DNA of 32,000 bases from Candidatus Brocadia sp. (GTDB lineage Bacteria > Planctomycetota > Brocadiia > Brocadiales > Brocadiaceae), in assembly GCA_021650915.1 (NCBI GenBank), contig CP091279.1:3510001-3542000 (forward strand), in the 5' to 3' direction. Positions within the stretch are counted from its first letter, which is position 1, and each line of letters begins with the position of its first letter. The notes below the pieces were generated by a model. That model made no database searches. It was given only the letters and a program-made list of their open reading frames with translations, and had not been told where the DNA came from. A program made the translations under genes and the position numbers. This document shows positions 1 through 32,000 of the stretch, piece after piece.

Positions 1-778
1 CCCCGATCACCTACCATGGTCACCCCGGTGCACCCAAACCGTTCTGCCGTCTTCTTTACCTGAGACTCAAAGGTCTTTGGGTCCTGAGTATTGCCCCGAA
101 AAACCTCCGTGGACACCGGCTCCCCAAATTCATCACACAGCATACCAATCACGATCTGCTTCTTCCCCTTCTTGCCGTCACGATTATACCCGTACTCACC
201 AAAACGATTCTGCTCCCCTCCAGATAACTGCTCGTCACGTCATACAGAAACAGCTTCGGCTTCTTGCCTGCCCGTCTTGCCTCAAACAACGTTCGCTCTA
301 TCCTCGCCTGTTGCTCCGATAACCACGATAAATTATCGTAGAGATCATTCTCGTCGAACCCCCGCTTCATACCCAGCACATCACCCGCTGCATGCACATG
401 CGCCAGCCGCACCGCCGAGAGTCTTGACCCCTGATTTATCACCCGCGCCATTACCTGCCACAGCGCCAGTCTCCCTTGAAAATCCTTCCCCAACGCCTCC
501 TCTATCCCTAATTCCTTTGCCACCTGGTACACACTCCAGATCGCCCCCACGGACATCCCCTCCTGGAGTTCCACCGATCCTGACAATGCCCCCAATGCAG
601 TGAGATCCTCTTTATGGCTGAGGGCAAGCTTTATCGCTTCTATCTCCCGCGATGTGCAGTTCGACAGATTTGCAATGGTACGCTTCCTGACCTTTCCGCC
701 TTCCCGATACGATTCCCGCAAAAGAATGGAGCGATAGATTTTTTTGCCGGATTTTGATTTGTTTTCCACAATATGCAT
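1..778 (-). pseudogene. IS1634-family (IS4-like DDE) transposase, N-terminal part; frameshifted, continues beyond the left edge of the window
   Basis: ORF 149..778 reads MHIVENKSKSGKKIYRSILLRESYREGGKVRKRT...LFLYDVTSSYLEG and then terminates after junk. Reading one frame over from the G4 run (plus-strand CCCC at 215-218) gives GEQNRFGEYGYNRDGKKGKKQIVIGMLCDEFGEPVSTEVFRGNTQDPKTFESQVKKTAERFGCTGVTMVGDRG, open to position 1. This is the expected continuation for this transposase family (recognised from memory). Confidence 0.85.
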
Positions 779-895
779 GTCTACTATAATATACTATATT
801 ATTCAACATTTCAAGCACATTATTGAATAATAACAATATATTAGTGACTACATAATTGCAGACAAAACCACACTAACTACCAATATATTAAATAC

Positions 896-1273
896 TTACG
901 TGGTTTGCTTGGGGTGAACATCCGTTTTTAACTCCTTTGATATGTCAACAAACTTTGTCAGGAGCTTCTTTGAAACCCCCATCCCCTGGAATTCTGGCAA
1001 GACCGCCAAAGAAAAGATAACGATATTTTTCCCGTCTCTCACATGACCAACCATGTCCTTGAATGCCTCATCCGTTATATCCTCTTTGTTTGTCGATCCG
1101 CTGTTAATCATCCCAACGATTTGCCCGTGCGATTCAGCAACGAGAAATCCCTCAGGAAACATCTGTATGCGCTTCTGAATCTTTTCCCTCGTTGCCGCAT
1201 CAGACGTATAACAAACAGACTCGATGACATAACAGGCATCTGAATCGTGTTCCGTAACGCGTCGAATTCTCAT
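896..1273 (-). CDS. GNAT-family N-acetyltransferase, probably 3'-truncated
   Basis: The likely start is the internal Met (MRIRRVTEHD...) of track ORF 896..1378. Acetyl-CoA motif A is present (LPEFQGMGVSKKLL). Only about 30 aa follow it, ending in an unrelated tail (KTDVHPKQTT), so the C-terminal GNAT strands are missing. The gene abuts the AT-rich end of the IS1634-like element. Confidence 0.7.
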   Translation of the reverse strand: MRIRRVTEHDSDACYVIESVCYTSDAATREKIQKRIQMFPEGFLVAESHGQIVGMINSGSTNKEDITDEAFKDMVGHVRDGKNIVIFSLAVLPEFQGMGVSKKLLTKFVDISKELKTDVHPKQTT

Positions 1274-1442
1274 AGCAGTGCGACCACAAAAACACCTTGT
1301 ATCGAAAAAATCCCCCCTGAATACCTTAACCAGGATAAATCGGAAGGACAAAATCTGAAGCACGAATACGTGAGACAACCCTGTCAGGGTTACTTTTACT
1401 GCACGGGGATATTAAATCCTGCAATGGCTTCACTTCTTGTAT

Positions 1443-2576
1443 TTACTTAATGACTACCGGCACCGGTGCGTTTCTGTTTGAGGCAGAACCGTCTCCCAGT
1501 TGGCCGTTCTTGTTTAATCCCCATGCCCACACCGTGCCATCAGATCTCAGGGCAAGGCTGTGTTGTCCGCCGCAGGAAACAGAAGTAACATGATCAAGGT
1601 TTTTTACGAGCGTGGGGAGCCCTCTACCCATGTTCGTTGCATCACCCAATTGACCCAAATTATTGCTGCCCCACGCCCAGACGGTTCCATCCGACTTCAG
1701 AGCAAGGGTATGATCTCCACCTCCGTCAGTTGCAATGACATTTTTCAGTCCTTCCACCGGACATGGGGTGCTCCTGCTGTCAGCCGTAGCGTCTCCCAAC
1801 TGACCATACTGGTTAAATCCCCACGTCAGAACAACGCCGTTATTCTTCAGGGCAATGCTGTGATCTCCTCCGCAATTGATACCAATAATGCCTTCAAGTC
1901 CTCTGAGTGAAACAGGGATTACCCGGTCAGCGGTGGAAGCGTCTCCCACCTGACCGTATTGGTTCGATCCCCAGGCCAAAACCGAACCGTCTGCCTTACG
2001 GGCAAGACTATGATACCCTCCAACGGCAAGGGAAGTAACGTCCTCCATCGCCCTTGTCGGCACGGGCGTTTGTCTATCGGTTGTGGTCCCGTCCCCTAAT
2101 TGCCCATATTCATTTCTTCCCCACGCCCAAACGGTTCCATCTGACTTCAAGACGATACTATGCTGCCCCTTTGTGGCAATTGCCGTAATACCACGAAGAT
2201 CAGTCACCGGTACCGGTGTATTCCTGCTTCTTGTTGTGCCATCCCCTAATTGCCCTGCCCAGTTGGCTCCCCACGCCCAGACCGTGCCGTCCCTCTTCAG
2301 CGCCAAACTGTGCCACACGCCTCCGGCAATTGCAGCGACATTATCCAAACCCTTGACCGGTGCTGGTGTTTTCCTGTCGCTATTGGTTCCGTCACCAAGC
2401 TGCCCATGAACATTTAATCCCCATGCCCACACCGTGCCGTCTGATCGCAAAGCCAGGCTATGAAAACCTCCGCAGGATATCTGTATGATAACCGCTGCGA
2501 AGGCAGCTTGGCCAGAAAGCAAGCACAGGACAAACGAGATTACCAGCCCGTATGCCATGCTATGTCTGGTATGCAT
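1443..2576 (-). CDS. Secreted RCC1-repeat (seven-bladed beta-propeller) protein
   Basis: N-terminal signal peptide (MAYGLVISFVLCLLSGQAAFA). It is followed by seven repeats of about 50 aa of the type GGxHSLALxSDGTVWAWGxNxxGQLGDGT. The repeat periodicity is also visible at the DNA level. Confidence 0.9.
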   Translation of the reverse strand: MHTRHSMAYGLVISFVLCLLSGQAAFAAVIIQISCGGFHSLALRSDGTVWAWGLNVHGQLGDGTNSDRKTPAPVKGLDNVAAIAGGVWHSLALKRDGTVWAWGANWAGQLGDGTTRSRNTPVPVTDLRGITAIATKGQHSIVLKSDGTVWAWGRNEYGQLGDGTTTDRQTPVPTRAMEDVTSLAVGGYHSLARKADGSVLAWGSNQYGQVGDASTADRVIPVSLRGLEGIIGINCGGDHSIALKNNGVVLTWGFNQYGQLGDATADSRSTPCPVEGLKNVIATDGGGDHTLALKSDGTVWAWGSNNLGQLGDATNMGRGLPTLVKNLDHVTSVSCGGQHSLALRSDGTVWAWGLNKNGQLGDGSASNRNAPVPVVIK

Positions 2577-2744
2577 AGCGTATCATCCCTTCCCAGGTAA
2601 AACCTGTAAAATAATTCCATTGCTGAGAAATCTCAAACTTTCTGCTCCTACCTTACACACCCCCAACCCCCTTGTTCGGCTGAGCGCCCACAACGAAGTC
2701 TAAAGGGGAATCACTGAGCGTCCCCCTCTTCATTCCTTAGTTTG

Positions 2745-5312
2745 CTAAGGGAGGATTGGTTGCGGCTGCGCTGCGGTATGGATCATTATGGCCAGTGAAT
2801 TCATACCATGTAACGGCAGGCTGATAGAAAACGCTGTTCCGGTCCCTTCTTTGCTTTCCAGATAAATAGCTCCCTCATGATCCTGTATTATCCGATACAC
2901 GATGGCAAGGCCGAGCCCTGTCCCCTTCTCTTTACTCGTAAAAAAGGGCTCAAAGATGTGTTTCATTTTTTCTCCAGGGATCCCCATGCCGTTATCAGAG
3001 ACCTCTATTACAAAATAGTGCTTGTTGGATTGATCTCCCTGGTGGGGAGAAAATGAAAAGAATATACTGCTCGGATGCTCCTTTGCCCTGGTTTTGAACT
3101 CAGAAAGCGTGTCTATAATACGGGTATTCACCTGAATGCGGCCGTTTTTTGGTAGTGCGTCCAGGCTATTTTGCATAACATTGAGGAGCACTTGCTTTAT
3201 CTTGTCCTCATCCGCAATGATCTGACATTGTTTCTCTTCCAGCGACGCAGTTATTTCAACCCCTTTATCCGCAGCGGTATGCCTGAGCAAGTTTACGGTG
3301 TCTGTGACACAACAGCAGGGGTCTATATATCGTATGACGGGCTGAGAGGGTTTTGCCAGATTGAGCATGTCTTCAATAATTCTGTTGATCCTTCCGATTT
3401 CTTTTAAGGCAATCTCACGGAAATTGGTGTGAAACTCCACATCGTCTTTTTTGTAGGGAAGGAGCTGAAAATAGGTGTTTATGGCGACGAGTGGGTTTTT
3501 TATTTCATGGGCGATATTCGAGGCAAGGGTGCCAAGGTATGCAAGCCGGTCGGCATGCTGCTTTTCTGCCTGGAGCAATTTCAGTTCTGTCAGGTCAGTC
3601 AGGATCATGAGTGCGCCAAGTTTTTCTCCTGCTGCGGTTTTCAACTGAGTGATCGTCACGCCGCACGGGACTTTTTTCCTGTCTCTCTCGATGAATGTTT
3701 CGAGGTCACGATAGTCTACGTTATTCTTAAGGCTGTGTCTCAGTAAATTGTGAGTATCCTTATTGAGGGCGCTGAGCACAGATCCATCCGAGCCGGTATT
3801 TTCCAGGCCAAGGATCATTTTTGCCTCATGATTGATCATCGTGACTTCTTCGTGAATATCCACGGCGATCACCCCGCATTTTAAACTCTGGAGGATATTG
3901 TCCCGGTAGGTCTTTGCTTCATCCAATCCTGCATAGAGACGGGCATTGTGGACAGCCATTGCCAACTGGCCGGAAAACGCAAGAAACATCTGAATATCTT
4001 CCTGGGTAAAAACCTTTTTGTTCACTTTCCTTCCCAGAAGAATTATCCCGAAGAGGTCTTTTCCCATATGGACGGGCAGGCAGCTATCGACATCCAGGGA
4101 TGCCAGCGTTTCCTCCAGCAACCGGTCATATTCATTGTGCCGAAAACGGGTCAATTGCTCTTTGGAAAGAACGGTTCGATTCTTACAGAGCCAGGAGACC
4201 ACGGCATCCTGTCCGTTAAGGAATATCGTGTCAGGGGCAGTGATGTTGAGGGATGCCTGCATATGGTACCGCTTGGTTTTTTCATTTCGTATCAATATTC
4301 CTATTTTCTCAATGCCTATAGAGTCATATAAATATTGAATGGCAAAATGGAGCATTCTGTTTAAATCGTGGATTGATGAAAACATTACCGTAGAATCGCT
4401 CAGTATTTTCGGATAGCTATACTTGGTGCGGAATAAACTATTCTCAATAAAATGATGAATCAATTCTCTGGCAGGCACAAAGGTTAAGACCATTACGATA
4501 ATAGAAACTACGCTTGTGATGGTCTCCGTATACTCTGATACCGGAAGTATCCTGCTCATGATGAATCCGACCGTAAAATAGATGATAGTGAGAGTAACGG
4601 ACAGAGCAGCGTAAACGGTACTGCGCTTGATTACTACGCTGATGTCCATGAGGTGGTATTTTGCAATAGCGTAAGCAACGGCAATCGGAATGGGAACAGC
4701 TACCAGGGGCACGAACGCCTCAACTTGCCACACACCGAACATTGGCAAGAGGAAATTGGTGATAATACCAAGAAACACAGACACCGCCACCCCGAAGTAC
4801 AAATACTGAACCTGCAATCTCTTGATGCCATAAAAATGCGTGCTTTTCCGGTAAAGGGAATATAAGGAGTACGCCATACAGGCGATAAAATAAAACCAAA
4901 ACAGGTGGAATAGTGAACTGTATGCAGCCTGGGGAAATTGCTCTACAAAGTACACAGATTTGACAATAGAGGAAGAAAGGAACAGAAGAAGGATGCTTAT
5001 GGCAGAAAAGGATATATTTAAATACCGATCAACCGGTCTTTTCGCCTGGTCAGGGAAGACAGATGAAAAAGAGAAAAAGGCGGGAGGGATGAAGGCCGCC
5101 GCACAGAAAACCAACCGAAGTCTGAAAGTAGCCAATTCGGGATTTGTTGTCCGAAGTAAAAAAAAGATAAAGAATACCCATACTGCGATAATTTGTGCAA
5201 AGAGACAAAATCTCTTGTTGATGACGTTTGCCGGATTTTTAAAGAGTACGAGGATTCCCAGTCCGGCAATCAGCAGGAAGATAAAGATAAATACTGACTG
5301 ACTTGCAAGCAT
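2745..5312 (-). CDS. Membrane sensor histidine kinase (about 9 TM helices, GAF-like, PAS, HisKA, HATPase_c)
   Basis: The hydrophobic N-terminal third contains about 9 predicted helices. PAS-like core CGVIAVDIHEEVTMINHEAKMILGL. H-box LASNIAHEIKNPL. ATPase boxes DNGMGI and GTGLGLAIV. The ATG lies 11 nt downstream of the KAS stop codon. Confidence 0.9.
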   Translation of the reverse strand: MLASQSVFIFIFLLIAGLGILVLFKNPANVINKRFCLFAQIIAVWVFFIFFLLRTTNPELATFRLRLVFCAAAFIPPAFFSFSSVFPDQAKRPVDRYLNISFSAISILLLFLSSSIVKSVYFVEQFPQAAYSSLFHLFWFYFIACMAYSLYSLYRKSTHFYGIKRLQVQYLYFGVAVSVFLGIITNFLLPMFGVWQVEAFVPLVAVPIPIAVAYAIAKYHLMDISVVIKRSTVYAALSVTLTIIYFTVGFIMSRILPVSEYTETITSVVSIIVMVLTFVPARELIHHFIENSLFRTKYSYPKILSDSTVMFSSIHDLNRMLHFAIQYLYDSIGIEKIGILIRNEKTKRYHMQASLNITAPDTIFLNGQDAVVSWLCKNRTVLSKEQLTRFRHNEYDRLLEETLASLDVDSCLPVHMGKDLFGIILLGRKVNKKVFTQEDIQMFLAFSGQLAMAVHNARLYAGLDEAKTYRDNILQSLKCGVIAVDIHEEVTMINHEAKMILGLENTGSDGSVLSALNKDTHNLLRHSLKNNVDYRDLETFIERDRKKVPCGVTITQLKTAAGEKLGALMILTDLTELKLLQAEKQHADRLAYLGTLASNIAHEIKNPLVAINTYFQLLPYKKDDVEFHTNFREIALKEIGRINRIIEDMLNLAKPSQPVIRYIDPCCCVTDTVNLLRHTAADKGVEITASLEEKQCQIIADEDKIKQVLLNVMQNSLDALPKNGRIQVNTRIIDTLSEFKTRAKEHPSSIFFSFSPHQGDQSNKHYFVIEVSDNGMGIPGEKMKHIFEPFFTSKEKGTGLGLAIVYRIIQDHEGAIYLESKEGTGTAFSISLPLHGMNSLAIMIHTAAQPQPILP

Positions 5313-5323
5313 AAGCTACATTC

Positions 5324-6568
5324 CTAAGGATATTTCCTTAGCACAAGAACGGCGTGTGTTCCGCCAACACTATGGCTGTTTATGAGCGCTGTATCCATGG
5401 AGAAACGCCTGGCATGGAGAGGGACATAATCAAGATCACAGAGAGGATCAGGCGTATCAAGATTAATGGTAGGCGTAACAAAGCCGTTCCTAAGACAGAG
5501 GCTCGTTGCAACGACCTGAAAGCCACCGCCGGCTGCGTAAGCCTGGCCAGTCATGGACTTAATTGAACTGATGGGAATTTTATACGCATGAGTTCCAAAG
5601 AATGTTTTAAATGCGTTTGTTTCCGATATATCATAGGTGGGAATGGCATTCCCATGAGCGCAGATATAGTCAATTACTTCTTTTTTCATCCTGCCAGAGA
5701 CCAGTGCATGTTCCAATGCAGAGACCAGCGCCTGTCCGCTGACGTCAACCCGAACAACGTCCAGTGCATCACAGGTAGATGCATACGATACAATCTCTGC
5801 ATAGATTGTTGCCCCTCTGTCTCGCGCGTGATTCAGTTCCTCGATCACCACAGCAGCGCCACCTTCGCTAATCACCATGCCATCACGATCCTTATCGTAT
5901 GGCCGCGAGGCCTTTTCAGGCGCTTCATTCCTTTTCGAGAGAATTCCCAAAGCACAGAAGGTGGACATAGCAAACGGGAAGATGGGAGCATCAGAGCTTC
6001 CCACAATGGCCACATCTACCTCTCCCCGTTTTACCATGGTAAAGCCCCAGTTTACCACTTCAAGCCCGGTTGAGCATCCCGATGACAGGGTTGAATTCGG
6101 TCCGGAAATTCTTAATTCCGAACATATGTAACCCGTTGTTACATGAGGTGTAAACTCAGGGGCGGTAAAACGGTTAACCGCCTTTGGGCCGAATTCTAAG
6201 AATCTCCTGTGCTGACCTTCATAGATATCGTTTTCTGCCCCGATCGTTGTTCCGAAACAGACACCGCACCGGGAGCGATTCTCATTGTTGAGGTTAATGC
6301 CGGAATCTGCAACCGCCATCTTTGATGCGGCAACACCAAAGTGGGTAAACCTTCCACTTCTTTTGACCAGTTTTGGATCAAAGTAATCGCAGGGATTAAA
6401 GTCTTTTACTTCGCCCGCAATCTGAGTGCTGAAAGGGGATGGATCAAAGGAGGCAATTTTTTTGATACCTGATTGCCCATTGATAAGCGCATTCCAGTAT
6501 GCGTCTTTCCCGTTGCCATTCGGGGCTAATATTCCCAAGCCGGTGATAACAACCCTCCTGGTCAGCAT
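5324..6568 (-). CDS. FabF-like beta-ketoacyl synthase (KAS II / type II PKS KS-alpha-like) with an atypical active site
   Basis: RRVVITGLGILAPNGNG at the N-terminus. Active-site Cys165 in SSGCSTGLE (codon 6074-6076). His305 in CAHGNAIPTYD (5654-5656). The second catalytic His position reads SIKSMTGQAYAAGG, i.e. Gln342 (codon CAG at 5543-5545). The start overlaps the upstream rSAM stop (ATGCTGA). Confidence 0.9.
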   Translation of the reverse strand: MLTRRVVITGLGILAPNGNGKDAYWNALINGQSGIKKIASFDPSPFSTQIAGEVKDFNPCDYFDPKLVKRSGRFTHFGVAASKMAVADSGINLNNENRSRCGVCFGTTIGAENDIYEGQHRRFLEFGPKAVNRFTAPEFTPHVTTGYICSELRISGPNSTLSSGCSTGLEVVNWGFTMVKRGEVDVAIVGSSDAPIFPFAMSTFCALGILSKRNEAPEKASRPYDKDRDGMVISEGGAAVVIEELNHARDRGATIYAEIVSYASTCDALDVVRVDVSGQALVSALEHALVSGRMKKEVIDYICAHGNAIPTYDISETNAFKTFFGTHAYKIPISSIKSMTGQAYAAGGGFQVVATSLCLRNGFVTPTINLDTPDPLCDLDYVPLHARRFSMDTALINSHSVGGTHAVLVLRKYP

Positions 6569-8388
6569 AAAACTTTTTCTCTCTCAGAAACATCACGCTC
6601 TGACGAAGAGAAATTTCTTTCTGCCAGGTTGCGGCTGTATGCATTTATTTTCTGGTAAACGTCTTTCAGAAAGCGGTAATCTGTCGTTAATAAAGCCAAA
6701 TCACTCTTCATCTTAAATTCCTCCAATCCTCTCTGGCCTGTAAAACCAGCGCTCCTTGCCGCAAGGCAATGTTCATCGGAGACATTTACGGTATAGCCCA
6801 TCTCTCTGACCTTTTTCTCCATGAGTCCGGACAATGCAAGCATGTCCAGGAACTTCAGTCCATGCAAGGAGATGTCCAGCTCAGGCCAGGTACTTGGGTC
6901 CTTGGTCAGTTCATACTCATAACGCAAGATCGTCTGAAAATAATCTTCCGGCAGATTAAACCCAAATCTTTCCGGCTCTGTTTGCCATGCCGTACCAGGC
7001 AGAGGTGCGGCCGGGGTTATTAAAACCGAATCCGGTTTGCAATGTTCATTTTTTAATCTCTGGAGTAAAGAGAGGTTCTCTTCCAAAATCTGCCCATGTG
7101 TTATACCACTTCCCGGAGGCAATGGGCAAGGATAAATCATACTTATTCCTACATCAAGATGTCGCCCTTCGTTGGAAGCGGCTTGTTTTATGGCCTGAAT
7201 CGTAAAATAAAAATCTTCCAGGGAATTGCCTTTTTGCATACTACGGGAAAGGATATCGTTGTTTGCAACCTCAACGCCGAGAAAAACCGCCCTTAGTCCG
7301 GAACGTATTATTTTCTCATAGGCTGCTACCAGTTCCGCGGCTCTCTCCCCTGCCTTGGTCTCTGCCCGGATGAACATTGAGTACTCAATATGTAAACCAT
7401 TCGATAATAAAGCATCAGCGATCCGTCTGCTCAGCGAAACAGGCGTTGAAGACCCTGCAAAACGAAAGAGTCCAATGCCCGTTTCCCTTATCGTATATTT
7501 TATTTCCTGAATCGTCAGGGCAACGTCTCTTGCCTGATACCTGCCGGTAATATTTGGATGGGTGCAAAAATTACACCTTCCGTAATAGCAACCGGAAGAT
7601 TCATTTATAACCGCGATGTTTACCTTCCCATCCTCCTTTTCATACAAGGGAAAAGATTTTGAGTTTAAAGGAAGTCTCTTAACCGGTGTATTTTTTATGA
7701 TACCGTTGGCATCTCTATATATCAGGTTACTGATCTTACCCGTTTCTGCAAGTTCAACAACCTTCTTTATTATCGTGGATTTTGTGCCTCCCAGGGCATA
7801 GGTTTCCCGCACGATGGTAAGAATCTGCACCAGGGTCACCTCGCCCTCGGCATCAATGCAAAAATCAAAAGGGCTTCTTTCCAGTGCATGCCTTTTAAAT
7901 TGATTAACCTGTGGCCCACCGGCAATGACCAGGGTCTCCGGGCTGTGTTCCTTTACCTTTTGCGCAAGCTTTTCAGAATAGCGAAATCTGTCGCCGAGCC
8001 AGGTCTTTATTCCGAGCACTTTAACACGATTGTTACGCATCTCGCGAGCTAGAGAGACAAGGTACCTTTCCATTTTTTCCTGGATAATGCCATCAAGGGT
8101 ATCCTGGAGCAGGTTCCACTCTTTCCTGAACGACGCCGTATCGTCTCCCGATTTTGCACCAAAGATGCGGAGAGAGAGTTCTGACAGTCGCGGGGCAAGG
8201 TCGTTTTTGGTAAAGATGGAATAGAATTCAATTTTAGCCGGGTCTTCAATAGCAACCGTAAAACCTGCATCCCTGCATGCCCGGGAGAGTATTCCAATAC
8301 CATTTTCCCGGAAACAATCACTCACGGAATAAGCCTTTCCCATAAAGGAATTCCAAAGCATAAGATCTATCCCATCCGTTGTTTGCAT
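6562..8388 (-). CDS. Radical SAM enzyme with N-terminal B12-binding-domain-like Rossmann region and a long C-terminal extension
   Basis: The cluster motif SGCYYGRCNFCTH (Cys267/272/275, nt 7564-7590) follows a flavodoxin-like segment (VKVLGIKTW...ETLVIAGGPQV). The overall layout matches class B type rSAM enzymes. AGGAG lies 7-11 nt upstream of the ATG. Confidence 0.85.
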   Translation of the reverse strand: MQTTDGIDLMLWNSFMGKAYSVSDCFRENGIGILSRACRDAGFTVAIEDPAKIEFYSIFTKNDLAPRLSELSLRIFGAKSGDDTASFRKEWNLLQDTLDGIIQEKMERYLVSLAREMRNNRVKVLGIKTWLGDRFRYSEKLAQKVKEHSPETLVIAGGPQVNQFKRHALERSPFDFCIDAEGEVTLVQILTIVRETYALGGTKSTIIKKVVELAETGKISNLIYRDANGIIKNTPVKRLPLNSKSFPLYEKEDGKVNIAVINESSGCYYGRCNFCTHPNITGRYQARDVALTIQEIKYTIRETGIGLFRFAGSSTPVSLSRRIADALLSNGLHIEYSMFIRAETKAGERAAELVAAYEKIIRSGLRAVFLGVEVANNDILSRSMQKGNSLEDFYFTIQAIKQAASNEGRHLDVGISMIYPCPLPPGSGITHGQILEENLSLLQRLKNEHCKPDSVLITPAAPLPGTAWQTEPERFGFNLPEDYFQTILRYEYELTKDPSTWPELDISLHGLKFLDMLALSGLMEKKVREMGYTVNVSDEHCLAARSAGFTGQRGLEEFKMKSDLALLTTDYRFLKDVYQKINAYSRNLAERNFSSSERDVSEREKVLC

Positions 8389-8451
8389 AACCGACTCCTA
8401 AAAAGATCTGACGACTATTATTGCCAAGAGGAAAATATCATAAACGCCGAT

Positions 8452-9831
8452 TTAGTTTTCGGTGTCCGTGATCCCGTATTTCTGCATCTTATAGTTAAAA
8501 ATCCGGCGGGTGGTTCCAAGAAGTTTCGCTGCCTTTGATTTCACGCCACCAGATTGCTGAATGGCCTGTTCAATAAGCCGCTTTTCTACGCGTGCCACTT
8601 CGTCTTCCAAAGAGATTAGTCCCGTTTTATCCGATTTCACCTGCTGCAGATTCAGCGAGGAAACACCGGTGATCTCAACTGGCAGGTGTTTGTGAGTAAG
8701 AGCACCCTCGTTGCCGTAGAGCGCAACAGTTCTCTCCATGATATTCTTCAACTCCCTTACGTTTCCCGGCCAGTGATATCTTAATAACGCATCCATAGCT
8801 TCTTTTGAAATGCATTCCATTTTTGCGTGGCACTCTTTCCGGAAAACGTTAAAGAAGTGTTCCGCTAATTGTGGAATATCCTCGTATCGCTCACGGAGAG
8901 GCGGAAGATGGATTGGGACAACATTGATACGATAATAGAGATCTTCACGGAATCGGCTCTCCCGGATCATGGATTCCAAATCTTTATTTGTTGCGGCAAT
9001 AATGCGCACATCTGTCTTGATGACGGAATGACTCCCTAAACGAGAGAATTCTTTTTCCTGCAGAATACGCAGGAGCTTTGCCTGCAATGGAAGGTTTATC
9101 TCGCTAATTTCATCAAGAAATATGGTGCCGCCTTCGGCTATTTCAAACTTGCCGAGCCGTCTCTCATAGGCGCCGGTAAAAGATCCCTTCTCATGACCAA
9201 AAAGCTCCGCCTCGAGTAAGTCGCCTGCCAGGTTTGGACAACTTACCACGAGAAATGGGTTTTCCCGTCTGGCGCTGTAAAAATGGATTGCGCGTGCGAC
9301 TAATTCCTTGCCCGTTCCACTCTCCCCTCGCAAAAGAACGGTTGAATCAACCCGGGAGACCCTGGCGATGATATCCAGTATTTCCTCCATGATCCGGCTT
9401 CGTCCCTGGATGAGTTTGTCAAGTGAAGGGTATTTGTATTCCGAACGAAGATAACGCACTTCACGGCTGAGGTTTCGGAACTGCAATGCCTTTTCAATGG
9501 TTATCTTGATCTCCTCGACCCCGAAGGGCTTGACAATATAATCTAATGCGCCCAGCTTCATTGCATCGACACTAGCCTTAACGTCATTTACTGCAGTTAA
9601 CATGACGACTCCAAACGCATGATCGAATGGTTGTAACTTTCGCAGTAATTCCAAACCATTCAGCTCATGCATTTTTATATCGAGAAGGATAAGATCCACG
9701 TGTTCTTTTTCCAGTATCTTTAAGGCCTCTTTTCCACTGAGCGTGCTGAGTACCCGATAACTATCCTTTAAGATAAGCCGGAGGGATTCAACAACACTGG
9801 ATTCATCATCTACGAGCAATATTGTTTTCAT
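8452..9831 (-). CDS. NtrC-family sigma-54-dependent response regulator (REC, AAA+ activator, Fis-type HTH)
   Basis: REC motifs: ILLVDDE, DLILLDIKM, YIVKPF. AAA+ motifs: GESGTGKELVARAIH, GSFTGA loop, TIFLDEI. HTH: AAKLLGTTRRIFNYKMQKYGI. Confidence 0.95.
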   Translation of the reverse strand: MKTILLVDDESSVVESLRLILKDSYRVLSTLSGKEALKILEKEHVDLILLDIKMHELNGLELLRKLQPFDHAFGVVMLTAVNDVKASVDAMKLGALDYIVKPFGVEEIKITIEKALQFRNLSREVRYLRSEYKYPSLDKLIQGRSRIMEEILDIIARVSRVDSTVLLRGESGTGKELVARAIHFYSARRENPFLVVSCPNLAGDLLEAELFGHEKGSFTGAYERRLGKFEIAEGGTIFLDEISEINLPLQAKLLRILQEKEFSRLGSHSVIKTDVRIIAATNKDLESMIRESRFREDLYYRINVVPIHLPPLRERYEDIPQLAEHFFNVFRKECHAKMECISKEAMDALLRYHWPGNVRELKNIMERTVALYGNEGALTHKHLPVEITGVSSLNLQQVKSDKTGLISLEDEVARVEKRLIEQAIQQSGGVKSKAAKLLGTTRRIFNYKMQKYGITDTEN

Positions 9832-9924
9832 AGAAGATTAAAATAAACCAGAAAGCCAGACGTTTTTTTCCTTTATTCACTATACCCTTAACTTTAAACG
9901 ACACCCTGATCCACAGGATTAATG

Positions 9925-9948
9925 GTTTATTTCTGTACAGAAATAAAC
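9925..9948. promoter_or_regulatory. Perfect 24-bp palindrome GTTTATTTCTGT|ACAGAAATAAAC in the spacer upstream of the sigma-54 activator gene
   Basis: Read directly from the sequence. It lies 94-117 nt upstream of the ATG at 9831 and about 135 nt downstream of the preceding stop. No U-tract follows on either strand, so it is not a classical terminator. Confidence 0.4.
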
Positions 9949-10044
9949 GCGATTCGATTGTTCTTATAGAGGGACCGCCATTGTTTGTAACAAGTTTTGA
10001 TGATACGAACCGCCCTTAGAAACTTCTGTTGCGAAGGACTTCCT

Positions 10045-10053
10045 GGGGGGGGG
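10045..10053. repeat. G9 (C9 on the coding strand) homopolymer tract
   Basis: tcctGGGGGGGGGaaag read directly. It lies 29 nt downstream of the REC-GAF-PAS stop (10082). It is the longest G/C run I noticed while reading. Confidence 0.9.
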
Positions 10054-10081
10054 AAAGTTTTCCTCATATGAGATTTGAGAC

Positions 10082-11536
10082 TCAACCTGGCTGAGCAACA
10101 AGCATTTTGCCCAACTCCGTACCAATACCGGATGGGGATGTTCGACTTTCCAACTGCTTGAGTTTCTTCTCAAACTCTGCAACGGTACTTAAACTCGATT
10201 GTAATTTCCTGATTTCACTTATGTCTGAAAATATCATAACCGCCCCTATTTCGCCGCTGGTATCGAAAAAAGAAGTACTTACAGAATATGTTAAATGAGT
10301 GGTCGGATGCACCACTTCGCGCATCTCGTATGTTTTTTTGTCTTTTAGCGTTCTTAAAATAATATCAGTAAACAGAGAACCAATGTGCTTTACATCTTTT
10401 CCAAGGATATCGTGAGAACTCATATCAAGCATCTTTGCGGCATTTTTGTTAAAGGCATTAATCCTGCCATTGCTGTTTATAGCGATTACACCGCACGGGA
10501 TATTTTCTAACAGATTTTCGTTCAGAATTTTCCGATGATTTGCCTCCCGGTACAGAAAGGCATTCTCGACCGCCATACCTATATACCCTGCCAGCATGGA
10601 GAGCAATTCGATATCTTCATCAAAGAAGACCTTTCCGGTAATTTTGTTCCCTAAAGTGATTACACTGCTGAGGCTTCCGTAAGCCAAGACGGGGATGCAT
10701 AAGTGGGCTTGTAGCAGATTGATTTCCCGCTGTATATCTATGGCTTCACGGATACTTAAGGTATTACATGCAACCTTCTTTTCTATAACGTCTTTTGTTA
10801 ATATTTGATGGTTTTTCGTTAACCAGAGCATGATGCCATGATTATTATTAAAACAGATTTTTTTGGCAACGGACTCGTCCAGGCCTAAATACCGATACGG
10901 TCGGCTAACCCCTTCCTTTTTGTAGACCAGGGTAAAAACTACCTTTCCCACACCAAATATTTCTGACATTGCTTCAACGGTCAGGTCTGCAAGTTTTCCG
11001 AGATCCTGGACTCGCGCCAATACCTTTGAAAATTTTTGGAAGACCTCCTTATATTTAAGATTAATCTCTCCTGCGTTTGGCTGCCTGTTCATTGCCGGTT
11101 CTGACATACCAAGACCTTGCTTTGCCGGTTGTAAGTTTTTTATGTGAGACTGCATAAAACCCAGTTCTTTTTTCAACGATTGCTTTTCCAATGCCCGCTT
11201 TGATGCATGTTCTATAGCATCGTTCGTTAATGGTTTCTCAAGCAGCTCATACGTACCTATCCTTAAGGCATCCCCGGACATTGCTGGCTGAGACTCCGGG
11301 ATTATCAGCACGATGGTTGGATCTATATTGACTTGCCTGAATTTCTCCAGGAGCCTGGTTGCCCCTTCGTTATGTAATAGGGAATCGATAAAAGTTATAT
11401 CAACGTCCTTGTTAAACAAGATTTCAAGCGCATCATCAGGAGTCTTTGCGTAGTGAATTACATAGTCTCCATTTAAAGATTTTTTAAAAAGGTTGGTAAC
11501 AGACGTATCGTCCGAGACTATCAAAATAGAGTACAT
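10082..11536 (-). CDS. Receiver-GAF-PAS signalling protein with no recognisable output domain
   Basis: REC motifs: ILIVSDD, ITFIDSLL, LLEKPL. These are followed by a coiled linker, a GAF-like region (LCIPVLAYGSLSSVITLGNK) and a PAS core (IPCGVIAINSNGRINAFNKNAAKMLDM) resembling that of the kinase at 2745-5312. The protein ends after an S-helix-like EIRKLQ segment with no H-box. AGGAG lies upstream of the ATG. Confidence 0.75.
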   Translation of the reverse strand: MYSILIVSDDTSVTNLFKKSLNGDYVIHYAKTPDDALEILFNKDVDITFIDSLLHNEGATRLLEKFRQVNIDPTIVLIIPESQPAMSGDALRIGTYELLEKPLTNDAIEHASKRALEKQSLKKELGFMQSHIKNLQPAKQGLGMSEPAMNRQPNAGEINLKYKEVFQKFSKVLARVQDLGKLADLTVEAMSEIFGVGKVVFTLVYKKEGVSRPYRYLGLDESVAKKICFNNNHGIMLWLTKNHQILTKDVIEKKVACNTLSIREAIDIQREINLLQAHLCIPVLAYGSLSSVITLGNKITGKVFFDEDIELLSMLAGYIGMAVENAFLYREANHRKILNENLLENIPCGVIAINSNGRINAFNKNAAKMLDMSSHDILGKDVKHIGSLFTDIILRTLKDKKTYEMREVVHPTTHLTYSVSTSFFDTSGEIGAVMIFSDISEIRKLQSSLSTVAEFEKKLKQLESRTSPSGIGTELGKMLVAQPG

Positions 11537-11649
11537 AACTATCTCCTTTCTAAAAAATCCCTCAGCTACGAAAAATGATGATTACCTAGACATATTTGTA
11601 AGTTTTAGAATTAATAGAAATATAATCGGCTGAACAATTATGACCACAG

Positions 11650-11665
11650 CGCAATTTAAATACCA
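11650..11665 (-). promoter_or_regulatory. Candidate sigma-54 (-24/-12) promoter for the REC-GAF-PAS / activator / rSAM / KAS / kinase string
   Basis: The minus strand reads TGGTATTTAAATTGCG. GG and GC are separated by exactly 10 nt, as in the consensus TGGCAC-N5-TTGC. It lies about 115 nt upstream of the ATG at 11536. Confidence 0.35.
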
Positions 11666-12101
11666 AATATTCACTAAATATGGCACTAAGCATGTTAAGT
11701 ATCGTATTTATTAATACTTACTATAGCTGTGCTATCGAACAAAAAACCTAAATCAAATATACCGAGGGAAATATGTTCATTTTTTCGGCATATTCTGTTG
11801 CAATATGTCTCTTTTTTGGGTATAAGGTTACAAAAATAGCCACCGCAGTTCATGATCTTGAAATAGCGAAAAAGGGAGGAAAATGATCATTTTTGTAAAT
11901 TATATAACACTCAAATTTTCTGGTACATGAACAAGTATGTACATGAAGCAATGATTTCCATGGGAGGAGACGGCAGGATGAAACAATATTGTAAATGTAT
12001 TTTTTTGAGAGGAAAGACATTTTTTTAATTTTGCAAATATTGTTATTACCTGAGAAATCAAAATAAGTTACAGATGTCTATTATTTTTTTCCCCTTTGAT
12101 T

Positions 12102-12117
12102 TGGCACAAAAAATGTT
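12102..12117 (+). promoter_or_regulatory. Weak sigma-54-like element upstream of the HD-GYP regulator gene
   Basis: TGGCAC-AAAAA-ATGTT ends about 30 nt before the ATG at 12146. The -24 half is perfect, but the -12 element has GT instead of the conserved GC. A near-identical TGGCAC-TAAGC-ATGTT sits at 11681-11696. Confidence 0.2.
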
Positions 12118-12145
12118 CTCTAAATATGCCTTTGAGGACTAGGGT

Positions 12146-13180
12146 ATGGAACAAATCACGAAATTGGCAAGCATTTTGGTAATCGACGACGACCTTGGCG
12201 TTAGGGAATCATTAAAGATCATACTAAGGGACAAATATCAGGTTTCCACTACATCAAATATTGATGAAGCCCTTGCCAGTATGACTATCGCAAGGCCAGA
12301 AATAATCTTCCTTGATATAAAGATGCCCAAAGCAAACGGTCTGGATTTTCTCAAGCAGTTGCGCTCCACGAACACGAATATTCCCGTCATCATGATTACG
12401 GCACATCCTTCCATTGAAAACACCATCATCTCCTTACGAAATGGCGCATTTGATTTTATTGTGAAGCCTTTCCACCCGGCAGAAATCCTTACGGTAGCTG
12501 AAAAAGCATTGCGCCATAGCAACGAACAGTGGGAAAAAGACATGCTGGTGGATAATCTGAGGCGGGCGGCACAACAAAATTTTCTCTCAACTACCGAAGC
12601 GCTTTTGCAAGCCATAGATGCGAAGGACGCTTATACTGCCGGACACTCGAAACGGGTGTCGGAACTTGCCGCTTTTGTCGCAAAAGAATTGGGCAAAAAC
12701 GAGTCAGAAATTGAAGTCCTGCGATATGGCGCCTATCTCCATGATATCGGGAAAATCGGGGTAGGCGATCTCGTGTTGACAAAACCAAGTTACCTTACTC
12801 AGGAAGAATTTGGTTTAATGAAACGTCATTCCGAGATTGGTTATAAAATTATTGCGCCAATAAAATTTATGGAAAAATGTCTGCCTATCGTGCGTCATCA
12901 TCACGAATGGTACAATGGCAAAGGTTATCCGGATGGTTTGCAGGGATCTGACATTCCCTTTGAAGCCAGCATTCTTTCAATCGTAGATGCGTATGATGCC
13001 ATCACCACGGACAGGCATTATCATAAAAAATATTCTCATCAAAAAGCCTGTGAAATTATTACCCAGGGAATAGATACCCAATTTACGCCAACCCTGACGG
13101 AAAAGGTACTCGCCATTATTAATCGATATCATGAAGAATGCATACCGGGTGAACGGACAGAATACTCTCTAACACGCTGA
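12146..13180 (+). CDS. Response regulator with HD-GYP domain (c-di-GMP phosphodiesterase, RpfG type)
   Basis: REC motifs: ILVIDDD, IIFLDIKMP, FIVKPF. HD-GYP motifs: HSKRVSELA, YLHDIGKIGV, HHEWYNGKGYPDGL. Confidence 0.9.
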   Translation: MEQITKLASILVIDDDLGVRESLKIILRDKYQVSTTSNIDEALASMTIARPEIIFLDIKMPKANGLDFLKQLRSTNTNIPVIMITAHPSIENTIISLRNGAFDFIVKPFHPAEILTVAEKALRHSNEQWEKDMLVDNLRRAAQQNFLSTTEALLQAIDAKDAYTAGHSKRVSELAAFVAKELGKNESEIEVLRYGAYLHDIGKIGVGDLVLTKPSYLTQEEFGLMKRHSEIGYKIIAPIKFMEKCLPIVRHHHEWYNGKGYPDGLQGSDIPFEASILSIVDAYDAITTDRHYHKKYSHQKACEIITQGIDTQFTPTLTEKVLAIINRYHEECIPGERTEYSLTR

Positions 13181-13198
13181 AAAACAATTGTTTTCAGC
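13176..13198. terminator. Possible bidirectional hairpin between the convergent HD-GYP and cinA genes
   Basis: GCTGAAAA(A)C-AATT-GTTTTCAGC forms a 9-bp AT-rich stem overlapping the TGA at 13178-13180. There is no clear U-tract. Confidence 0.3.
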
Positions 13199-13264
13199 TC
13201 CGATCATGATCACAGAATCCTTCCACGATACGATTAGCTGTAATTTGTCTCCCCTTTTTCCCTT

Positions 13265-14509
13265 TTATATAACAGCAAGCAAGGTGAGGCGCACCATATC
13301 TAATGCGGTATTTGCTGAGAAATTCTTGACATCCGTCCTGGAACCGCGAAACCGGCATTTCTTCATCCGAACACGACCCTGTTCTGCTACCGCAAGGTAA
13401 ACCAATCCTACCGGTTTTCCCGGTGTTGCACCCGTAGGACCAGCAATTCCCGTAATGCCAACGCCAATATCAGCTGAAGCCTTCTTTTTTATTCCCGTGG
13501 CCATTGCTTTCGCCACTGGCGAACTTACCGCGCCATGCTTCATGATAAGTTTTTCCGGAACGCCAAGCATGTCCACCTTCGCCTTATTACTATAAGCAAC
13601 AACACCCTGGAAAAAGACCTGAGAAATGCCAGAAATATTGGTGAGTTTATCCGAAACCAGTCCGCCGGTACATGATTCCGCAACGGCAATCGTTTTGTTC
13701 CTTTTTTTCAGAAGCGCAAAAACGGCGTCTTCAAGCGTTTCCTCACCTGACCCAAATACTGCGTATCCCAATTTCTTTTGAAGTTTCCGTTCCATGGTAT
13801 CTAACATCTTAACGGCTTTATTTCTTTCGGTGGCAGTTGCATGGATATGTATCGTTACCACTCCGTTGTGTACCAGCGTTATCGCCTTCAAGTGCTCTGC
13901 GCATGCCCGGCAATCCTTGACGGCGTCTTCGACCGTTCGCTCAGAAACACCGAAGGTGTGCACATTTTTTGTTAACGAACATCCTTTCCTAGTCCTGTGC
14001 CGTGCAGAAGTTTCCAGATACTTGTTCAACATCGATTGCATTTCTCCGGGGACTCCGGGCAAACAGACGAGTTCTTTTTCCGCATGACGAACGGCAAACC
14101 CGGTCGCCGTTCCCTGGTCATTATCAAGCGCTGCCGCCCCTTCAGGAATGAGGTGCTGCCGCCGGTATTCATCCTTCCTGCTCGCATGCCGGTTCGTAAA
14201 ATATTTTTGAAGGTGCATAGATGATTCTCTGTCAGGTACCAAAGGCATGCGGAAAAAATCTGATACCGCTTGCCGGGTTACGTCATTTGCCGTAGCGCCC
14301 AACCCCCCCGTGGTAATAATCAACCTCACCCGATCGCTCGCGACTTTCAGGGCAGATTTCAGCGCCTCCTGATCATCGCCAACCGACGTCTGAAAGAGCA
14401 CCCGGATTCCTTTTTCAGTTAAGATTTCTGCAATATACCGTGCATTTGCATTGATAATCTGCCCGGTCATAATTTCCGTCCCTATCGTTATAATCTCTGC
14501 TGGTGTCAT
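13265..14509 (-). CDS. cinA: CinA-family protein (MoCF-type N-domain plus nicotinamide-nucleotide amidase PncC-like C-domain)
   Basis: MTPAEIITIGTEIMTGQIINANARYIAE...IITTGGLG at the N-terminus. C-terminal motifs AVAESCTGG and GITGIAGP. I chose the internal Met (aa 24 of the track ORF) as the start, which removes the overlap with uvrC. Confidence 0.9.
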   Translation of the reverse strand: MTPAEIITIGTEIMTGQIINANARYIAEILTEKGIRVLFQTSVGDDQEALKSALKVASDRVRLIITTGGLGATANDVTRQAVSDFFRMPLVPDRESSMHLQKYFTNRHASRKDEYRRQHLIPEGAAALDNDQGTATGFAVRHAEKELVCLPGVPGEMQSMLNKYLETSARHRTRKGCSLTKNVHTFGVSERTVEDAVKDCRACAEHLKAITLVHNGVVTIHIHATATERNKAVKMLDTMERKLQKKLGYAVFGSGEETLEDAVFALLKKRNKTIAVAESCTGGLVSDKLTNISGISQVFFQGVVAYSNKAKVDMLGVPEKLIMKHGAVSSPVAKAMATGIKKKASADIGVGITGIAGPTGATPGKPVGLVYLAVAEQGRVRMKKCRFRGSRTDVKNFSANTALDMVRLTLLAVI

Positions 14510-14568
14510 ATCATCCTCAATCTTTTCCCTGCCGCACACGCCTGCCCAATGCGCAGGTTCATTCGCGT

Positions 14569-16428
14569 TCATTCGCACTGATTTGCCGCCTCAGCAATTG
14601 ACGTCTCTGCCTTATGCAGAGAATGAAATATCTCCGCTGCGTACTTTGCCGGCAGCTTGCCAATTTCAGCCAATTGCTCGATCGTGGCGTTTCGTATTCC
14701 CTCAATGCTGCCAAAGCATTTAATAAGTTTCTTTTTACGCGCAATTCCAATCCCGGGGATTTCGTCAAGCGGTGACGTGTAATACTCCCTGTGGCGGAGC
14801 TTCCTGTGATAGGCAATGGCAAACCGGTGCGCCTCATCACGTATCTTGTCAAGAAATAAGAGTTCCGGCGAAGACGGCGACAGCGCCACAGGATCCTGCA
14901 TCCAGGGCGCAAAGATCTGTTCTCCGGCCTTTTCCCCCAATATAGGGTTTTCCTTTTTCCCTTTGGCCAATGCAATTAAGTCAACATTACCGATCGCCAA
15001 CTCGTCAAATATTTTTAAGGCCACTCCCATCTGGCCCTTGCCGCCATCCACCATAATCAGATTTGGCAAATCATCTTCTTGCACTGCCCGTGTATATCTG
15101 CGGGTGAGCACTTCGCGCATCATCGCGTAATCATCGATTTGTCCTACCGTCTTGATCCTGAATCTTCTATACCGGGCTTTATTCGGTTTTCCCTTTTCAA
15201 ACGTTATCATGGAACCCACTGCCTGCTTGCCAGAGATGTTTGAGATATCAAAACATTCGATACGCTCTGGTATATGCCGGAGACCGAGGGTCTCTTTCAG
15301 CGACACCAGCGTCCTTGCCAGATCTCCTTCGTATGTTTGAGACACGCGGCAGGCGTTCTCGGCATTCTTTTGCGCCATTTCAACCAGCCGCACCTTGTCC
15401 CCGCGTTTCGGGTTTATGACCACCACCTTTTTCCCCTTCTTTTCCGCAAGCCATTCTTCAAGCAGCCGTGAATCTGCAGATTCCACAGGGGTAATTACCT
15501 CTGCAGGGATAAATCTCGTCTGGCTGTAAAACTGGTTCAGGAATGACCGAAATACCTCTTCAATGGTATTATGGTTTGTGGGAAAGTGATACGAAGCGAT
15601 ATCCTCCATATTCCCTGACCGGATAAACATAACCTCGATCCACATCTCATTGCCAGCCAGGTAATAGCCAAAGACATCGCGGTCAACAAAGGTCATGGAA
15701 TGGATTTTCTGCTTTTCCACTGTTTCTTCAATAGCCCGGATACGGTCCCGAATCTTTGCCGCCTTTTCATAGCGCAGCGCCTTTGATTCTTCGAGCATCT
15801 GCTCTTTTAATACCGTGAGGAGGTCTTCCTGTTTGCCCTTCAGAATAAGTTCTACCTGATCTATCAGCCCCCGATACGTAACTTCATCCACCAGATCGCA
15901 GCACGGGCCAAGACATTTATGAATCTGATAATAAAGACACGGTTTTACCCTTTTTTTGAATACCGTGTCGGGGCATTTGCGGATAGGAATGATGTCATGA
16001 ATGTACCGTAATGTCTCTCTCACCGCCCTGGCTGAGGCGTACGGACCAAAATACCTTGCGCCATCATTCTCAATCTGTCTAACCACCTTGGGGTAAGGAA
16101 ATTTGGTATTAACTTCCAGTTTTATGCTTATGAAGGTCTTATCATCGCGCAGATTAATATTAAACCTTGGCTTGAATTGCTTGATCAGGTTATTTTCAAG
16201 AATGAGCGCCTCTTTCTCGGTTTCCGTAAGTACAAAGTCGATGTCGGCAACATGTCGCACCAGATATTCCGTATATGCCCGGTCATCCCTTTCCCTCTGG
16301 AAATAGCTTCTTACCCGATGCCTGAGATTCTTGGCCTTGCCAACATAAATCACCTTATGCTTGGCGTTCTTCATGAGATAAACGCCTGGCGAATCCGGAA
16401 GATTTTTCAGTTTATTGGTTAGTTTCAT
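14569..16428 (-). CDS. uvrC: Excinuclease ABC subunit C
   Basis: GIY-YIG N-terminus (LPDSPGVYLMKNAKHKVIYVGKAKNLRHRVRSYF). UvrC endonuclease region. C-terminal HhH (IPGIGIARKKKLIKCFGSIEGIRNATIEQL). The start is taken at MKLTNKLK, Met16 of the track ORF. Confidence 0.95.
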   Translation of the reverse strand: MKLTNKLKNLPDSPGVYLMKNAKHKVIYVGKAKNLRHRVRSYFQRERDDRAYTEYLVRHVADIDFVLTETEKEALILENNLIKQFKPRFNINLRDDKTFISIKLEVNTKFPYPKVVRQIENDGARYFGPYASARAVRETLRYIHDIIPIRKCPDTVFKKRVKPCLYYQIHKCLGPCCDLVDEVTYRGLIDQVELILKGKQEDLLTVLKEQMLEESKALRYEKAAKIRDRIRAIEETVEKQKIHSMTFVDRDVFGYYLAGNEMWIEVMFIRSGNMEDIASYHFPTNHNTIEEVFRSFLNQFYSQTRFIPAEVITPVESADSRLLEEWLAEKKGKKVVVINPKRGDKVRLVEMAQKNAENACRVSQTYEGDLARTLVSLKETLGLRHIPERIECFDISNISGKQAVGSMITFEKGKPNKARYRRFRIKTVGQIDDYAMMREVLTRRYTRAVQEDDLPNLIMVDGGKGQMGVALKIFDELAIGNVDLIALAKGKKENPILGEKAGEQIFAPWMQDPVALSPSSPELLFLDKIRDEAHRFAIAYHRKLRHREYYTSPLDEIPGIGIARKKKLIKCFGSIEGIRNATIEQLAEIGKLPAKYAAEIFHSLHKAETSIAEAANQCE

Positions 16429-16909
16429 AACGAGGCGCAGCCGCAACCTGGTTCCCCTTACAAAGGCTGCCACTAAGTCCCACTTAGAAAAAGGAGCGAA
16501 GGGGGTTGTAAAAAAACTTGGAAAAAAAGAAAGATTTTAGAGGGTAACCATCCTTGAGCAGAAGACTCACAAAAGAGCGTAAAAACAGGTATTTTACCAA
16601 TGCTACAGAGCAATTTCCATGTCGTTTTAAGCTTTTTTGCCCATGCAATATCCACTTGATTCTATCAGTATTTTCAAGGCATACAAGAAAAATCATTTCC
16701 TGTAACTGCTTACCATAATTCTCTTATATTGCCTTTAAAGACAATGCAGGGAAGGGCTATTCAAATAACCAAATGTCATGCTCTTTAAGATACAGGAATC
16801 AGGATTTTTTTGAGATTTTAGATAACCACGGATAATCTGATCCATTCTCTTATCTTCAATCATGAAGATTGTTGTTGACACAAGGTTATACAGTGGACAA
16901 CGATTTTTC

Positions 16910-16937
16910 TTGACAATTTATTGCGCCATACTACAAT
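16910..16937 (+). promoter_or_regulatory. Sigma-70-type promoter for the TPR lipoprotein gene
   Basis: TTGACA (16910-16915), 16-nt spacer, TACAAT (16932-16937), about 50 nt upstream of the ATG at 16988. Confidence 0.5.
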
Positions 16938-16987
16938 GCTTTCTGTTTATTAAATCATAAACATTTTGATACATACCGGGAATAAAT

Positions 16988-17995
16988 ATGAAAAATCCTT
17001 CCAAGTCAGTTGTTTGCCTTTTTTTACCATGGGTTTGCAAGGGTTTCGCTGCGTATCTTTCTGTCTTTTTTCTTGTCTGTTCCGGGTGCGACAGGCAGGA
17101 GGATGTGGCTGAGCAATTCGAGGAATTCAGGGAGATTGTTGCAACCCCGGTTGAGACTCAGCTTTCGGAAACGCCTTTGGGCACAGCCACAGTCGCTGCT
17201 CAGGAAACAACACCTGTTCAGACTGCCCAGGCAAGTCTGATCCCGCAGCCTACGCAGGTAGTAGACAAGGCCGTTACAGCAGAGGAGCTTTACCACGAGG
17301 GTCTTGAGTATTTCCATCAGAACAGGTTTGAAGAGGCGATCGAGTCCTTTAACAAGGCGACCGAGCTGGACAACACCCTGACAGATGCGTATAAAAAGAA
17401 GGCTATGGCTTACCAAAAGATCGGGCTAGCGAACGAGGCAATTGTCGCTTACAAGAAGGTTGTTGAGTTGGATCCCAATGATGCAGAAACCCGTCTGAAT
17501 TTGGGAACGTTATATCTTAAGAGAAAAATGACGTATGAGGCCCTGGCGATGTTTGAAAAATATGCAGTAATGAATCCCCAAAACGCAGCGGTCTTTTATA
17601 ATCTGGGATGTCTGTATGGAGAGAAGAAGCTTTATGACAAGGCGATTGCCGCGTATCGGCAGGCAGTAAAAATCAATCCCGGTTATGATGATGCGTATTA
17701 TAATCTTGGCGTTGTTTACCTTGATACCGGAAGGTATGACGAGGCTATAGGGGTTTTTCAAAAGGCTTTGACGAGGAATCCCAGAAATCATGAATCCCGT
17801 TATAATCTTGCGGTTGCCTATGCAAAAAAAGGGTTATACAATGATGCCGTAGCTGCATGTGAAAAATTGTTGGAATTAGACCCGGGAAACGCAAATGCCC
17901 ATTTTCTGCTGGGTGATACCTATAATAAATTAGGAAAAGGCAAAGAGGCGAAGGAAGAATTTGATCTCTATAAAAAACTGATATTTGCAAAGTAA
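16988..17995 (+). CDS. TPR-repeat protein, probable lipoprotein
   Basis: Signal sequence ending in FFLVCSGC (lipobox-like). A low-complexity linker follows, then about 7 TPR units (AYxxLGxxYxxxGxYDEAIxxYxKAxxxxP pattern). Confidence 0.85.
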   Translation: MKNPSKSVVCLFLPWVCKGFAAYLSVFFLVCSGCDRQEDVAEQFEEFREIVATPVETQLSETPLGTATVAAQETTPVQTAQASLIPQPTQVVDKAVTAEELYHEGLEYFHQNRFEEAIESFNKATELDNTLTDAYKKKAMAYQKIGLANEAIVAYKKVVELDPNDAETRLNLGTLYLKRKMTYEALAMFEKYAVMNPQNAAVFYNLGCLYGEKKLYDKAIAAYRQAVKINPGYDDAYYNLGVVYLDTGRYDEAIGVFQKALTRNPRNHESRYNLAVAYAKKGLYNDAVAACEKLLELDPGNANAHFLLGDTYNKLGKGKEAKEEFDLYKKLIFAK

Positions 17996-18012
17996 TATCT
18001 CCGCGGAAGTGC

Positions 18013-18294
18013 GTGGTGAAAAAAATACAGCTTATTGTTTTTCTGTTTTTGTTAGTGCCTGTTTCCTTCACGGGTTTTTCCGTTCTGGCCCGGCCGGCTC
18101 CCGTGAATCCTGCAACATCAACAACATCATCCGTGTCCGTGCAGCCGCTGCAAAGTCCTTTGCCTGAACTTCCACAAACCCAGCGATCTAAACTCAAAAT
18201 TATTCAATACACCCTCTTGCCCCTTGCCGTTGGAGTATCTACCTGGTTTTTGATGTGCCTGGAAAAAACGGAGGAAAACAAAGCGGACACATAA
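18013..18294 (+). CDS. Small hypothetical protein with signal peptide and C-terminal TM helix
   Basis: GTG start 18 nt after the TPR stop, with GGAAG upstream. MVKKIQLIVFLFLLVPVSFTGFSVLA, a Ser/Thr/Pro-rich middle, and a hydrophobic YTLLPLAVGVSTWFLMCL. No family recognised. Confidence 0.35.
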   Translation: MVKKIQLIVFLFLLVPVSFTGFSVLARPAPVNPATSTTSSVSVQPLQSPLPELPQTQRSKLKIIQYTLLPLAVGVSTWFLMCLEKTEENKADT

Positions 18295-18466
18295 CGTTTT
18301 GCGCCTCTGCCGGGTACTGTCATATCTCAAGGCCAATTCAATTTTGCAGGTTGAATCAGAACTATACTCAGGATGTTCACAAAATATGATTTTTGAAACA
18401 CTTTAACCACTTATGTAGACAGAAGTTATGTGGAATGCCAGAAATCATTGTTTGTGAACCCTTAGA

Positions 18467-18736
18467 GTATAACAATTTAGTTTTTTGAAAAATCCCGAAG
18501 GGATGACATGATTATAGAAAAAGCGCGCCACCATATTCAACCCCGTAAGGGGTGAAATATCGGGAAAATAGCGATACTATGCCTTCCCTACGGAGTTAAC
18601 CATGCTTGCGTAACAACAAACTATAATCATGTCATCCCTTCGGGATTACAGAATCAATATTTTGTTCACTCGCACTGATTGTGAGCAAAAGTTCGCCGAA
18701 TAGATACGGAAATTTTTCAAAAAACTAAATTGTTAC
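18467..18736. mobile_element. MITE-like non-coding palindromic element whose termini match the IS66-like element at 28685-31095
   Basis: The outer inverted repeats are TAACAATTTAGTTTTTTGAAAAAT (18470-18493) and its exact reverse complement (18712-18735, ending GTTAC at 18736). They match the IS terminus GTAACACTTTAGTTCTTTGAAAAATT at 25 of 27 positions. An inner perfect 24-bp inverted repeat is CCCGAAGGGATGACATGATTATAG (18494-18517 and 18621-18644). No ORF. Confidence 0.65.
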
Positions 18737-18822
18737 AAAAAAATTATTAAATCCCCACGGCTGGTTCAATCTTGCAGATTGAACCATAGAGTTATTAGGA
18801 ATTCCAAAGGAGTATGGACAAT

Positions 18823-19347
18823 TCATGAATTGCCCATACTCCTGGGATGTCTAACCGTTGTAGTGGAACGCATCATGCGTATGCCGTGGTGGTGCGTACC
18901 GTAATAATCGGCCAGATACTCCTGCTCGGTAAAGCCCAGCTTGCGGTAGAGATTTATAGCCTTCTGGTTTTTGGCATGGACTTCCAGAAATATGCGTTCC
19001 GCTCCGTGTATAGCAAGCGCATGGAGGATATGATCAGTCAGTTTCTGCCCGATGCGCTGCCCCTGCTCATCAGGGTGTACGGCCACAGCATAGAGGCGTC
19101 CGGAGGAATAGCGTTGATGATAACGCCGCAATAACCCTGCTGCCCATCCCAATGCCACGCCTTTCCGTTCAGCGACTACCACAATTGCACGAGGATTGGT
19201 AATCAGCCTTTGTATCTGCCTGCGGTTAAACATCTCTTCAGTACGGGTGAAGCAAGAGGCTTCCAATTCGAGGAGCGGCGCGGCGTCCCTGGTTTCAGCA
19301 GGACGGAGGCAGAAGGTGGGACGATTATGAGGCTTGGAAATTGTCAT
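18823..19347 (-). CDS. GNAT-family acetyltransferase (RimI-like)
   Basis: The start is taken at MTISKPHNRPTFCLRPAETRDAAPLLELEASCF, Met43 of the track ORF. Motif A: VHPDEQGQRIGQKL. C-terminal NQKAINLYRKLGF. Confidence 0.8.
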   Translation of the reverse strand: MTISKPHNRPTFCLRPAETRDAAPLLELEASCFTRTEEMFNRRQIQRLITNPRAIVVVAERKGVALGWAAGLLRRYHQRYSSGRLYAVAVHPDEQGQRIGQKLTDHILHALAIHGAERIFLEVHAKNQKAINLYRKLGFTEQEYLADYYGTHHHGIRMMRSTTTVRHPRSMGNS

Positions 19348-19560
19348 AATCCTGTTTGCAGATTTGAAATACCTGACCTGAATGATTCGGAAAAGACAAT
19401 ATCTGAAGAATGAAATTTGTAAGTCAACCCTGTCGGGGTTATAAACCCTGACAGAGTTAGAGTATTGCGACAAGCGATTGCTTCGTTTTCTGCTCCTTGC
19501 AATGGTAATTGTTGGTTATACCCTTTAACGAAACAGTCTCTTGGTTTTCGGCGAAATACG

Positions 19561-20562
19561 TTACACCTCTTTGGCGTTAATCCATTTCATCATCTTCCGT
19601 AATTCCCTGCCCACTTTTTCAATGAGATGTCCTTTGTCTTTTTTCTCCAGGGCATTGAAGACCGGGCGTCCCGCCTGATTTTCCAGGATCCATTCCCTGG
19701 CAAACTGACCGCTCTGTATCTCGGATAAGATCCGTTTCATCTCCTTTTTGGTTTCTGCTGTGACAATGCGCGGTCCGCGGGTCAGGTCTCCATATTCTGC
19801 GGTGTTGCTGATCGAATATCGCATATAACTGAGGCCGCCCTGATAAAACAGGTCAACGATCAGTTTCAGTTCGTGCATGCACTCAAAATAGGCGAGTTCC
19901 GGCTGGTATCCCGCTTCCACCAGCGTTTCAAATCCTGCCTTAACGAGCGCCGCAGCCCCGCCACAGAGCACAGCCTGTTCCCCAAAGAGGTCTGTTTCAG
20001 TTTCCTCGGCGAAGGTAGTTTCCATCACTCCTGCCCGGGTGCCGCCAATGCCATGGGCGTAAGCCATGGCCTTCCCTTTGGCCTTACCCGTGGCGTCCTG
20101 ATGGATAGCCATGAGACACGGCACACCGCCTCCCTTTTCAAATTCACTGCGGACAAGGTGTCCCGGCCCCTTGGGCGCTATCATGATGACGTCGATATTC
20201 GCCGGAGGCACGACCTGGCCAAAGTGGATGTTAAATCCGTGGGAAAAACAGAGTGTCTTTCCATCTTTTAAATGAGGTTTAATCTGAGACTCGTAAACTG
20301 CCCTCTGCGTTTCATCAGGCATAAGTATCTGAATGAAATCGCCTTGTTGTGCCGCTTCATCTACACTGAGAGGTTTAAATCCGTGTTTAACTGCCAGCTG
20401 ATAATTTGGAGTGCCGGTCCTGGTGGATACGATGACATCCATACCCGATTCTCTGAGGTTTTGCGCCTGGGCATGTCCCTGGCTGCCGTATCCGATTACG
20501 GCAATCTTTTTCCCTTTCAGCATACTGATATCGGCGTCTTTTTCATAGTACATTTTTAGCAT
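19561..20562 (-). CDS. ilvC: Ketol-acid reductoisomerase (class I)
   Basis: [28 protein letters not shown]-binding motif, and class I KARI length (333 aa) and sequence throughout. Confidence 0.95.
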
Positions 20563-20591
20563 GTCGTTTATTCCTTTTCCTTGTAAAATTT

Positions 20592-21071
20592 TTACTTTGT
20601 GCCGCGGCCAATAGCAATACTTCCTGTCCTTACGAGTTCTTTGATACCGTAAGCTCTCAGCAGATGAATCATGGCTTCGAGTTTTTCTTCAGCGCCGGCA
20701 AGCTCAACAACGAGGTCTTTCTGGCCGACATCGATAATCTTCCCCCGGAAAATTTCAACAATTTCAATAATTTCACTCCGTTTCCCCGCCGGCACGTTAA
20801 CCTTCAGCAGCATGAGATTGCGCTCGACAAACTCTTCGCTGGTGAAGTCGATTACCTTGATTACATCGATAATCTTTCCTAATTGTTTTCTGACCTGTTC
20901 CAGAATGGCATCGTCTCCCCTGACGACAATGGTCATCCGTGAGAGCGCGGGATTCTCCGTCTCCCCGACGGCGAGGCTATCGATATTGAATCCCCTCCCA
21001 CTGATGAGACCGGTAATGCGGGCGAGAACGCCAACCTTGTTTTCCACGAGAAGAGAAATAACGTGTCGCAT
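20592..21071 (-). CDS. ilvH: Acetolactate synthase small (regulatory) subunit
   Basis: [39 protein letters not shown] (ACT domain) plus the ALS_ss_C region. The start is taken at Met41 of the track ORF, 4 nt after the rnfA stop. Confidence 0.9.
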
Positions 21072-21075
21072 AATT

Positions 21076-21714
21076 TTACTGAACCATTCCTGAAAAACCA
21101 AAGAAGGCAAGGGCCATAAGTCCGGTGCAAATAAAGGCAATCGGAATACCGCGTAAGGGTTGAGGTATATTGGCAACAGCCAGACGCTCACGGATGCCAG
21201 ACATCAGAAGCATGGCTACCGTAAAACCGATTCCCGCCCCGAAACCTTGCACCGTAGCCTGAAGAAATCCCATGTGCTTCGGAGAGTCGGTGGTATTCAA
21301 AAGCGCAACACCCAGTACCGCGCAGTTGGTGGTGATCAGAGGCAAATAGATGCCAAGGCTTTCATACAGGGCTGGCACCATCTTCCTGAGCATCATTTCA
21401 ACCAGTTGCACCAGCGTTGCGATGACCAAAATATAGCTGATTGTCTTCAATACCTCGATCAGCCCCAATTCTCGTATGGATGGAAAGACCTTTGCAATGA
21501 TGTTTGCATCGCCAGGCAACAGGATGAAGTTATAGACAATCCACGTAATTGCTGAAGAAAGGGTCATGACAAACGTTACCGCTACCCCCATACCCATTGC
21601 GGAAGACGTCTTTTGAGAAACACCCAGGAATGGGCAAAGTCCCAGGAATTTTGCCAGGACAAAGTTGTTAACGAAGACGACGCTTACAATAATTAATGCA
21701 AGTTCCTTAATCAT
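21076..21714 (-). CDS. rnfA: RnfA-type membrane subunit (Rnf/Nqr family)
   Basis: [36 protein letters not shown] and [11 protein letters not shown] closely follow the E. coli RsxA/RnfA sequence as I recall it. Confidence 0.9.
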
Positions 21715-22363
21715 GTTTCATATGTGCCTTCATAGATTTTTCGCTCTTTCTGAGCTTCCGCCAGTTCAAGAAACCCAATAAGAGTCCCAGTACAATAAAC
21801 GCCCCCGGCGCCATGATCATTACCGGGGCAGGTTGATACGATTCTGATACCCTGAGACCAAAGATTGTTCCCGCCCCCAGTACCTCGCGTATTGCGGAAA
21901 CAAGACAGAGAGAGAGCGTCCACCCCAACCCCAGCCCTGCCCCGTCCAGAACCGAAGCCAGGGGTTTATTCTTATACGCAAATGATTCCGCGCGATACAT
22001 GATAATGCAATTTACCACGATAAGCGGAATGAATATCCCCAGGGATGCATTCAATTCGGGCGGTAAATATGCCTTCATAAGCAATTCCACCATGGTCACG
22101 AATGCCGCGATAATTACGATGAAACACGGAATCCGGATTTCACGGGGAATAAATGGCCGTACCAGGGAAACGATAAGGTTGGAGCAAACAAGCACAAAGG
22201 TGGCTGCTCCGCCCATAGCTACGCCATTTTTTACTGAGGTAGTGACTGCAAGGCTGGGACATAATCCTAGTACCAGCACAAACAAGGGATTGTATTGAAC
22301 GATTCCCTTGGTAAATTCCTTCAAATTGTTTTGTTCTGCCATAGTATTTTTGCCCTTGTCCAT
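21707..22363 (-). CDS. rnfE: RnfE-type membrane subunit (Rnf/Nqr family)
   Basis: [39 protein letters not shown] and [12 protein letters not shown] match RnfE/RsxE. It overlaps the rnfA start by 8 nt. The start could also be Met8 (22342). Confidence 0.9.
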
Positions 22364-22598
22364 AGTCCTGTTAATACTTTTTTTTCCGTACCGATTTCAT
22401 TGGTAGGCAGAGTTAAATCATTTACCCGTTTGGGGATGACCACGGCTTACGCTAACTATTGCAAATGCTTTGTTCCCTACCCACGAGCGGCGGAAAACCT
22501 CCCTTAAATAAGAGTGGACAAGGGGGTTGTTTCTGCTGTACCTTTAAAAAATTTTCAAGAAGGCTAAACGTTTTAGCAGCAAATGTCAAGTGGAAATT

Positions 22599-22856
22599 TT
22601 AGCGGAGATACTTATCAATCTCCTTCTTGTCAAAACCATAGAGCACCTTGTCACCAGCGACGACAATCGGCAGCTTATCGAGGGATTCGACATCGTCATT
22701 ACCGACGATTTTAATGATCTCTTTTCTTGCGCGGTCGTCCTTGTCAATGTCAAAAGAGACATAATCGGCTTTTCGTTCGTTTAAATAAACGAGCAATTCG
22801 TTGCACTTTGGACAAAATGGGGTACAAAATACCTTCAATTTATTCGTCGCCATCAT
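22599..22856 (-). CDS. Small thioredoxin-fold, glutaredoxin-like protein (CPKC motif)
   Basis: MMATNKLKVFCTPFCPKCNELLVYLNERKADYVSFDIDKD...LPIVVAGDKVLYGF. GGAGGGG lies 5-11 nt upstream of this ATG. The longer track ORF (to 22946) adds a non-homologous Cys-rich leader. Confidence 0.65.
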   Translation of the reverse strand: MMATNKLKVFCTPFCPKCNELLVYLNERKADYVSFDIDKDDRARKEIIKIVGNDDVESLDKLPIVVAGDKVLYGFDKKEIDKYLR

Positions 22857-22960
22857 TTCCCCTCCTCTTGATAAGTTGGTATAATCCAAAATGCGATTCA
22901 AACAAAAAAAACAATAACAGTCAATGAAAAAAACACTTCCAGGCAAGCAGGGTTATTCTT

Positions 22961-22989
22961 TTGACTTGAATTTTCCGTTCTGCTAAAAT
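22961..22989 (+). promoter_or_regulatory. Sigma-70-type promoter of purH
   Basis: TTGACT (22961-22966), 17-nt spacer, TAAAAT (22984-22989). This leaves a leader of about 100 nt before the ATG at 23100. Confidence 0.55.
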
Positions 22990-23099
22990 CGCGAAGGTAT
23001 GGCAGAAGAAGTCTTATTCCGGTGCAGAGAATTTCAAATCTACGGTTGTAGAGCGACGAGTCTCGTCGCTCTCCTGTAATAACAAGGAGAGAAGAAAAG

Positions 23100-24677
23100 A
23101 TGGCAAGATTGGAAAGGGCGCTTATCAGTGTTTCTGATAAAACGGGAATTGTGGAGTTTTCCAGGGAATTACAACATTTAGGGGTCGAAATTATTTCTAC
23201 GGGCGGAACGTCCAAATTATTAAAAGAGAACGGTATTCGTGTAATTGAAATATCCGAGCACACGGGATTCCCGGAGATTATGGATGGCCGTGTGAAGACC
23301 CTGCATCCCAAGGTGCATGGGGGGTTATTGGCTTTACGGGATAACGAAACCCACAAAAAGCAGATGAAGGAACTGGGCATTAAGCCGATCGATATGGTCG
23401 TTGTCAACTTATACCCCTTTGAAAAGACGATTACAAAGAAAGGGGTAACTCTGGAAGAGACGATTGAAAATATCGATATCGGTGGGCCGTCAATGATCCG
23501 CTCGGCTTCGAAGAATTACAAGGATGTGATCGTTGTCGTGAATCCCAGACGCTATGAATTCATTATCGAAGAGCTCAAGGCCAATCACAACGATCTCTCC
23601 GAAAAGATGCGTTTTGAACTGGCGATTGAGGCGTTCAGGATAACGGGTCGTTACGACAGGGTTATTGCCAATTATTTTGACGGCCTCGATAAAGAGAAGG
23701 GTGGCTATCCCACCGCACTCTCCCTGGACTATACCAAGCGACAGTCTCTGCGGTATGGTGAAAATCCCCATCAAACAGCCGCATTTTATGTGGAGGAAAA
23801 CAATCAGGAACCTTGCGTATCCAACGCCCAGCAATTGTTCGGGAAGGAGCTTTCCTATAATAACATTATCGACCTCAATGCCGCCCTGGAATTAGTGAAG
23901 GAATTTGAACGGCCTTCTGCCATCGTGATAAAGCATACCAACCCCTGCGGGGCCGCATCGGCGAATACCCTTGCTGAGGCATTTCAAAAGGCGTACAGCA
24001 GCGATCCGATATCCGCCTTTGGCTGTATCCTGGGGCTAAATAAGACCGTGGACGTGGCAACCGCAGATGCCATTACCGAACCAGGCCATTTTGTGGAAGC
24101 GATTATCGCGCCGGAGTTTGAACCAAAAGCAATAGAGATACTTACCACAAAACGCAAGTGGGGGAGCAGTTTGAGGCTGTTAAAGACAGGGGCGCTATCA
24201 GTAACTGCCGTCGATGCGTGCGCCTGCGATATGAAAAGAGTTGTGGGAGGAATGCTTTTACAGGGAAGGGATCTTTCCGTCTACGACCCTGCCAGCCTTA
24301 CGGTAGTTTCGAAAAAAACACCGTCCGAGAAAGAGATGTCCGATCTGCGGTTTGCCTTTATTGTGTGTAAGCATGTAAAATCAAACAGCATCGTATTGGC
24401 TAAGAATGAGGCGGTGGTAGGCGTGGGCGCCGGACAGATGAGCCGCATCGATTCCACGGAGATTTCCCTTAAGAAGGCAGGCGACAGGGCCAAGGGCGCC
24501 GTCATGGCTTCCGATGCCTTCTTCCCCTTCAAGGACAGCGTGGACGTGGCAGCCAGGGCTGGCGTTGTGGCAATTATCCAACCGGGTGGTTCGAATAAGG
24601 ACGATGAATCGGTTGCGGCGGCTGACGAACATGGCATCGTCATGGTATTTACCGGCCAGCGGCATTTCAGACACTAA
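23100..24677 (+). CDS. purH: Bifunctional AICAR transformylase / IMP cyclohydrolase
   Basis: ALISVSDKTGIVEFSRELQHLGVEIISTGGT (MGS-like domain), KTLHPKVHGG and the AICARFT region. 525 aa full length. Confidence 0.97.
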   Translation: MARLERALISVSDKTGIVEFSRELQHLGVEIISTGGTSKLLKENGIRVIEISEHTGFPEIMDGRVKTLHPKVHGGLLALRDNETHKKQMKELGIKPIDMVVVNLYPFEKTITKKGVTLEETIENIDIGGPSMIRSASKNYKDVIVVVNPRRYEFIIEELKANHNDLSEKMRFELAIEAFRITGRYDRVIANYFDGLDKEKGGYPTALSLDYTKRQSLRYGENPHQTAAFYVEENNQEPCVSNAQQLFGKELSYNNIIDLNAALELVKEFERPSAIVIKHTNPCGAASANTLAEAFQKAYSSDPISAFGCILGLNKTVDVATADAITEPGHFVEAIIAPEFEPKAIEILTTKRKWGSSLRLLKTGALSVTAVDACACDMKRVVGGMLLQGRDLSVYDPASLTVVSKKTPSEKEMSDLRFAFIVCKHVKSNSIVLAKNEAVVGVGAGQMSRIDSTEISLKKAGDRAKGAVMASDAFFPFKDSVDVAARAGVVAIIQPGGSNKDDESVAAADEHGIVMVFTGQRHFRH

Positions 24678-24718
24678 ATTCGGAGGGGCACTTTGCGAAT
24701 GCTCCCTCGTGTGCGCCT

Positions 24719-25141
24719 ATGACAGGTTCAAAAGAAAGATGGTCAATTGAGGAAATCGGAAAGGGGCTTTTCCCTCTGTTTCAAGATGAAGGCTTGAGGC
24801 TGGTTTTGCTGTTTGGATCAGCTGCTTCAGGGAAGATGCATAAAAAAAGTGACATTGACCTTGCATTTCTCTTTGACAAACCGGCTGATATCCTGACGCT
24901 CACCAACAGGATTATCAGGCTTCTTCATACCGATCATGTTGATGTGGTTGACCTGAAACGTGCAAGTCCGCTTTTAAGATATACATCGGTAAAGCATGGT
25001 ATGCTTCTTTATGAGAGAGAACCCGGCATGTTCCATGAGTTTTATTCACTTGCATTCAGGCGATATGTTGACACGAAAAAACTCCGCGATGCACAGACTA
25101 AGGCAATTCAGCAATTTTTAATAGCGAGGGGGCTGGCTTGA
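24719..25141 (+). CDS. mntA: MntA-type nucleotidyltransferase antitoxin (type VII TA)
   Basis: Minimal NTase motif LVLLFGSAASGKMHKKSDIDLAFLF. The stop overlaps the downstream start (TTGA). Confidence 0.8.
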   Translation: MTGSKERWSIEEIGKGLFPLFQDEGLRLVLLFGSAASGKMHKKSDIDLAFLFDKPADILTLTNRIIRLLHTDHVDVVDLKRASPLLRYTSVKHGMLLYEREPGMFHEFYSLAFRRYVDTKKLRDAQTKAIQQFLIARGLA

Positions 25142-25568
25142 GTCCAACCGAAAGAGAGATTATCAGACGCAAACTCCTTATCATAGCGGAAAATCTTAAG
25201 GCGCTTGAACCCATAATGAACATGACCAGCGAGGAATATATCAGCGATGTATACAAAAGGAAGGCTACCGAGCGGCTCTTGCAGGAATTGATCGAGGCAG
25301 CAATTGATATAAATTCCCACCTGATCGTTCAAACCGGTCATGCGCACCCGATGATTATTACGAAGGCTTTATAAAAGCAGGTGAAGTGAACATAATCCCT
25401 GCTGACCTCGCAGAGAAGCTTGCCCCATCTGCAGGACTCAGAAACAGGCTGGTACACGAATACGACTTGCTTGATCACTTGTTAGTTTTAGAAGCTATTA
25501 AGATGGCCGAGAAACTATATCCTGCGTATATAAAAGAGATCGAAACTTTTATCTCCGGAAGCATTTGA
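25138..25568 (+). pseudogene. hepT: HepT (DUF86/HEPN) RNase toxin, disrupted by a 1-nt frameshift
   Basis: Track ORFs 25138..25374 and 25386..25568 are two halves of one DUF86 protein. Frame 1 reads ...IDINSHLIVQTGHAHP. Shifting at the CCC run (25347-25349) continues DDYYEGFIKAGEVNIIPADLAEKLAPSAGLRNRLVHEY, which contains the HEPN Rx4HxY motif. Confidence 0.8.
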
Positions 25569-25603
25569 TTCCTGCAAAGGTGAAATTTAAATTTTGTGTT
25601 ACC

Positions 25604-26221
25604 ATGGTAAAAGTGAAAATTTGCGGAATCACCAATAGGGAAGACGCACAAGCTGCCGTGGATTTTGGCGCAGACGCCCTGGGATTTGTCTTCGCAAAGA
25701 GCTCGCGGCGCGTAACAAGGGAGCAGGCAAAGGATATCATTGAGCGCCTGCCCCCTTTTGTTTCACCGGTTGGGGTTTTTGTGGATGAAGCGGTAGCGGC
25801 AATAAAGGGGATATGCGATTTTTGCGGCATACACACCGTTCAGCTCCATGGCAATGAAGATCCCTTGGATATCCATGATTTGAAGGGATACACCACGATA
25901 AAGGCCTTTCGGATTAAGGACGAAGATGATTTGGCGTGCCTCTCTCGGTACAAACCTCACGCCTTTTTGCTGGATAGTTATGTCAAGGGAGTTATGGGTG
26001 GGACAGGGATGGCTTTTAACTGGGAGATTGCAAGGCAGGCGCGTAACTACGGAATGATCATTTTATCGGGAGGATTGACTCCCGAAAACGTAACCGAGGC
26101 CGTTCGCATCGTAAAACCCTATGCCGTGGATGTGTCTTCAGGCGTGGAATCGGCACCGGGCAAGAAAAGCAGGGAGTTAATGAAACAGTTTATCATGCAT
26201 GCGAAATTCAGGGGAGATTAA
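25604..26221 (+). CDS. trpF: Phosphoribosylanthranilate isomerase
   Basis: MVKVKICGITNREDAQAAVDFGADALGFVF, VQLHGNE, GGTGMAFNW, ILSGGLTPENV. The start is taken at Met14 of the track ORF. Confidence 0.9.
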   Translation: MVKVKICGITNREDAQAAVDFGADALGFVFAKSSRRVTREQAKDIIERLPPFVSPVGVFVDEAVAAIKGICDFCGIHTVQLHGNEDPLDIHDLKGYTTIKAFRIKDEDDLACLSRYKPHAFLLDSYVKGVMGGTGMAFNWEIARQARNYGMIILSGGLTPENVTEAVRIVKPYAVDVSSGVESAPGKKSRELMKQFIMHAKFRGD

Positions 26222-26545
26222 AATTGCCTTATATCTGTGGGCATGAAAGGCCGTCGGGAGATAGCAGAGCGCGAAGCCCCATATGCGTTAAATTTAAGAA
26301 AGAACTGTAGCATTTTAGAGCAAACTATCGAATGCAGAACAAGGAATATTGAATTTTAAAAGGGGGAAAAAATCTTCATAATTCAACATTTTTTGTTCGA
26401 TATTCGATATTTAATTACAATCAAATTGAATTAACTTCTTAAGGATTTTCCTTTACCCCTTCGGGGCTGATTATTGTAGTGTTTTTCTTCTCCAGGGGCT
26501 TCACCCCTGGCTAGATTCTTTCGTCCCGTTGGAACTTATTATTAC

Positions 26546-27964
26546 TTGAACAAAAATATGCACCAGGACATCCTTAGGTCAATCCCATCGGTCAATGAAC
26601 TCCTAGCGTCACCAGATATATCAAAATTTACTGGCAGGTATCCGAGGCTGCTTGTTGTTGAGACAATACGTGCAGTTTTGGAAAATATTCGTCAATCCCT
26701 GACGAATAAAAAAGAATGCGCCGAGGCACAGGCAATTGATCTGTCTCCACAAAGACTTTACCACCTTGTTCAAGAATCCCTCCGGCAAAAATTCTGTGGC
26801 ATCGAACATGCCATCAATGCAACGGGGATCATCCTTCACACCGGACTTGGCAGGGCGCCCCTTGCGGATGAGGCTGCAAGGCAGATACAGAACGTCTTAA
26901 AGGGTTTCTGTACCCTGGAAATTGAGAAGCTGAACGGGAGAAGAGGGGTTCGATATCAGTCTATTGAACAACTCGTTGGTATGATTACGGGGGCAGAGTC
27001 GGCACTCGTGGTTAACAACAATGCCGCTGCCGTCTTATTGGCATTAGATACCCTGGCCAGAGGCAAGGAGGCTATCATTTCGCGTTCCCAGCTTGTGGAA
27101 ATTGGCGGGTCGTTCCGCATGCCCGATGTTATGGCCAGAAGCGGAGCGCTCTTGGTTGAAGTAGGGACTACCAACAAGACGTATCTCACCGACTATAGCA
27201 ATGCCATTACCGAGCGAACCGGACTCTTGTTGAAGGTGCATCAAAGCAACTTCAAAATCGTGGGTTTTACCGAAACGGTAGGTTTGAAAGACCTTGTTTC
27301 TTTGGGGAAAGAGCGTAATATTCCGGTAGTGTATGACCTGGGAAGCGGCGCTTTGATTGACCCGGAAAGATTTGGCTTGCCTCATGAGCCGACTGTGCAG
27401 GAAAGCATAAAGGCGGGGGTGGATATCGTCACGTTCAGCACGGACAAATTATTGGGTGGCCCTCAGGGTGGCATTATTGCCGGGAAAAAGAAATGGGTTG
27501 ACCTGTTGAAAAAGAATCCACTGACCCGTGCACTCCGTGTGGGGAAATTGACCATCGCAGCGCTGGAAGCGACATTAAGACTGTATCTGGACGAGGAACT
27601 TGCTGTAAAAAAAAATCCCGTCCTTGCCATGATGTTTGCTCCGCTTGAGATAATAGAAGAAAGGTGCAAAAAATTAATAAGCAAAATAACTCCAGAAGCA
27701 AAGGCTCTCATGAACATTTCCACGGTGGAAGGTCTTTCAGAGATGGGTGGAGGCTCGCTGCCGGGTGAAGGGATTCCCACAAAGCGCATTTCACTCCTTC
27801 CGGAAAGAATAAATGCGGATGAATTAGCCACACGACTGCGGGGTAACACCCCCCCAATTTTTGCAAGGATTGAGCAAGACCGTGTGCTTCTTGATATGCG
27901 TACGGTGTATGACAACGAAGTTGACACGATTGCCGTGGCATTAGAAAATATATGCAGTTCTTAA
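26546..27964 (+). CDS. selA: L-seryl-tRNA(Sec) selenium transferase
   Basis: LRSIPSVNELL at the N-terminus, INATGIILHTGLGRAPL, and the PLP-lysine region VTFSTDKLLGGPQGGII. TTG start at 26546, or ATG at 26558. Confidence 0.9.
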   Translation: MNKNMHQDILRSIPSVNELLASPDISKFTGRYPRLLVVETIRAVLENIRQSLTNKKECAEAQAIDLSPQRLYHLVQESLRQKFCGIEHAINATGIILHTGLGRAPLADEAARQIQNVLKGFCTLEIEKLNGRRGVRYQSIEQLVGMITGAESALVVNNNAAAVLLALDTLARGKEAIISRSQLVEIGGSFRMPDVMARSGALLVEVGTTNKTYLTDYSNAITERTGLLLKVHQSNFKIVGFTETVGLKDLVSLGKERNIPVVYDLGSGALIDPERFGLPHEPTVQESIKAGVDIVTFSTDKLLGGPQGGIIAGKKKWVDLLKKNPLTRALRVGKLTIAALEATLRLYLDEELAVKKNPVLAMMFAPLEIIEERCKKLISKITPEAKALMNISTVEGLSEMGGGSLPGEGIPTKRISLLPERINADELATRLRGNTPPIFARIEQDRVLLDMRTVYDNEVDTIAVALENICSS

Positions 27965-28056
27965 GAAAAGAGTATTGTTCAAATTTCCCTTTTTATTATG
28001 AGACTATTTGATACAATTACGTTGGTAAATCAACCTTTTTCTACCGAGAGGCATAT

Positions 28057-28404
28057 ATGGATGTTTATGAAGAGGTGAAACAGGCATTACAGGACATTGT
28101 AGTGCCGGAACTAAAGGCACTGCAGGTCGAGATAAGGCGTCTTGATGAGAAAATTGATTCGTTAGACGAAAGATTAAATGCACGTATAGATTCACTGGAC
28201 AAAAGTGTAAATGCACATATAGACTCGCTGGACAAAGGCTTAAATGCACGCATGGATTCGCTAAAGGCAGAAATAACTACAGAGATAAAACGGTTGGACG
28301 AAAAAATAGATATTGCCATTCAGATAAGGGAACGACTTGCAGCCATTGAAGGCAGATTTGAAGAACGTGAAAGAAGGCGCTCACCCGCAAAGACAAAAAA
28401 ATAA
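28057..28404 (+). CDS. Small coiled-coil protein with hendecad (11-aa) repeats, function unknown
   Basis: IDSLDERLNAR / IDSLDKSVNAH / IDSLDKGLNAR / MDSLKAEITTE, flanked by RRLDEKID and KRLDEKID. Basic C-terminal tail. Confidence 0.6.
   Translation: MDVYEEVKQALQDIVVPELKALQVEIRRLDEKIDSLDERLNARIDSLDKSVNAHIDSLDKGLNARMDSLKAEITTEIKRLDEKIDIAIQIRERLAAIEGRFEERERRRSPAKTKK
28153..28284 (+). repeat. Four tandem 33-bp units (the last degenerate) encoding the hendecad repeats
   Basis: Units at 28153-28185, 28186-28218, 28219-28251 and 28252-28284, in frame within the CDS. Confidence 0.85.
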
Positions 28405-28498
28405 TATAACCAATGTCTGTTCCGCAAGAAATACTTGTGTTGGTCGTGCGATTTGACAACAATCTCAAGTCATACTGTCCCGGCACATCCTCCTAAGC

Positions 28499-28553
28499 GG
28501 GTTCACGTTTGCCTGCCTGTGCGTGGCCGCACGCAGGCAGGCAACTTGAACCC
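28499..28553. other. Long GC-rich imperfect hairpin (about 22 bp of pairing)
   Basis: GGGTTCA-cgt-TTGCCTGCCTG-TGCG-tggc-CGCA-cg-CAGGCAGGCAA-ct-TGAACCC read directly. It lies about 95 nt downstream of the coiled-coil CDS stop. No U-tract. Confidence 0.5.
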
Positions 28554-28684
28554 AATAATTTGATCCATCCGTTGGTTTTAATTTCCTGAGGTTATTGGCT
28601 AACATTAAGTATTTTATTCGTAATTGAGCCGGATAATAATGCCGTACTGGTTTTATCTGGATCTGAGAAAAAGAAAGAAACTTC

Positions 28685-28759
28685 GTAACACTTTAGTTCT
28701 TTGAAAAATTAACAAGCGATTTTGCAAGCAAACCCAGAAGGCGTTTTCACCATAAGGGC
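28685..28759. repeat. Left terminal inverted repeat of the IS66-like element
   Basis: GTAACACTTTAGTTCTTTGAAAAATTAACAAGCGATTTTGCAAGCAAACCCAGAAGGCGTTTTCACCATAAGGGC. Confidence 0.85.
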
Positions 28760-30078
28760 ATTTTTTGCGCTAGCCAGAAGATTTTCCACTGGATTGATTC
28801 TTTGTAATTCAGCAGAACGAAGCAGAGACATAAGGATGGCCTGTGTCTTAGCGCCACCTCAGAGCGGTTCTGCTGTGAGACCTTTCTGGTCAATACTGGC
28901 TTTCGCATCTGTTGCTCAGCATGGTTGTTATAGGGACTGACATCCTCATGTTCCAGGAACGTAAAGAGTTCCTGTTTATGGCGGTTCAGGCGTTTGGTCA
29001 ATCTTTGTGCATCTTTATCCTGGCAGGGTGTTGCCAAAAACTGTTCAAGCCTGCAATACAGTCTATTTTTGAGCCTGAGAAAGCATGCCGGGTTTATCTG
29101 GTGCTTTTTCTCGGATAGCCGGATGGCATCCCTGAGTAATCGGGAGAGTTTTCTCCTGAAACTTTTCCATGAGACAGAATGGTTGTAGGTGTCTACTTTC
29201 ACGAGTTCCGTAAAGAGATGATAGAAACACCGCTGCTTTGCCAGTGCGCTTGTCTTGTTATAAGCGCCCCAGAAGTCGCAGATCAGGATGCCCTTGAAGA
29301 GTCTGCCTAAGAACCTTTTTATGACAGGCGACCCCCGATTCCGTGTTATAAGGTAGTAGCAGAGGGTTTTGGTGGTAAAACACCATAACCAATGGGTTTT
29401 TCCATTCAACCGCCACCCGGTTTCATCTGCGTGCAAGACGGCGCTGGTAGAGACCTTTTGTCCAATATCGTTATACTGTGGTTCCAGGAGTGTTGCAAGA
29501 GCCTTCCAGGCCTGGGTTAAACCACCGGCGCTTACGTGAAGATTGAAAAATACGGAAACCATCTTTACAAGGTTGTTTACACTGATACCGACTACGTAAT
29601 GAAGCCAGGCGGTAAAGACAACGAGGCGCAATCCGAGTCGGGCGTTTGGCAAGGCATCGGTGAGCGCGGGCTGAACGATCTTTTTGCAACAAGCACACCA
29701 GTAGCCATGAACCGTATGTTCCGTCACGACAGGGTCGACCCGGGGGATATCCTCGATGTATCGCTTATACGTTCTCACCGGCTTTTGTAATGACTGCTGG
29801 CAGTCAGGGCACCTCTCCAGGGTATGTGTCTTATAGGCAGTTATGGTTTCCGGTCGTCTTCGGGAAACCCCCTTATGTCCTGGTTTTCTGCCACAAGGTC
29901 GTTTTCTCTTTTTACGGGTAGGCTTGAGATAAGGTGGCGTCATGCCCGAAGGGGTAGTTGGGCTTGGTTTATCGCAGAGTCGGTCATACTTCTCTGCCTT
30001 CCCGGCCAGTATCAGGATGACTTGAATCGCATCCTCTCTGTTCATCTCCAGGATGGCTCGGGCTTCATCCCTGGTCAT
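28747..30078 (-). CDS. IS66-family DDE transposase (TnpC-like)
   Basis: Zinc-finger pairs CPDCQQSL...YWCACCKK, and the DDE region LHADETGWRLNGKTHWLWCFTT typical of IS66 TnpC. The start is taken at MTRDEARAIL (Met32 of the track ORF), which overlaps the upstream stop by 14 nt. Confidence 0.85.
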   Translation of the reverse strand: MTRDEARAILEMNREDAIQVILILAGKAEKYDRLCDKPSPTTPSGMTPPYLKPTRKKRKRPCGRKPGHKGVSRRRPETITAYKTHTLERCPDCQQSLQKPVRTYKRYIEDIPRVDPVVTEHTVHGYWCACCKKIVQPALTDALPNARLGLRLVVFTAWLHYVVGISVNNLVKMVSVFFNLHVSAGGLTQAWKALATLLEPQYNDIGQKVSTSAVLHADETGWRLNGKTHWLWCFTTKTLCYYLITRNRGSPVIKRFLGRLFKGILICDFWGAYNKTSALAKQRCFYHLFTELVKVDTYNHSVSWKSFRRKLSRLLRDAIRLSEKKHQINPACFLRLKNRLYCRLEQFLATPCQDKDAQRLTKRLNRHKQELFTFLEHEDVSPYNNHAEQQMRKPVLTRKVSQQNRSEVALRHRPSLCLCFVLLNYKESIQWKIFWLAQKMPLW

Positions 30079-30946
30079 GAGCAAGAAGCCTCCGGAAATT
30101 TTTCTCAAGAGGATACAGGTAGAGTTCCTTCGTCTGGCCATGATACCGATAGGTATTGCCCCGTTTTGCACTGCCTTTGGTTTTTCCTACACGGAGCCAA
30201 TTAGCTGCCTGATAGCAAGTGCCTTGAAATCGCGCGGTATCAACAAAGGTCTCCGCCAAATACACGGGATGTCCGTAGACAGCTTCCCAGTCATCTGACA
30301 AACGCTTGAGGGCAAGGGATAATACCTTGGATGCAAGGTGTTTGACCGTAACCCAGGGGGGAATGAGGAATCGCACGTTACTGGCAATTAAATGCAAGTG
30401 GGTGCGTTTGGTGGTCTCATCCCATCCGATGAAACGGTCACGGTCTTTGACCTTCCATGCTGCGCTTGCCCATCCAAGACAGGCAACGACCTGATTGCCG
30501 ATATGTACGATGTGCCTGACGTGTTCTCCAACAAGCCGGGGACATCCGAGGTAGTGGTAGTGATAGAGGAGATAACCCCAGAGGTAACTCTCTTGAGGGT
30601 CTTTTACCACCTGGATCGTCGGGATTTCATACCCGGTGATAGTGCCTCCCAGTGTGCTTTTGACAAAAAGGGGTATCTGATCAAATATCTTAGGTTTCAG
30701 ATTGTTTTTTGGTCGTATGCGGCCTGGAAGCGCTACCAGGCCCTGCTCTTCCAATCGCAGAAGGAGGTCTCGTGCCGCGTATTCTTTCAGCTTGCCATTG
30801 GGCTGCACCCAGTTCCAACTTTTGCAAAGTTCACGGGAAATATAACTCCGCCCTTTGAGAAAATAACTATCAATGAGCGCCTTGATAAAGGCTATATCGT
30901 CTGTATGCAGTTTCCGTGAACGGTATTGGAATAGTATTGGCTTCAT
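30065..30946 (-). CDS. DUF4338-like protein (the domain found in Druantia DruA), carried inside the IS
   Basis: YLWGYLLYHYHYLGCPRLVGEHVRHIV...VVACLGWASAAWKVKDRDRFIGW...NVRFLIPPWVTVKHLASKVLSLALKRLSDDWEAVYGHPVYLAETFVDTARFQGTCYQAANW matches my recollection of DUF4338 conserved blocks. Not verified by HMM. Confidence 0.7.
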   Translation of the reverse strand: MKPILFQYRSRKLHTDDIAFIKALIDSYFLKGRSYISRELCKSWNWVQPNGKLKEYAARDLLLRLEEQGLVALPGRIRPKNNLKPKIFDQIPLFVKSTLGGTITGYEIPTIQVVKDPQESYLWGYLLYHYHYLGCPRLVGEHVRHIVHIGNQVVACLGWASAAWKVKDRDRFIGWDETTKRTHLHLIASNVRFLIPPWVTVKHLASKVLSLALKRLSDDWEAVYGHPVYLAETFVDTARFQGTCYQAANWLRVGKTKGSAKRGNTYRYHGQTKELYLYPLEKNFRRLLAHDQG

Positions 30947-31020
30947 AAACAGGTTCCTTTTCTCTGAAGCCTTTTATACCACAAATGGAAAACTGACGTC
31001 AGCTTTTTTTGTATCTTAAC

Positions 31021-31095
31021 GCCCTGATGGTTAAAACGCCTTCTGGGTTTGCTTATAAAACCGCTTGTTAATTTTTCAAAGAACTAAAGTGTTAC
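31021..31095. repeat. Right terminal inverted repeat of the IS66-like element
   Basis: The reverse complement reads GTAACACTTTAGTTCTTTGAAAAATTAACAAGCGGTTTTATAAGCAAACCCAGAAGGCGTTTTAACCATCAGGGC. Confidence 0.85.
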
Positions 31096-31131
31096 AAAAA
31101 TTTATTCTTTGAACAAGTAAGGGGATTAACT

Positions 31132-31389
31132 ATGAAAACTAAAACTATCTATGAAAAAGAAATTTTAAAAGACATACAAGATTTGCCTGAGCCTATGCAA
31201 GAGAAACTCGCTAAAATTATTCGTCTTCTCAAAAAAGAGTTTGTTCTGCCTGAACTCAAAAAAAAATCTGCAACAGAAGAATTCCTTTCTGTATGTGGAA
31301 CATGGGAAGACGACAGAAGCATTGAGGAACAAATAAAGGTTATCTATTCGAGTAGAAAATCATCTACAAAAATGGAGAAGGTATTTTGA
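31132..31389 (+). CDS. Putative VapB-like antitoxin
   Basis: An 85-aa acidic/basic protein immediately upstream of a PIN gene and overlapping it (TTGA). DLPEPMQEKLAKIIRLLKKE and CGTWEDDRSIEEQIKVIYSSRK resemble antitoxins commonly paired with PIN toxins. Confidence 0.55.
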   Translation: MKTKTIYEKEILKDIQDLPEPMQEKLAKIIRLLKKEFVLPELKKKSATEEFLSVCGTWEDDRSIEEQIKVIYSSRKSSTKMEKVF

Positions 31390-31796
31390 AATATCTTCTC
31401 GATACAAATACGTGTGTTTACTTGCTCAATGGTAATGAGATTCTCAAAAGGAAGGTTGCGTAAATCGGTGTTCATTCTTTATCGATATCTAATTGCGTAC
31501 TGGCTGAATTATACTTTGGGGCTTATAATTCAAAGAGAGTTGAGGAAAATTTAGGGAGGATAGATTTATTTAAAAAGAATCTTTCTGTTTTGTTTGATAG
31601 CGAGGAATCCGCCAGACTCTTTGGAAAGATCAAAGCGGATTTAAGAACCAAAGGCACAATTATCGACGACTTTGACATTTTAATTGCCAGTATAGCTACT
31701 GCCAACAACCATATTTTAGTAACGAATAACACAGGCCATTTTGAAAGGATAGAAGGTTTAACGATACAGGATTGGTTAAGGAAGAATCCTTATTGA
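31386..31796 (+). pseudogene. vapC: VapC (PIN-domain) toxin interrupted by an in-frame TAA
   Basis: From TTG 31386 the sequence reads KYLLDTNTCVYLLNGNEILKRKVA, then TAA at 31461-31463. The same frame continues IGVHSLSISNCVLAELYFGAYNSKRVEENLGRIDLFKKNLSVLFDSEESARLFGKIKADLRTKGTIIDDFDILIASIATANNHILVTNNTGHFERI, a complete PIN fold with its acidic residues. Confidence 0.8.
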
Positions 31797-32000
31797 CATC
31801 ATCAATAGCTTTTTACTTTAATTGACCGTGACCAAAACGTGACCGACTTCATGAAAAAAGGCAGGACTCCACAGGAATCAGCAGGAAATGAAATTGTATC
31901 ATAAGTTATTTTGTTGAAAAATATTACAGTTGTAAGAGACGCACTCCCAGCCACTTATAAAGAATAACAAAAAATGCAAATTTTTGCTTCACACGCAAGG

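Follow-up and report, generated by a model that had tools for sequence, protein, structure and literature searches.

The DSF system of Xanthomonas (rpfF-rpfC-rpfG) includes a signal synthase that draws on acyl-ACP, encoded beside a multi-TM kinase and a REC-HD-GYP regulator. In the cqsA-cqsS (Vibrio) and lqsA-lqsR-lqsS (Legionella) systems, a synthase gene adjoins the gene for a membrane kinase without a periplasmic domain. LuxO, which acts downstream of CqsS, is an NtrC-type sigma-54 activator, and lqs clusters synthase, regulator, and kinase together. Neither CqsA nor LqsA, both PLP-dependent acyl-CoA transferases, is homologous to ketosynthases (KAS) or radical SAM (rSAM) enzymes. In the thermosensing DesK-DesR-des system of Bacillus subtilis, the gene for a lipid-modifying enzyme adjoins that for a multi-TM kinase with no extracellular domain. 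DesK and DesR are HisKA_3/NarL-type proteins, and the des enzyme is a desaturase made from a separate transcript.

Here, we analyze a locus in a 32,000-nucleotide stretch of a Candidatus Brocadia genome (the window). It shares with cqs and lqs a synthase-type gene adjoining a membrane-embedded kinase and, as with LuxO, an NtrC-type regulator; with DesK-DesR-des it shares a lipid-type enzyme gene next to a multi-TM kinase lacking an extracellular domain. Unlike in the Bacillus system, the enzymes sit between regulator and kinase, and output would run via sigma-54. A conserved REC-HD-GYP gene with HD, HHE, and GYP motifs recalls rpfG, whereas the candidate synthase is a FabF-like KAS plus an rSAM enzyme rather than the RpfF crotonase, and the locus differs further from rpf in its HisKA_7TM-GAF-PAS kinase sensor and its sigma-54 activator. 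The original prediction knew of no described case of this arrangement, and a literature search found no published account of it. Because the pairing of an enzyme with a membrane kinase recurs in many unrelated bacteria, the locus looks like an undescribed lipid-derived signaling module rather than a ladderane pathway.

A two-component operon enclosing two enzymes

The minus strand of the window carries five genes in a row, encoding a REC-GAF-PAS protein, a sigma-54 activator, an rSAM enzyme, a KAS, and a histidine kinase (HK), with coordinates and strand exactly as originally predicted. Direct reading also recovered two junctions that had been singled out: an ATGCTGA overlap between the rSAM stop and the KAS start (positions 6562 to 6568, minus strand), suggestive of translational coupling, and a distance of 11 nt from the KAS stop to the HK start codon. 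The operon genes overlap or lie 11 to 63 nt apart, with no terminator-like site in the gaps between these tightly packed genes; the first two are separated by a 250-nt gap, which could accommodate a second promoter. Profile searches found no ACP, reductase, dehydratase, or thioesterase anywhere in the window, in line with the original prediction.

A sigma-54-type −24/−12 element (TGGTAT-TTAAA-TTGCG; positions 11650 to 11665, minus strand) lies ~115 to 130 nt upstream of the first gene. The window contains five such matches versus 4.0 expected, which alone is not significant. However, 16 of 21 orthologous upstream regions carry a TGGYAY-N5-TTGCN counterpart, compared to 9 of 103 other intergenic regions, and the predicted promoter element ahead of the operon is conserved. 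In Jettenia and Loosdrechtia, the locus retains this element but has no NtrC-type activator.

The first gene (positions 10082 to 11536, minus strand) encodes a 484-aa REC-(GAF)-PAS protein with Pfam Response_reg, PAS, and weak GAF matches. The same position in Kuenenia-like loci holds a REC-GAF-PAS-HisKA-HATPase hybrid kinase, of which the window protein is, judging by its domains, a kinase-less version; orthologs of 700 to 722 aa with HisKA and HATPase domains are found at five loci. The second gene (positions 8452 to 9831, minus strand) encodes an NtrC-type sigma-54-dependent response regulator composed of REC, Sigma54_activat (AAA+, with GSFTGA), and HTH_8 domains, which scored 341 bits against the LuxO model (cutoff, 800). 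Divergent from the operon, at a position conserved in Brocadiales loci, is a gene for an RpfG-like REC-HD-GYP response regulator (positions 12146 to 13180, plus strand; HD at residue 199, HHE at 252, GYP at 260).

The last gene of the operon (positions 2745 to 5312, minus strand) encodes a HisKA_7TM-(GAF)-PAS-HisKA-HATPase sensor kinase, with matches to HisKA_7TM, HisKA, and HATPase_c and a weak match to PAS. Its description as a GAF-PAS kinase held in part: Pfam calls no GAF domain here, although GAF is called in homologs. About eight or nine hydrophobic or TM segments fall within residues 1 to 285, and the protein is almost wholly membrane embedded, without a large extracytoplasmic domain. 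The PrsK-PrsR pair of PEP-CTERM/exosortase systems likewise combines a multi-TM-GAF kinase with an NtrC-type regulator. The window kinase aligns to PrsK over residues 26 to 469 and the regulator aligns to PrsR, but their scores against TIGR02916 and TIGR02915, 106.9 and 371.5, are far under the cutoffs of 300 and 502.6. The window lacks exosortase and PEP-CTERM genes.

The ketosynthase is an obligate partner of HisKA_7TM kinases

The KAS (positions 5324 to 6568, minus strand) contains both ketoacyl-synt N and C domains and belongs to a large subfamily, here called KAS-Q, with a Cys-His-Gln/His arrangement where others have Cys-His-His. In the window protein, Cys165, His305, and Lys337 are present, Gln342 replaces the second catalytic His, HGNAI stands in place of HGTST, and NSHSVGG stands in place of NSFGFGG. 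The protein scored 423.6 against the TIGR03150 fabF model, below the cutoff of 493.75, and 403.7 against subfamily NF005589, above the cutoff of 387; it most resembles genuine FabFs, with 342 bits to that of B. subtilis. KAS-Q is probably an active enzyme, because the nucleophile Cys, the first His, and the Lys are invariant across ~120 family members.

We retrieved KAS-Q loci from metagenomes by KAS motifs only, and the sample is therefore unbiased toward kinases. All 75 loci having downstream DNA encode a HisKA_7TM kinase downstream on the same strand, immediately next to the KAS in 73 and one gene further in 2, and the genes upstream are otherwise unrelated. Across lineages, the genomic partnership of KAS-Q with HisKA_7TM kinases is obligate. 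As originally predicted, the two enzymes are embedded in a two-component operon, and the tie to a membrane kinase is strongly conserved. The arrangement goes far beyond chance: every Brocadiales locus fetched keeps it, and conservation of the KAS-kinase pair extends well outside this group.

This strict one-to-one adjacency, with the KAS first, could mean that KAS-Q is an accessory co-sensor rather than a synthase, binding or turning over acyl-ACP or malonyl-ACP and reporting the state of fatty acid synthesis to the adjacent kinase, with the rSAM enzyme as a lineage-specific add-on. BceAB and LiaF act for their kinases in an analogous way. In most non-anammox loci, moreover, KAS-Q is the sole enzymatic gene. 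However, the invariant catalytic Cys, His, and Lys argue against a purely sensory role, and the association with rSAM, ACP, and KS-pair genes in several lineages suggests a real product. We therefore consider a co-sensor improbable.

The rSAM enzyme and its partners in other phyla

The rSAM gene (positions 6562 to 8388, minus strand) encodes a 608-aa, class-B-like protein with a B12 domain. A profile check of the enzymes found the expected B12-binding domain (34.7 bits; cutoff, 32.1) along with the ketoacyl-synt domains of the KAS, and Pfam Radical_SAM fell under its cutoff (24.2 versus 29.5 bits); the rSAM assignment is supported by three invariant Cys residues and a high-confidence predicted class-B rSAM fold. 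The AlphaFold2 model (pLDDT, 92.6) best matched TsrM, OxsB, and AprD4. Overall, the best structural and profile matches are class B cobalamin-dependent enzymes, with weak profile matches to B12-rSAM structures. As in the class B enzymes TsrM, OxsB, TokK, and CysS, an N-terminal Rossmann B12-type domain precedes the barrel. In contrast to them, the window protein has a CX4CX2C motif and a conserved ~190-aa C-terminal domain without a match; at 13 to 15% identity and a TM-score of ~0.5 to 0.57, it is class-B-like by fold, and its use of cobalamin is putative. The enzyme belongs to an uncharacterized family. The cluster motif (C267, C272, and C275), which departs from the canonical CX3CX2C, had gone unremarked in the original prediction.

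In other phyla, a kinase lies within two genes of the rSAM gene in 30 of 41 loci, compared to 3 of 307 background genes, and the usual partner of the rSAM enzyme is not a KAS but a FeeM-like N-acyltransferase (FeeM/LuxI-like). About 28 Negativicutes loci encode a multi-TM HK, a FeeM-like GNAT with a cNMP-binding domain, and the rSAM enzyme, in that order. No DNA-binding regulator adjoins these Negativicutes cassettes, and the enzymes are therefore not simply regulatory targets. The order in Glassbacteria and Gemmatimonadales is HK, REC-HD-GYP, rSAM, and methyltransferase, with the REC-HD-GYP homolog directly upstream of the rSAM gene. Paralogous cassettes number five in one Kiritimatiellae MAG and two or three each in Sporomusa, Propionispora, and one Brocadia MAG. 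For the rSAM family, kinases and an acyl-ACP-type enzyme, either KAS-Q or a FeeM-like N-acyltransferase, are obligate companions. In about 10 Brocadia species, the operon gains three genes between those for the activator and the rSAM enzyme; they encode two KS proteins, one CLF-like and one Cys-His-His, and an ACP (PP-binding, 37 to 39 bits), a predicted minimal type-II-PKS-like set without reductive enzymes.

The cNMP-binding domain of the FeeM-like partner is reminiscent of cAMP-regulated protein acyltransferases, and Mmp10 and other class B enzymes carry out posttranslational modification. Together with weak matches of the rSAM enzyme to peptide-modifying B12-rSAM models, this raises the idea that the rSAM enzyme and its acyl-transferring partner modify a signaling protein, such as the kinase, rather than a lipid. 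We judge this very unlikely: the C-C bonds made by a KAS are on acyl chains attached to a carrier rather than on proteins, the sister clusters contain an ACP and a KS/CLF-like pair, and no precursor-peptide-like ORF was seen. The Sporomusa FeeM-like partner also weakly matches the exosortase-associated acyltransferase model TIGR03694 (22.8; cutoff, 112).

A possible lipid-derived signaling module

From the gene context, we tentatively propose (probability of about 0.45) that the locus is a self-contained lipid-derived signaling module in which an acyl-derived signal is sensed by the kinase. KAS-Q would draw an acyl thioester from the fatty acid pool and condense it; the chain would be supplied, in the sister species of Brocadia, by their dedicated CLF-like KS, KS, and ACP. 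Methylation or some other radical C-C/C-H chemistry by the rSAM enzyme would follow, acting on the unactivated chain. Being hydrophobic, the product would enter the membrane, where the adjacent kinase would detect it with its intramembrane 7TM sensor. By phosphorylating the NtrC-type regulator, the kinase would let the operon stimulate its own sigma-54 promoter in a positive feedback loop. Further phosphorylation targets may be the REC-GAF-PAS protein and the REC-HD-GYP regulator, the latter with c-di-GMP turnover as its presumed output. Such a function would resemble rpfF/rpfC/rpfG, cqsA/cqsS-LuxO, phcBSR, and lqsA/R/S, with unrelated synthase enzymes.

The main rival, raised in the original prediction, is membrane-lipid homeostasis. 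The 7TM kinase, like DesK, would respond to a physical property of the bilayer, and through the sigma-54 regulator it would tune the levels of two enzymes that remodel membrane acyl chains, a FabF-like one for elongation and an rSAM enzyme for chain modification. In E. coli, elongation by FabF is the step under thermal regulation, and the des-desK-desR genes already pair a lipid enzyme with a multi-TM kinase. The membrane-embedded kinase, the closeness of the KAS to genuine FabFs, and the presence of both enzyme and regulator in one operon fit this reading. Nevertheless, KAS-Q has replacements for the second catalytic His, for HGTST, and for the GFGG gating loop and is therefore no ordinary elongating FabF. 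We favor a dedicated, sensed small-molecule product over tuning of bulk lipid, because the rSAM enzyme pairs with a FeeM/LuxI-like N-acyltransferase in other phyla, cassettes there lack a DNA-binding regulator (no transcription factor accompanies them in Negativicutes or Glassbacteria), some genomes hold several paralogous cassettes, and sister species hold the reductase-free KS/CLF-like/ACP set. Homeostasis is thus a somewhat unlikely explanation. Some observations count against signaling. The sensors of rSAM-linked kinases vary by phylum (7TM-GAF-PAS, multi-TM-PAS, and sCache-HAMP), a diversity that a single conserved ligand would not predict; FeeM-like and Acetyltransf_5 enzymes also include OlsB-type synthases of membrane aminolipids; and the 250-nt gap after the first gene leaves room for a second promoter.

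Relation to candidate ladderane clusters

The original prediction linked the pair to ladderane synthesis in anammox bacteria. Candidate clusters in K. stuttgartiensis are kuste3603-3608 (“Cluster I”), kuste2802-2805, and kuste3335-3352 (PMC2649909, PMC4790861, bioRxiv 10.64898/2026.05.19.726425). Like these, window-type loci occur in anammox hosts and combine FabF paralogs with B12-domain rSAM enzymes, and sister Brocadia species share with them a catalytically dead CLF-like FabF paralog. The window locus differs in lying inside a two-component operon, in lacking a FabZ or phytoene-desaturase homolog, and in not being restricted to anammox bacteria.

Comparison of the proteins did not support the link. 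The window rSAM enzyme is only 24% identical to Kuste2803 (sequence from the Javidpour supplement) over only 162 aa, Kuste2803 has a canonical CPFACEFC motif, and the score against ladderane-associated TIGR04072 was 49.7 (cutoff, 360). Kuste2802 is a small AcpS, and identity of the window pair with one of the K. stuttgartiensis candidate clusters was ruled out, as the Kuste2803/kuste2802 proteins differ.

The pair might still serve ladderane biosynthesis or its regulation, for example, as the hypothetical “unknown cluster” invoked by Rattray et al. to make or ligate the cyclobutane part. The host is an anammox bacterium, KAS and B12-rSAM genes mark the published candidates (PMC2649909; bioRxiv 10.64898/2026.05.19.726425), and Brocadia, Jettenia, Loosdrechtia, Kuenenia hertensis, and Anammoxibacter all share the conserved locus. 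Against this, the rSAM enzyme is orthologous neither to Kuste2803 nor to the TIGR04072 family, and searches retrieved no ortholog from the ladderane makers Kuenenia stuttgartiensis and Scalindua. The rSAM family has a wide distribution that takes in Negativicutes and Desulfatibacillum, among others, and KAS-Q and kinase genes occur in Methylomirabilota-named, soil, and lake metagenome contigs. We regard a ladderane role as highly improbable. Homologs of the window rSAM enzyme precede KAS-Q at five loci outside anammox bacteria, and the complete KAS-Q, rSAM, and 7TM kinase module is found in Aureabacteria, where loci of this type are flanked by a gene for a FadL/Toluene_X outer-membrane channel.

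Gene order and domain content of the locus

An ORF listing recovered the five minus-strand genes exactly where the original prediction had placed them, and Pfam and NCBIfam searches upheld the domain assignments. In order, the genes encode a REC-GAF-PAS protein with a weak GAF match (first gene; 10082-11536), an NtrC-type regulator with REC, Sigma54_activat, and HTH_8 domains (8452-9831), a radical SAM protein (rSAM; 6562-8388) with a B12-binding domain above its cutoff and a Radical_SAM match below it, a ketosynthase (KAS; 5324-6568) with N- and C-terminal ketoacyl-synt domains, and a histidine kinase (HK; 2745-5312) with HisKA_7TM, weak PAS, HisKA, and HATPase_c domains. Approximately eight or nine hydrophobic segments lie within the first 285 residues of the HK. 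The overlap of the rSAM stop and KAS start (ATGCTGA) and the 11-nt spacer between KAS and the kinase were both read directly. The reported lack of acyl carrier protein (ACP), reductase, dehydratase, and thioesterase genes extended across the whole window in the Pfam and NCBIfam searches, and Rfam gave no match in the window to a riboswitch, cobalamin riboswitches included, or to any other RNA. Brocadia sp. UTAMX2 and assembly GCA_000987375.1 both encode proteins identical to the window rSAM.

The remaining genes of the window are housekeeping genes (ilvC, ilvN, rnf/nqr subunits, purH, trpF, selA, cinA, and uvrC), together with insertion sequence fragments. An IS1634-family transposase fragment (149-778, minus strand) and an IS66-family transposase gene (28747-30171, minus strand) are found near the two ends. 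Directly downstream of the kinase, 1443-2576 (minus strand) encodes a 377-amino-acid protein with seven RCC1 repeats, which probably does not belong to the module, as it is kept only in the closest relatives (loci L001 to L006). The gene calls at loci L002 and L004 to L006 place some kinase starts at an internal codon (677 amino acids) of an intact 855-amino-acid ORF and include a 100-amino-acid ORF on the opposite strand across the 7TM region. Public annotations may therefore mask the membrane sensor domain.

KAS belongs to a divergent FabF-like subfamily

KAS contains both thiolase-fold ketosynthase domains (PF00109, 148.5 bits; PF02801, 83.8 bits) and is nearest to true FabF proteins (342 bits against Bacillus subtilis FabF). 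It did not reach the FabF equivalog model TIGR03150 (423.6 bits; cutoff, 493.75) and passed the looser subfamily model NF005589 (403.7 bits; cutoff, 387), which accounts for its being named FabF in databases. Alignment to B. subtilis FabF (4ls5) placed its triad at Cys165-His305-Gln342, with the second catalytic His replaced by Gln, HGNAI in place of HGTST, and NSHSVGG in place of NSFGFGG, so that the GFGG gating loop becomes SVGG. The classical FabF signature of Cys-His-His, HGTST, and a GFGG gating loop is thus absent, and we refer to this subfamily as KAS-Q. Its approximately 120 members all retain Cys165 (119/119 sequences), His305, and Lys337; at position 342, 104 sequences have Gln and 16 have His. 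Retention of the nucleophilic Cys makes it likely that KAS-Q is catalytically active; its extender and gating pocket is altered. In KAS III, an Asn supplies the oxyanion hydrogen bond; by analogy, the Gln of KAS-Q could do the same. A different role for KAS, that of a co-sensor, appears improbable to us.

KAS-Q is consistently followed by a 7TM kinase

Relatives of KAS at 47 to 56% identity share the KAS-Q signature. In each of three KAS contexts that we looked up, the next gene encodes a HisKA_7TM-GAF-PAS kinase, and two of the three also contain a full-length homolog of the window rSAM (27% identity; E values of 1e-47 to 1e-56). A metagenome scan seeded with KAS-specific motifs only yielded at least 495 stretches, of which 80 loci were kept and combined with the three context loci; downstream DNA was available for 75. 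A same-strand HisKA_7TM kinase follows KAS-Q in all 75, immediately in 73 and after one gene in 2. The wiring to a membrane kinase that had been noticed in the window is therefore real, and its reach is much wider than a single stretch of DNA could reveal.

Outside anammox bacteria, the typical order is KAS, 7TM kinase, at times a second 7TM kinase, and after that either a REC-GAF-PAS kinase or a REC protein. The genes 5' of KAS-Q in these loci (PfkB kinases, a UvrD-type helicase, and unknowns) showed no functional link. Named carriers include an Aureabacteria metagenome-assembled genome (MAG) and a protein labeled Methylomirabolota (more exactly, Methylomirabilota). At the Aureabacteria locus, genes for a hybrid kinase and a FadL/Toluene_X protein diverge from rSAM, KAS-Q, kinase, REC-kinase, and REC-HTH_8 genes. 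Divergence of a FadL/Toluene_X outer-membrane channel and hybrid kinase from an rSAM/KAS-Q/kinase operon was observed at loci of the Aureabacteria type (L077:2145-4605, L122, and L158:145-2608). A reverse search with the 7TM region of the kinase matched only fragments of close relatives. This survey of non-anammox loci points to KAS-Q plus the 7TM kinase as the conserved core, with rSAM as a frequent accessory; neither the core nor rSAM is specific to anammox bacteria.

rSAM matches no curated family and accompanies signaling genes

The original prediction would have been undermined if rSAM fell into a well-characterized family with a substrate unrelated to acyl chains. It does not: no curated NCBIfam family matched, and every score was far below its cutoff, the highest being those for PhpK (66 bits; cutoff, 600) and TIGR04072 (49.7 bits; cutoff, 360). 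The B12-binding domain expected of class B is present (PF02310, 34.7 bits; cutoff, 32.1). The cluster motif is CX4CX2C instead of the canonical CX3CX2C, and the Radical_SAM domain scored below its cutoff (PF04055, 24.2 bits; cutoff, 29.5). All 36 homologs, with identities down to 26%, retain the three cluster cysteines. The Brocadiales and Negativicutes clades space them as CX4CX2C and Desulfatibacillum as CX5CX2C; the canonical CX3CX2C is confined to distant members. Foldseek matched an AlphaFold2 model of rSAM (pLDDT, 92.6; pTM, 0.90) best to TsrM (E value, 3e-17; TM score, 0.57), followed by OxsB and AprD4, and a profile search of PDB sequences returned the same cobalamin-type class. These matches indicate that rSAM is a class-B-like (cobalamin-type) radical SAM enzyme.

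A scan of GTDB genomes with rSAM gave 68 loci. Among those outside the Brocadiales, rSAM was never beside KAS and was almost always beside signaling genes. About 28 loci in Negativicutes (Sporomusa, Propionispora, Pelosinus, Anaerospora, Dendrosporobacter, and Lucifera) encode a multi-TM PAS kinase, then a FeeM-like GNAT N-acyltransferase with a cNMP-binding domain, and then rSAM. This cassette (L046, L048 to L069, and L072 to L074; e.g., L046:7065-11719), in which the FeeM-like and cNMP-binding domains are fused, often occurs two or three times per genome and to our knowledge has not been described. Hosts that can be cultured, Sporomusa ovata and Propionispora among them, make the rSAM family experimentally accessible. 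Desulfatibacillum loci have a FeeM-like gene followed by rSAM, with a convergent hybrid kinase, and Glassbacteria and Gemmatimonadales loci have an sCache-HAMP kinase, REC-HD-GYP, rSAM, and methyltransferase genes. Because the rSAM-linked sensor types differ among phyla, one conserved ligand is disfavored. A class I (UbiE-like, SAM-dependent) methyltransferase is fused to rSAM at one locus or encoded downstream in some lineages (L034:9983-12574; proteins P0082 and P0086; L042 and L043), which hints that methyl transfer is perhaps part of the pathway.

A kinase gene lies within two genes of rSAM in 30 of 41 loci, versus a background of 3/307 (~1%) for genes beyond three positions; the loci without a nearby kinase are mostly short contigs. 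Several genomes contain two to five paralogous rSAM cassettes. One Brocadia MAG (L013, L026, and L028) and one Kiritimatiellae MAG (L037 to L039, L041, and L045) each contain several nonidentical rSAM cassettes, which may reflect true paralogy or strain mixture.

Brocadiales loci and the predicted sigma-54 operon

Conservation in relatives held, with rSAM followed by KAS in every Brocadiales locus fetched. The kinase does not adjoin the pair in Anammoxibacter; elsewhere in the Brocadiales, the 7TM kinase comes next wherever the flanking DNA is long enough. Loci with enough upstream DNA usually contain the REC-GAF-PAS gene and a divergent REC-HD gene, the product of which has HD, HHE, and GYP motifs that identify it as an RpfG-type HD-GYP regulator. 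The Jettenia and Loosdrechtia versions lack the NtrC-type gene. In Kuenenia-like loci (L019, L021 to L023, and L032), the first gene encodes a full REC-GAF-PAS-HisKA-HATPase hybrid kinase of 700 to 722 amino acids; the 484-amino-acid Brocadia protein is a kinase-less version, with a 250-nt noncoding gap where the kinase core would sit. This gap, 3' of the first gene, could accommodate a second promoter. A run of nine C residues at 10040-10055 (minus strand), between the REC-GAF-PAS and activator genes, is a possible slippage tract or assembly weak point.

Approximately 10 other Brocadia species have three added genes between the activator and rSAM (L011 to L014, L019, L020, L024, L025, L027, and L036; e.g., L012:6177-9189). 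They encode a ketosynthase (KS) lacking the Cys, His, and His residues (CLF-like), a canonical Cys-His-His KS that passes TIGR03150, and an 88-amino-acid ACP (PP-binding, 37 to 39 bits). The insert is a minimal type II PKS-like set without reductive enzymes. The species of the window lacks all three genes, and its activator-rSAM gap is 63 nt.

The activator has the features of the NtrC family, namely, a REC domain, an AAA+ domain with GSFTGA and Walker A motifs, and a Fis-type HTH, and is accompanied by a conserved -24/-12 element, TGGTAT-TTAAA-TTGCG, 5' of the first gene (11665-11650, minus strand). The element is not significant in the statistics of the single window, and its support comes from cross-species conservation: 16 of the 21 orthologous upstream regions contain an equivalent TGGYAY-N5-TTGC element, versus 9 of 103 other intergenic regions. 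It is present also at loci without an NtrC gene. No terminator-like site was found within the intergenic gaps of the operon. We predict a sigma-54-driven operon that is probably autoregulated. A sigma-54 promoter directly 5' of rSAM was rejected, as the candidate TGGCAA...GTCGT, located in the 63-nt gap, departs from GG-N10-GC.

The rSAM-KAS pair is distinct from ladderane candidates

The candidate ladderane clusters in the literature are kuste2802-2805, kuste3335-3352, kuste3603-3608, and kustd1386-1392 (PMC2649909, Rattray et al.; PMC4790861, Javidpour et al.), of which Cluster I, kuste3603-3608, has been characterized by Granatino et al. (bioRxiv 10.64898/2026.05.19.726425). The proposed connection of the window pair to such clusters found no support: rSAM scored 49.7 bits against rSAM_ladder_B12 (TIGR04072; cutoff, 360) and is not an ortholog of Kuste2803, with which it shares 24% identity across 162 amino acids only (pairwise E value, 6e-5). 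Because the gene order of the expanded Brocadia loci (dead KS, KS, rSAM, KS) resembled kuste2805-2804-2803-2802, we compared them with Kuste2803 and kuste2802 from the Javidpour supplement. The correspondence was ruled out, since Kuste2803 is another radical SAM protein, with a canonical CPFACEFC motif, and kuste2802 encodes a true small holo-ACP synthase (AcpS). Nor is the dead KS equivalent to Kuste2805, as its triad positions are Ala/Gly, Ser, and Phe versus the reported Phe, Asn, and Glu (PMC2649909).

A search of 5.8 billion proteins and the GTDB genome scan returned orthologs from Brocadia, Jettenia, Loosdrechtia, Wunengus, K. hertensis, and Anammoxibacter and none under the name of K. 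stuttgartiensis or Scalindua, suggesting that the latter two lack one. The KAS-Q/kinase module and rSAM homologs also occur outside the Brocadiales. We consider a ladderane role for the pair very unlikely. If the pair serves in signaling, as proposed below, dropping it from the candidate list would narrow a long-standing search.

A possible lipid-derived signaling module

In the best description we can give, the locus belongs to a widely distributed and so far undescribed module consisting of a ketosynthase, with or without rSAM, and a 7TM kinase, the function of which we infer. The most economical reading, to which we assign a probability of roughly 0.45, is a lipid-derived signaling module. 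The enzymes would make a hydrophobic acyl-derived molecule, the adjacent intramembrane sensor of the kinase would detect it, and the output would pass through the sigma-54 activator, as positive feedback, and also through c-di-GMP turnover. This reading draws on the strict pairing of enzyme and membrane kinase and on the company kept by the rSAM family, namely, a kinase and an acyl-ACP-type enzyme (KAS-Q or FeeM/LuxI-like). It draws also on cassettes without a DNA-binding regulator, multiple paralogs per genome, the private KS/CLF-like/ACP set without reductases, the RpfG-like HD-GYP regulator, and the conserved sigma-54 promoter element. That the enzymes instead modify a protein seems highly improbable.

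The main rival is the membrane-homeostasis circuit of the original prediction. The kinase is almost wholly membrane embedded, KAS is FabF-like, the varied sensors linked to rSAM tell against a single ligand, and DesK/DesR-des offers a precedent; even so, we judge this circuit unlikely. Extending the signaling reading, we propose somewhat more tentatively that KAS-Q, optionally with a CX4CX2C B12-domain rSAM and, in some species, the KS/CLF-like/ACP set, may be the synthase of a new class of lipid- or polyketide-derived autoinducers with HisKA_7TM kinases as dedicated receptors. Such a system would be common across bacteria of soil, freshwater, and wastewater, anammox bacteria among them, with a sister FeeM-like/rSAM/multi-TM-kinase system in Negativicutes and Desulfobacterota.

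The rpfF/C/G, cqsA/S-LuxO, phcBSR, and lqsA/R/S systems are functional parallels to the proposed module with unrelated synthases. As in the rpf, cqs, lqs, and phc modules, a synthase gene would lie beside a membrane sensor kinase gene (75/75 KAS-Q loci; 30/41 for rSAM). In contrast, RpfF, CqsA/LqsA, PhcB, and LuxI have no homology to the synthase candidates of the window, a KAS II-like enzyme and rSAM, and likeness to LuxI/FeeM is limited to the alternative partner of rSAM in other phyla. The kinase-regulator pair also differs from PrsK/PrsR of PEP-CTERM systems, scoring below the cutoffs of both models (TIGR02916, 106.9 versus 300; TIGR02915, 371.5 versus 502.6). Full-text searches of open-access literature turned up no report of HisKA_7TM kinases in connection with ketosynthases, nor one that brings together N-acyl amino acid synthases, rSAM enzymes, and kinases. 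If the proposal is true, HisKA_7TM kinases, so far without a known function, would be assigned a ligand class, and the known autoinducer synthases would come to include a ketosynthase of the FabF type and a radical SAM enzyme that modifies fatty acyl chains. Anammox bacteria would gain genetically defined cell-to-cell signaling, which is relevant to granulation and reactor start-up.

Candidate regulator sites upstream of the operon

Inverted-repeat and k-mer scans of the region upstream of the first gene (11537-12145) revealed two short motifs shared across species. The first, TCATAATTGTTCAG, sits immediately 3' of the -12 element; the second, the palindrome ACAATATTGT, occurs farther upstream. 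Around 11920-11947, the divergent promoter region also contains TTCATGTAC as a direct repeat. All three are possible regulator sites.

Follow-up and report, generated by a model that had tools for sequence, protein, structure and literature searches.

A FabF-like ketosynthase with a Cys-His-Gln triad belongs to a widespread clade linked to HisKA_7TM sensor kinases

We analysed a 32,000-nt stretch of DNA, here called the window, which encodes a ketosynthase (KS) of the FabF fold with Gln in place of the second catalytic His. This KS is a member of a widespread, phylogenetically broad and unstudied branch of FabF-like ketosynthases. Across metagenomic loci, the linkage between KS genes of this clade and genes for HisKA_7TM sensor histidine kinases is highly non-random. 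Together, the KS and the 7TM kinase suggest that the genes form a module for lipid-derived signalling and do not serve ordinary fatty-acid synthesis. The features of the window are listed in Table 1.

Table 1. Positions of the ketosynthase, its key codons and the neighbouring genes in the window.
Feature	Position	Strand	Details
KS, FabF-fold, 414 aa	5324..6568	-	signature Ile336, Gln342, Gln351, His399, Val401
Nucleophile Cys165, TGC codon	6074..6076	-	motif SSGCSTG
His305 (FabF His303), CAT codon	5654..5656	-	motif CAHGNAIPTYD
Gln342 (FabF His340 position), CAG codon	5543..5545	-	within SIKSMTGQAYAAGG
Gln351, CAG codon	5516..5518	-	replaces FabF Glu349 (FabB Glu342)
His399, CAT codon	5372..5374	-	replaces FabF Phe398 (FabB Phe390)
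Val401, GTT codon	5366..5368	-	at FabF gating Phe400 position
rSAM1, B12-binding radical-SAM protein, 608 aa	6562..8388	-	
Sensor histidine kinase, 855 aa	2745..5312	-	HisKA_7TM, PAS, HisKA, HATPase_c
NtrC-type sigma54-dependent response regulator	8452..9831	-	REC, AAA+, HTH_8; 63 nt upstream of rSAM1
REC-GAF-PAS signalling protein	10082..11536	-	
REC + HD-GYP response regulator, RpfG-like	12146..13180	+	HDIGK at 199, HHE at 252, GYP at 260

Elongating ketosynthases are textbook Cys-His-His enzymes. Translation of the KS ORF confirmed the Cys-His-Gln triad proposed in the initial annotation, with Cys165, His305 and Gln342 at the codons in Table 1. The E. coli FabF motifs that the annotation had used for comparison (ACTSG, HGTST and KSMTGHLLGAAG) agree with the actual MG1655 fabF sequence. 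A domain search of the translated ORF found PF00109 and PF02801 at 148.5 and 83.8 bits. When the protein was aligned with PDB sequences by phmmer, its KSMTGQ paired with KSMTGH of the B. subtilis and Synechocystis FabFs with no nearby gap, which puts Gln342 at the His340 site. The AF2 model of the KS is confident (pLDDT 86) and consistent with the fold, with a TM-score of 0.91 to B. subtilis FabF in Foldseek. Only a third-base change separates the Gln342 codon from His. The identical KS protein is recorded on 58 contigs in one search and in 83 index blocks in another, and three related contigs with 99.7-99.9% identical DNA leave the KS translation unchanged. Because the same protein occurs on many independently assembled contigs, Gln342 is not a sequencing error.

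Compared with FabF/KAS II (B. subtilis PDB 4LS5 and E. coli), the window KS has the same two-domain thiolase fold, a similar length (~410 aa), the same dimer-type architecture and 38-42% identity over the full length. Both keep the Cys nucleophile, the first His and FabF Lys335 (Lys337 here). The window KS differs from FabF by His340 to Gln, Glu349 to Gln, Phe398 to His, Thr334 to Ile and gate Phe400 to Val, and the NSFGFGG loop of FabF reads NSHSVGG (His399, Val401). Thus, of the Lys335/Glu349 relay and GFGG gate expected of a FabF, only the Lys is retained. The protein scores below the cutoff of the fabF equivalog model TIGR03150 (423.6 vs 493.75 bits) and above that of the looser subfamily model NF005589 (403.7 vs 387 bits). 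In FabB, Glu342 has a role in the Lys/His charge network (PMC2649909, Table 2), and FabB Phe390/FabF Phe398 lines the thiolactomycin/malonyl pocket (PMC10054515). A Phe-to-Ala change at the FabF gate nearly abolishes condensation (PMC9006962). Since this gate is Val in the window KS, catalytic competence for classical condensation is not assured. Other members of the family have V, F, L or M at position 401.

The initial annotation also considered that a His from elsewhere might fill the vacant site. Gln342 itself aligns with His340, but the family-specific His399 stands where FabB has Phe390 and FabF has Phe398, a site in the lining of the malonyl-mimic pocket near both His residues. Judged from these aligned positions, the idea may be partly in play.

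Type II PKS KS-alpha (PDB 1TQY) was rejected as an identity for the protein, whose motifs had looked closer to KS-alpha than to housekeeping FabF in the initial annotation. FabFs scored 341-300 bits vs 282 for the actinorhodin KS-alpha (281.6, 1tqy_A), whose Foldseek rank was 32, and no CLF, ACP or cyclase gene lies nearby. What the window KS has in common with KS-alpha is that it stands alone, is of similar size and has a loosely similar GC(S/T)TG context. CLF carries Gln in place of the active-site Cys, not of His. A CLF/KSQ identity was rejected as well: the window KS retains Cys165 and has its Gln at the second-His site.

An amide at the third catalytic position resembles the Cys-His-Asn arrangement of KAS III and chalcone synthase, and some clade members have Asn there. 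The role proposed for the amide is that of the Asn in such enzymes, an N-H donor to the extender thioester carbonyl (PMC10054515). Unlike the clade, KAS III and chalcone synthase belong to another branch of the thiolase superfamily, of which the window KS is no member by sequence; its amide arose in a KAS II scaffold in which the Lys is retained. His occurs at the 342 site in two anammox loci (L145 and L170) and Asn in locus L172, and the representatives P0143, P0174 and P0250 are also involved in this exchange. The interchange of Gln, Asn and His within one clade and one operon type fits a role as hydrogen-bond donor. It also makes the earlier proposal, that an amide could stand in for His, plausible. 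The altered extender or chemistry raised in the initial annotation is a possibility.

What the initial annotation had missed is that the Gln runs through the whole clade and goes together with the changes Glu349 to Gln, Phe398 to His and Thr334 to Ile. At position 342, Gln is found in ~94% of the KS clade, rarely Asn or His, whereas the ordinary FabFs have His in 76/76. Gln342 is therefore not a chance change, and the variant is not common in ordinary FabFs (0/76). Position 336 is Ile in 98% of the family vs Thr in 91% of ordinary FabFs (n=76). Position 351 is Gln in 52/52 of the family set, which follows from the definition of that 52-member set by Gln at this position, and also in 120/120 closest homologues from an independent list, vs Glu in 97% of ordinary FabFs. 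Position 399 is His in 88% of family members; among FabFs, which have F or L there, the share is 0%. The window KS has I, Q, Q and H at the positions of the clade signature (Ile/Val336, Gln/Asn/His342, Gln351 and usually His399). Cys165, His305 and Lys337 are invariant in the family, and every member has a residue that can donate a hydrogen bond (Gln, Asn or His) at the third position of the triad.

The clade was monophyletic even without the signature columns, with 52/58 sequences in one pure clade of a neighbour-joining tree. For the signature census, we used only single-domain hits of the representative-library search, which was dominated by multi-KS PKSs and KS-KS fusions because scores are summed. 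Beyond anammox bacteria, the clade is found in Methylomirabilota, Gemmatimonadales, Aureabacteria, Thermodesulfobacteriota and many soil and sediment metagenomes. A literature search found no earlier description of "Cys-His-Gln" ketosynthases.

The linkage to kinases was counted in 69 independent metagenomic family loci found by a KS-only peptide pattern. In 54 of the 69 distinct family KS genes, a HisKA_7TM kinase gene lies directly downstream, with a gap of -115 to +55 nt. In a further 10 of the 69 loci a B12 radical-SAM gene comes first after the KS, and the kinase then follows in six of these ten. The same linkage was seen in 0/76 ordinary FabFs (Fisher test, 1.7e-31). These controls came from a contig scan with full-length alignment to the family (39-44% identity); the scan peptides, CDLDYVP[NH] and D[ILV][ASC]ETN[AG]FK, were unspecific and brought back ordinary FabFs. 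Three kinase-linked sequences, L024 (Cys-His-Gln), L006 and L027, were removed from the control set. Several tandem kinases are present in many loci, so the signalling logic may exceed one synthase-receptor pair. A literature search on HisKA_7TM ligands and on links between KSs and kinases or autoinducers found no earlier description.

In the window, the gene order is sigma54 regulator, B12 radical-SAM enzyme, KS and 7TM kinase, with the REC-HD-GYP regulator nearby. The initial annotation had missed that the KS is embedded in this conserved module. The stop of rSAM1 overlaps the start of the KS by 7 nt (ATGCTGA), and the kinase starts 11 nt past the KS stop on the same strand. In the related contigs L166 and L168 the kinase seemed truncated, but this was an artefact of gene calling, and its reading frame is unbroken. 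The alignment behind the AF2 model of the 7TM domain was shallow, with 10 close homologues, and the model was poor (pLDDT 61). The cluster motif of rSAM1 is CX4CX2C (CYYGRCNFC, residue 267), and this unusual motif is common to the anammox rSAM1 orthologues. Weak matches of rSAM1 are TIGR04072 "lipid biosynthesis B12/rSAM", PhpK, BchE and TokK. In anammox loci, the REC-GAF-PAS gene is conserved in its place upstream of the sigma54 regulator gene; the Kuenenia version is longer, with an added HATPase domain.

No ACP-like ORF, KR, DH or ER gene is present in the window, nor is a CLF, second KS or cyclase gene. The neighbours of the KS are radical-SAM, kinase and regulator genes instead of a fab/acpP-type set. 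The sigma54 promoter consensus TGGCAC-N5-TTGCW has 14 matches in the window vs 16 expected, with none convincing upstream of rSAM1. No tRNA or Rfam family was found in the window.

Some accessory genes recur among the family loci. A FadL/Toluene_X outer-membrane channel gene occurs in 10 loci, a REC-HD-GYP gene co-occurs with the module in 14, and an ICMT/PEMT-type membrane methyltransferase with extra radical-SAM genes is present in 8. The same parts list is found in a distant Asn-variant locus and in Kuenenia. The channel, HD-GYP and methyltransferase/radical-SAM genes fit a hydrophobic signal. ACP, KR, DH, ER and acyltransferase families are absent from the recurrent-neighbour clusters of the family loci, and no exporter or product-releasing thioesterase was identified. 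The missing exporter and thioesterase, the sigma54 consensus at chance level, the Val gate and the tandem kinases were counted against a signal model.

By analogy with DSF, 3-OH-PAME and CAI-1 systems, the KS may make a fatty-acyl-derived small molecule that is sensed by the adjacent kinase, a reading that we favour tentatively at something short of an even chance. Its wider form, in which the Cys-His-Gln KSs would be a new class of autoinducer synthase, the HisKA_7TM kinases their receptors, and the sigma54 and HD-GYP regulators the outputs, is slightly more doubtful. CqsA-CqsS, which makes and senses CAI-1, signals to LuxO, a sigma54 NtrC-type regulator. In RpfF-RpfC-RpfG the signal comes from fatty-acid synthesis, RpfG is an HD-GYP protein and RpfC binds RpfF; in PhcB-PhcS-PhcR, methyl 3-hydroxy fatty acids are the signal (PMC7912708). 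As in these systems, the gene of an enzyme that would tap fatty acids lies beside a multi-TM kinase gene, and HD-GYP (cf. RpfG) and sigma54 (cf. LuxO) regulators are encoded. Unlike in these systems, the putative synthase has a KAS II fold and is not a crotonase, methyltransferase or PLP-enzyme; it has no homology to RpfF, PhcB or CqsA. The sensor domain is HisKA_7TM.

We infer that the KS is catalytically competent and acts outside bulk fatty-acid or ladderane synthesis. Its decarboxylation/extender pocket is rebuilt from that of FabF, with Cys165, His305 and Lys337 kept. Cys165 would be loaded with an acyl chain. As no ACP is encoded in the window, this chain would probably be drawn from the housekeeping acyl-ACP pool. 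The amide N-H of Gln342 would replace that of His340 as the donor that stabilises the extender-thioester enolate, as Asn does in Cys-His-Asn enzymes. The product might be a beta-keto acid, a methyl ketone or a tailored derivative, which the radical-SAM enzyme may modify in some lineages, the anammox bacteria among them; the rSAM1 and KS genes are translationally coupled. The 7TM kinase would sense the product and act on sigma54-dependent transcription and, via HD-GYP phosphodiesterases, on c-di-GMP turnover. Such a circuit would resemble those of DSF, 3-OH-PAME and CAI-1 but use a synthase of a new kind.

The adjacency of the two genes is just as compatible with a KS that is a regulated target of the kinase, as in des-desK-desR. 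The kinase could sense membrane state or another cue, with the KS as the output of the circuit and not the signal source; the sigma54 regulator would induce the rSAM-KS operon, and elongation together with radical-SAM methylation or cyclisation would remodel membrane fatty acids. Lipid tailoring of this kind has precedents in des-desK-desR of Bacillus and in AtoS/AtoC control of the thiolase operon atoDAEB. AtoS is the best NCBIfam match of the kinase, across the PAS-HisKA part, and a multi-TM domain is plausible as a sensor of membrane state. The sigma54 regulator is encoded in the same operon as the KS, and so is a B12 radical-SAM enzyme that, going by weak matches, is of a kind proposed to act on lipids. 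An extra KS and ACP lie directly upstream in anammox locus L170, and a KS pair lies upstream in anammox locus L145. But of the 44 loci in which there was room upstream, 28 show the KS and kinase genes with no adjacent radical-SAM gene, and no ACP, KR, DH, ER or acyltransferase recurs; with neither radical-SAM nor fab partners, a lone KS would merely duplicate FabF. Across phyla the KS gene comes first, with a near-zero or overlapping gap to the kinase gene, which would be unusual if it were no more than a target. The accompanying HD-GYP regulator and FadL channel suggest signalling and uptake of a hydrophobic ligand, and the rebuilt extender pocket suggests chemistry other than chain elongation. 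We regard lipid tailoring as rather unlikely, but it is the main rival. A further idea is that the protein is not a biosynthetic enzyme but regulates the kinase or senses alongside it. It would bind acyl- or malonyl-thioesters or be acylated by them, would thereby report on how fatty-acid metabolism stands, and would modulate the kinase or phosphatase activity by direct contact. PII-NtrB is a precedent for contact control. The tight, translational-type coupling of KS and kinase genes in 54/69 loci and the loss of His340, Glu349 and, in many members, the canonical gate Phe agree with this role, and the binding of RpfC to RpfF is a case of synthase-sensor contact (PMC7912708). The invariant Cys165, His305 and Lys337, together with the constant hydrogen-bond donor at the third position, argue instead for retained catalysis, and the radical-SAM, methyltransferase and FadL genes of many loci imply a small-molecule product. 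Of 150 representatives examined, none was a KS-kinase fusion bearing the family signature. A purely regulatory protein is therefore improbable.

The window belongs to an anammox genome of the Brocadia type, in which an unusual FabF paralogue beside a B12 radical-SAM gene could be a dedicated ladderane-lipid enzyme; we consider this very unlikely. Divergent FabF paralogues and B12 radical-SAM genes, for which anammox genomes are known, have been proposed for ladderane synthesis (PMC2649909; bioRxiv 10.64898/2026.05.19.726425), and the unusual CX4CX2C motif that the anammox rSAM1 proteins have in common could point the same way. The KS clade and its kinase linkage, however, reach far outside anammox bacteria, and this taxonomic distribution largely refutes the ladderane reading. 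Of the anammox Cluster I ketosynthases, amxFabF2 is a Cys-His-His enzyme, amxFabFmut lacks the triad and the two form a KS/CLF-like heterodimer (bioRxiv 10.64898/2026.05.19.726425); they are encoded with amxACP and amxFabZ (Figure 1d of the same work). Cluster I and the window KS are alike in being FabF paralogues of the same organism type near B12 radical-SAM genes. In contrast, the window KS is encoded singly, carries Cys-His-Gln and has another neighbourhood, from which amxACP, amxFabZ and PDH, the defining neighbours in Cluster I, are absent. It is only 38-40% identical to other KS genes adjoining the module in anammox loci. With the L145 pair upstream of the module, perhaps amxFabF2 and amxFabFmut, its identity is ~39% for the member that has the canonical triad and 30% for the one that lacks it. 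An identity with amxFabF2 or amxFabFmut was rejected on triad, single-gene layout and neighbours. Hardly credible is an ordinary redundant FabF isozyme in which the His340-to-Gln change is neutral, mildly deleterious or an assembly error. The protein passes NF005589, and all databases that name it call it beta-ketoacyl-ACP synthase II. It misses the TIGR03150 cutoff, though, and the Gln, found in 94% of the clade and no ordinary FabF, comes with three co-varying substitutions. The protein also recurs in many independent assemblies with non-random kinase linkage and no fab-gene context. Conservation and context thus refute a neutral mutation.

The clade is a natural experiment on the catalysis of decarboxylative Claisen condensation, in which the second His, the relay Glu and a malonyl-pocket residue are all swapped. 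Databases mislabel hundreds of these Cys-His-Gln proteins as FabF. For anammox biology, the rSAM-KS pair is now separated from the easily confused ladderane "Cluster I" genes. To our knowledge, the HisKA_7TM sensor domain has no known ligand; its near-obligate pairing with the KS supplies a first concrete ligand candidate. The pairing also hints that anammox bacteria and many uncultured lineages have a lipid-based circuit, for signalling or for lipid homeostasis, that has gone unrecognised. If the autoinducer reading is true, it would mean an unrecognised cell-cell signalling system across many uncultured phyla, including the anammox bacteria.

Both KS domains are present in the window ketosynthase (KS) ORF (PF00109, 3e-43; PF02801, 1e-23). 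The positions given for Cys165, His305 and Gln342 in the initial annotation are all exact on the translation (Table), and the E. coli FabF motifs it gave are those of the real MG1655 sequence. In a phmmer search against PDB, KS residues 3-412 aligned to B. subtilis FabF (E 6e-101). The motif regions were gap-free against B. subtilis FabF and Synechocystis KAS II, with KSMTGQ lying over KSMTGH. Dozens of contigs from independent assemblies carry the identical KS protein, and the DNA of three related contigs is 99.7-99.9% identical. This rules out an assembly error at the Gln codon. The closest named homologues, among those listed, belong to Ca. Brocadia, Jettenia and Kuenenia, which identifies the source as an anammox bacterium of the Brocadia type.

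Table. Features of the window around the KS gene, with window positions.
Feature	Position	Strand	Remarks
IS1634-family transposase fragment	149-778	-	mobile-element remnant
GNAT acetyltransferase	896-1378		follows RCC1-repeat gene
RCC1-like beta-propeller protein	1443-2576	-	377 aa; seven RCC1 repeats; directly downstream of kinase
Histidine kinase	5312-2745	-	855 aa; N-terminal HisKA_7TM, PAS, HisKA, HATPase_c
KS ORF	5324-6568	-	intact, 414 codons
Gln342 codon CAG	5543-5545	-	KS translation
His305 codon CAT	5654-5656	-	KS translation
Cys165 codon TGC	6074-6076	-	KS translation
rSAM1, B12-binding radical-SAM protein	8388-6562	-	608 aa; 63 nt after sigma54 regulator
Sigma54-dependent NtrC-type regulator	9831-8452	-	first in minus-strand order
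REC-GAF-PAS protein	11536-10082	-	upstream of sigma54 regulator
REC-HD-GYP regulator	12146-13180	+	divergent; HDIGK, HHE, GYP motifs intact
IS66-family transposase	28747-30171	-	mobile-element remnant

The protein had been proposed to be closer to KS-alpha than to FabF. This was not borne out: phmmer gave 341 bits for FabF and 282 bits for KS-alpha, and Foldseek gave a TM of 0.91 for FabF, with 1tqy_A at rank 32. Neither a chain-length factor (CLF) nor a cyclase nor, in an ORF-level look, an ACP is present in the window. On the lower score and these absences we rejected a type II PKS KS-alpha. A CLF identity was rejected because the Cys is retained. Anammox Cluster I KSs are described as a heterodimer of a Cys-His-His and a triad-less KS, and are drawn alongside amxACP and amxFabZ in the gene-cluster figure (bioRxiv 10.64898/2026.05.19.726425). 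Compared with this preprint description, the window KS is a single Cys-His-Gln KS with no amxACP or amxFabZ neighbours, and a Cluster I identity was rejected. It shows 38-40% identity to E. coli FabF, and as much to the other KSs that accompany the module at two anammox loci. In some anammox genomes further KSs and an ACP gene precede the rSAM1-KS-kinase block: directly upstream of it, locus L145 carries a KS pair (2806-5298), one triad-less and one Cys-His-His, and locus L170 carries KS fragments, a 427-aa KS and an 88-aa ACP (5164-8123). The window KS falls short of the cutoff for the FabF equivalog (423.6 vs 493.75) but is accepted by a looser subfamily model, which explains why all sources label it "FabF".

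In the 120 nearest database homologues, whose identity reaches down to 47%, Gln occupies the His340 site in almost all, with His in a minority. We set 52 family members against 76 ordinary FabFs returned by an unspecific genome scan (E. coli mature numbering on the FabF side). Four positions split the two sets cleanly. Thr334 is replaced by Ile336 in 98% of the family, compared with Thr in 91% of FabFs. At His340 the family has 94% Gln342, 4% His and 2% Asn, whereas His is found in 100% of FabFs, so that the Gln variant is not common in ordinary FabFs. Glu349 is Gln351 in 100% of the family set, which follows by definition as the set was selected on Gln351, and in 120/120 of the independent closest-homologue list, compared with Glu in 97% of FabFs. 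Phe398 is His399 in 88% of the family and 0% of FabFs. Other skewed positions are Asn140 to His142, Ala162 to Gly164, Leu341 to Pro/Ala343 and Gly343 to Ala345. The gating Phe400 position holds Val, Phe, Leu or Met in the family, and Cys165, His305 and Lys337 are invariant. In a neighbour-joining tree with signature columns excluded, 52/58 kinase-linked sequences formed one pure clade apart from FabF. From these alignments, Gln342 is a clade trait and one part of a coordinated change.

Among representatives clustered at 50% identity, most single-domain matches have Gln at the His340 site. Several have Asn (CHINQH-type: P0143, P0174, P0250), and some combine His with Gln351. Five further single-domain relatives (P0139, P0179, P0186, P0262, P0249) keep Gln351 and vary still more in the triad, with Phe or Cys for the first His (CF.., CC..) or Met or Ala at the second-His site. 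Many proteins of ~800-870 aa (P0121, P0122, P0125, P0128 and others) are fused KS-KS tandems, KS-CLF fusions with a canonical first and a triad-less second domain; they surfaced because domain scores sum and are unrelated to the Cys-His-Gln finding. Four kinase-linked KSs (L131, L142, L146, L151) have a canonical FabF site (His340, Glu349, Phe398, Phe400) yet carry Ile at the Thr334 position. These four lie outside the main clade and could be evolutionary intermediates.

Elongating KSs carry a Cys-His-His triad, and both of its His residues catalyse decarboxylative enolate attack (PMC9006962). If the residue at the second-His site acts as a hydrogen-bond donor, Gln, Asn and His should be able to replace one another there, and they do so within one clade and operon type. 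This supports the initial suggestion that Gln may sustain catalysis, which we infer for this KS. FabB Glu342 (FabF Glu349) is listed as a tuner of the His-ring electronic state (PMC2649909, Table 2), and the universal change of Glu349 to Gln fits loss of the imidazole that Glu349 formerly served. FabB Phe390 (FabF Phe398) and Pro272 form a pocket for a thiolactomycin methyl group, and both FabB His residues bind the carbonyl of the inhibitor (PMC10054515). The family-specific His399 is thus predicted to lie near Gln342 within the extender pocket, where it may take over the function of the lost His. A Phe-to-Ala change at the FabF gate nearly abolishes condensation (PMC9006962), which makes Val401 a caveat for classical KS activity.

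In the window, the KS start overlaps the rSAM1 stop by 7 nt (ATGCTGA), and 11 nt separate the KS stop from the kinase. The REC-HD-GYP regulator is a predicted RpfG-like c-di-GMP phosphodiesterase. The RCC1-repeat and GNAT genes showed no tie to the module in other loci, and elsewhere the window contains housekeeping genes and the remains of insertion sequences. The rSAM1 cluster motif is CX4CX2C (CYYG[KR]C[NKS]FC, residue 267 of the window protein) instead of the canonical CX3CX2C, which probably explains its sub-threshold Pfam Radical_SAM score. All 14 anammox-type rSAM1 orthologues share it (L001, L090, L098, L106-108, L110, L116, L122, L132, L135 and L145 among them), whereas non-anammox homologues have CX3CX2C (CFCCCYFC, CPNHCSYC).

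Metagenome contigs were scanned with the KS-only family-specific peptide YxIP[IV]SSIKS, which gave at least 599 matches, of which 80 loci were kept, and neighbour genes were labelled by phmmer and jackhmmer. There were 70 distinct family KS genes, 69 with ≥400 nt of downstream sequence. A HisKA_7TM kinase directly follows the KS on the same strand in 54/69 loci (gap -115 to +55 nt). In 10/69 a rSAM gene comes first; the kinase then lies within 6.5 kb in six, and the other four contigs end too soon. Two of the remaining five (L124, L165) still have a kinase 1-3 kb downstream. No such neighbour was found beside the 76 ordinary FabFs (0/76; Fisher 1.7e-31), whereas the only Cys-His-Gln KS that had slipped in among the controls (L024) is followed by such a kinase. 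The KS is often followed by two 7TM kinases, a further kinase and a hybrid kinase/regulator. The rSAM is directly upstream of the KS in 16/44 loci, which makes it an accessory to a core formed by the KS and the kinase. The same arrangement occurs in His-variant orthologues (L145, L170, L173) and in an Asn-variant locus of a distant lineage (L172). The latter repeats the Kuenenia parts list with added genes: sigma54 factor, FadL/Toluene_X, rSAM, KS, 7TM kinase, PAS kinase, sigma54 regulator and REC-HD-GYP. FadL-type outer-membrane channels for hydrophobic compounds recur in 10 loci and REC-HD-GYP in 14, non-anammox ones included. Across phyla, the KS and kinase genes stay paired.

One subclade adds an ICMT/PEMT-type membrane methyltransferase, three rSAM genes, a sigma54 factor and an HTH-cupin regulator. 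A KS subclade with an NSFGQGG motif and no His399 (L099, L101, L112, L123, L134, L149; also L089, L091, L165) lies in a larger cluster of sigma54 factor, HTH-cupin regulator, sigma54 regulator, KS, rSAM2, rSAM1, ICMT/PEMT-type methyltransferase, rSAM2, short 7TM protein and 7TM kinase. This cluster resembles the same module in a biosynthetically more elaborate form.

The conserved core is made up of a catalytically equipped KS and an adjacent multi-TM sensor kinase. HD-GYP and sigma54 regulators and a porin for hydrophobic compounds accompany it, and the module has neither a carrier protein nor reductive enzymes of its own. On this composition we tentatively rank first that the KS makes a lipid-derived ligand which the adjacent kinase would sense. 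What the analysis shows directly is the sequence features, the clade structure and the gene linkage, whereas catalysis, product and sensing are inferred. Among working systems, the nearest analogues are modules whose signals derive from fatty acids. CqsA/CqsS feeds the sigma54 activator LuxO. In RpfF/RpfC/RpfG (HD-GYP), a fatty-acid-derived signalling module, the sensor binds the synthase, and PhcB/PhcS/PhcR uses methyl 3-hydroxy fatty acids as signals (PMC7912708).

The main rival, somewhat unlikely in our estimate, casts the two-component system as regulator of a lipid-tailoring operon, like des-desKR or AtoSC-atoDAEB; gene adjacency by itself fits this as well as it fits a ligand synthase. 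That the KS acts as a co-sensor with the kinase is improbable. A ladderane-specific enzyme, contradicted by the distribution, is very improbable, and we give hardly any weight to a neutral FabF variant.

No paper describing Cys-His-Gln ketosynthases, a HisKA_7TM ligand or a KS-kinase module came up in full-text literature searches; where HisKA_7TM appears, it is as a sensor domain whose input is unknown (PMC5847659). If the kinase does sense a product of the KS, the KS-kinase module as a whole may be more novel than the KS variant alone.

Follow-up and report, generated by a model that had tools for sequence, protein, structure and literature searches.

The window analysed here, i.e., a 32,000-nucleotide stretch of the genome of Candidatus Brocadia sp. 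(contig CP091279.1), contains an insertion sequence with only two long ORFs, one encoding a DruA-like protein of 293 aa and the other, downstream of it, an IS66-type DDE transposase (Table 1). The sequence-only reading of this region had described it as an IS66-like element that carries a DUF4338 gene in place of tnpA and tnpB and is bounded by unusually long inverted repeats. Profile searches bear out the family assignment. The tnpC ORF matches Pfam PF03050 (DDE_Tnp_IS66) with E 1.6e-35, zf-IS66 with E 6.7e-7, and NCBIfam NF033517 (transpos_IS66) with E 2.8e-66 and 224 bits at a cut-off of 180. Together with the GTAA-type termini and the 8-bp target duplications, which are found at the level of the family in elements with the same ends, these matches place the element in the IS66 family. 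The 293-aa protein matches Pfam PF14236 (DruA/DUF4338) with E 2e-39 and 136 bits at a cut-off of 27, over model positions 48–221 of 297, and it is thus a member of the proposed family. The replacement of tnpA and tnpB was likewise borne out, as a search of the complete genome with PF05717 (TnpB_IS66) gives no match at all, while it does find matches in 3 of 14 control genomes. There is very little doubt that the region represents a single copy of an IS66-family insertion sequence with two genes, on the ISBst12-like side of the family that lacks tnpA and tnpB.

Table 1. Features of the insertion sequence and of a related MITE, in window positions
Feature	Position	Strand	Comment
MITE, 268 bp	18469..18736	.	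termini related to those of the element; lacks a target duplication
Whole insertion sequence	28685..31095	-	2411 bp; two genes, both on the minus strand; ends defined from three full copies 99% identical and from ~90 MITE pairs with the same GTAAC/GTTAC limits
Terminal inverted repeat, transposase end	28685..28762	.	overlaps the native 3' end of tnpC
Displaced native C-terminal tnpC segment, out of frame	28712..28855	-	~48 codons; located by tblastn
tnpC, IS66-type DDE transposase	28747..30078	-	443 codons as it stands; native frame lost after ~codon 407
1-bp deletion frameshifting tnpC	28856..28857	-	one A missing from GAGGATGG; from the alignment of four long copies
Coupling region	30065..30093	-	GGAGG ribosome-binding site 30089-30093; tnpC ATG 30076-30078; DruA-like stop 30065-30067
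DruA-like gene, 293 aa	30065..30946	-	N-terminal helical domain (residues 1-67), linker, Mom-like GNAT domain (residues ~104-289)
Terminal inverted repeat, upstream end, beside the DruA-like gene	31018..31095	.	72/78 (70/75) match to the other end

Alignment of the genomic copies defined the ends of the element. Both open with GTAAC, and the inverted repeats have the length and identity originally described (70/75, or 72/78 when the span is extended); beyond them, out to 93 nt, there is only A/T-rich flank. The length is a trait of a sublineage, since repeats of 75–78 bp are common only to this element and its relative L031 while the other relatives have ends of 22–26 bp, and the conserved core of the ends, kept in relatives from other phyla, consists of the first 22–26 nt. 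The native TnpC C-terminus of L031 also matches the opposite end of the element in inverted orientation, which indicates that the long repeat duplicates the 3' end of tnpC in inverse orientation. The window copy has no 8-bp target duplication, as had been reported, its flanks GAAACTTC and AAAAATTT agreeing at 5 of 8 positions, and target duplications are also missing at the other two full copies and at the deletion derivative. A perfect 8-bp duplication (CTTTCCTG) is present at L036, a relative of full length that comes from a Moraniibacteriota MAG. Two of the copies share an identical flank (AAGAAATC), which hinted at a 63-kb composite transposon, a candidate that we set aside because the preference for A/T-rich targets makes a coincidence plausible.

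In this genome the element exists as three full copies that are 99% identical, as a deletion derivative present twice, and in truncated form. The genome also contains 228 related termini that form 90 pairs (MITEs), of which 49 are flanked by perfect 8-bp target duplications. The MITE-like element previously noticed near 18.5 kb is real and is one of 10 copies of 267–269 bp, 8 of them with perfect 8-bp duplications. The full copies, the deletion derivatives and the MITE pairs all bear out the suggested activity of the family in this genome. There are 3515 homologues, with more than 65% identity across phyla and mostly on contigs of ~2.4 kb, i.e., the size of the element; a plasmid collection yielded only two distant relatives. 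The distribution is patchy among genomes of the same genus.

The window copy is slightly decayed in that a frameshift in tnpC costs the native C-terminal ~48 residues. In the relatives TnpC is 455–458 aa long (457–458 aa in the intact L033, L035 and L036 types), and residues ~409–455 of these proteins match the displaced segment in frame 3 by tblastn, with 85% identity for L031. A sequencing error is an unlikely cause because the site is not a homopolymer. Frameshifts arose independently in the tnpC of each of the four long copies, yet all four retain an intact DruA-like ORF. This pattern, which counts against the reading favoured below, would also fit a transposition-independent function; the intactness could be due to chance, as there are only 7 substitutions among the copies in the 879 bp of the DruA-like gene.

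The two genes overlap by 14 nt (ATGACCAGGGATGA), so that tnpC starts before the DruA-like ORF stops. The overlap, together with the GGAGG located 10 nt upstream, is kept in 9 of 10 elements compared, including relatives with ~65% protein identity; the exception is L039, with a GTG start and the GGAGG missing, and L038, L034 and L037 each show slight variation. The conserved overlap with its own ribosome-binding site indicates that the genes are translationally coupled, as the sequence-only reading had proposed, and are predicted to be expressed as a unit. The pair co-diverges under equal purifying selection, with dN/dS of 0.10–0.17 for the DruA-like gene (0.10 in the comparison with L031) and 0.145–0.16 for tnpC, and in every genome locus with more than 57% identity and sufficient room downstream the DruA-like gene is followed by a co-diverged, overlapping IS66 transposase gene. 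Upstream of the tnpC ATG, the tnpC frame is open for 34–95 codons in 10 of 10 relatives, compared to 0–49 codons in the third frame. We do not claim a programmed frameshift that would yield a DruA-TnpC fusion, because a ribosome-binding site and an ATG that are both conserved favour independent initiation of tnpC. A scan for sigma-70 promoters found nothing on the coding strand, a result that is uninformative for a planctomycete host.

The AlphaFold model of the DruA-like protein, obtained from an alignment of 61 sequences, has a pLDDT of 90.7 (an earlier model from 14 close sequences, with pLDDT 50.6, was discarded). In this model the protein is composed of an N-terminal helical domain and a GNAT fold that is closest to that of the phage Mu protein Mom. 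The helical domain is probably DNA-binding and wHTH-like, as read from its helical pattern and its position. Foldseek returned Mom (8bv8) as the top match with E 2.8e-6, and the VIA fold search among 48,161 chains also ranked 8bv8 first, with Z 14.4 and rmsd 3.3 over 163 residues at 18% identity; generic GNATs reached Z of at most 12.6. Matches ranking below Mom include protein N-acetyltransferases (RimI, Ard1 and Naa), and the tRNA/rRNA cytidine acetyltransferases TmcA and NAT10 also rank high. Similarity at the sequence level is weaker. The Pfam Mom family (PF25680) matches the 293-aa protein with E 3e-3 and 17.6 bits, under the gathering threshold of 27.1, and some relatives with E between 1e-5 and 7e-7. 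Profile-profile comparison with Mom gave E 1.6e-3 and 25% identity over 168 columns, and the hhalign probabilities were low (3–16%) despite E-values from 0.015 to 0.0016. A sequence profile search of solved structures had no match at E ≤1.

Mom modifies adenine in double-stranded DNA in a reaction that depends on Gly-tRNA. Its residues H58, Y59, S124, D149 and Y159 are important or essential for activity (PMC13219725). These are aligned with H131-Y132, S206, D236 and Y245 of the DruA-like protein, all of which are invariant or nearly so across the DruA-like family, and the two proteins also share a C-terminal His...Leu strand motif. Considering the seven Mom active-site residues (H58, Y59, R111, S124, D149, R151 and Y159), five are aligned, R151 is met by an Arg one column off, and R111 has no counterpart. 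Among the 61 sequences, which extend down to 32% identity, 12 residues are invariant and ~29 nearly so, and they cluster on the positions of the Mom active site. The differences from Mom are also clear: the DruA-like protein lacks the essential R111, has a short loop in place of the essential HTH-like insertion (Mom residues ~175–209), and possesses an additional N-terminal domain. In place of the canonical GNAT acyl-CoA loop (Q/RxxGxG/A) it has K-H-L-A-S.

Despite the shared Pfam family, the protein is not the DruA of the Druantia system. The PADLOC DruA models do not match it even at E ≤10, whereas genuine DruA from a druA-druD-druE locus matches PADLOC DruA with E 1e-196. Genuine DruA covers positions 2–297 of PF14236 (as determined for the proteins of genomes G081, G216 and G234, with those of G070 and G148 tabulated only), compared to 48–221 for the window protein. 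No druD or druE neighbours are present, the downstream gene being the transposase, and a search of the complete genome with PF09369, the marker of the large helicase DruE, gave no match, whereas 8 of 14 control genomes do have matches. What Druantia type I DruA (PADLOC DruA1) does share with the IS-borne protein is a homologous GNAT core (hhalign, 95.8%, E 8e-9, 91 columns). At the Mom-like positions it has T/H-W, G-G-K and other residues as well as a large insertion, without the His-Tyr, Ser and Asp of the IS-borne family. Because genuine DruA has diverged at these positions and aligns over the 91-column core only, conclusions about DruA itself are limited, and the functional handle on DruA that the element had been expected to offer is weaker than hoped. 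In the literature, DUF4338 is called a GNAT only in PMC10853773, and the YprA/Druantia preprint does not mention DruA.

The association of DruA-like genes with transposases extends well beyond this element. The survey of adjacency to IS66-type transposases that had been recommended covered 73 downstream ORFs, and Pfam domains of DDE transposases are present in at least 58 of them (47 IS66, 9 DDE_Tnp_1, 1 DDE_5 and 1 DDE_Tnp_2). BLAST clustering of 72 of these ORFs placed 67 with transposases (51 IS66, 11 IS5-like, 4 Tn5-like and 1 IS701); the remaining locus, L040 of genome G032, was left out of both the clustering and the tree, and the conclusion is the same without it. The DruA domain is present in all 38 long representatives, and ~31 of these proteins are fused to a transposase domain of the ISAs1-type, DDE_5, Tn5-type, IS66 or DDE_3 kind. 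The same genome carries fusions to ISAs1-type, IS701-type, Tn5-type and IS66-type transposases. The ISAs1-type fusions have dropped the N-terminal domain and retained the fold. DruA-like relatives thus precede, or are fused to, transposases of the IS66, IS5-like, Tn5-like, IS701 and ISAs1 types. In the protein tree there are few switches of partner, nested among IS66-linked lineages, and the host phyla are scrambled. A literature search did not find this association described, and the role of the partner in transposition is likewise undescribed in the literature searched.

Known IS66 elements are similar in many respects. The tnpA/tnpB-less, ISBst12-like group, in which the transposase is the sole gene, has the same IS66-type DDE transposase with zf-IS66, the same GTAA-type ends and 8-bp duplications. 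The nearest plasmid-borne IS66 transposases (at most 29% identity) are encoded by elements with a single gene in Bacillus, cyanobacteria, haloarchaea and Deinococcus. The present element differs from the ISBst12-like group in having a second, obligatory and coupled gene for a protein with a wHTH-like domain and a Mom-like GNAT domain, as predicted by the model, and in the 78-bp ends of its sublineage. With canonical IS66 elements (tnpA-tnpB-tnpC) it shares the transposase family, the end sequences, the duplication size and the principle that tnpC is preceded by, and coupled to, small accessory genes; tnpA and tnpB are missing here and the accessory gene is unrelated to either.

The reading that we favour, with moderate confidence when taken in full, is that of an IS66 element with an integral, catalytically active, Mom-like GNAT partner that acts in transposition. 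Its components differ in strength. An integral role beside the transposase, as opposed to that of cargo, appears likely for the DruA-like protein because the two genes co-diverge under equal purifying selection and because other elements have the same module fused in frame to the N-termini of unrelated DDE transposases. Catalytic activity seems somewhat better supported than its absence, and DNA as the substrate is a tentative suggestion. In the mechanism that we propose, the N-terminal helical domain would bring the partner to DNA, a task that the transposase itself would perform in the fusions, and during transposition the partner would covalently modify a substrate, either a nucleic acid or a part of the transpososome. 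The likeliest substrate would be DNA at or near the element, modified either as a self-mark for the regulation of transposition or to protect transposition intermediates. A more specific proposal, which we regard as rather unlikely, is that the partner may be a Mom-type base-modifying enzyme, possibly with an aminoacyl-tRNA donor, that was recruited by at least five DDE insertion sequence families to mark or protect DNA. Mom and the DruA-like partner have in common that both ride elements that transpose by DDE transposases.

The DruA-like gene could instead be cargo, with a Mom-like anti-restriction or defence function and no part in transposition. Mom shields Mu DNA against restriction (PMC13219725), a defence protein gave the Pfam family its name, and both the patchy occurrence and the intact ORFs beside broken tnpC genes would fit such a function, although with so few substitutions the intactness could be due to chance. 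Cargo genes are not known for repeated in-frame fusion to the N-terminus of the transposase, which has happened here with at least four DDE families, and the near-invariance of gene order, overlap and ribosome-binding site across the clade and the equal dN/dS of the co-diverging genes also speak against cargo. We consequently judge it improbable that the gene is cargo.

If the protein does take part in transposition, it might do so as a non-catalytic subunit, where the GNAT fold would provide only a scaffold, or a part of the transpososome for DNA binding, targeting or regulation, such as an inhibitor of transposition. The loss of R111 and of the essential Mom insertion, the replaced acyl-CoA loop, and the ISAs1-type fusions that keep the fold without the N-terminal domain are all compatible with such a role, but the clustering of invariant and near-invariant residues at the Mom active-site positions is typical of an enzyme, and we hold a non-catalytic subunit to be a poor candidate. 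An active acyltransferase could also act on a protein (the transposase, or a host nucleoid or replication factor) and not on DNA. Most GNATs act on proteins or small molecules, RimI, Ard1 and Naa are among the lower-ranking structural matches, and in the fusions the transposase would be available as a protein substrate in cis. Nevertheless, it is Mom, with double-stranded DNA as its substrate, that has the nearest fold and shares the active-site residues, the RNA-modifying TmcA and NAT10 rank high as well, and the N-terminal helical domain suggests binding of nucleic acid; protein acylation is accordingly very improbable in our assessment.

To our knowledge, no role is known for TnpA and TnpB of IS66, and DDE insertion sequences have few accessory proteins, which are poorly understood. 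Public records name genes of the kind studied here 'Druantia anti-phage system protein DruA', yet the tests for Druantia fail, so that Druantia may be overcounted where defence systems are surveyed by domain. An enzyme-like module that accompanies or is fused to at least five unrelated transposase families across many phyla suggests that transposition, or its control, involves a general step not yet described. If the base-modifying reading is correct, the DruA-like partner would be the first transposon-encoded accessory for DNA hypermodification, and Mom, the IS-borne family and Druantia DruA would constitute one nucleic-acid-directed branch within the GNAT superfamily.

The insertion sequence at window 28685-31095 is a two-gene element of the IS66 family, whose interior holds two long ORFs, both on the minus strand and overlapping by 14 nt: an upstream gene for a DruA-like protein and the transposase gene tnpC. 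No tnpA- or tnpB-like ORF lies within the element, and TnpB_IS66 (PF05717) has no match in the whole complete 4.05-Mb genome (G000). TnpC scores 224 bits against NCBIfam transpos_IS66 (cut-off 180), and the DruA-like ORF additionally has a weak Pfam match to the Mom family (E 3e-3). Given the repeats, ORFs, domain matches, overlap and lack of tnpA and tnpB, the sequence-only reading, which had recognized a DUF4338 protein in place of tnpA/tnpB ahead of an IS66-type transposase within inverted ends, is correct in every particular of this observation.

Coordinates and details of the element, its lesions, related loci and adjoining features (window positions unless a G000 contig or a locus is named)
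Feature	Position	Strand	Details
Inverted repeats (element ends)	28685-28762 and 31018-31095		match at 70/75 positions (72/78); start GTAAC
DruA-like ORF (upstream)	30065-30946	-	293 aa; PF14236 'DruA' (formerly DUF4338), E 2e-39
tnpC (downstream)	ATG 30078, stop 28747	-	DDE_Tnp_IS66, zf-IS66, NCBIfam transpos_IS66
Lesion, window copy	between 28856 and 28857		one A absent from GAGGATGG
Lesion, two other full copies			10-bp tandem duplication common to both, AAAGATGCAC
Lesion, truncated copy			1-bp deletion differing from the window copy's
Deletion derivative, two copies	G000:C1:727573-728828 and 2100652-2101830		278 DruA-like residues joined to tnpC tail
MITE	18469-18736		one of about 90 pairs
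ISAs1-type fusion	G000:C1:475216-476583 (L111:2216-3583) and similar		455 aa; about ten copies; DDE_Tnp_1_assoc + DDE_Tnp_1
IS701-type fusion	G000:C1:3301363-3303591 (L113:1864-4092)		742 aa; DruA-like + DDE_5
Tn5-type fusion	G000 3285846-3287872 (L115:846-2872)	-	DruA-like + Tnp_DNA_bind, then separate Tn5-dimerisation ORF
IS66 chimera	G000 1928577-1929929 (L114:2078-3430)		DruA-like joined to IS66 DDE C-terminal half
115-aa ORF adjoining the element	28057-28404		three 33-bp tandem repeats (IDSLD... units)
G+C-rich palindrome after the 115-aa ORF	28509-28544		18+18 nt
952-aa gene in genome G216	L122:14952-17810	-	no PADLOC match; occupies the expected druB/druC place

The DruA-like gene and tnpC behave as a unit across a wide range of hosts. 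Homologues of the DruA-like protein number 3515, many with >65% identity in Thermodesulfobacteriota, Myxococcota, Pseudomonadota, Chloroflexota, Bacillota and CPR bacteria, and most of the latter are found on contigs of ~2.4 kb, which is the size of the element. At every relative of >57% identity, among loci in named genomes with room downstream, an IS66 transposase overlaps the downstream end, and these transposases have diverged to the same degree as the DruA-like protein. The partner gene is under purifying selection, with dN/dS of 0.10-0.17 (0.145-0.16 for tnpC). Signals for coupled expression are likewise conserved, the overlap ATGACCAGGGATGA and the upstream GGAGG being kept in 9/10 elements compared; the exceptions in this region are the related element L039, which starts at GTG and lacks the GGAGG, and slight variants in each of L038, L034 and L037. 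The tnpC frame is open for 34-95 codons 5' of the ATG, within the DruA-like gene, in 10/10 elements (window 30079-30186 and L031-L039), and the third frame is open there for 0-49 codons; a +1 frameshift DruA-TnpC fusion is conceivable but unsupported.

The association extends beyond IS66. A survey of adjacency, which the sequence-only reading had proposed, was made by scanning with Pfam the ORF directly downstream of the DruA-like gene at 73 loci, and it identified an IS66 DDE domain in 47, DDE_Tnp_1 in nine (with a Tn5-type DNA-binding domain in 4 and DUF772 in 5), and DDE_5 and DDE_Tnp_2 in one each; by BLAST clustering, with the G032 locus left out, transposase clusters account for 67/72 downstream ORFs. 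Among the 150 best cluster representatives, 38 exceed 420 aa, all of which contain the DruA domain and ~31 of which are fused to a transposase (ISAs1-type 16, DDE_5 6, Tn5-type 5, IS66 3, DDE_3 1). G000 itself has 21 PF14236 matches, including fusions of several types (see table). One such fusion is named only 'ISAs1 family transposase' in RefSeq, and several ISAs1-type copies have an in-frame TGA 5' of the match. A tree of 82 DruA-like proteins requires six changes of partner family (the possible minimum is four), with IS5-like, Tn5-like, IS701 and ISAs1 partners nested among IS66-linked lineages and host phyla scrambled; it comes from a quick search with midpoint rooting and places fused forms on long branches, so the direction of the switches is not readable from it.

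An 8-bp target duplication is the hallmark of IS66 elements by ISfinder's definition, and this family makes such duplications. Related termini of the form GTAACAYTTTAGYTTTTTGAAAAAT occur 228 times in G000 and assemble into 90 pairs, most of which are MITEs, in at least three size classes (151 bp, 267-269 bp and 131-139 bp); perfect 8-bp direct repeats flank 49/90 pairs and about a dozen further pairs are off by one base. The MITE that had been noticed near 18.5 kb is one of these. The pairs resemble the element only in the terminal ~30 nt, with a single difference there (at base 15, T in the pairs and C in the element), and no intact autonomous partner for them was identified in G000. A Moraniibacteriota MAG contains a relative of full length with a perfect 8-bp duplication at its flanks. 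Comparison of flanks revealed no duplication at the three full copies or the deletion derivative in G000, in agreement with what had been reported for the window copy. The unusually long ends described earlier are present here but are not general: 78-bp repeats occur only in the window element and its closest relative L031 (79 nt, 99% complementary), whereas the other relatives have repeats of 22-26 nt with an almost identical core. The additional length is the tnpC 3' end copied in inverted orientation.

G000, a single contig, probably belongs to an anammox planctomycete, as two HZS_alpha matches and the nearest relative of the element, in a Planctomycetota MAG, indicate. The family has been active in this genome, as had been suggested: it has three full copies, 99% identical, as well as one left-truncated copy, several fragments and a 1.26-kb derivative with an internal deletion. 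This derivative is present twice with the same deletion, which implies that it was mobilised in trans or duplicated. Alignment of the long copies and comparison with the 455-458-aa transposases of relatives reveal that every long copy in G000 has a damaged tnpC and that the lesions are independent. In the window copy the DDE core is complete up to the frameshift, after which the reading frame of the native last ~48 residues is lost and a 36-residue tail takes their place. The DruA-like ORF is intact in 4/4 long copies (99.3-100% identity), which, with so few substitutions, is no more than suggestive. The same 8-mer, AAGAAATC, forms the left flank of one copy (G000:C1:2100644-2100651) and the right flank of another (2163701-2163708), 63 kb apart in equal orientation; it may be the footprint of a composite transposon or a coincidence arising from an A/T-rich target preference.

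In the AlphaFold model of the DruA-like protein (pLDDT 90.7, 61-sequence alignment), three helices and a short hairpin make up residues 1-67, and a linker connects them to an alpha/beta domain at residues ~104-289. DUF4338 has already been called GNAT by Aravind's group (PMC10853773). In structure the DruA-like protein is closest to Mom of phage Mu, 8bv8 (Foldseek E 2.8e-6; Z 14.4, rmsd 3.3, 163 residues and 18% identity in an exhaustive VIA search), and generic GNAT acetyltransferases rank after Mom (Z 12.6 or less). Mom modifies double-stranded DNA by placing glycine, taken from Gly-tRNA, on N6 of adenine, and its residues H58, Y59, R111, S124, D149, R151 and Y159 play important or essential parts in this reaction (PMC13219725, whose residue numbers run 10 higher than those of the AF083977 coding sequence). 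Profile-profile comparison with a 30-sequence Mom family (E 1.6e-3, 25% identity, 168 columns), with which the multiple alignment agrees, places H58-Y59 on H131-Y132, S124 on S206, D149 on D236 and Y159 on Y245; R151 is not aligned, R239 being one column off, and nothing corresponds to R111. Across the IS-borne family the five aligned residues show no or almost no variation. Mom has an essential HTH-like insertion, which the DruA-like protein lacks; the N-terminal domain of the latter probably binds DNA. In the multiple alignment the ISAs1-type fusions, including the 455-aa protein, retain the DruA-like GNAT domain without this N-terminal domain, a loss that fits a role replaceable by the transposase's own DNA-binding domain.

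The DruA-like gene could be cargo that serves anti-restriction or defence, its Pfam family being named after a defence protein; we infer instead that it belongs to the transposition machinery, because it is recurrently fused in frame to transposases, keeps a fixed gene order and diverges together with its partner. Within such a machinery we hypothesize that the protein is a putatively active Mom-like transferase, whose target during transposition would be DNA or the transpososome. Alternatively it may be a non-catalytic scaffold or regulator, a reading for which the missing R111 and the missing Mom insertion have to be set beside the five conserved residues, or a protein acyltransferase, for which the GNAT fold has to be set beside the higher rank of Mom. 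Among searchable papers, a scope that ISfinder lies outside, we found nothing on DUF4338 or DruA together with transposases.

The relationship to Druantia is more distant than the domain name implies. Even with hits allowed up to E 10, the PADLOC DruA models pick up neither the DruA-like protein nor its fused paralogues, and PF09369, a zinc-ribbon domain used as a marker of the DruE helicase, has no match in G000. Among 251 sampled gammaproteobacterial genomes, three PF14236 matches span the whole model (246-348 bits) and all others cover only about positions 40-225, like the window protein. One full-length match, in genome G216, sits in a druA-(952-aa gene)-druD-druE locus (PADLOC DruA1 1e-196, DruD1 5e-130, DruE1 E = 0). 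The genuine DruA of this locus and the IS-borne family are homologous (hhalign probability 95.8%, E 8e-9), over a 91-column core only, and both share with Mom a C-terminal His...Leu strand motif; at the Mom-like positions genuine DruA has T/H-W, G-G-K and other residues, together with a large insertion. Since PADLOC matches are lacking, model coverage is partial and the Mom-like positions differ, the IS-borne proteins are a distinct subfamily rather than Druantia DruA, with a presumed active site closer to that of Mom than to that of DruA. NCBI names IS-borne homologues 'Druantia anti-phage system protein DruA' despite the PADLOC failure and the transposase neighbours. The element had been expected to give a functional handle on Druantia's domain; the PF14236 homology stands, but genuine DruA has diverged at the Mom-like positions, and carry-over from the IS-borne proteins to Druantia calls for caution. 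IS-borne DruA-like proteins may be included where defence systems are counted by domain.
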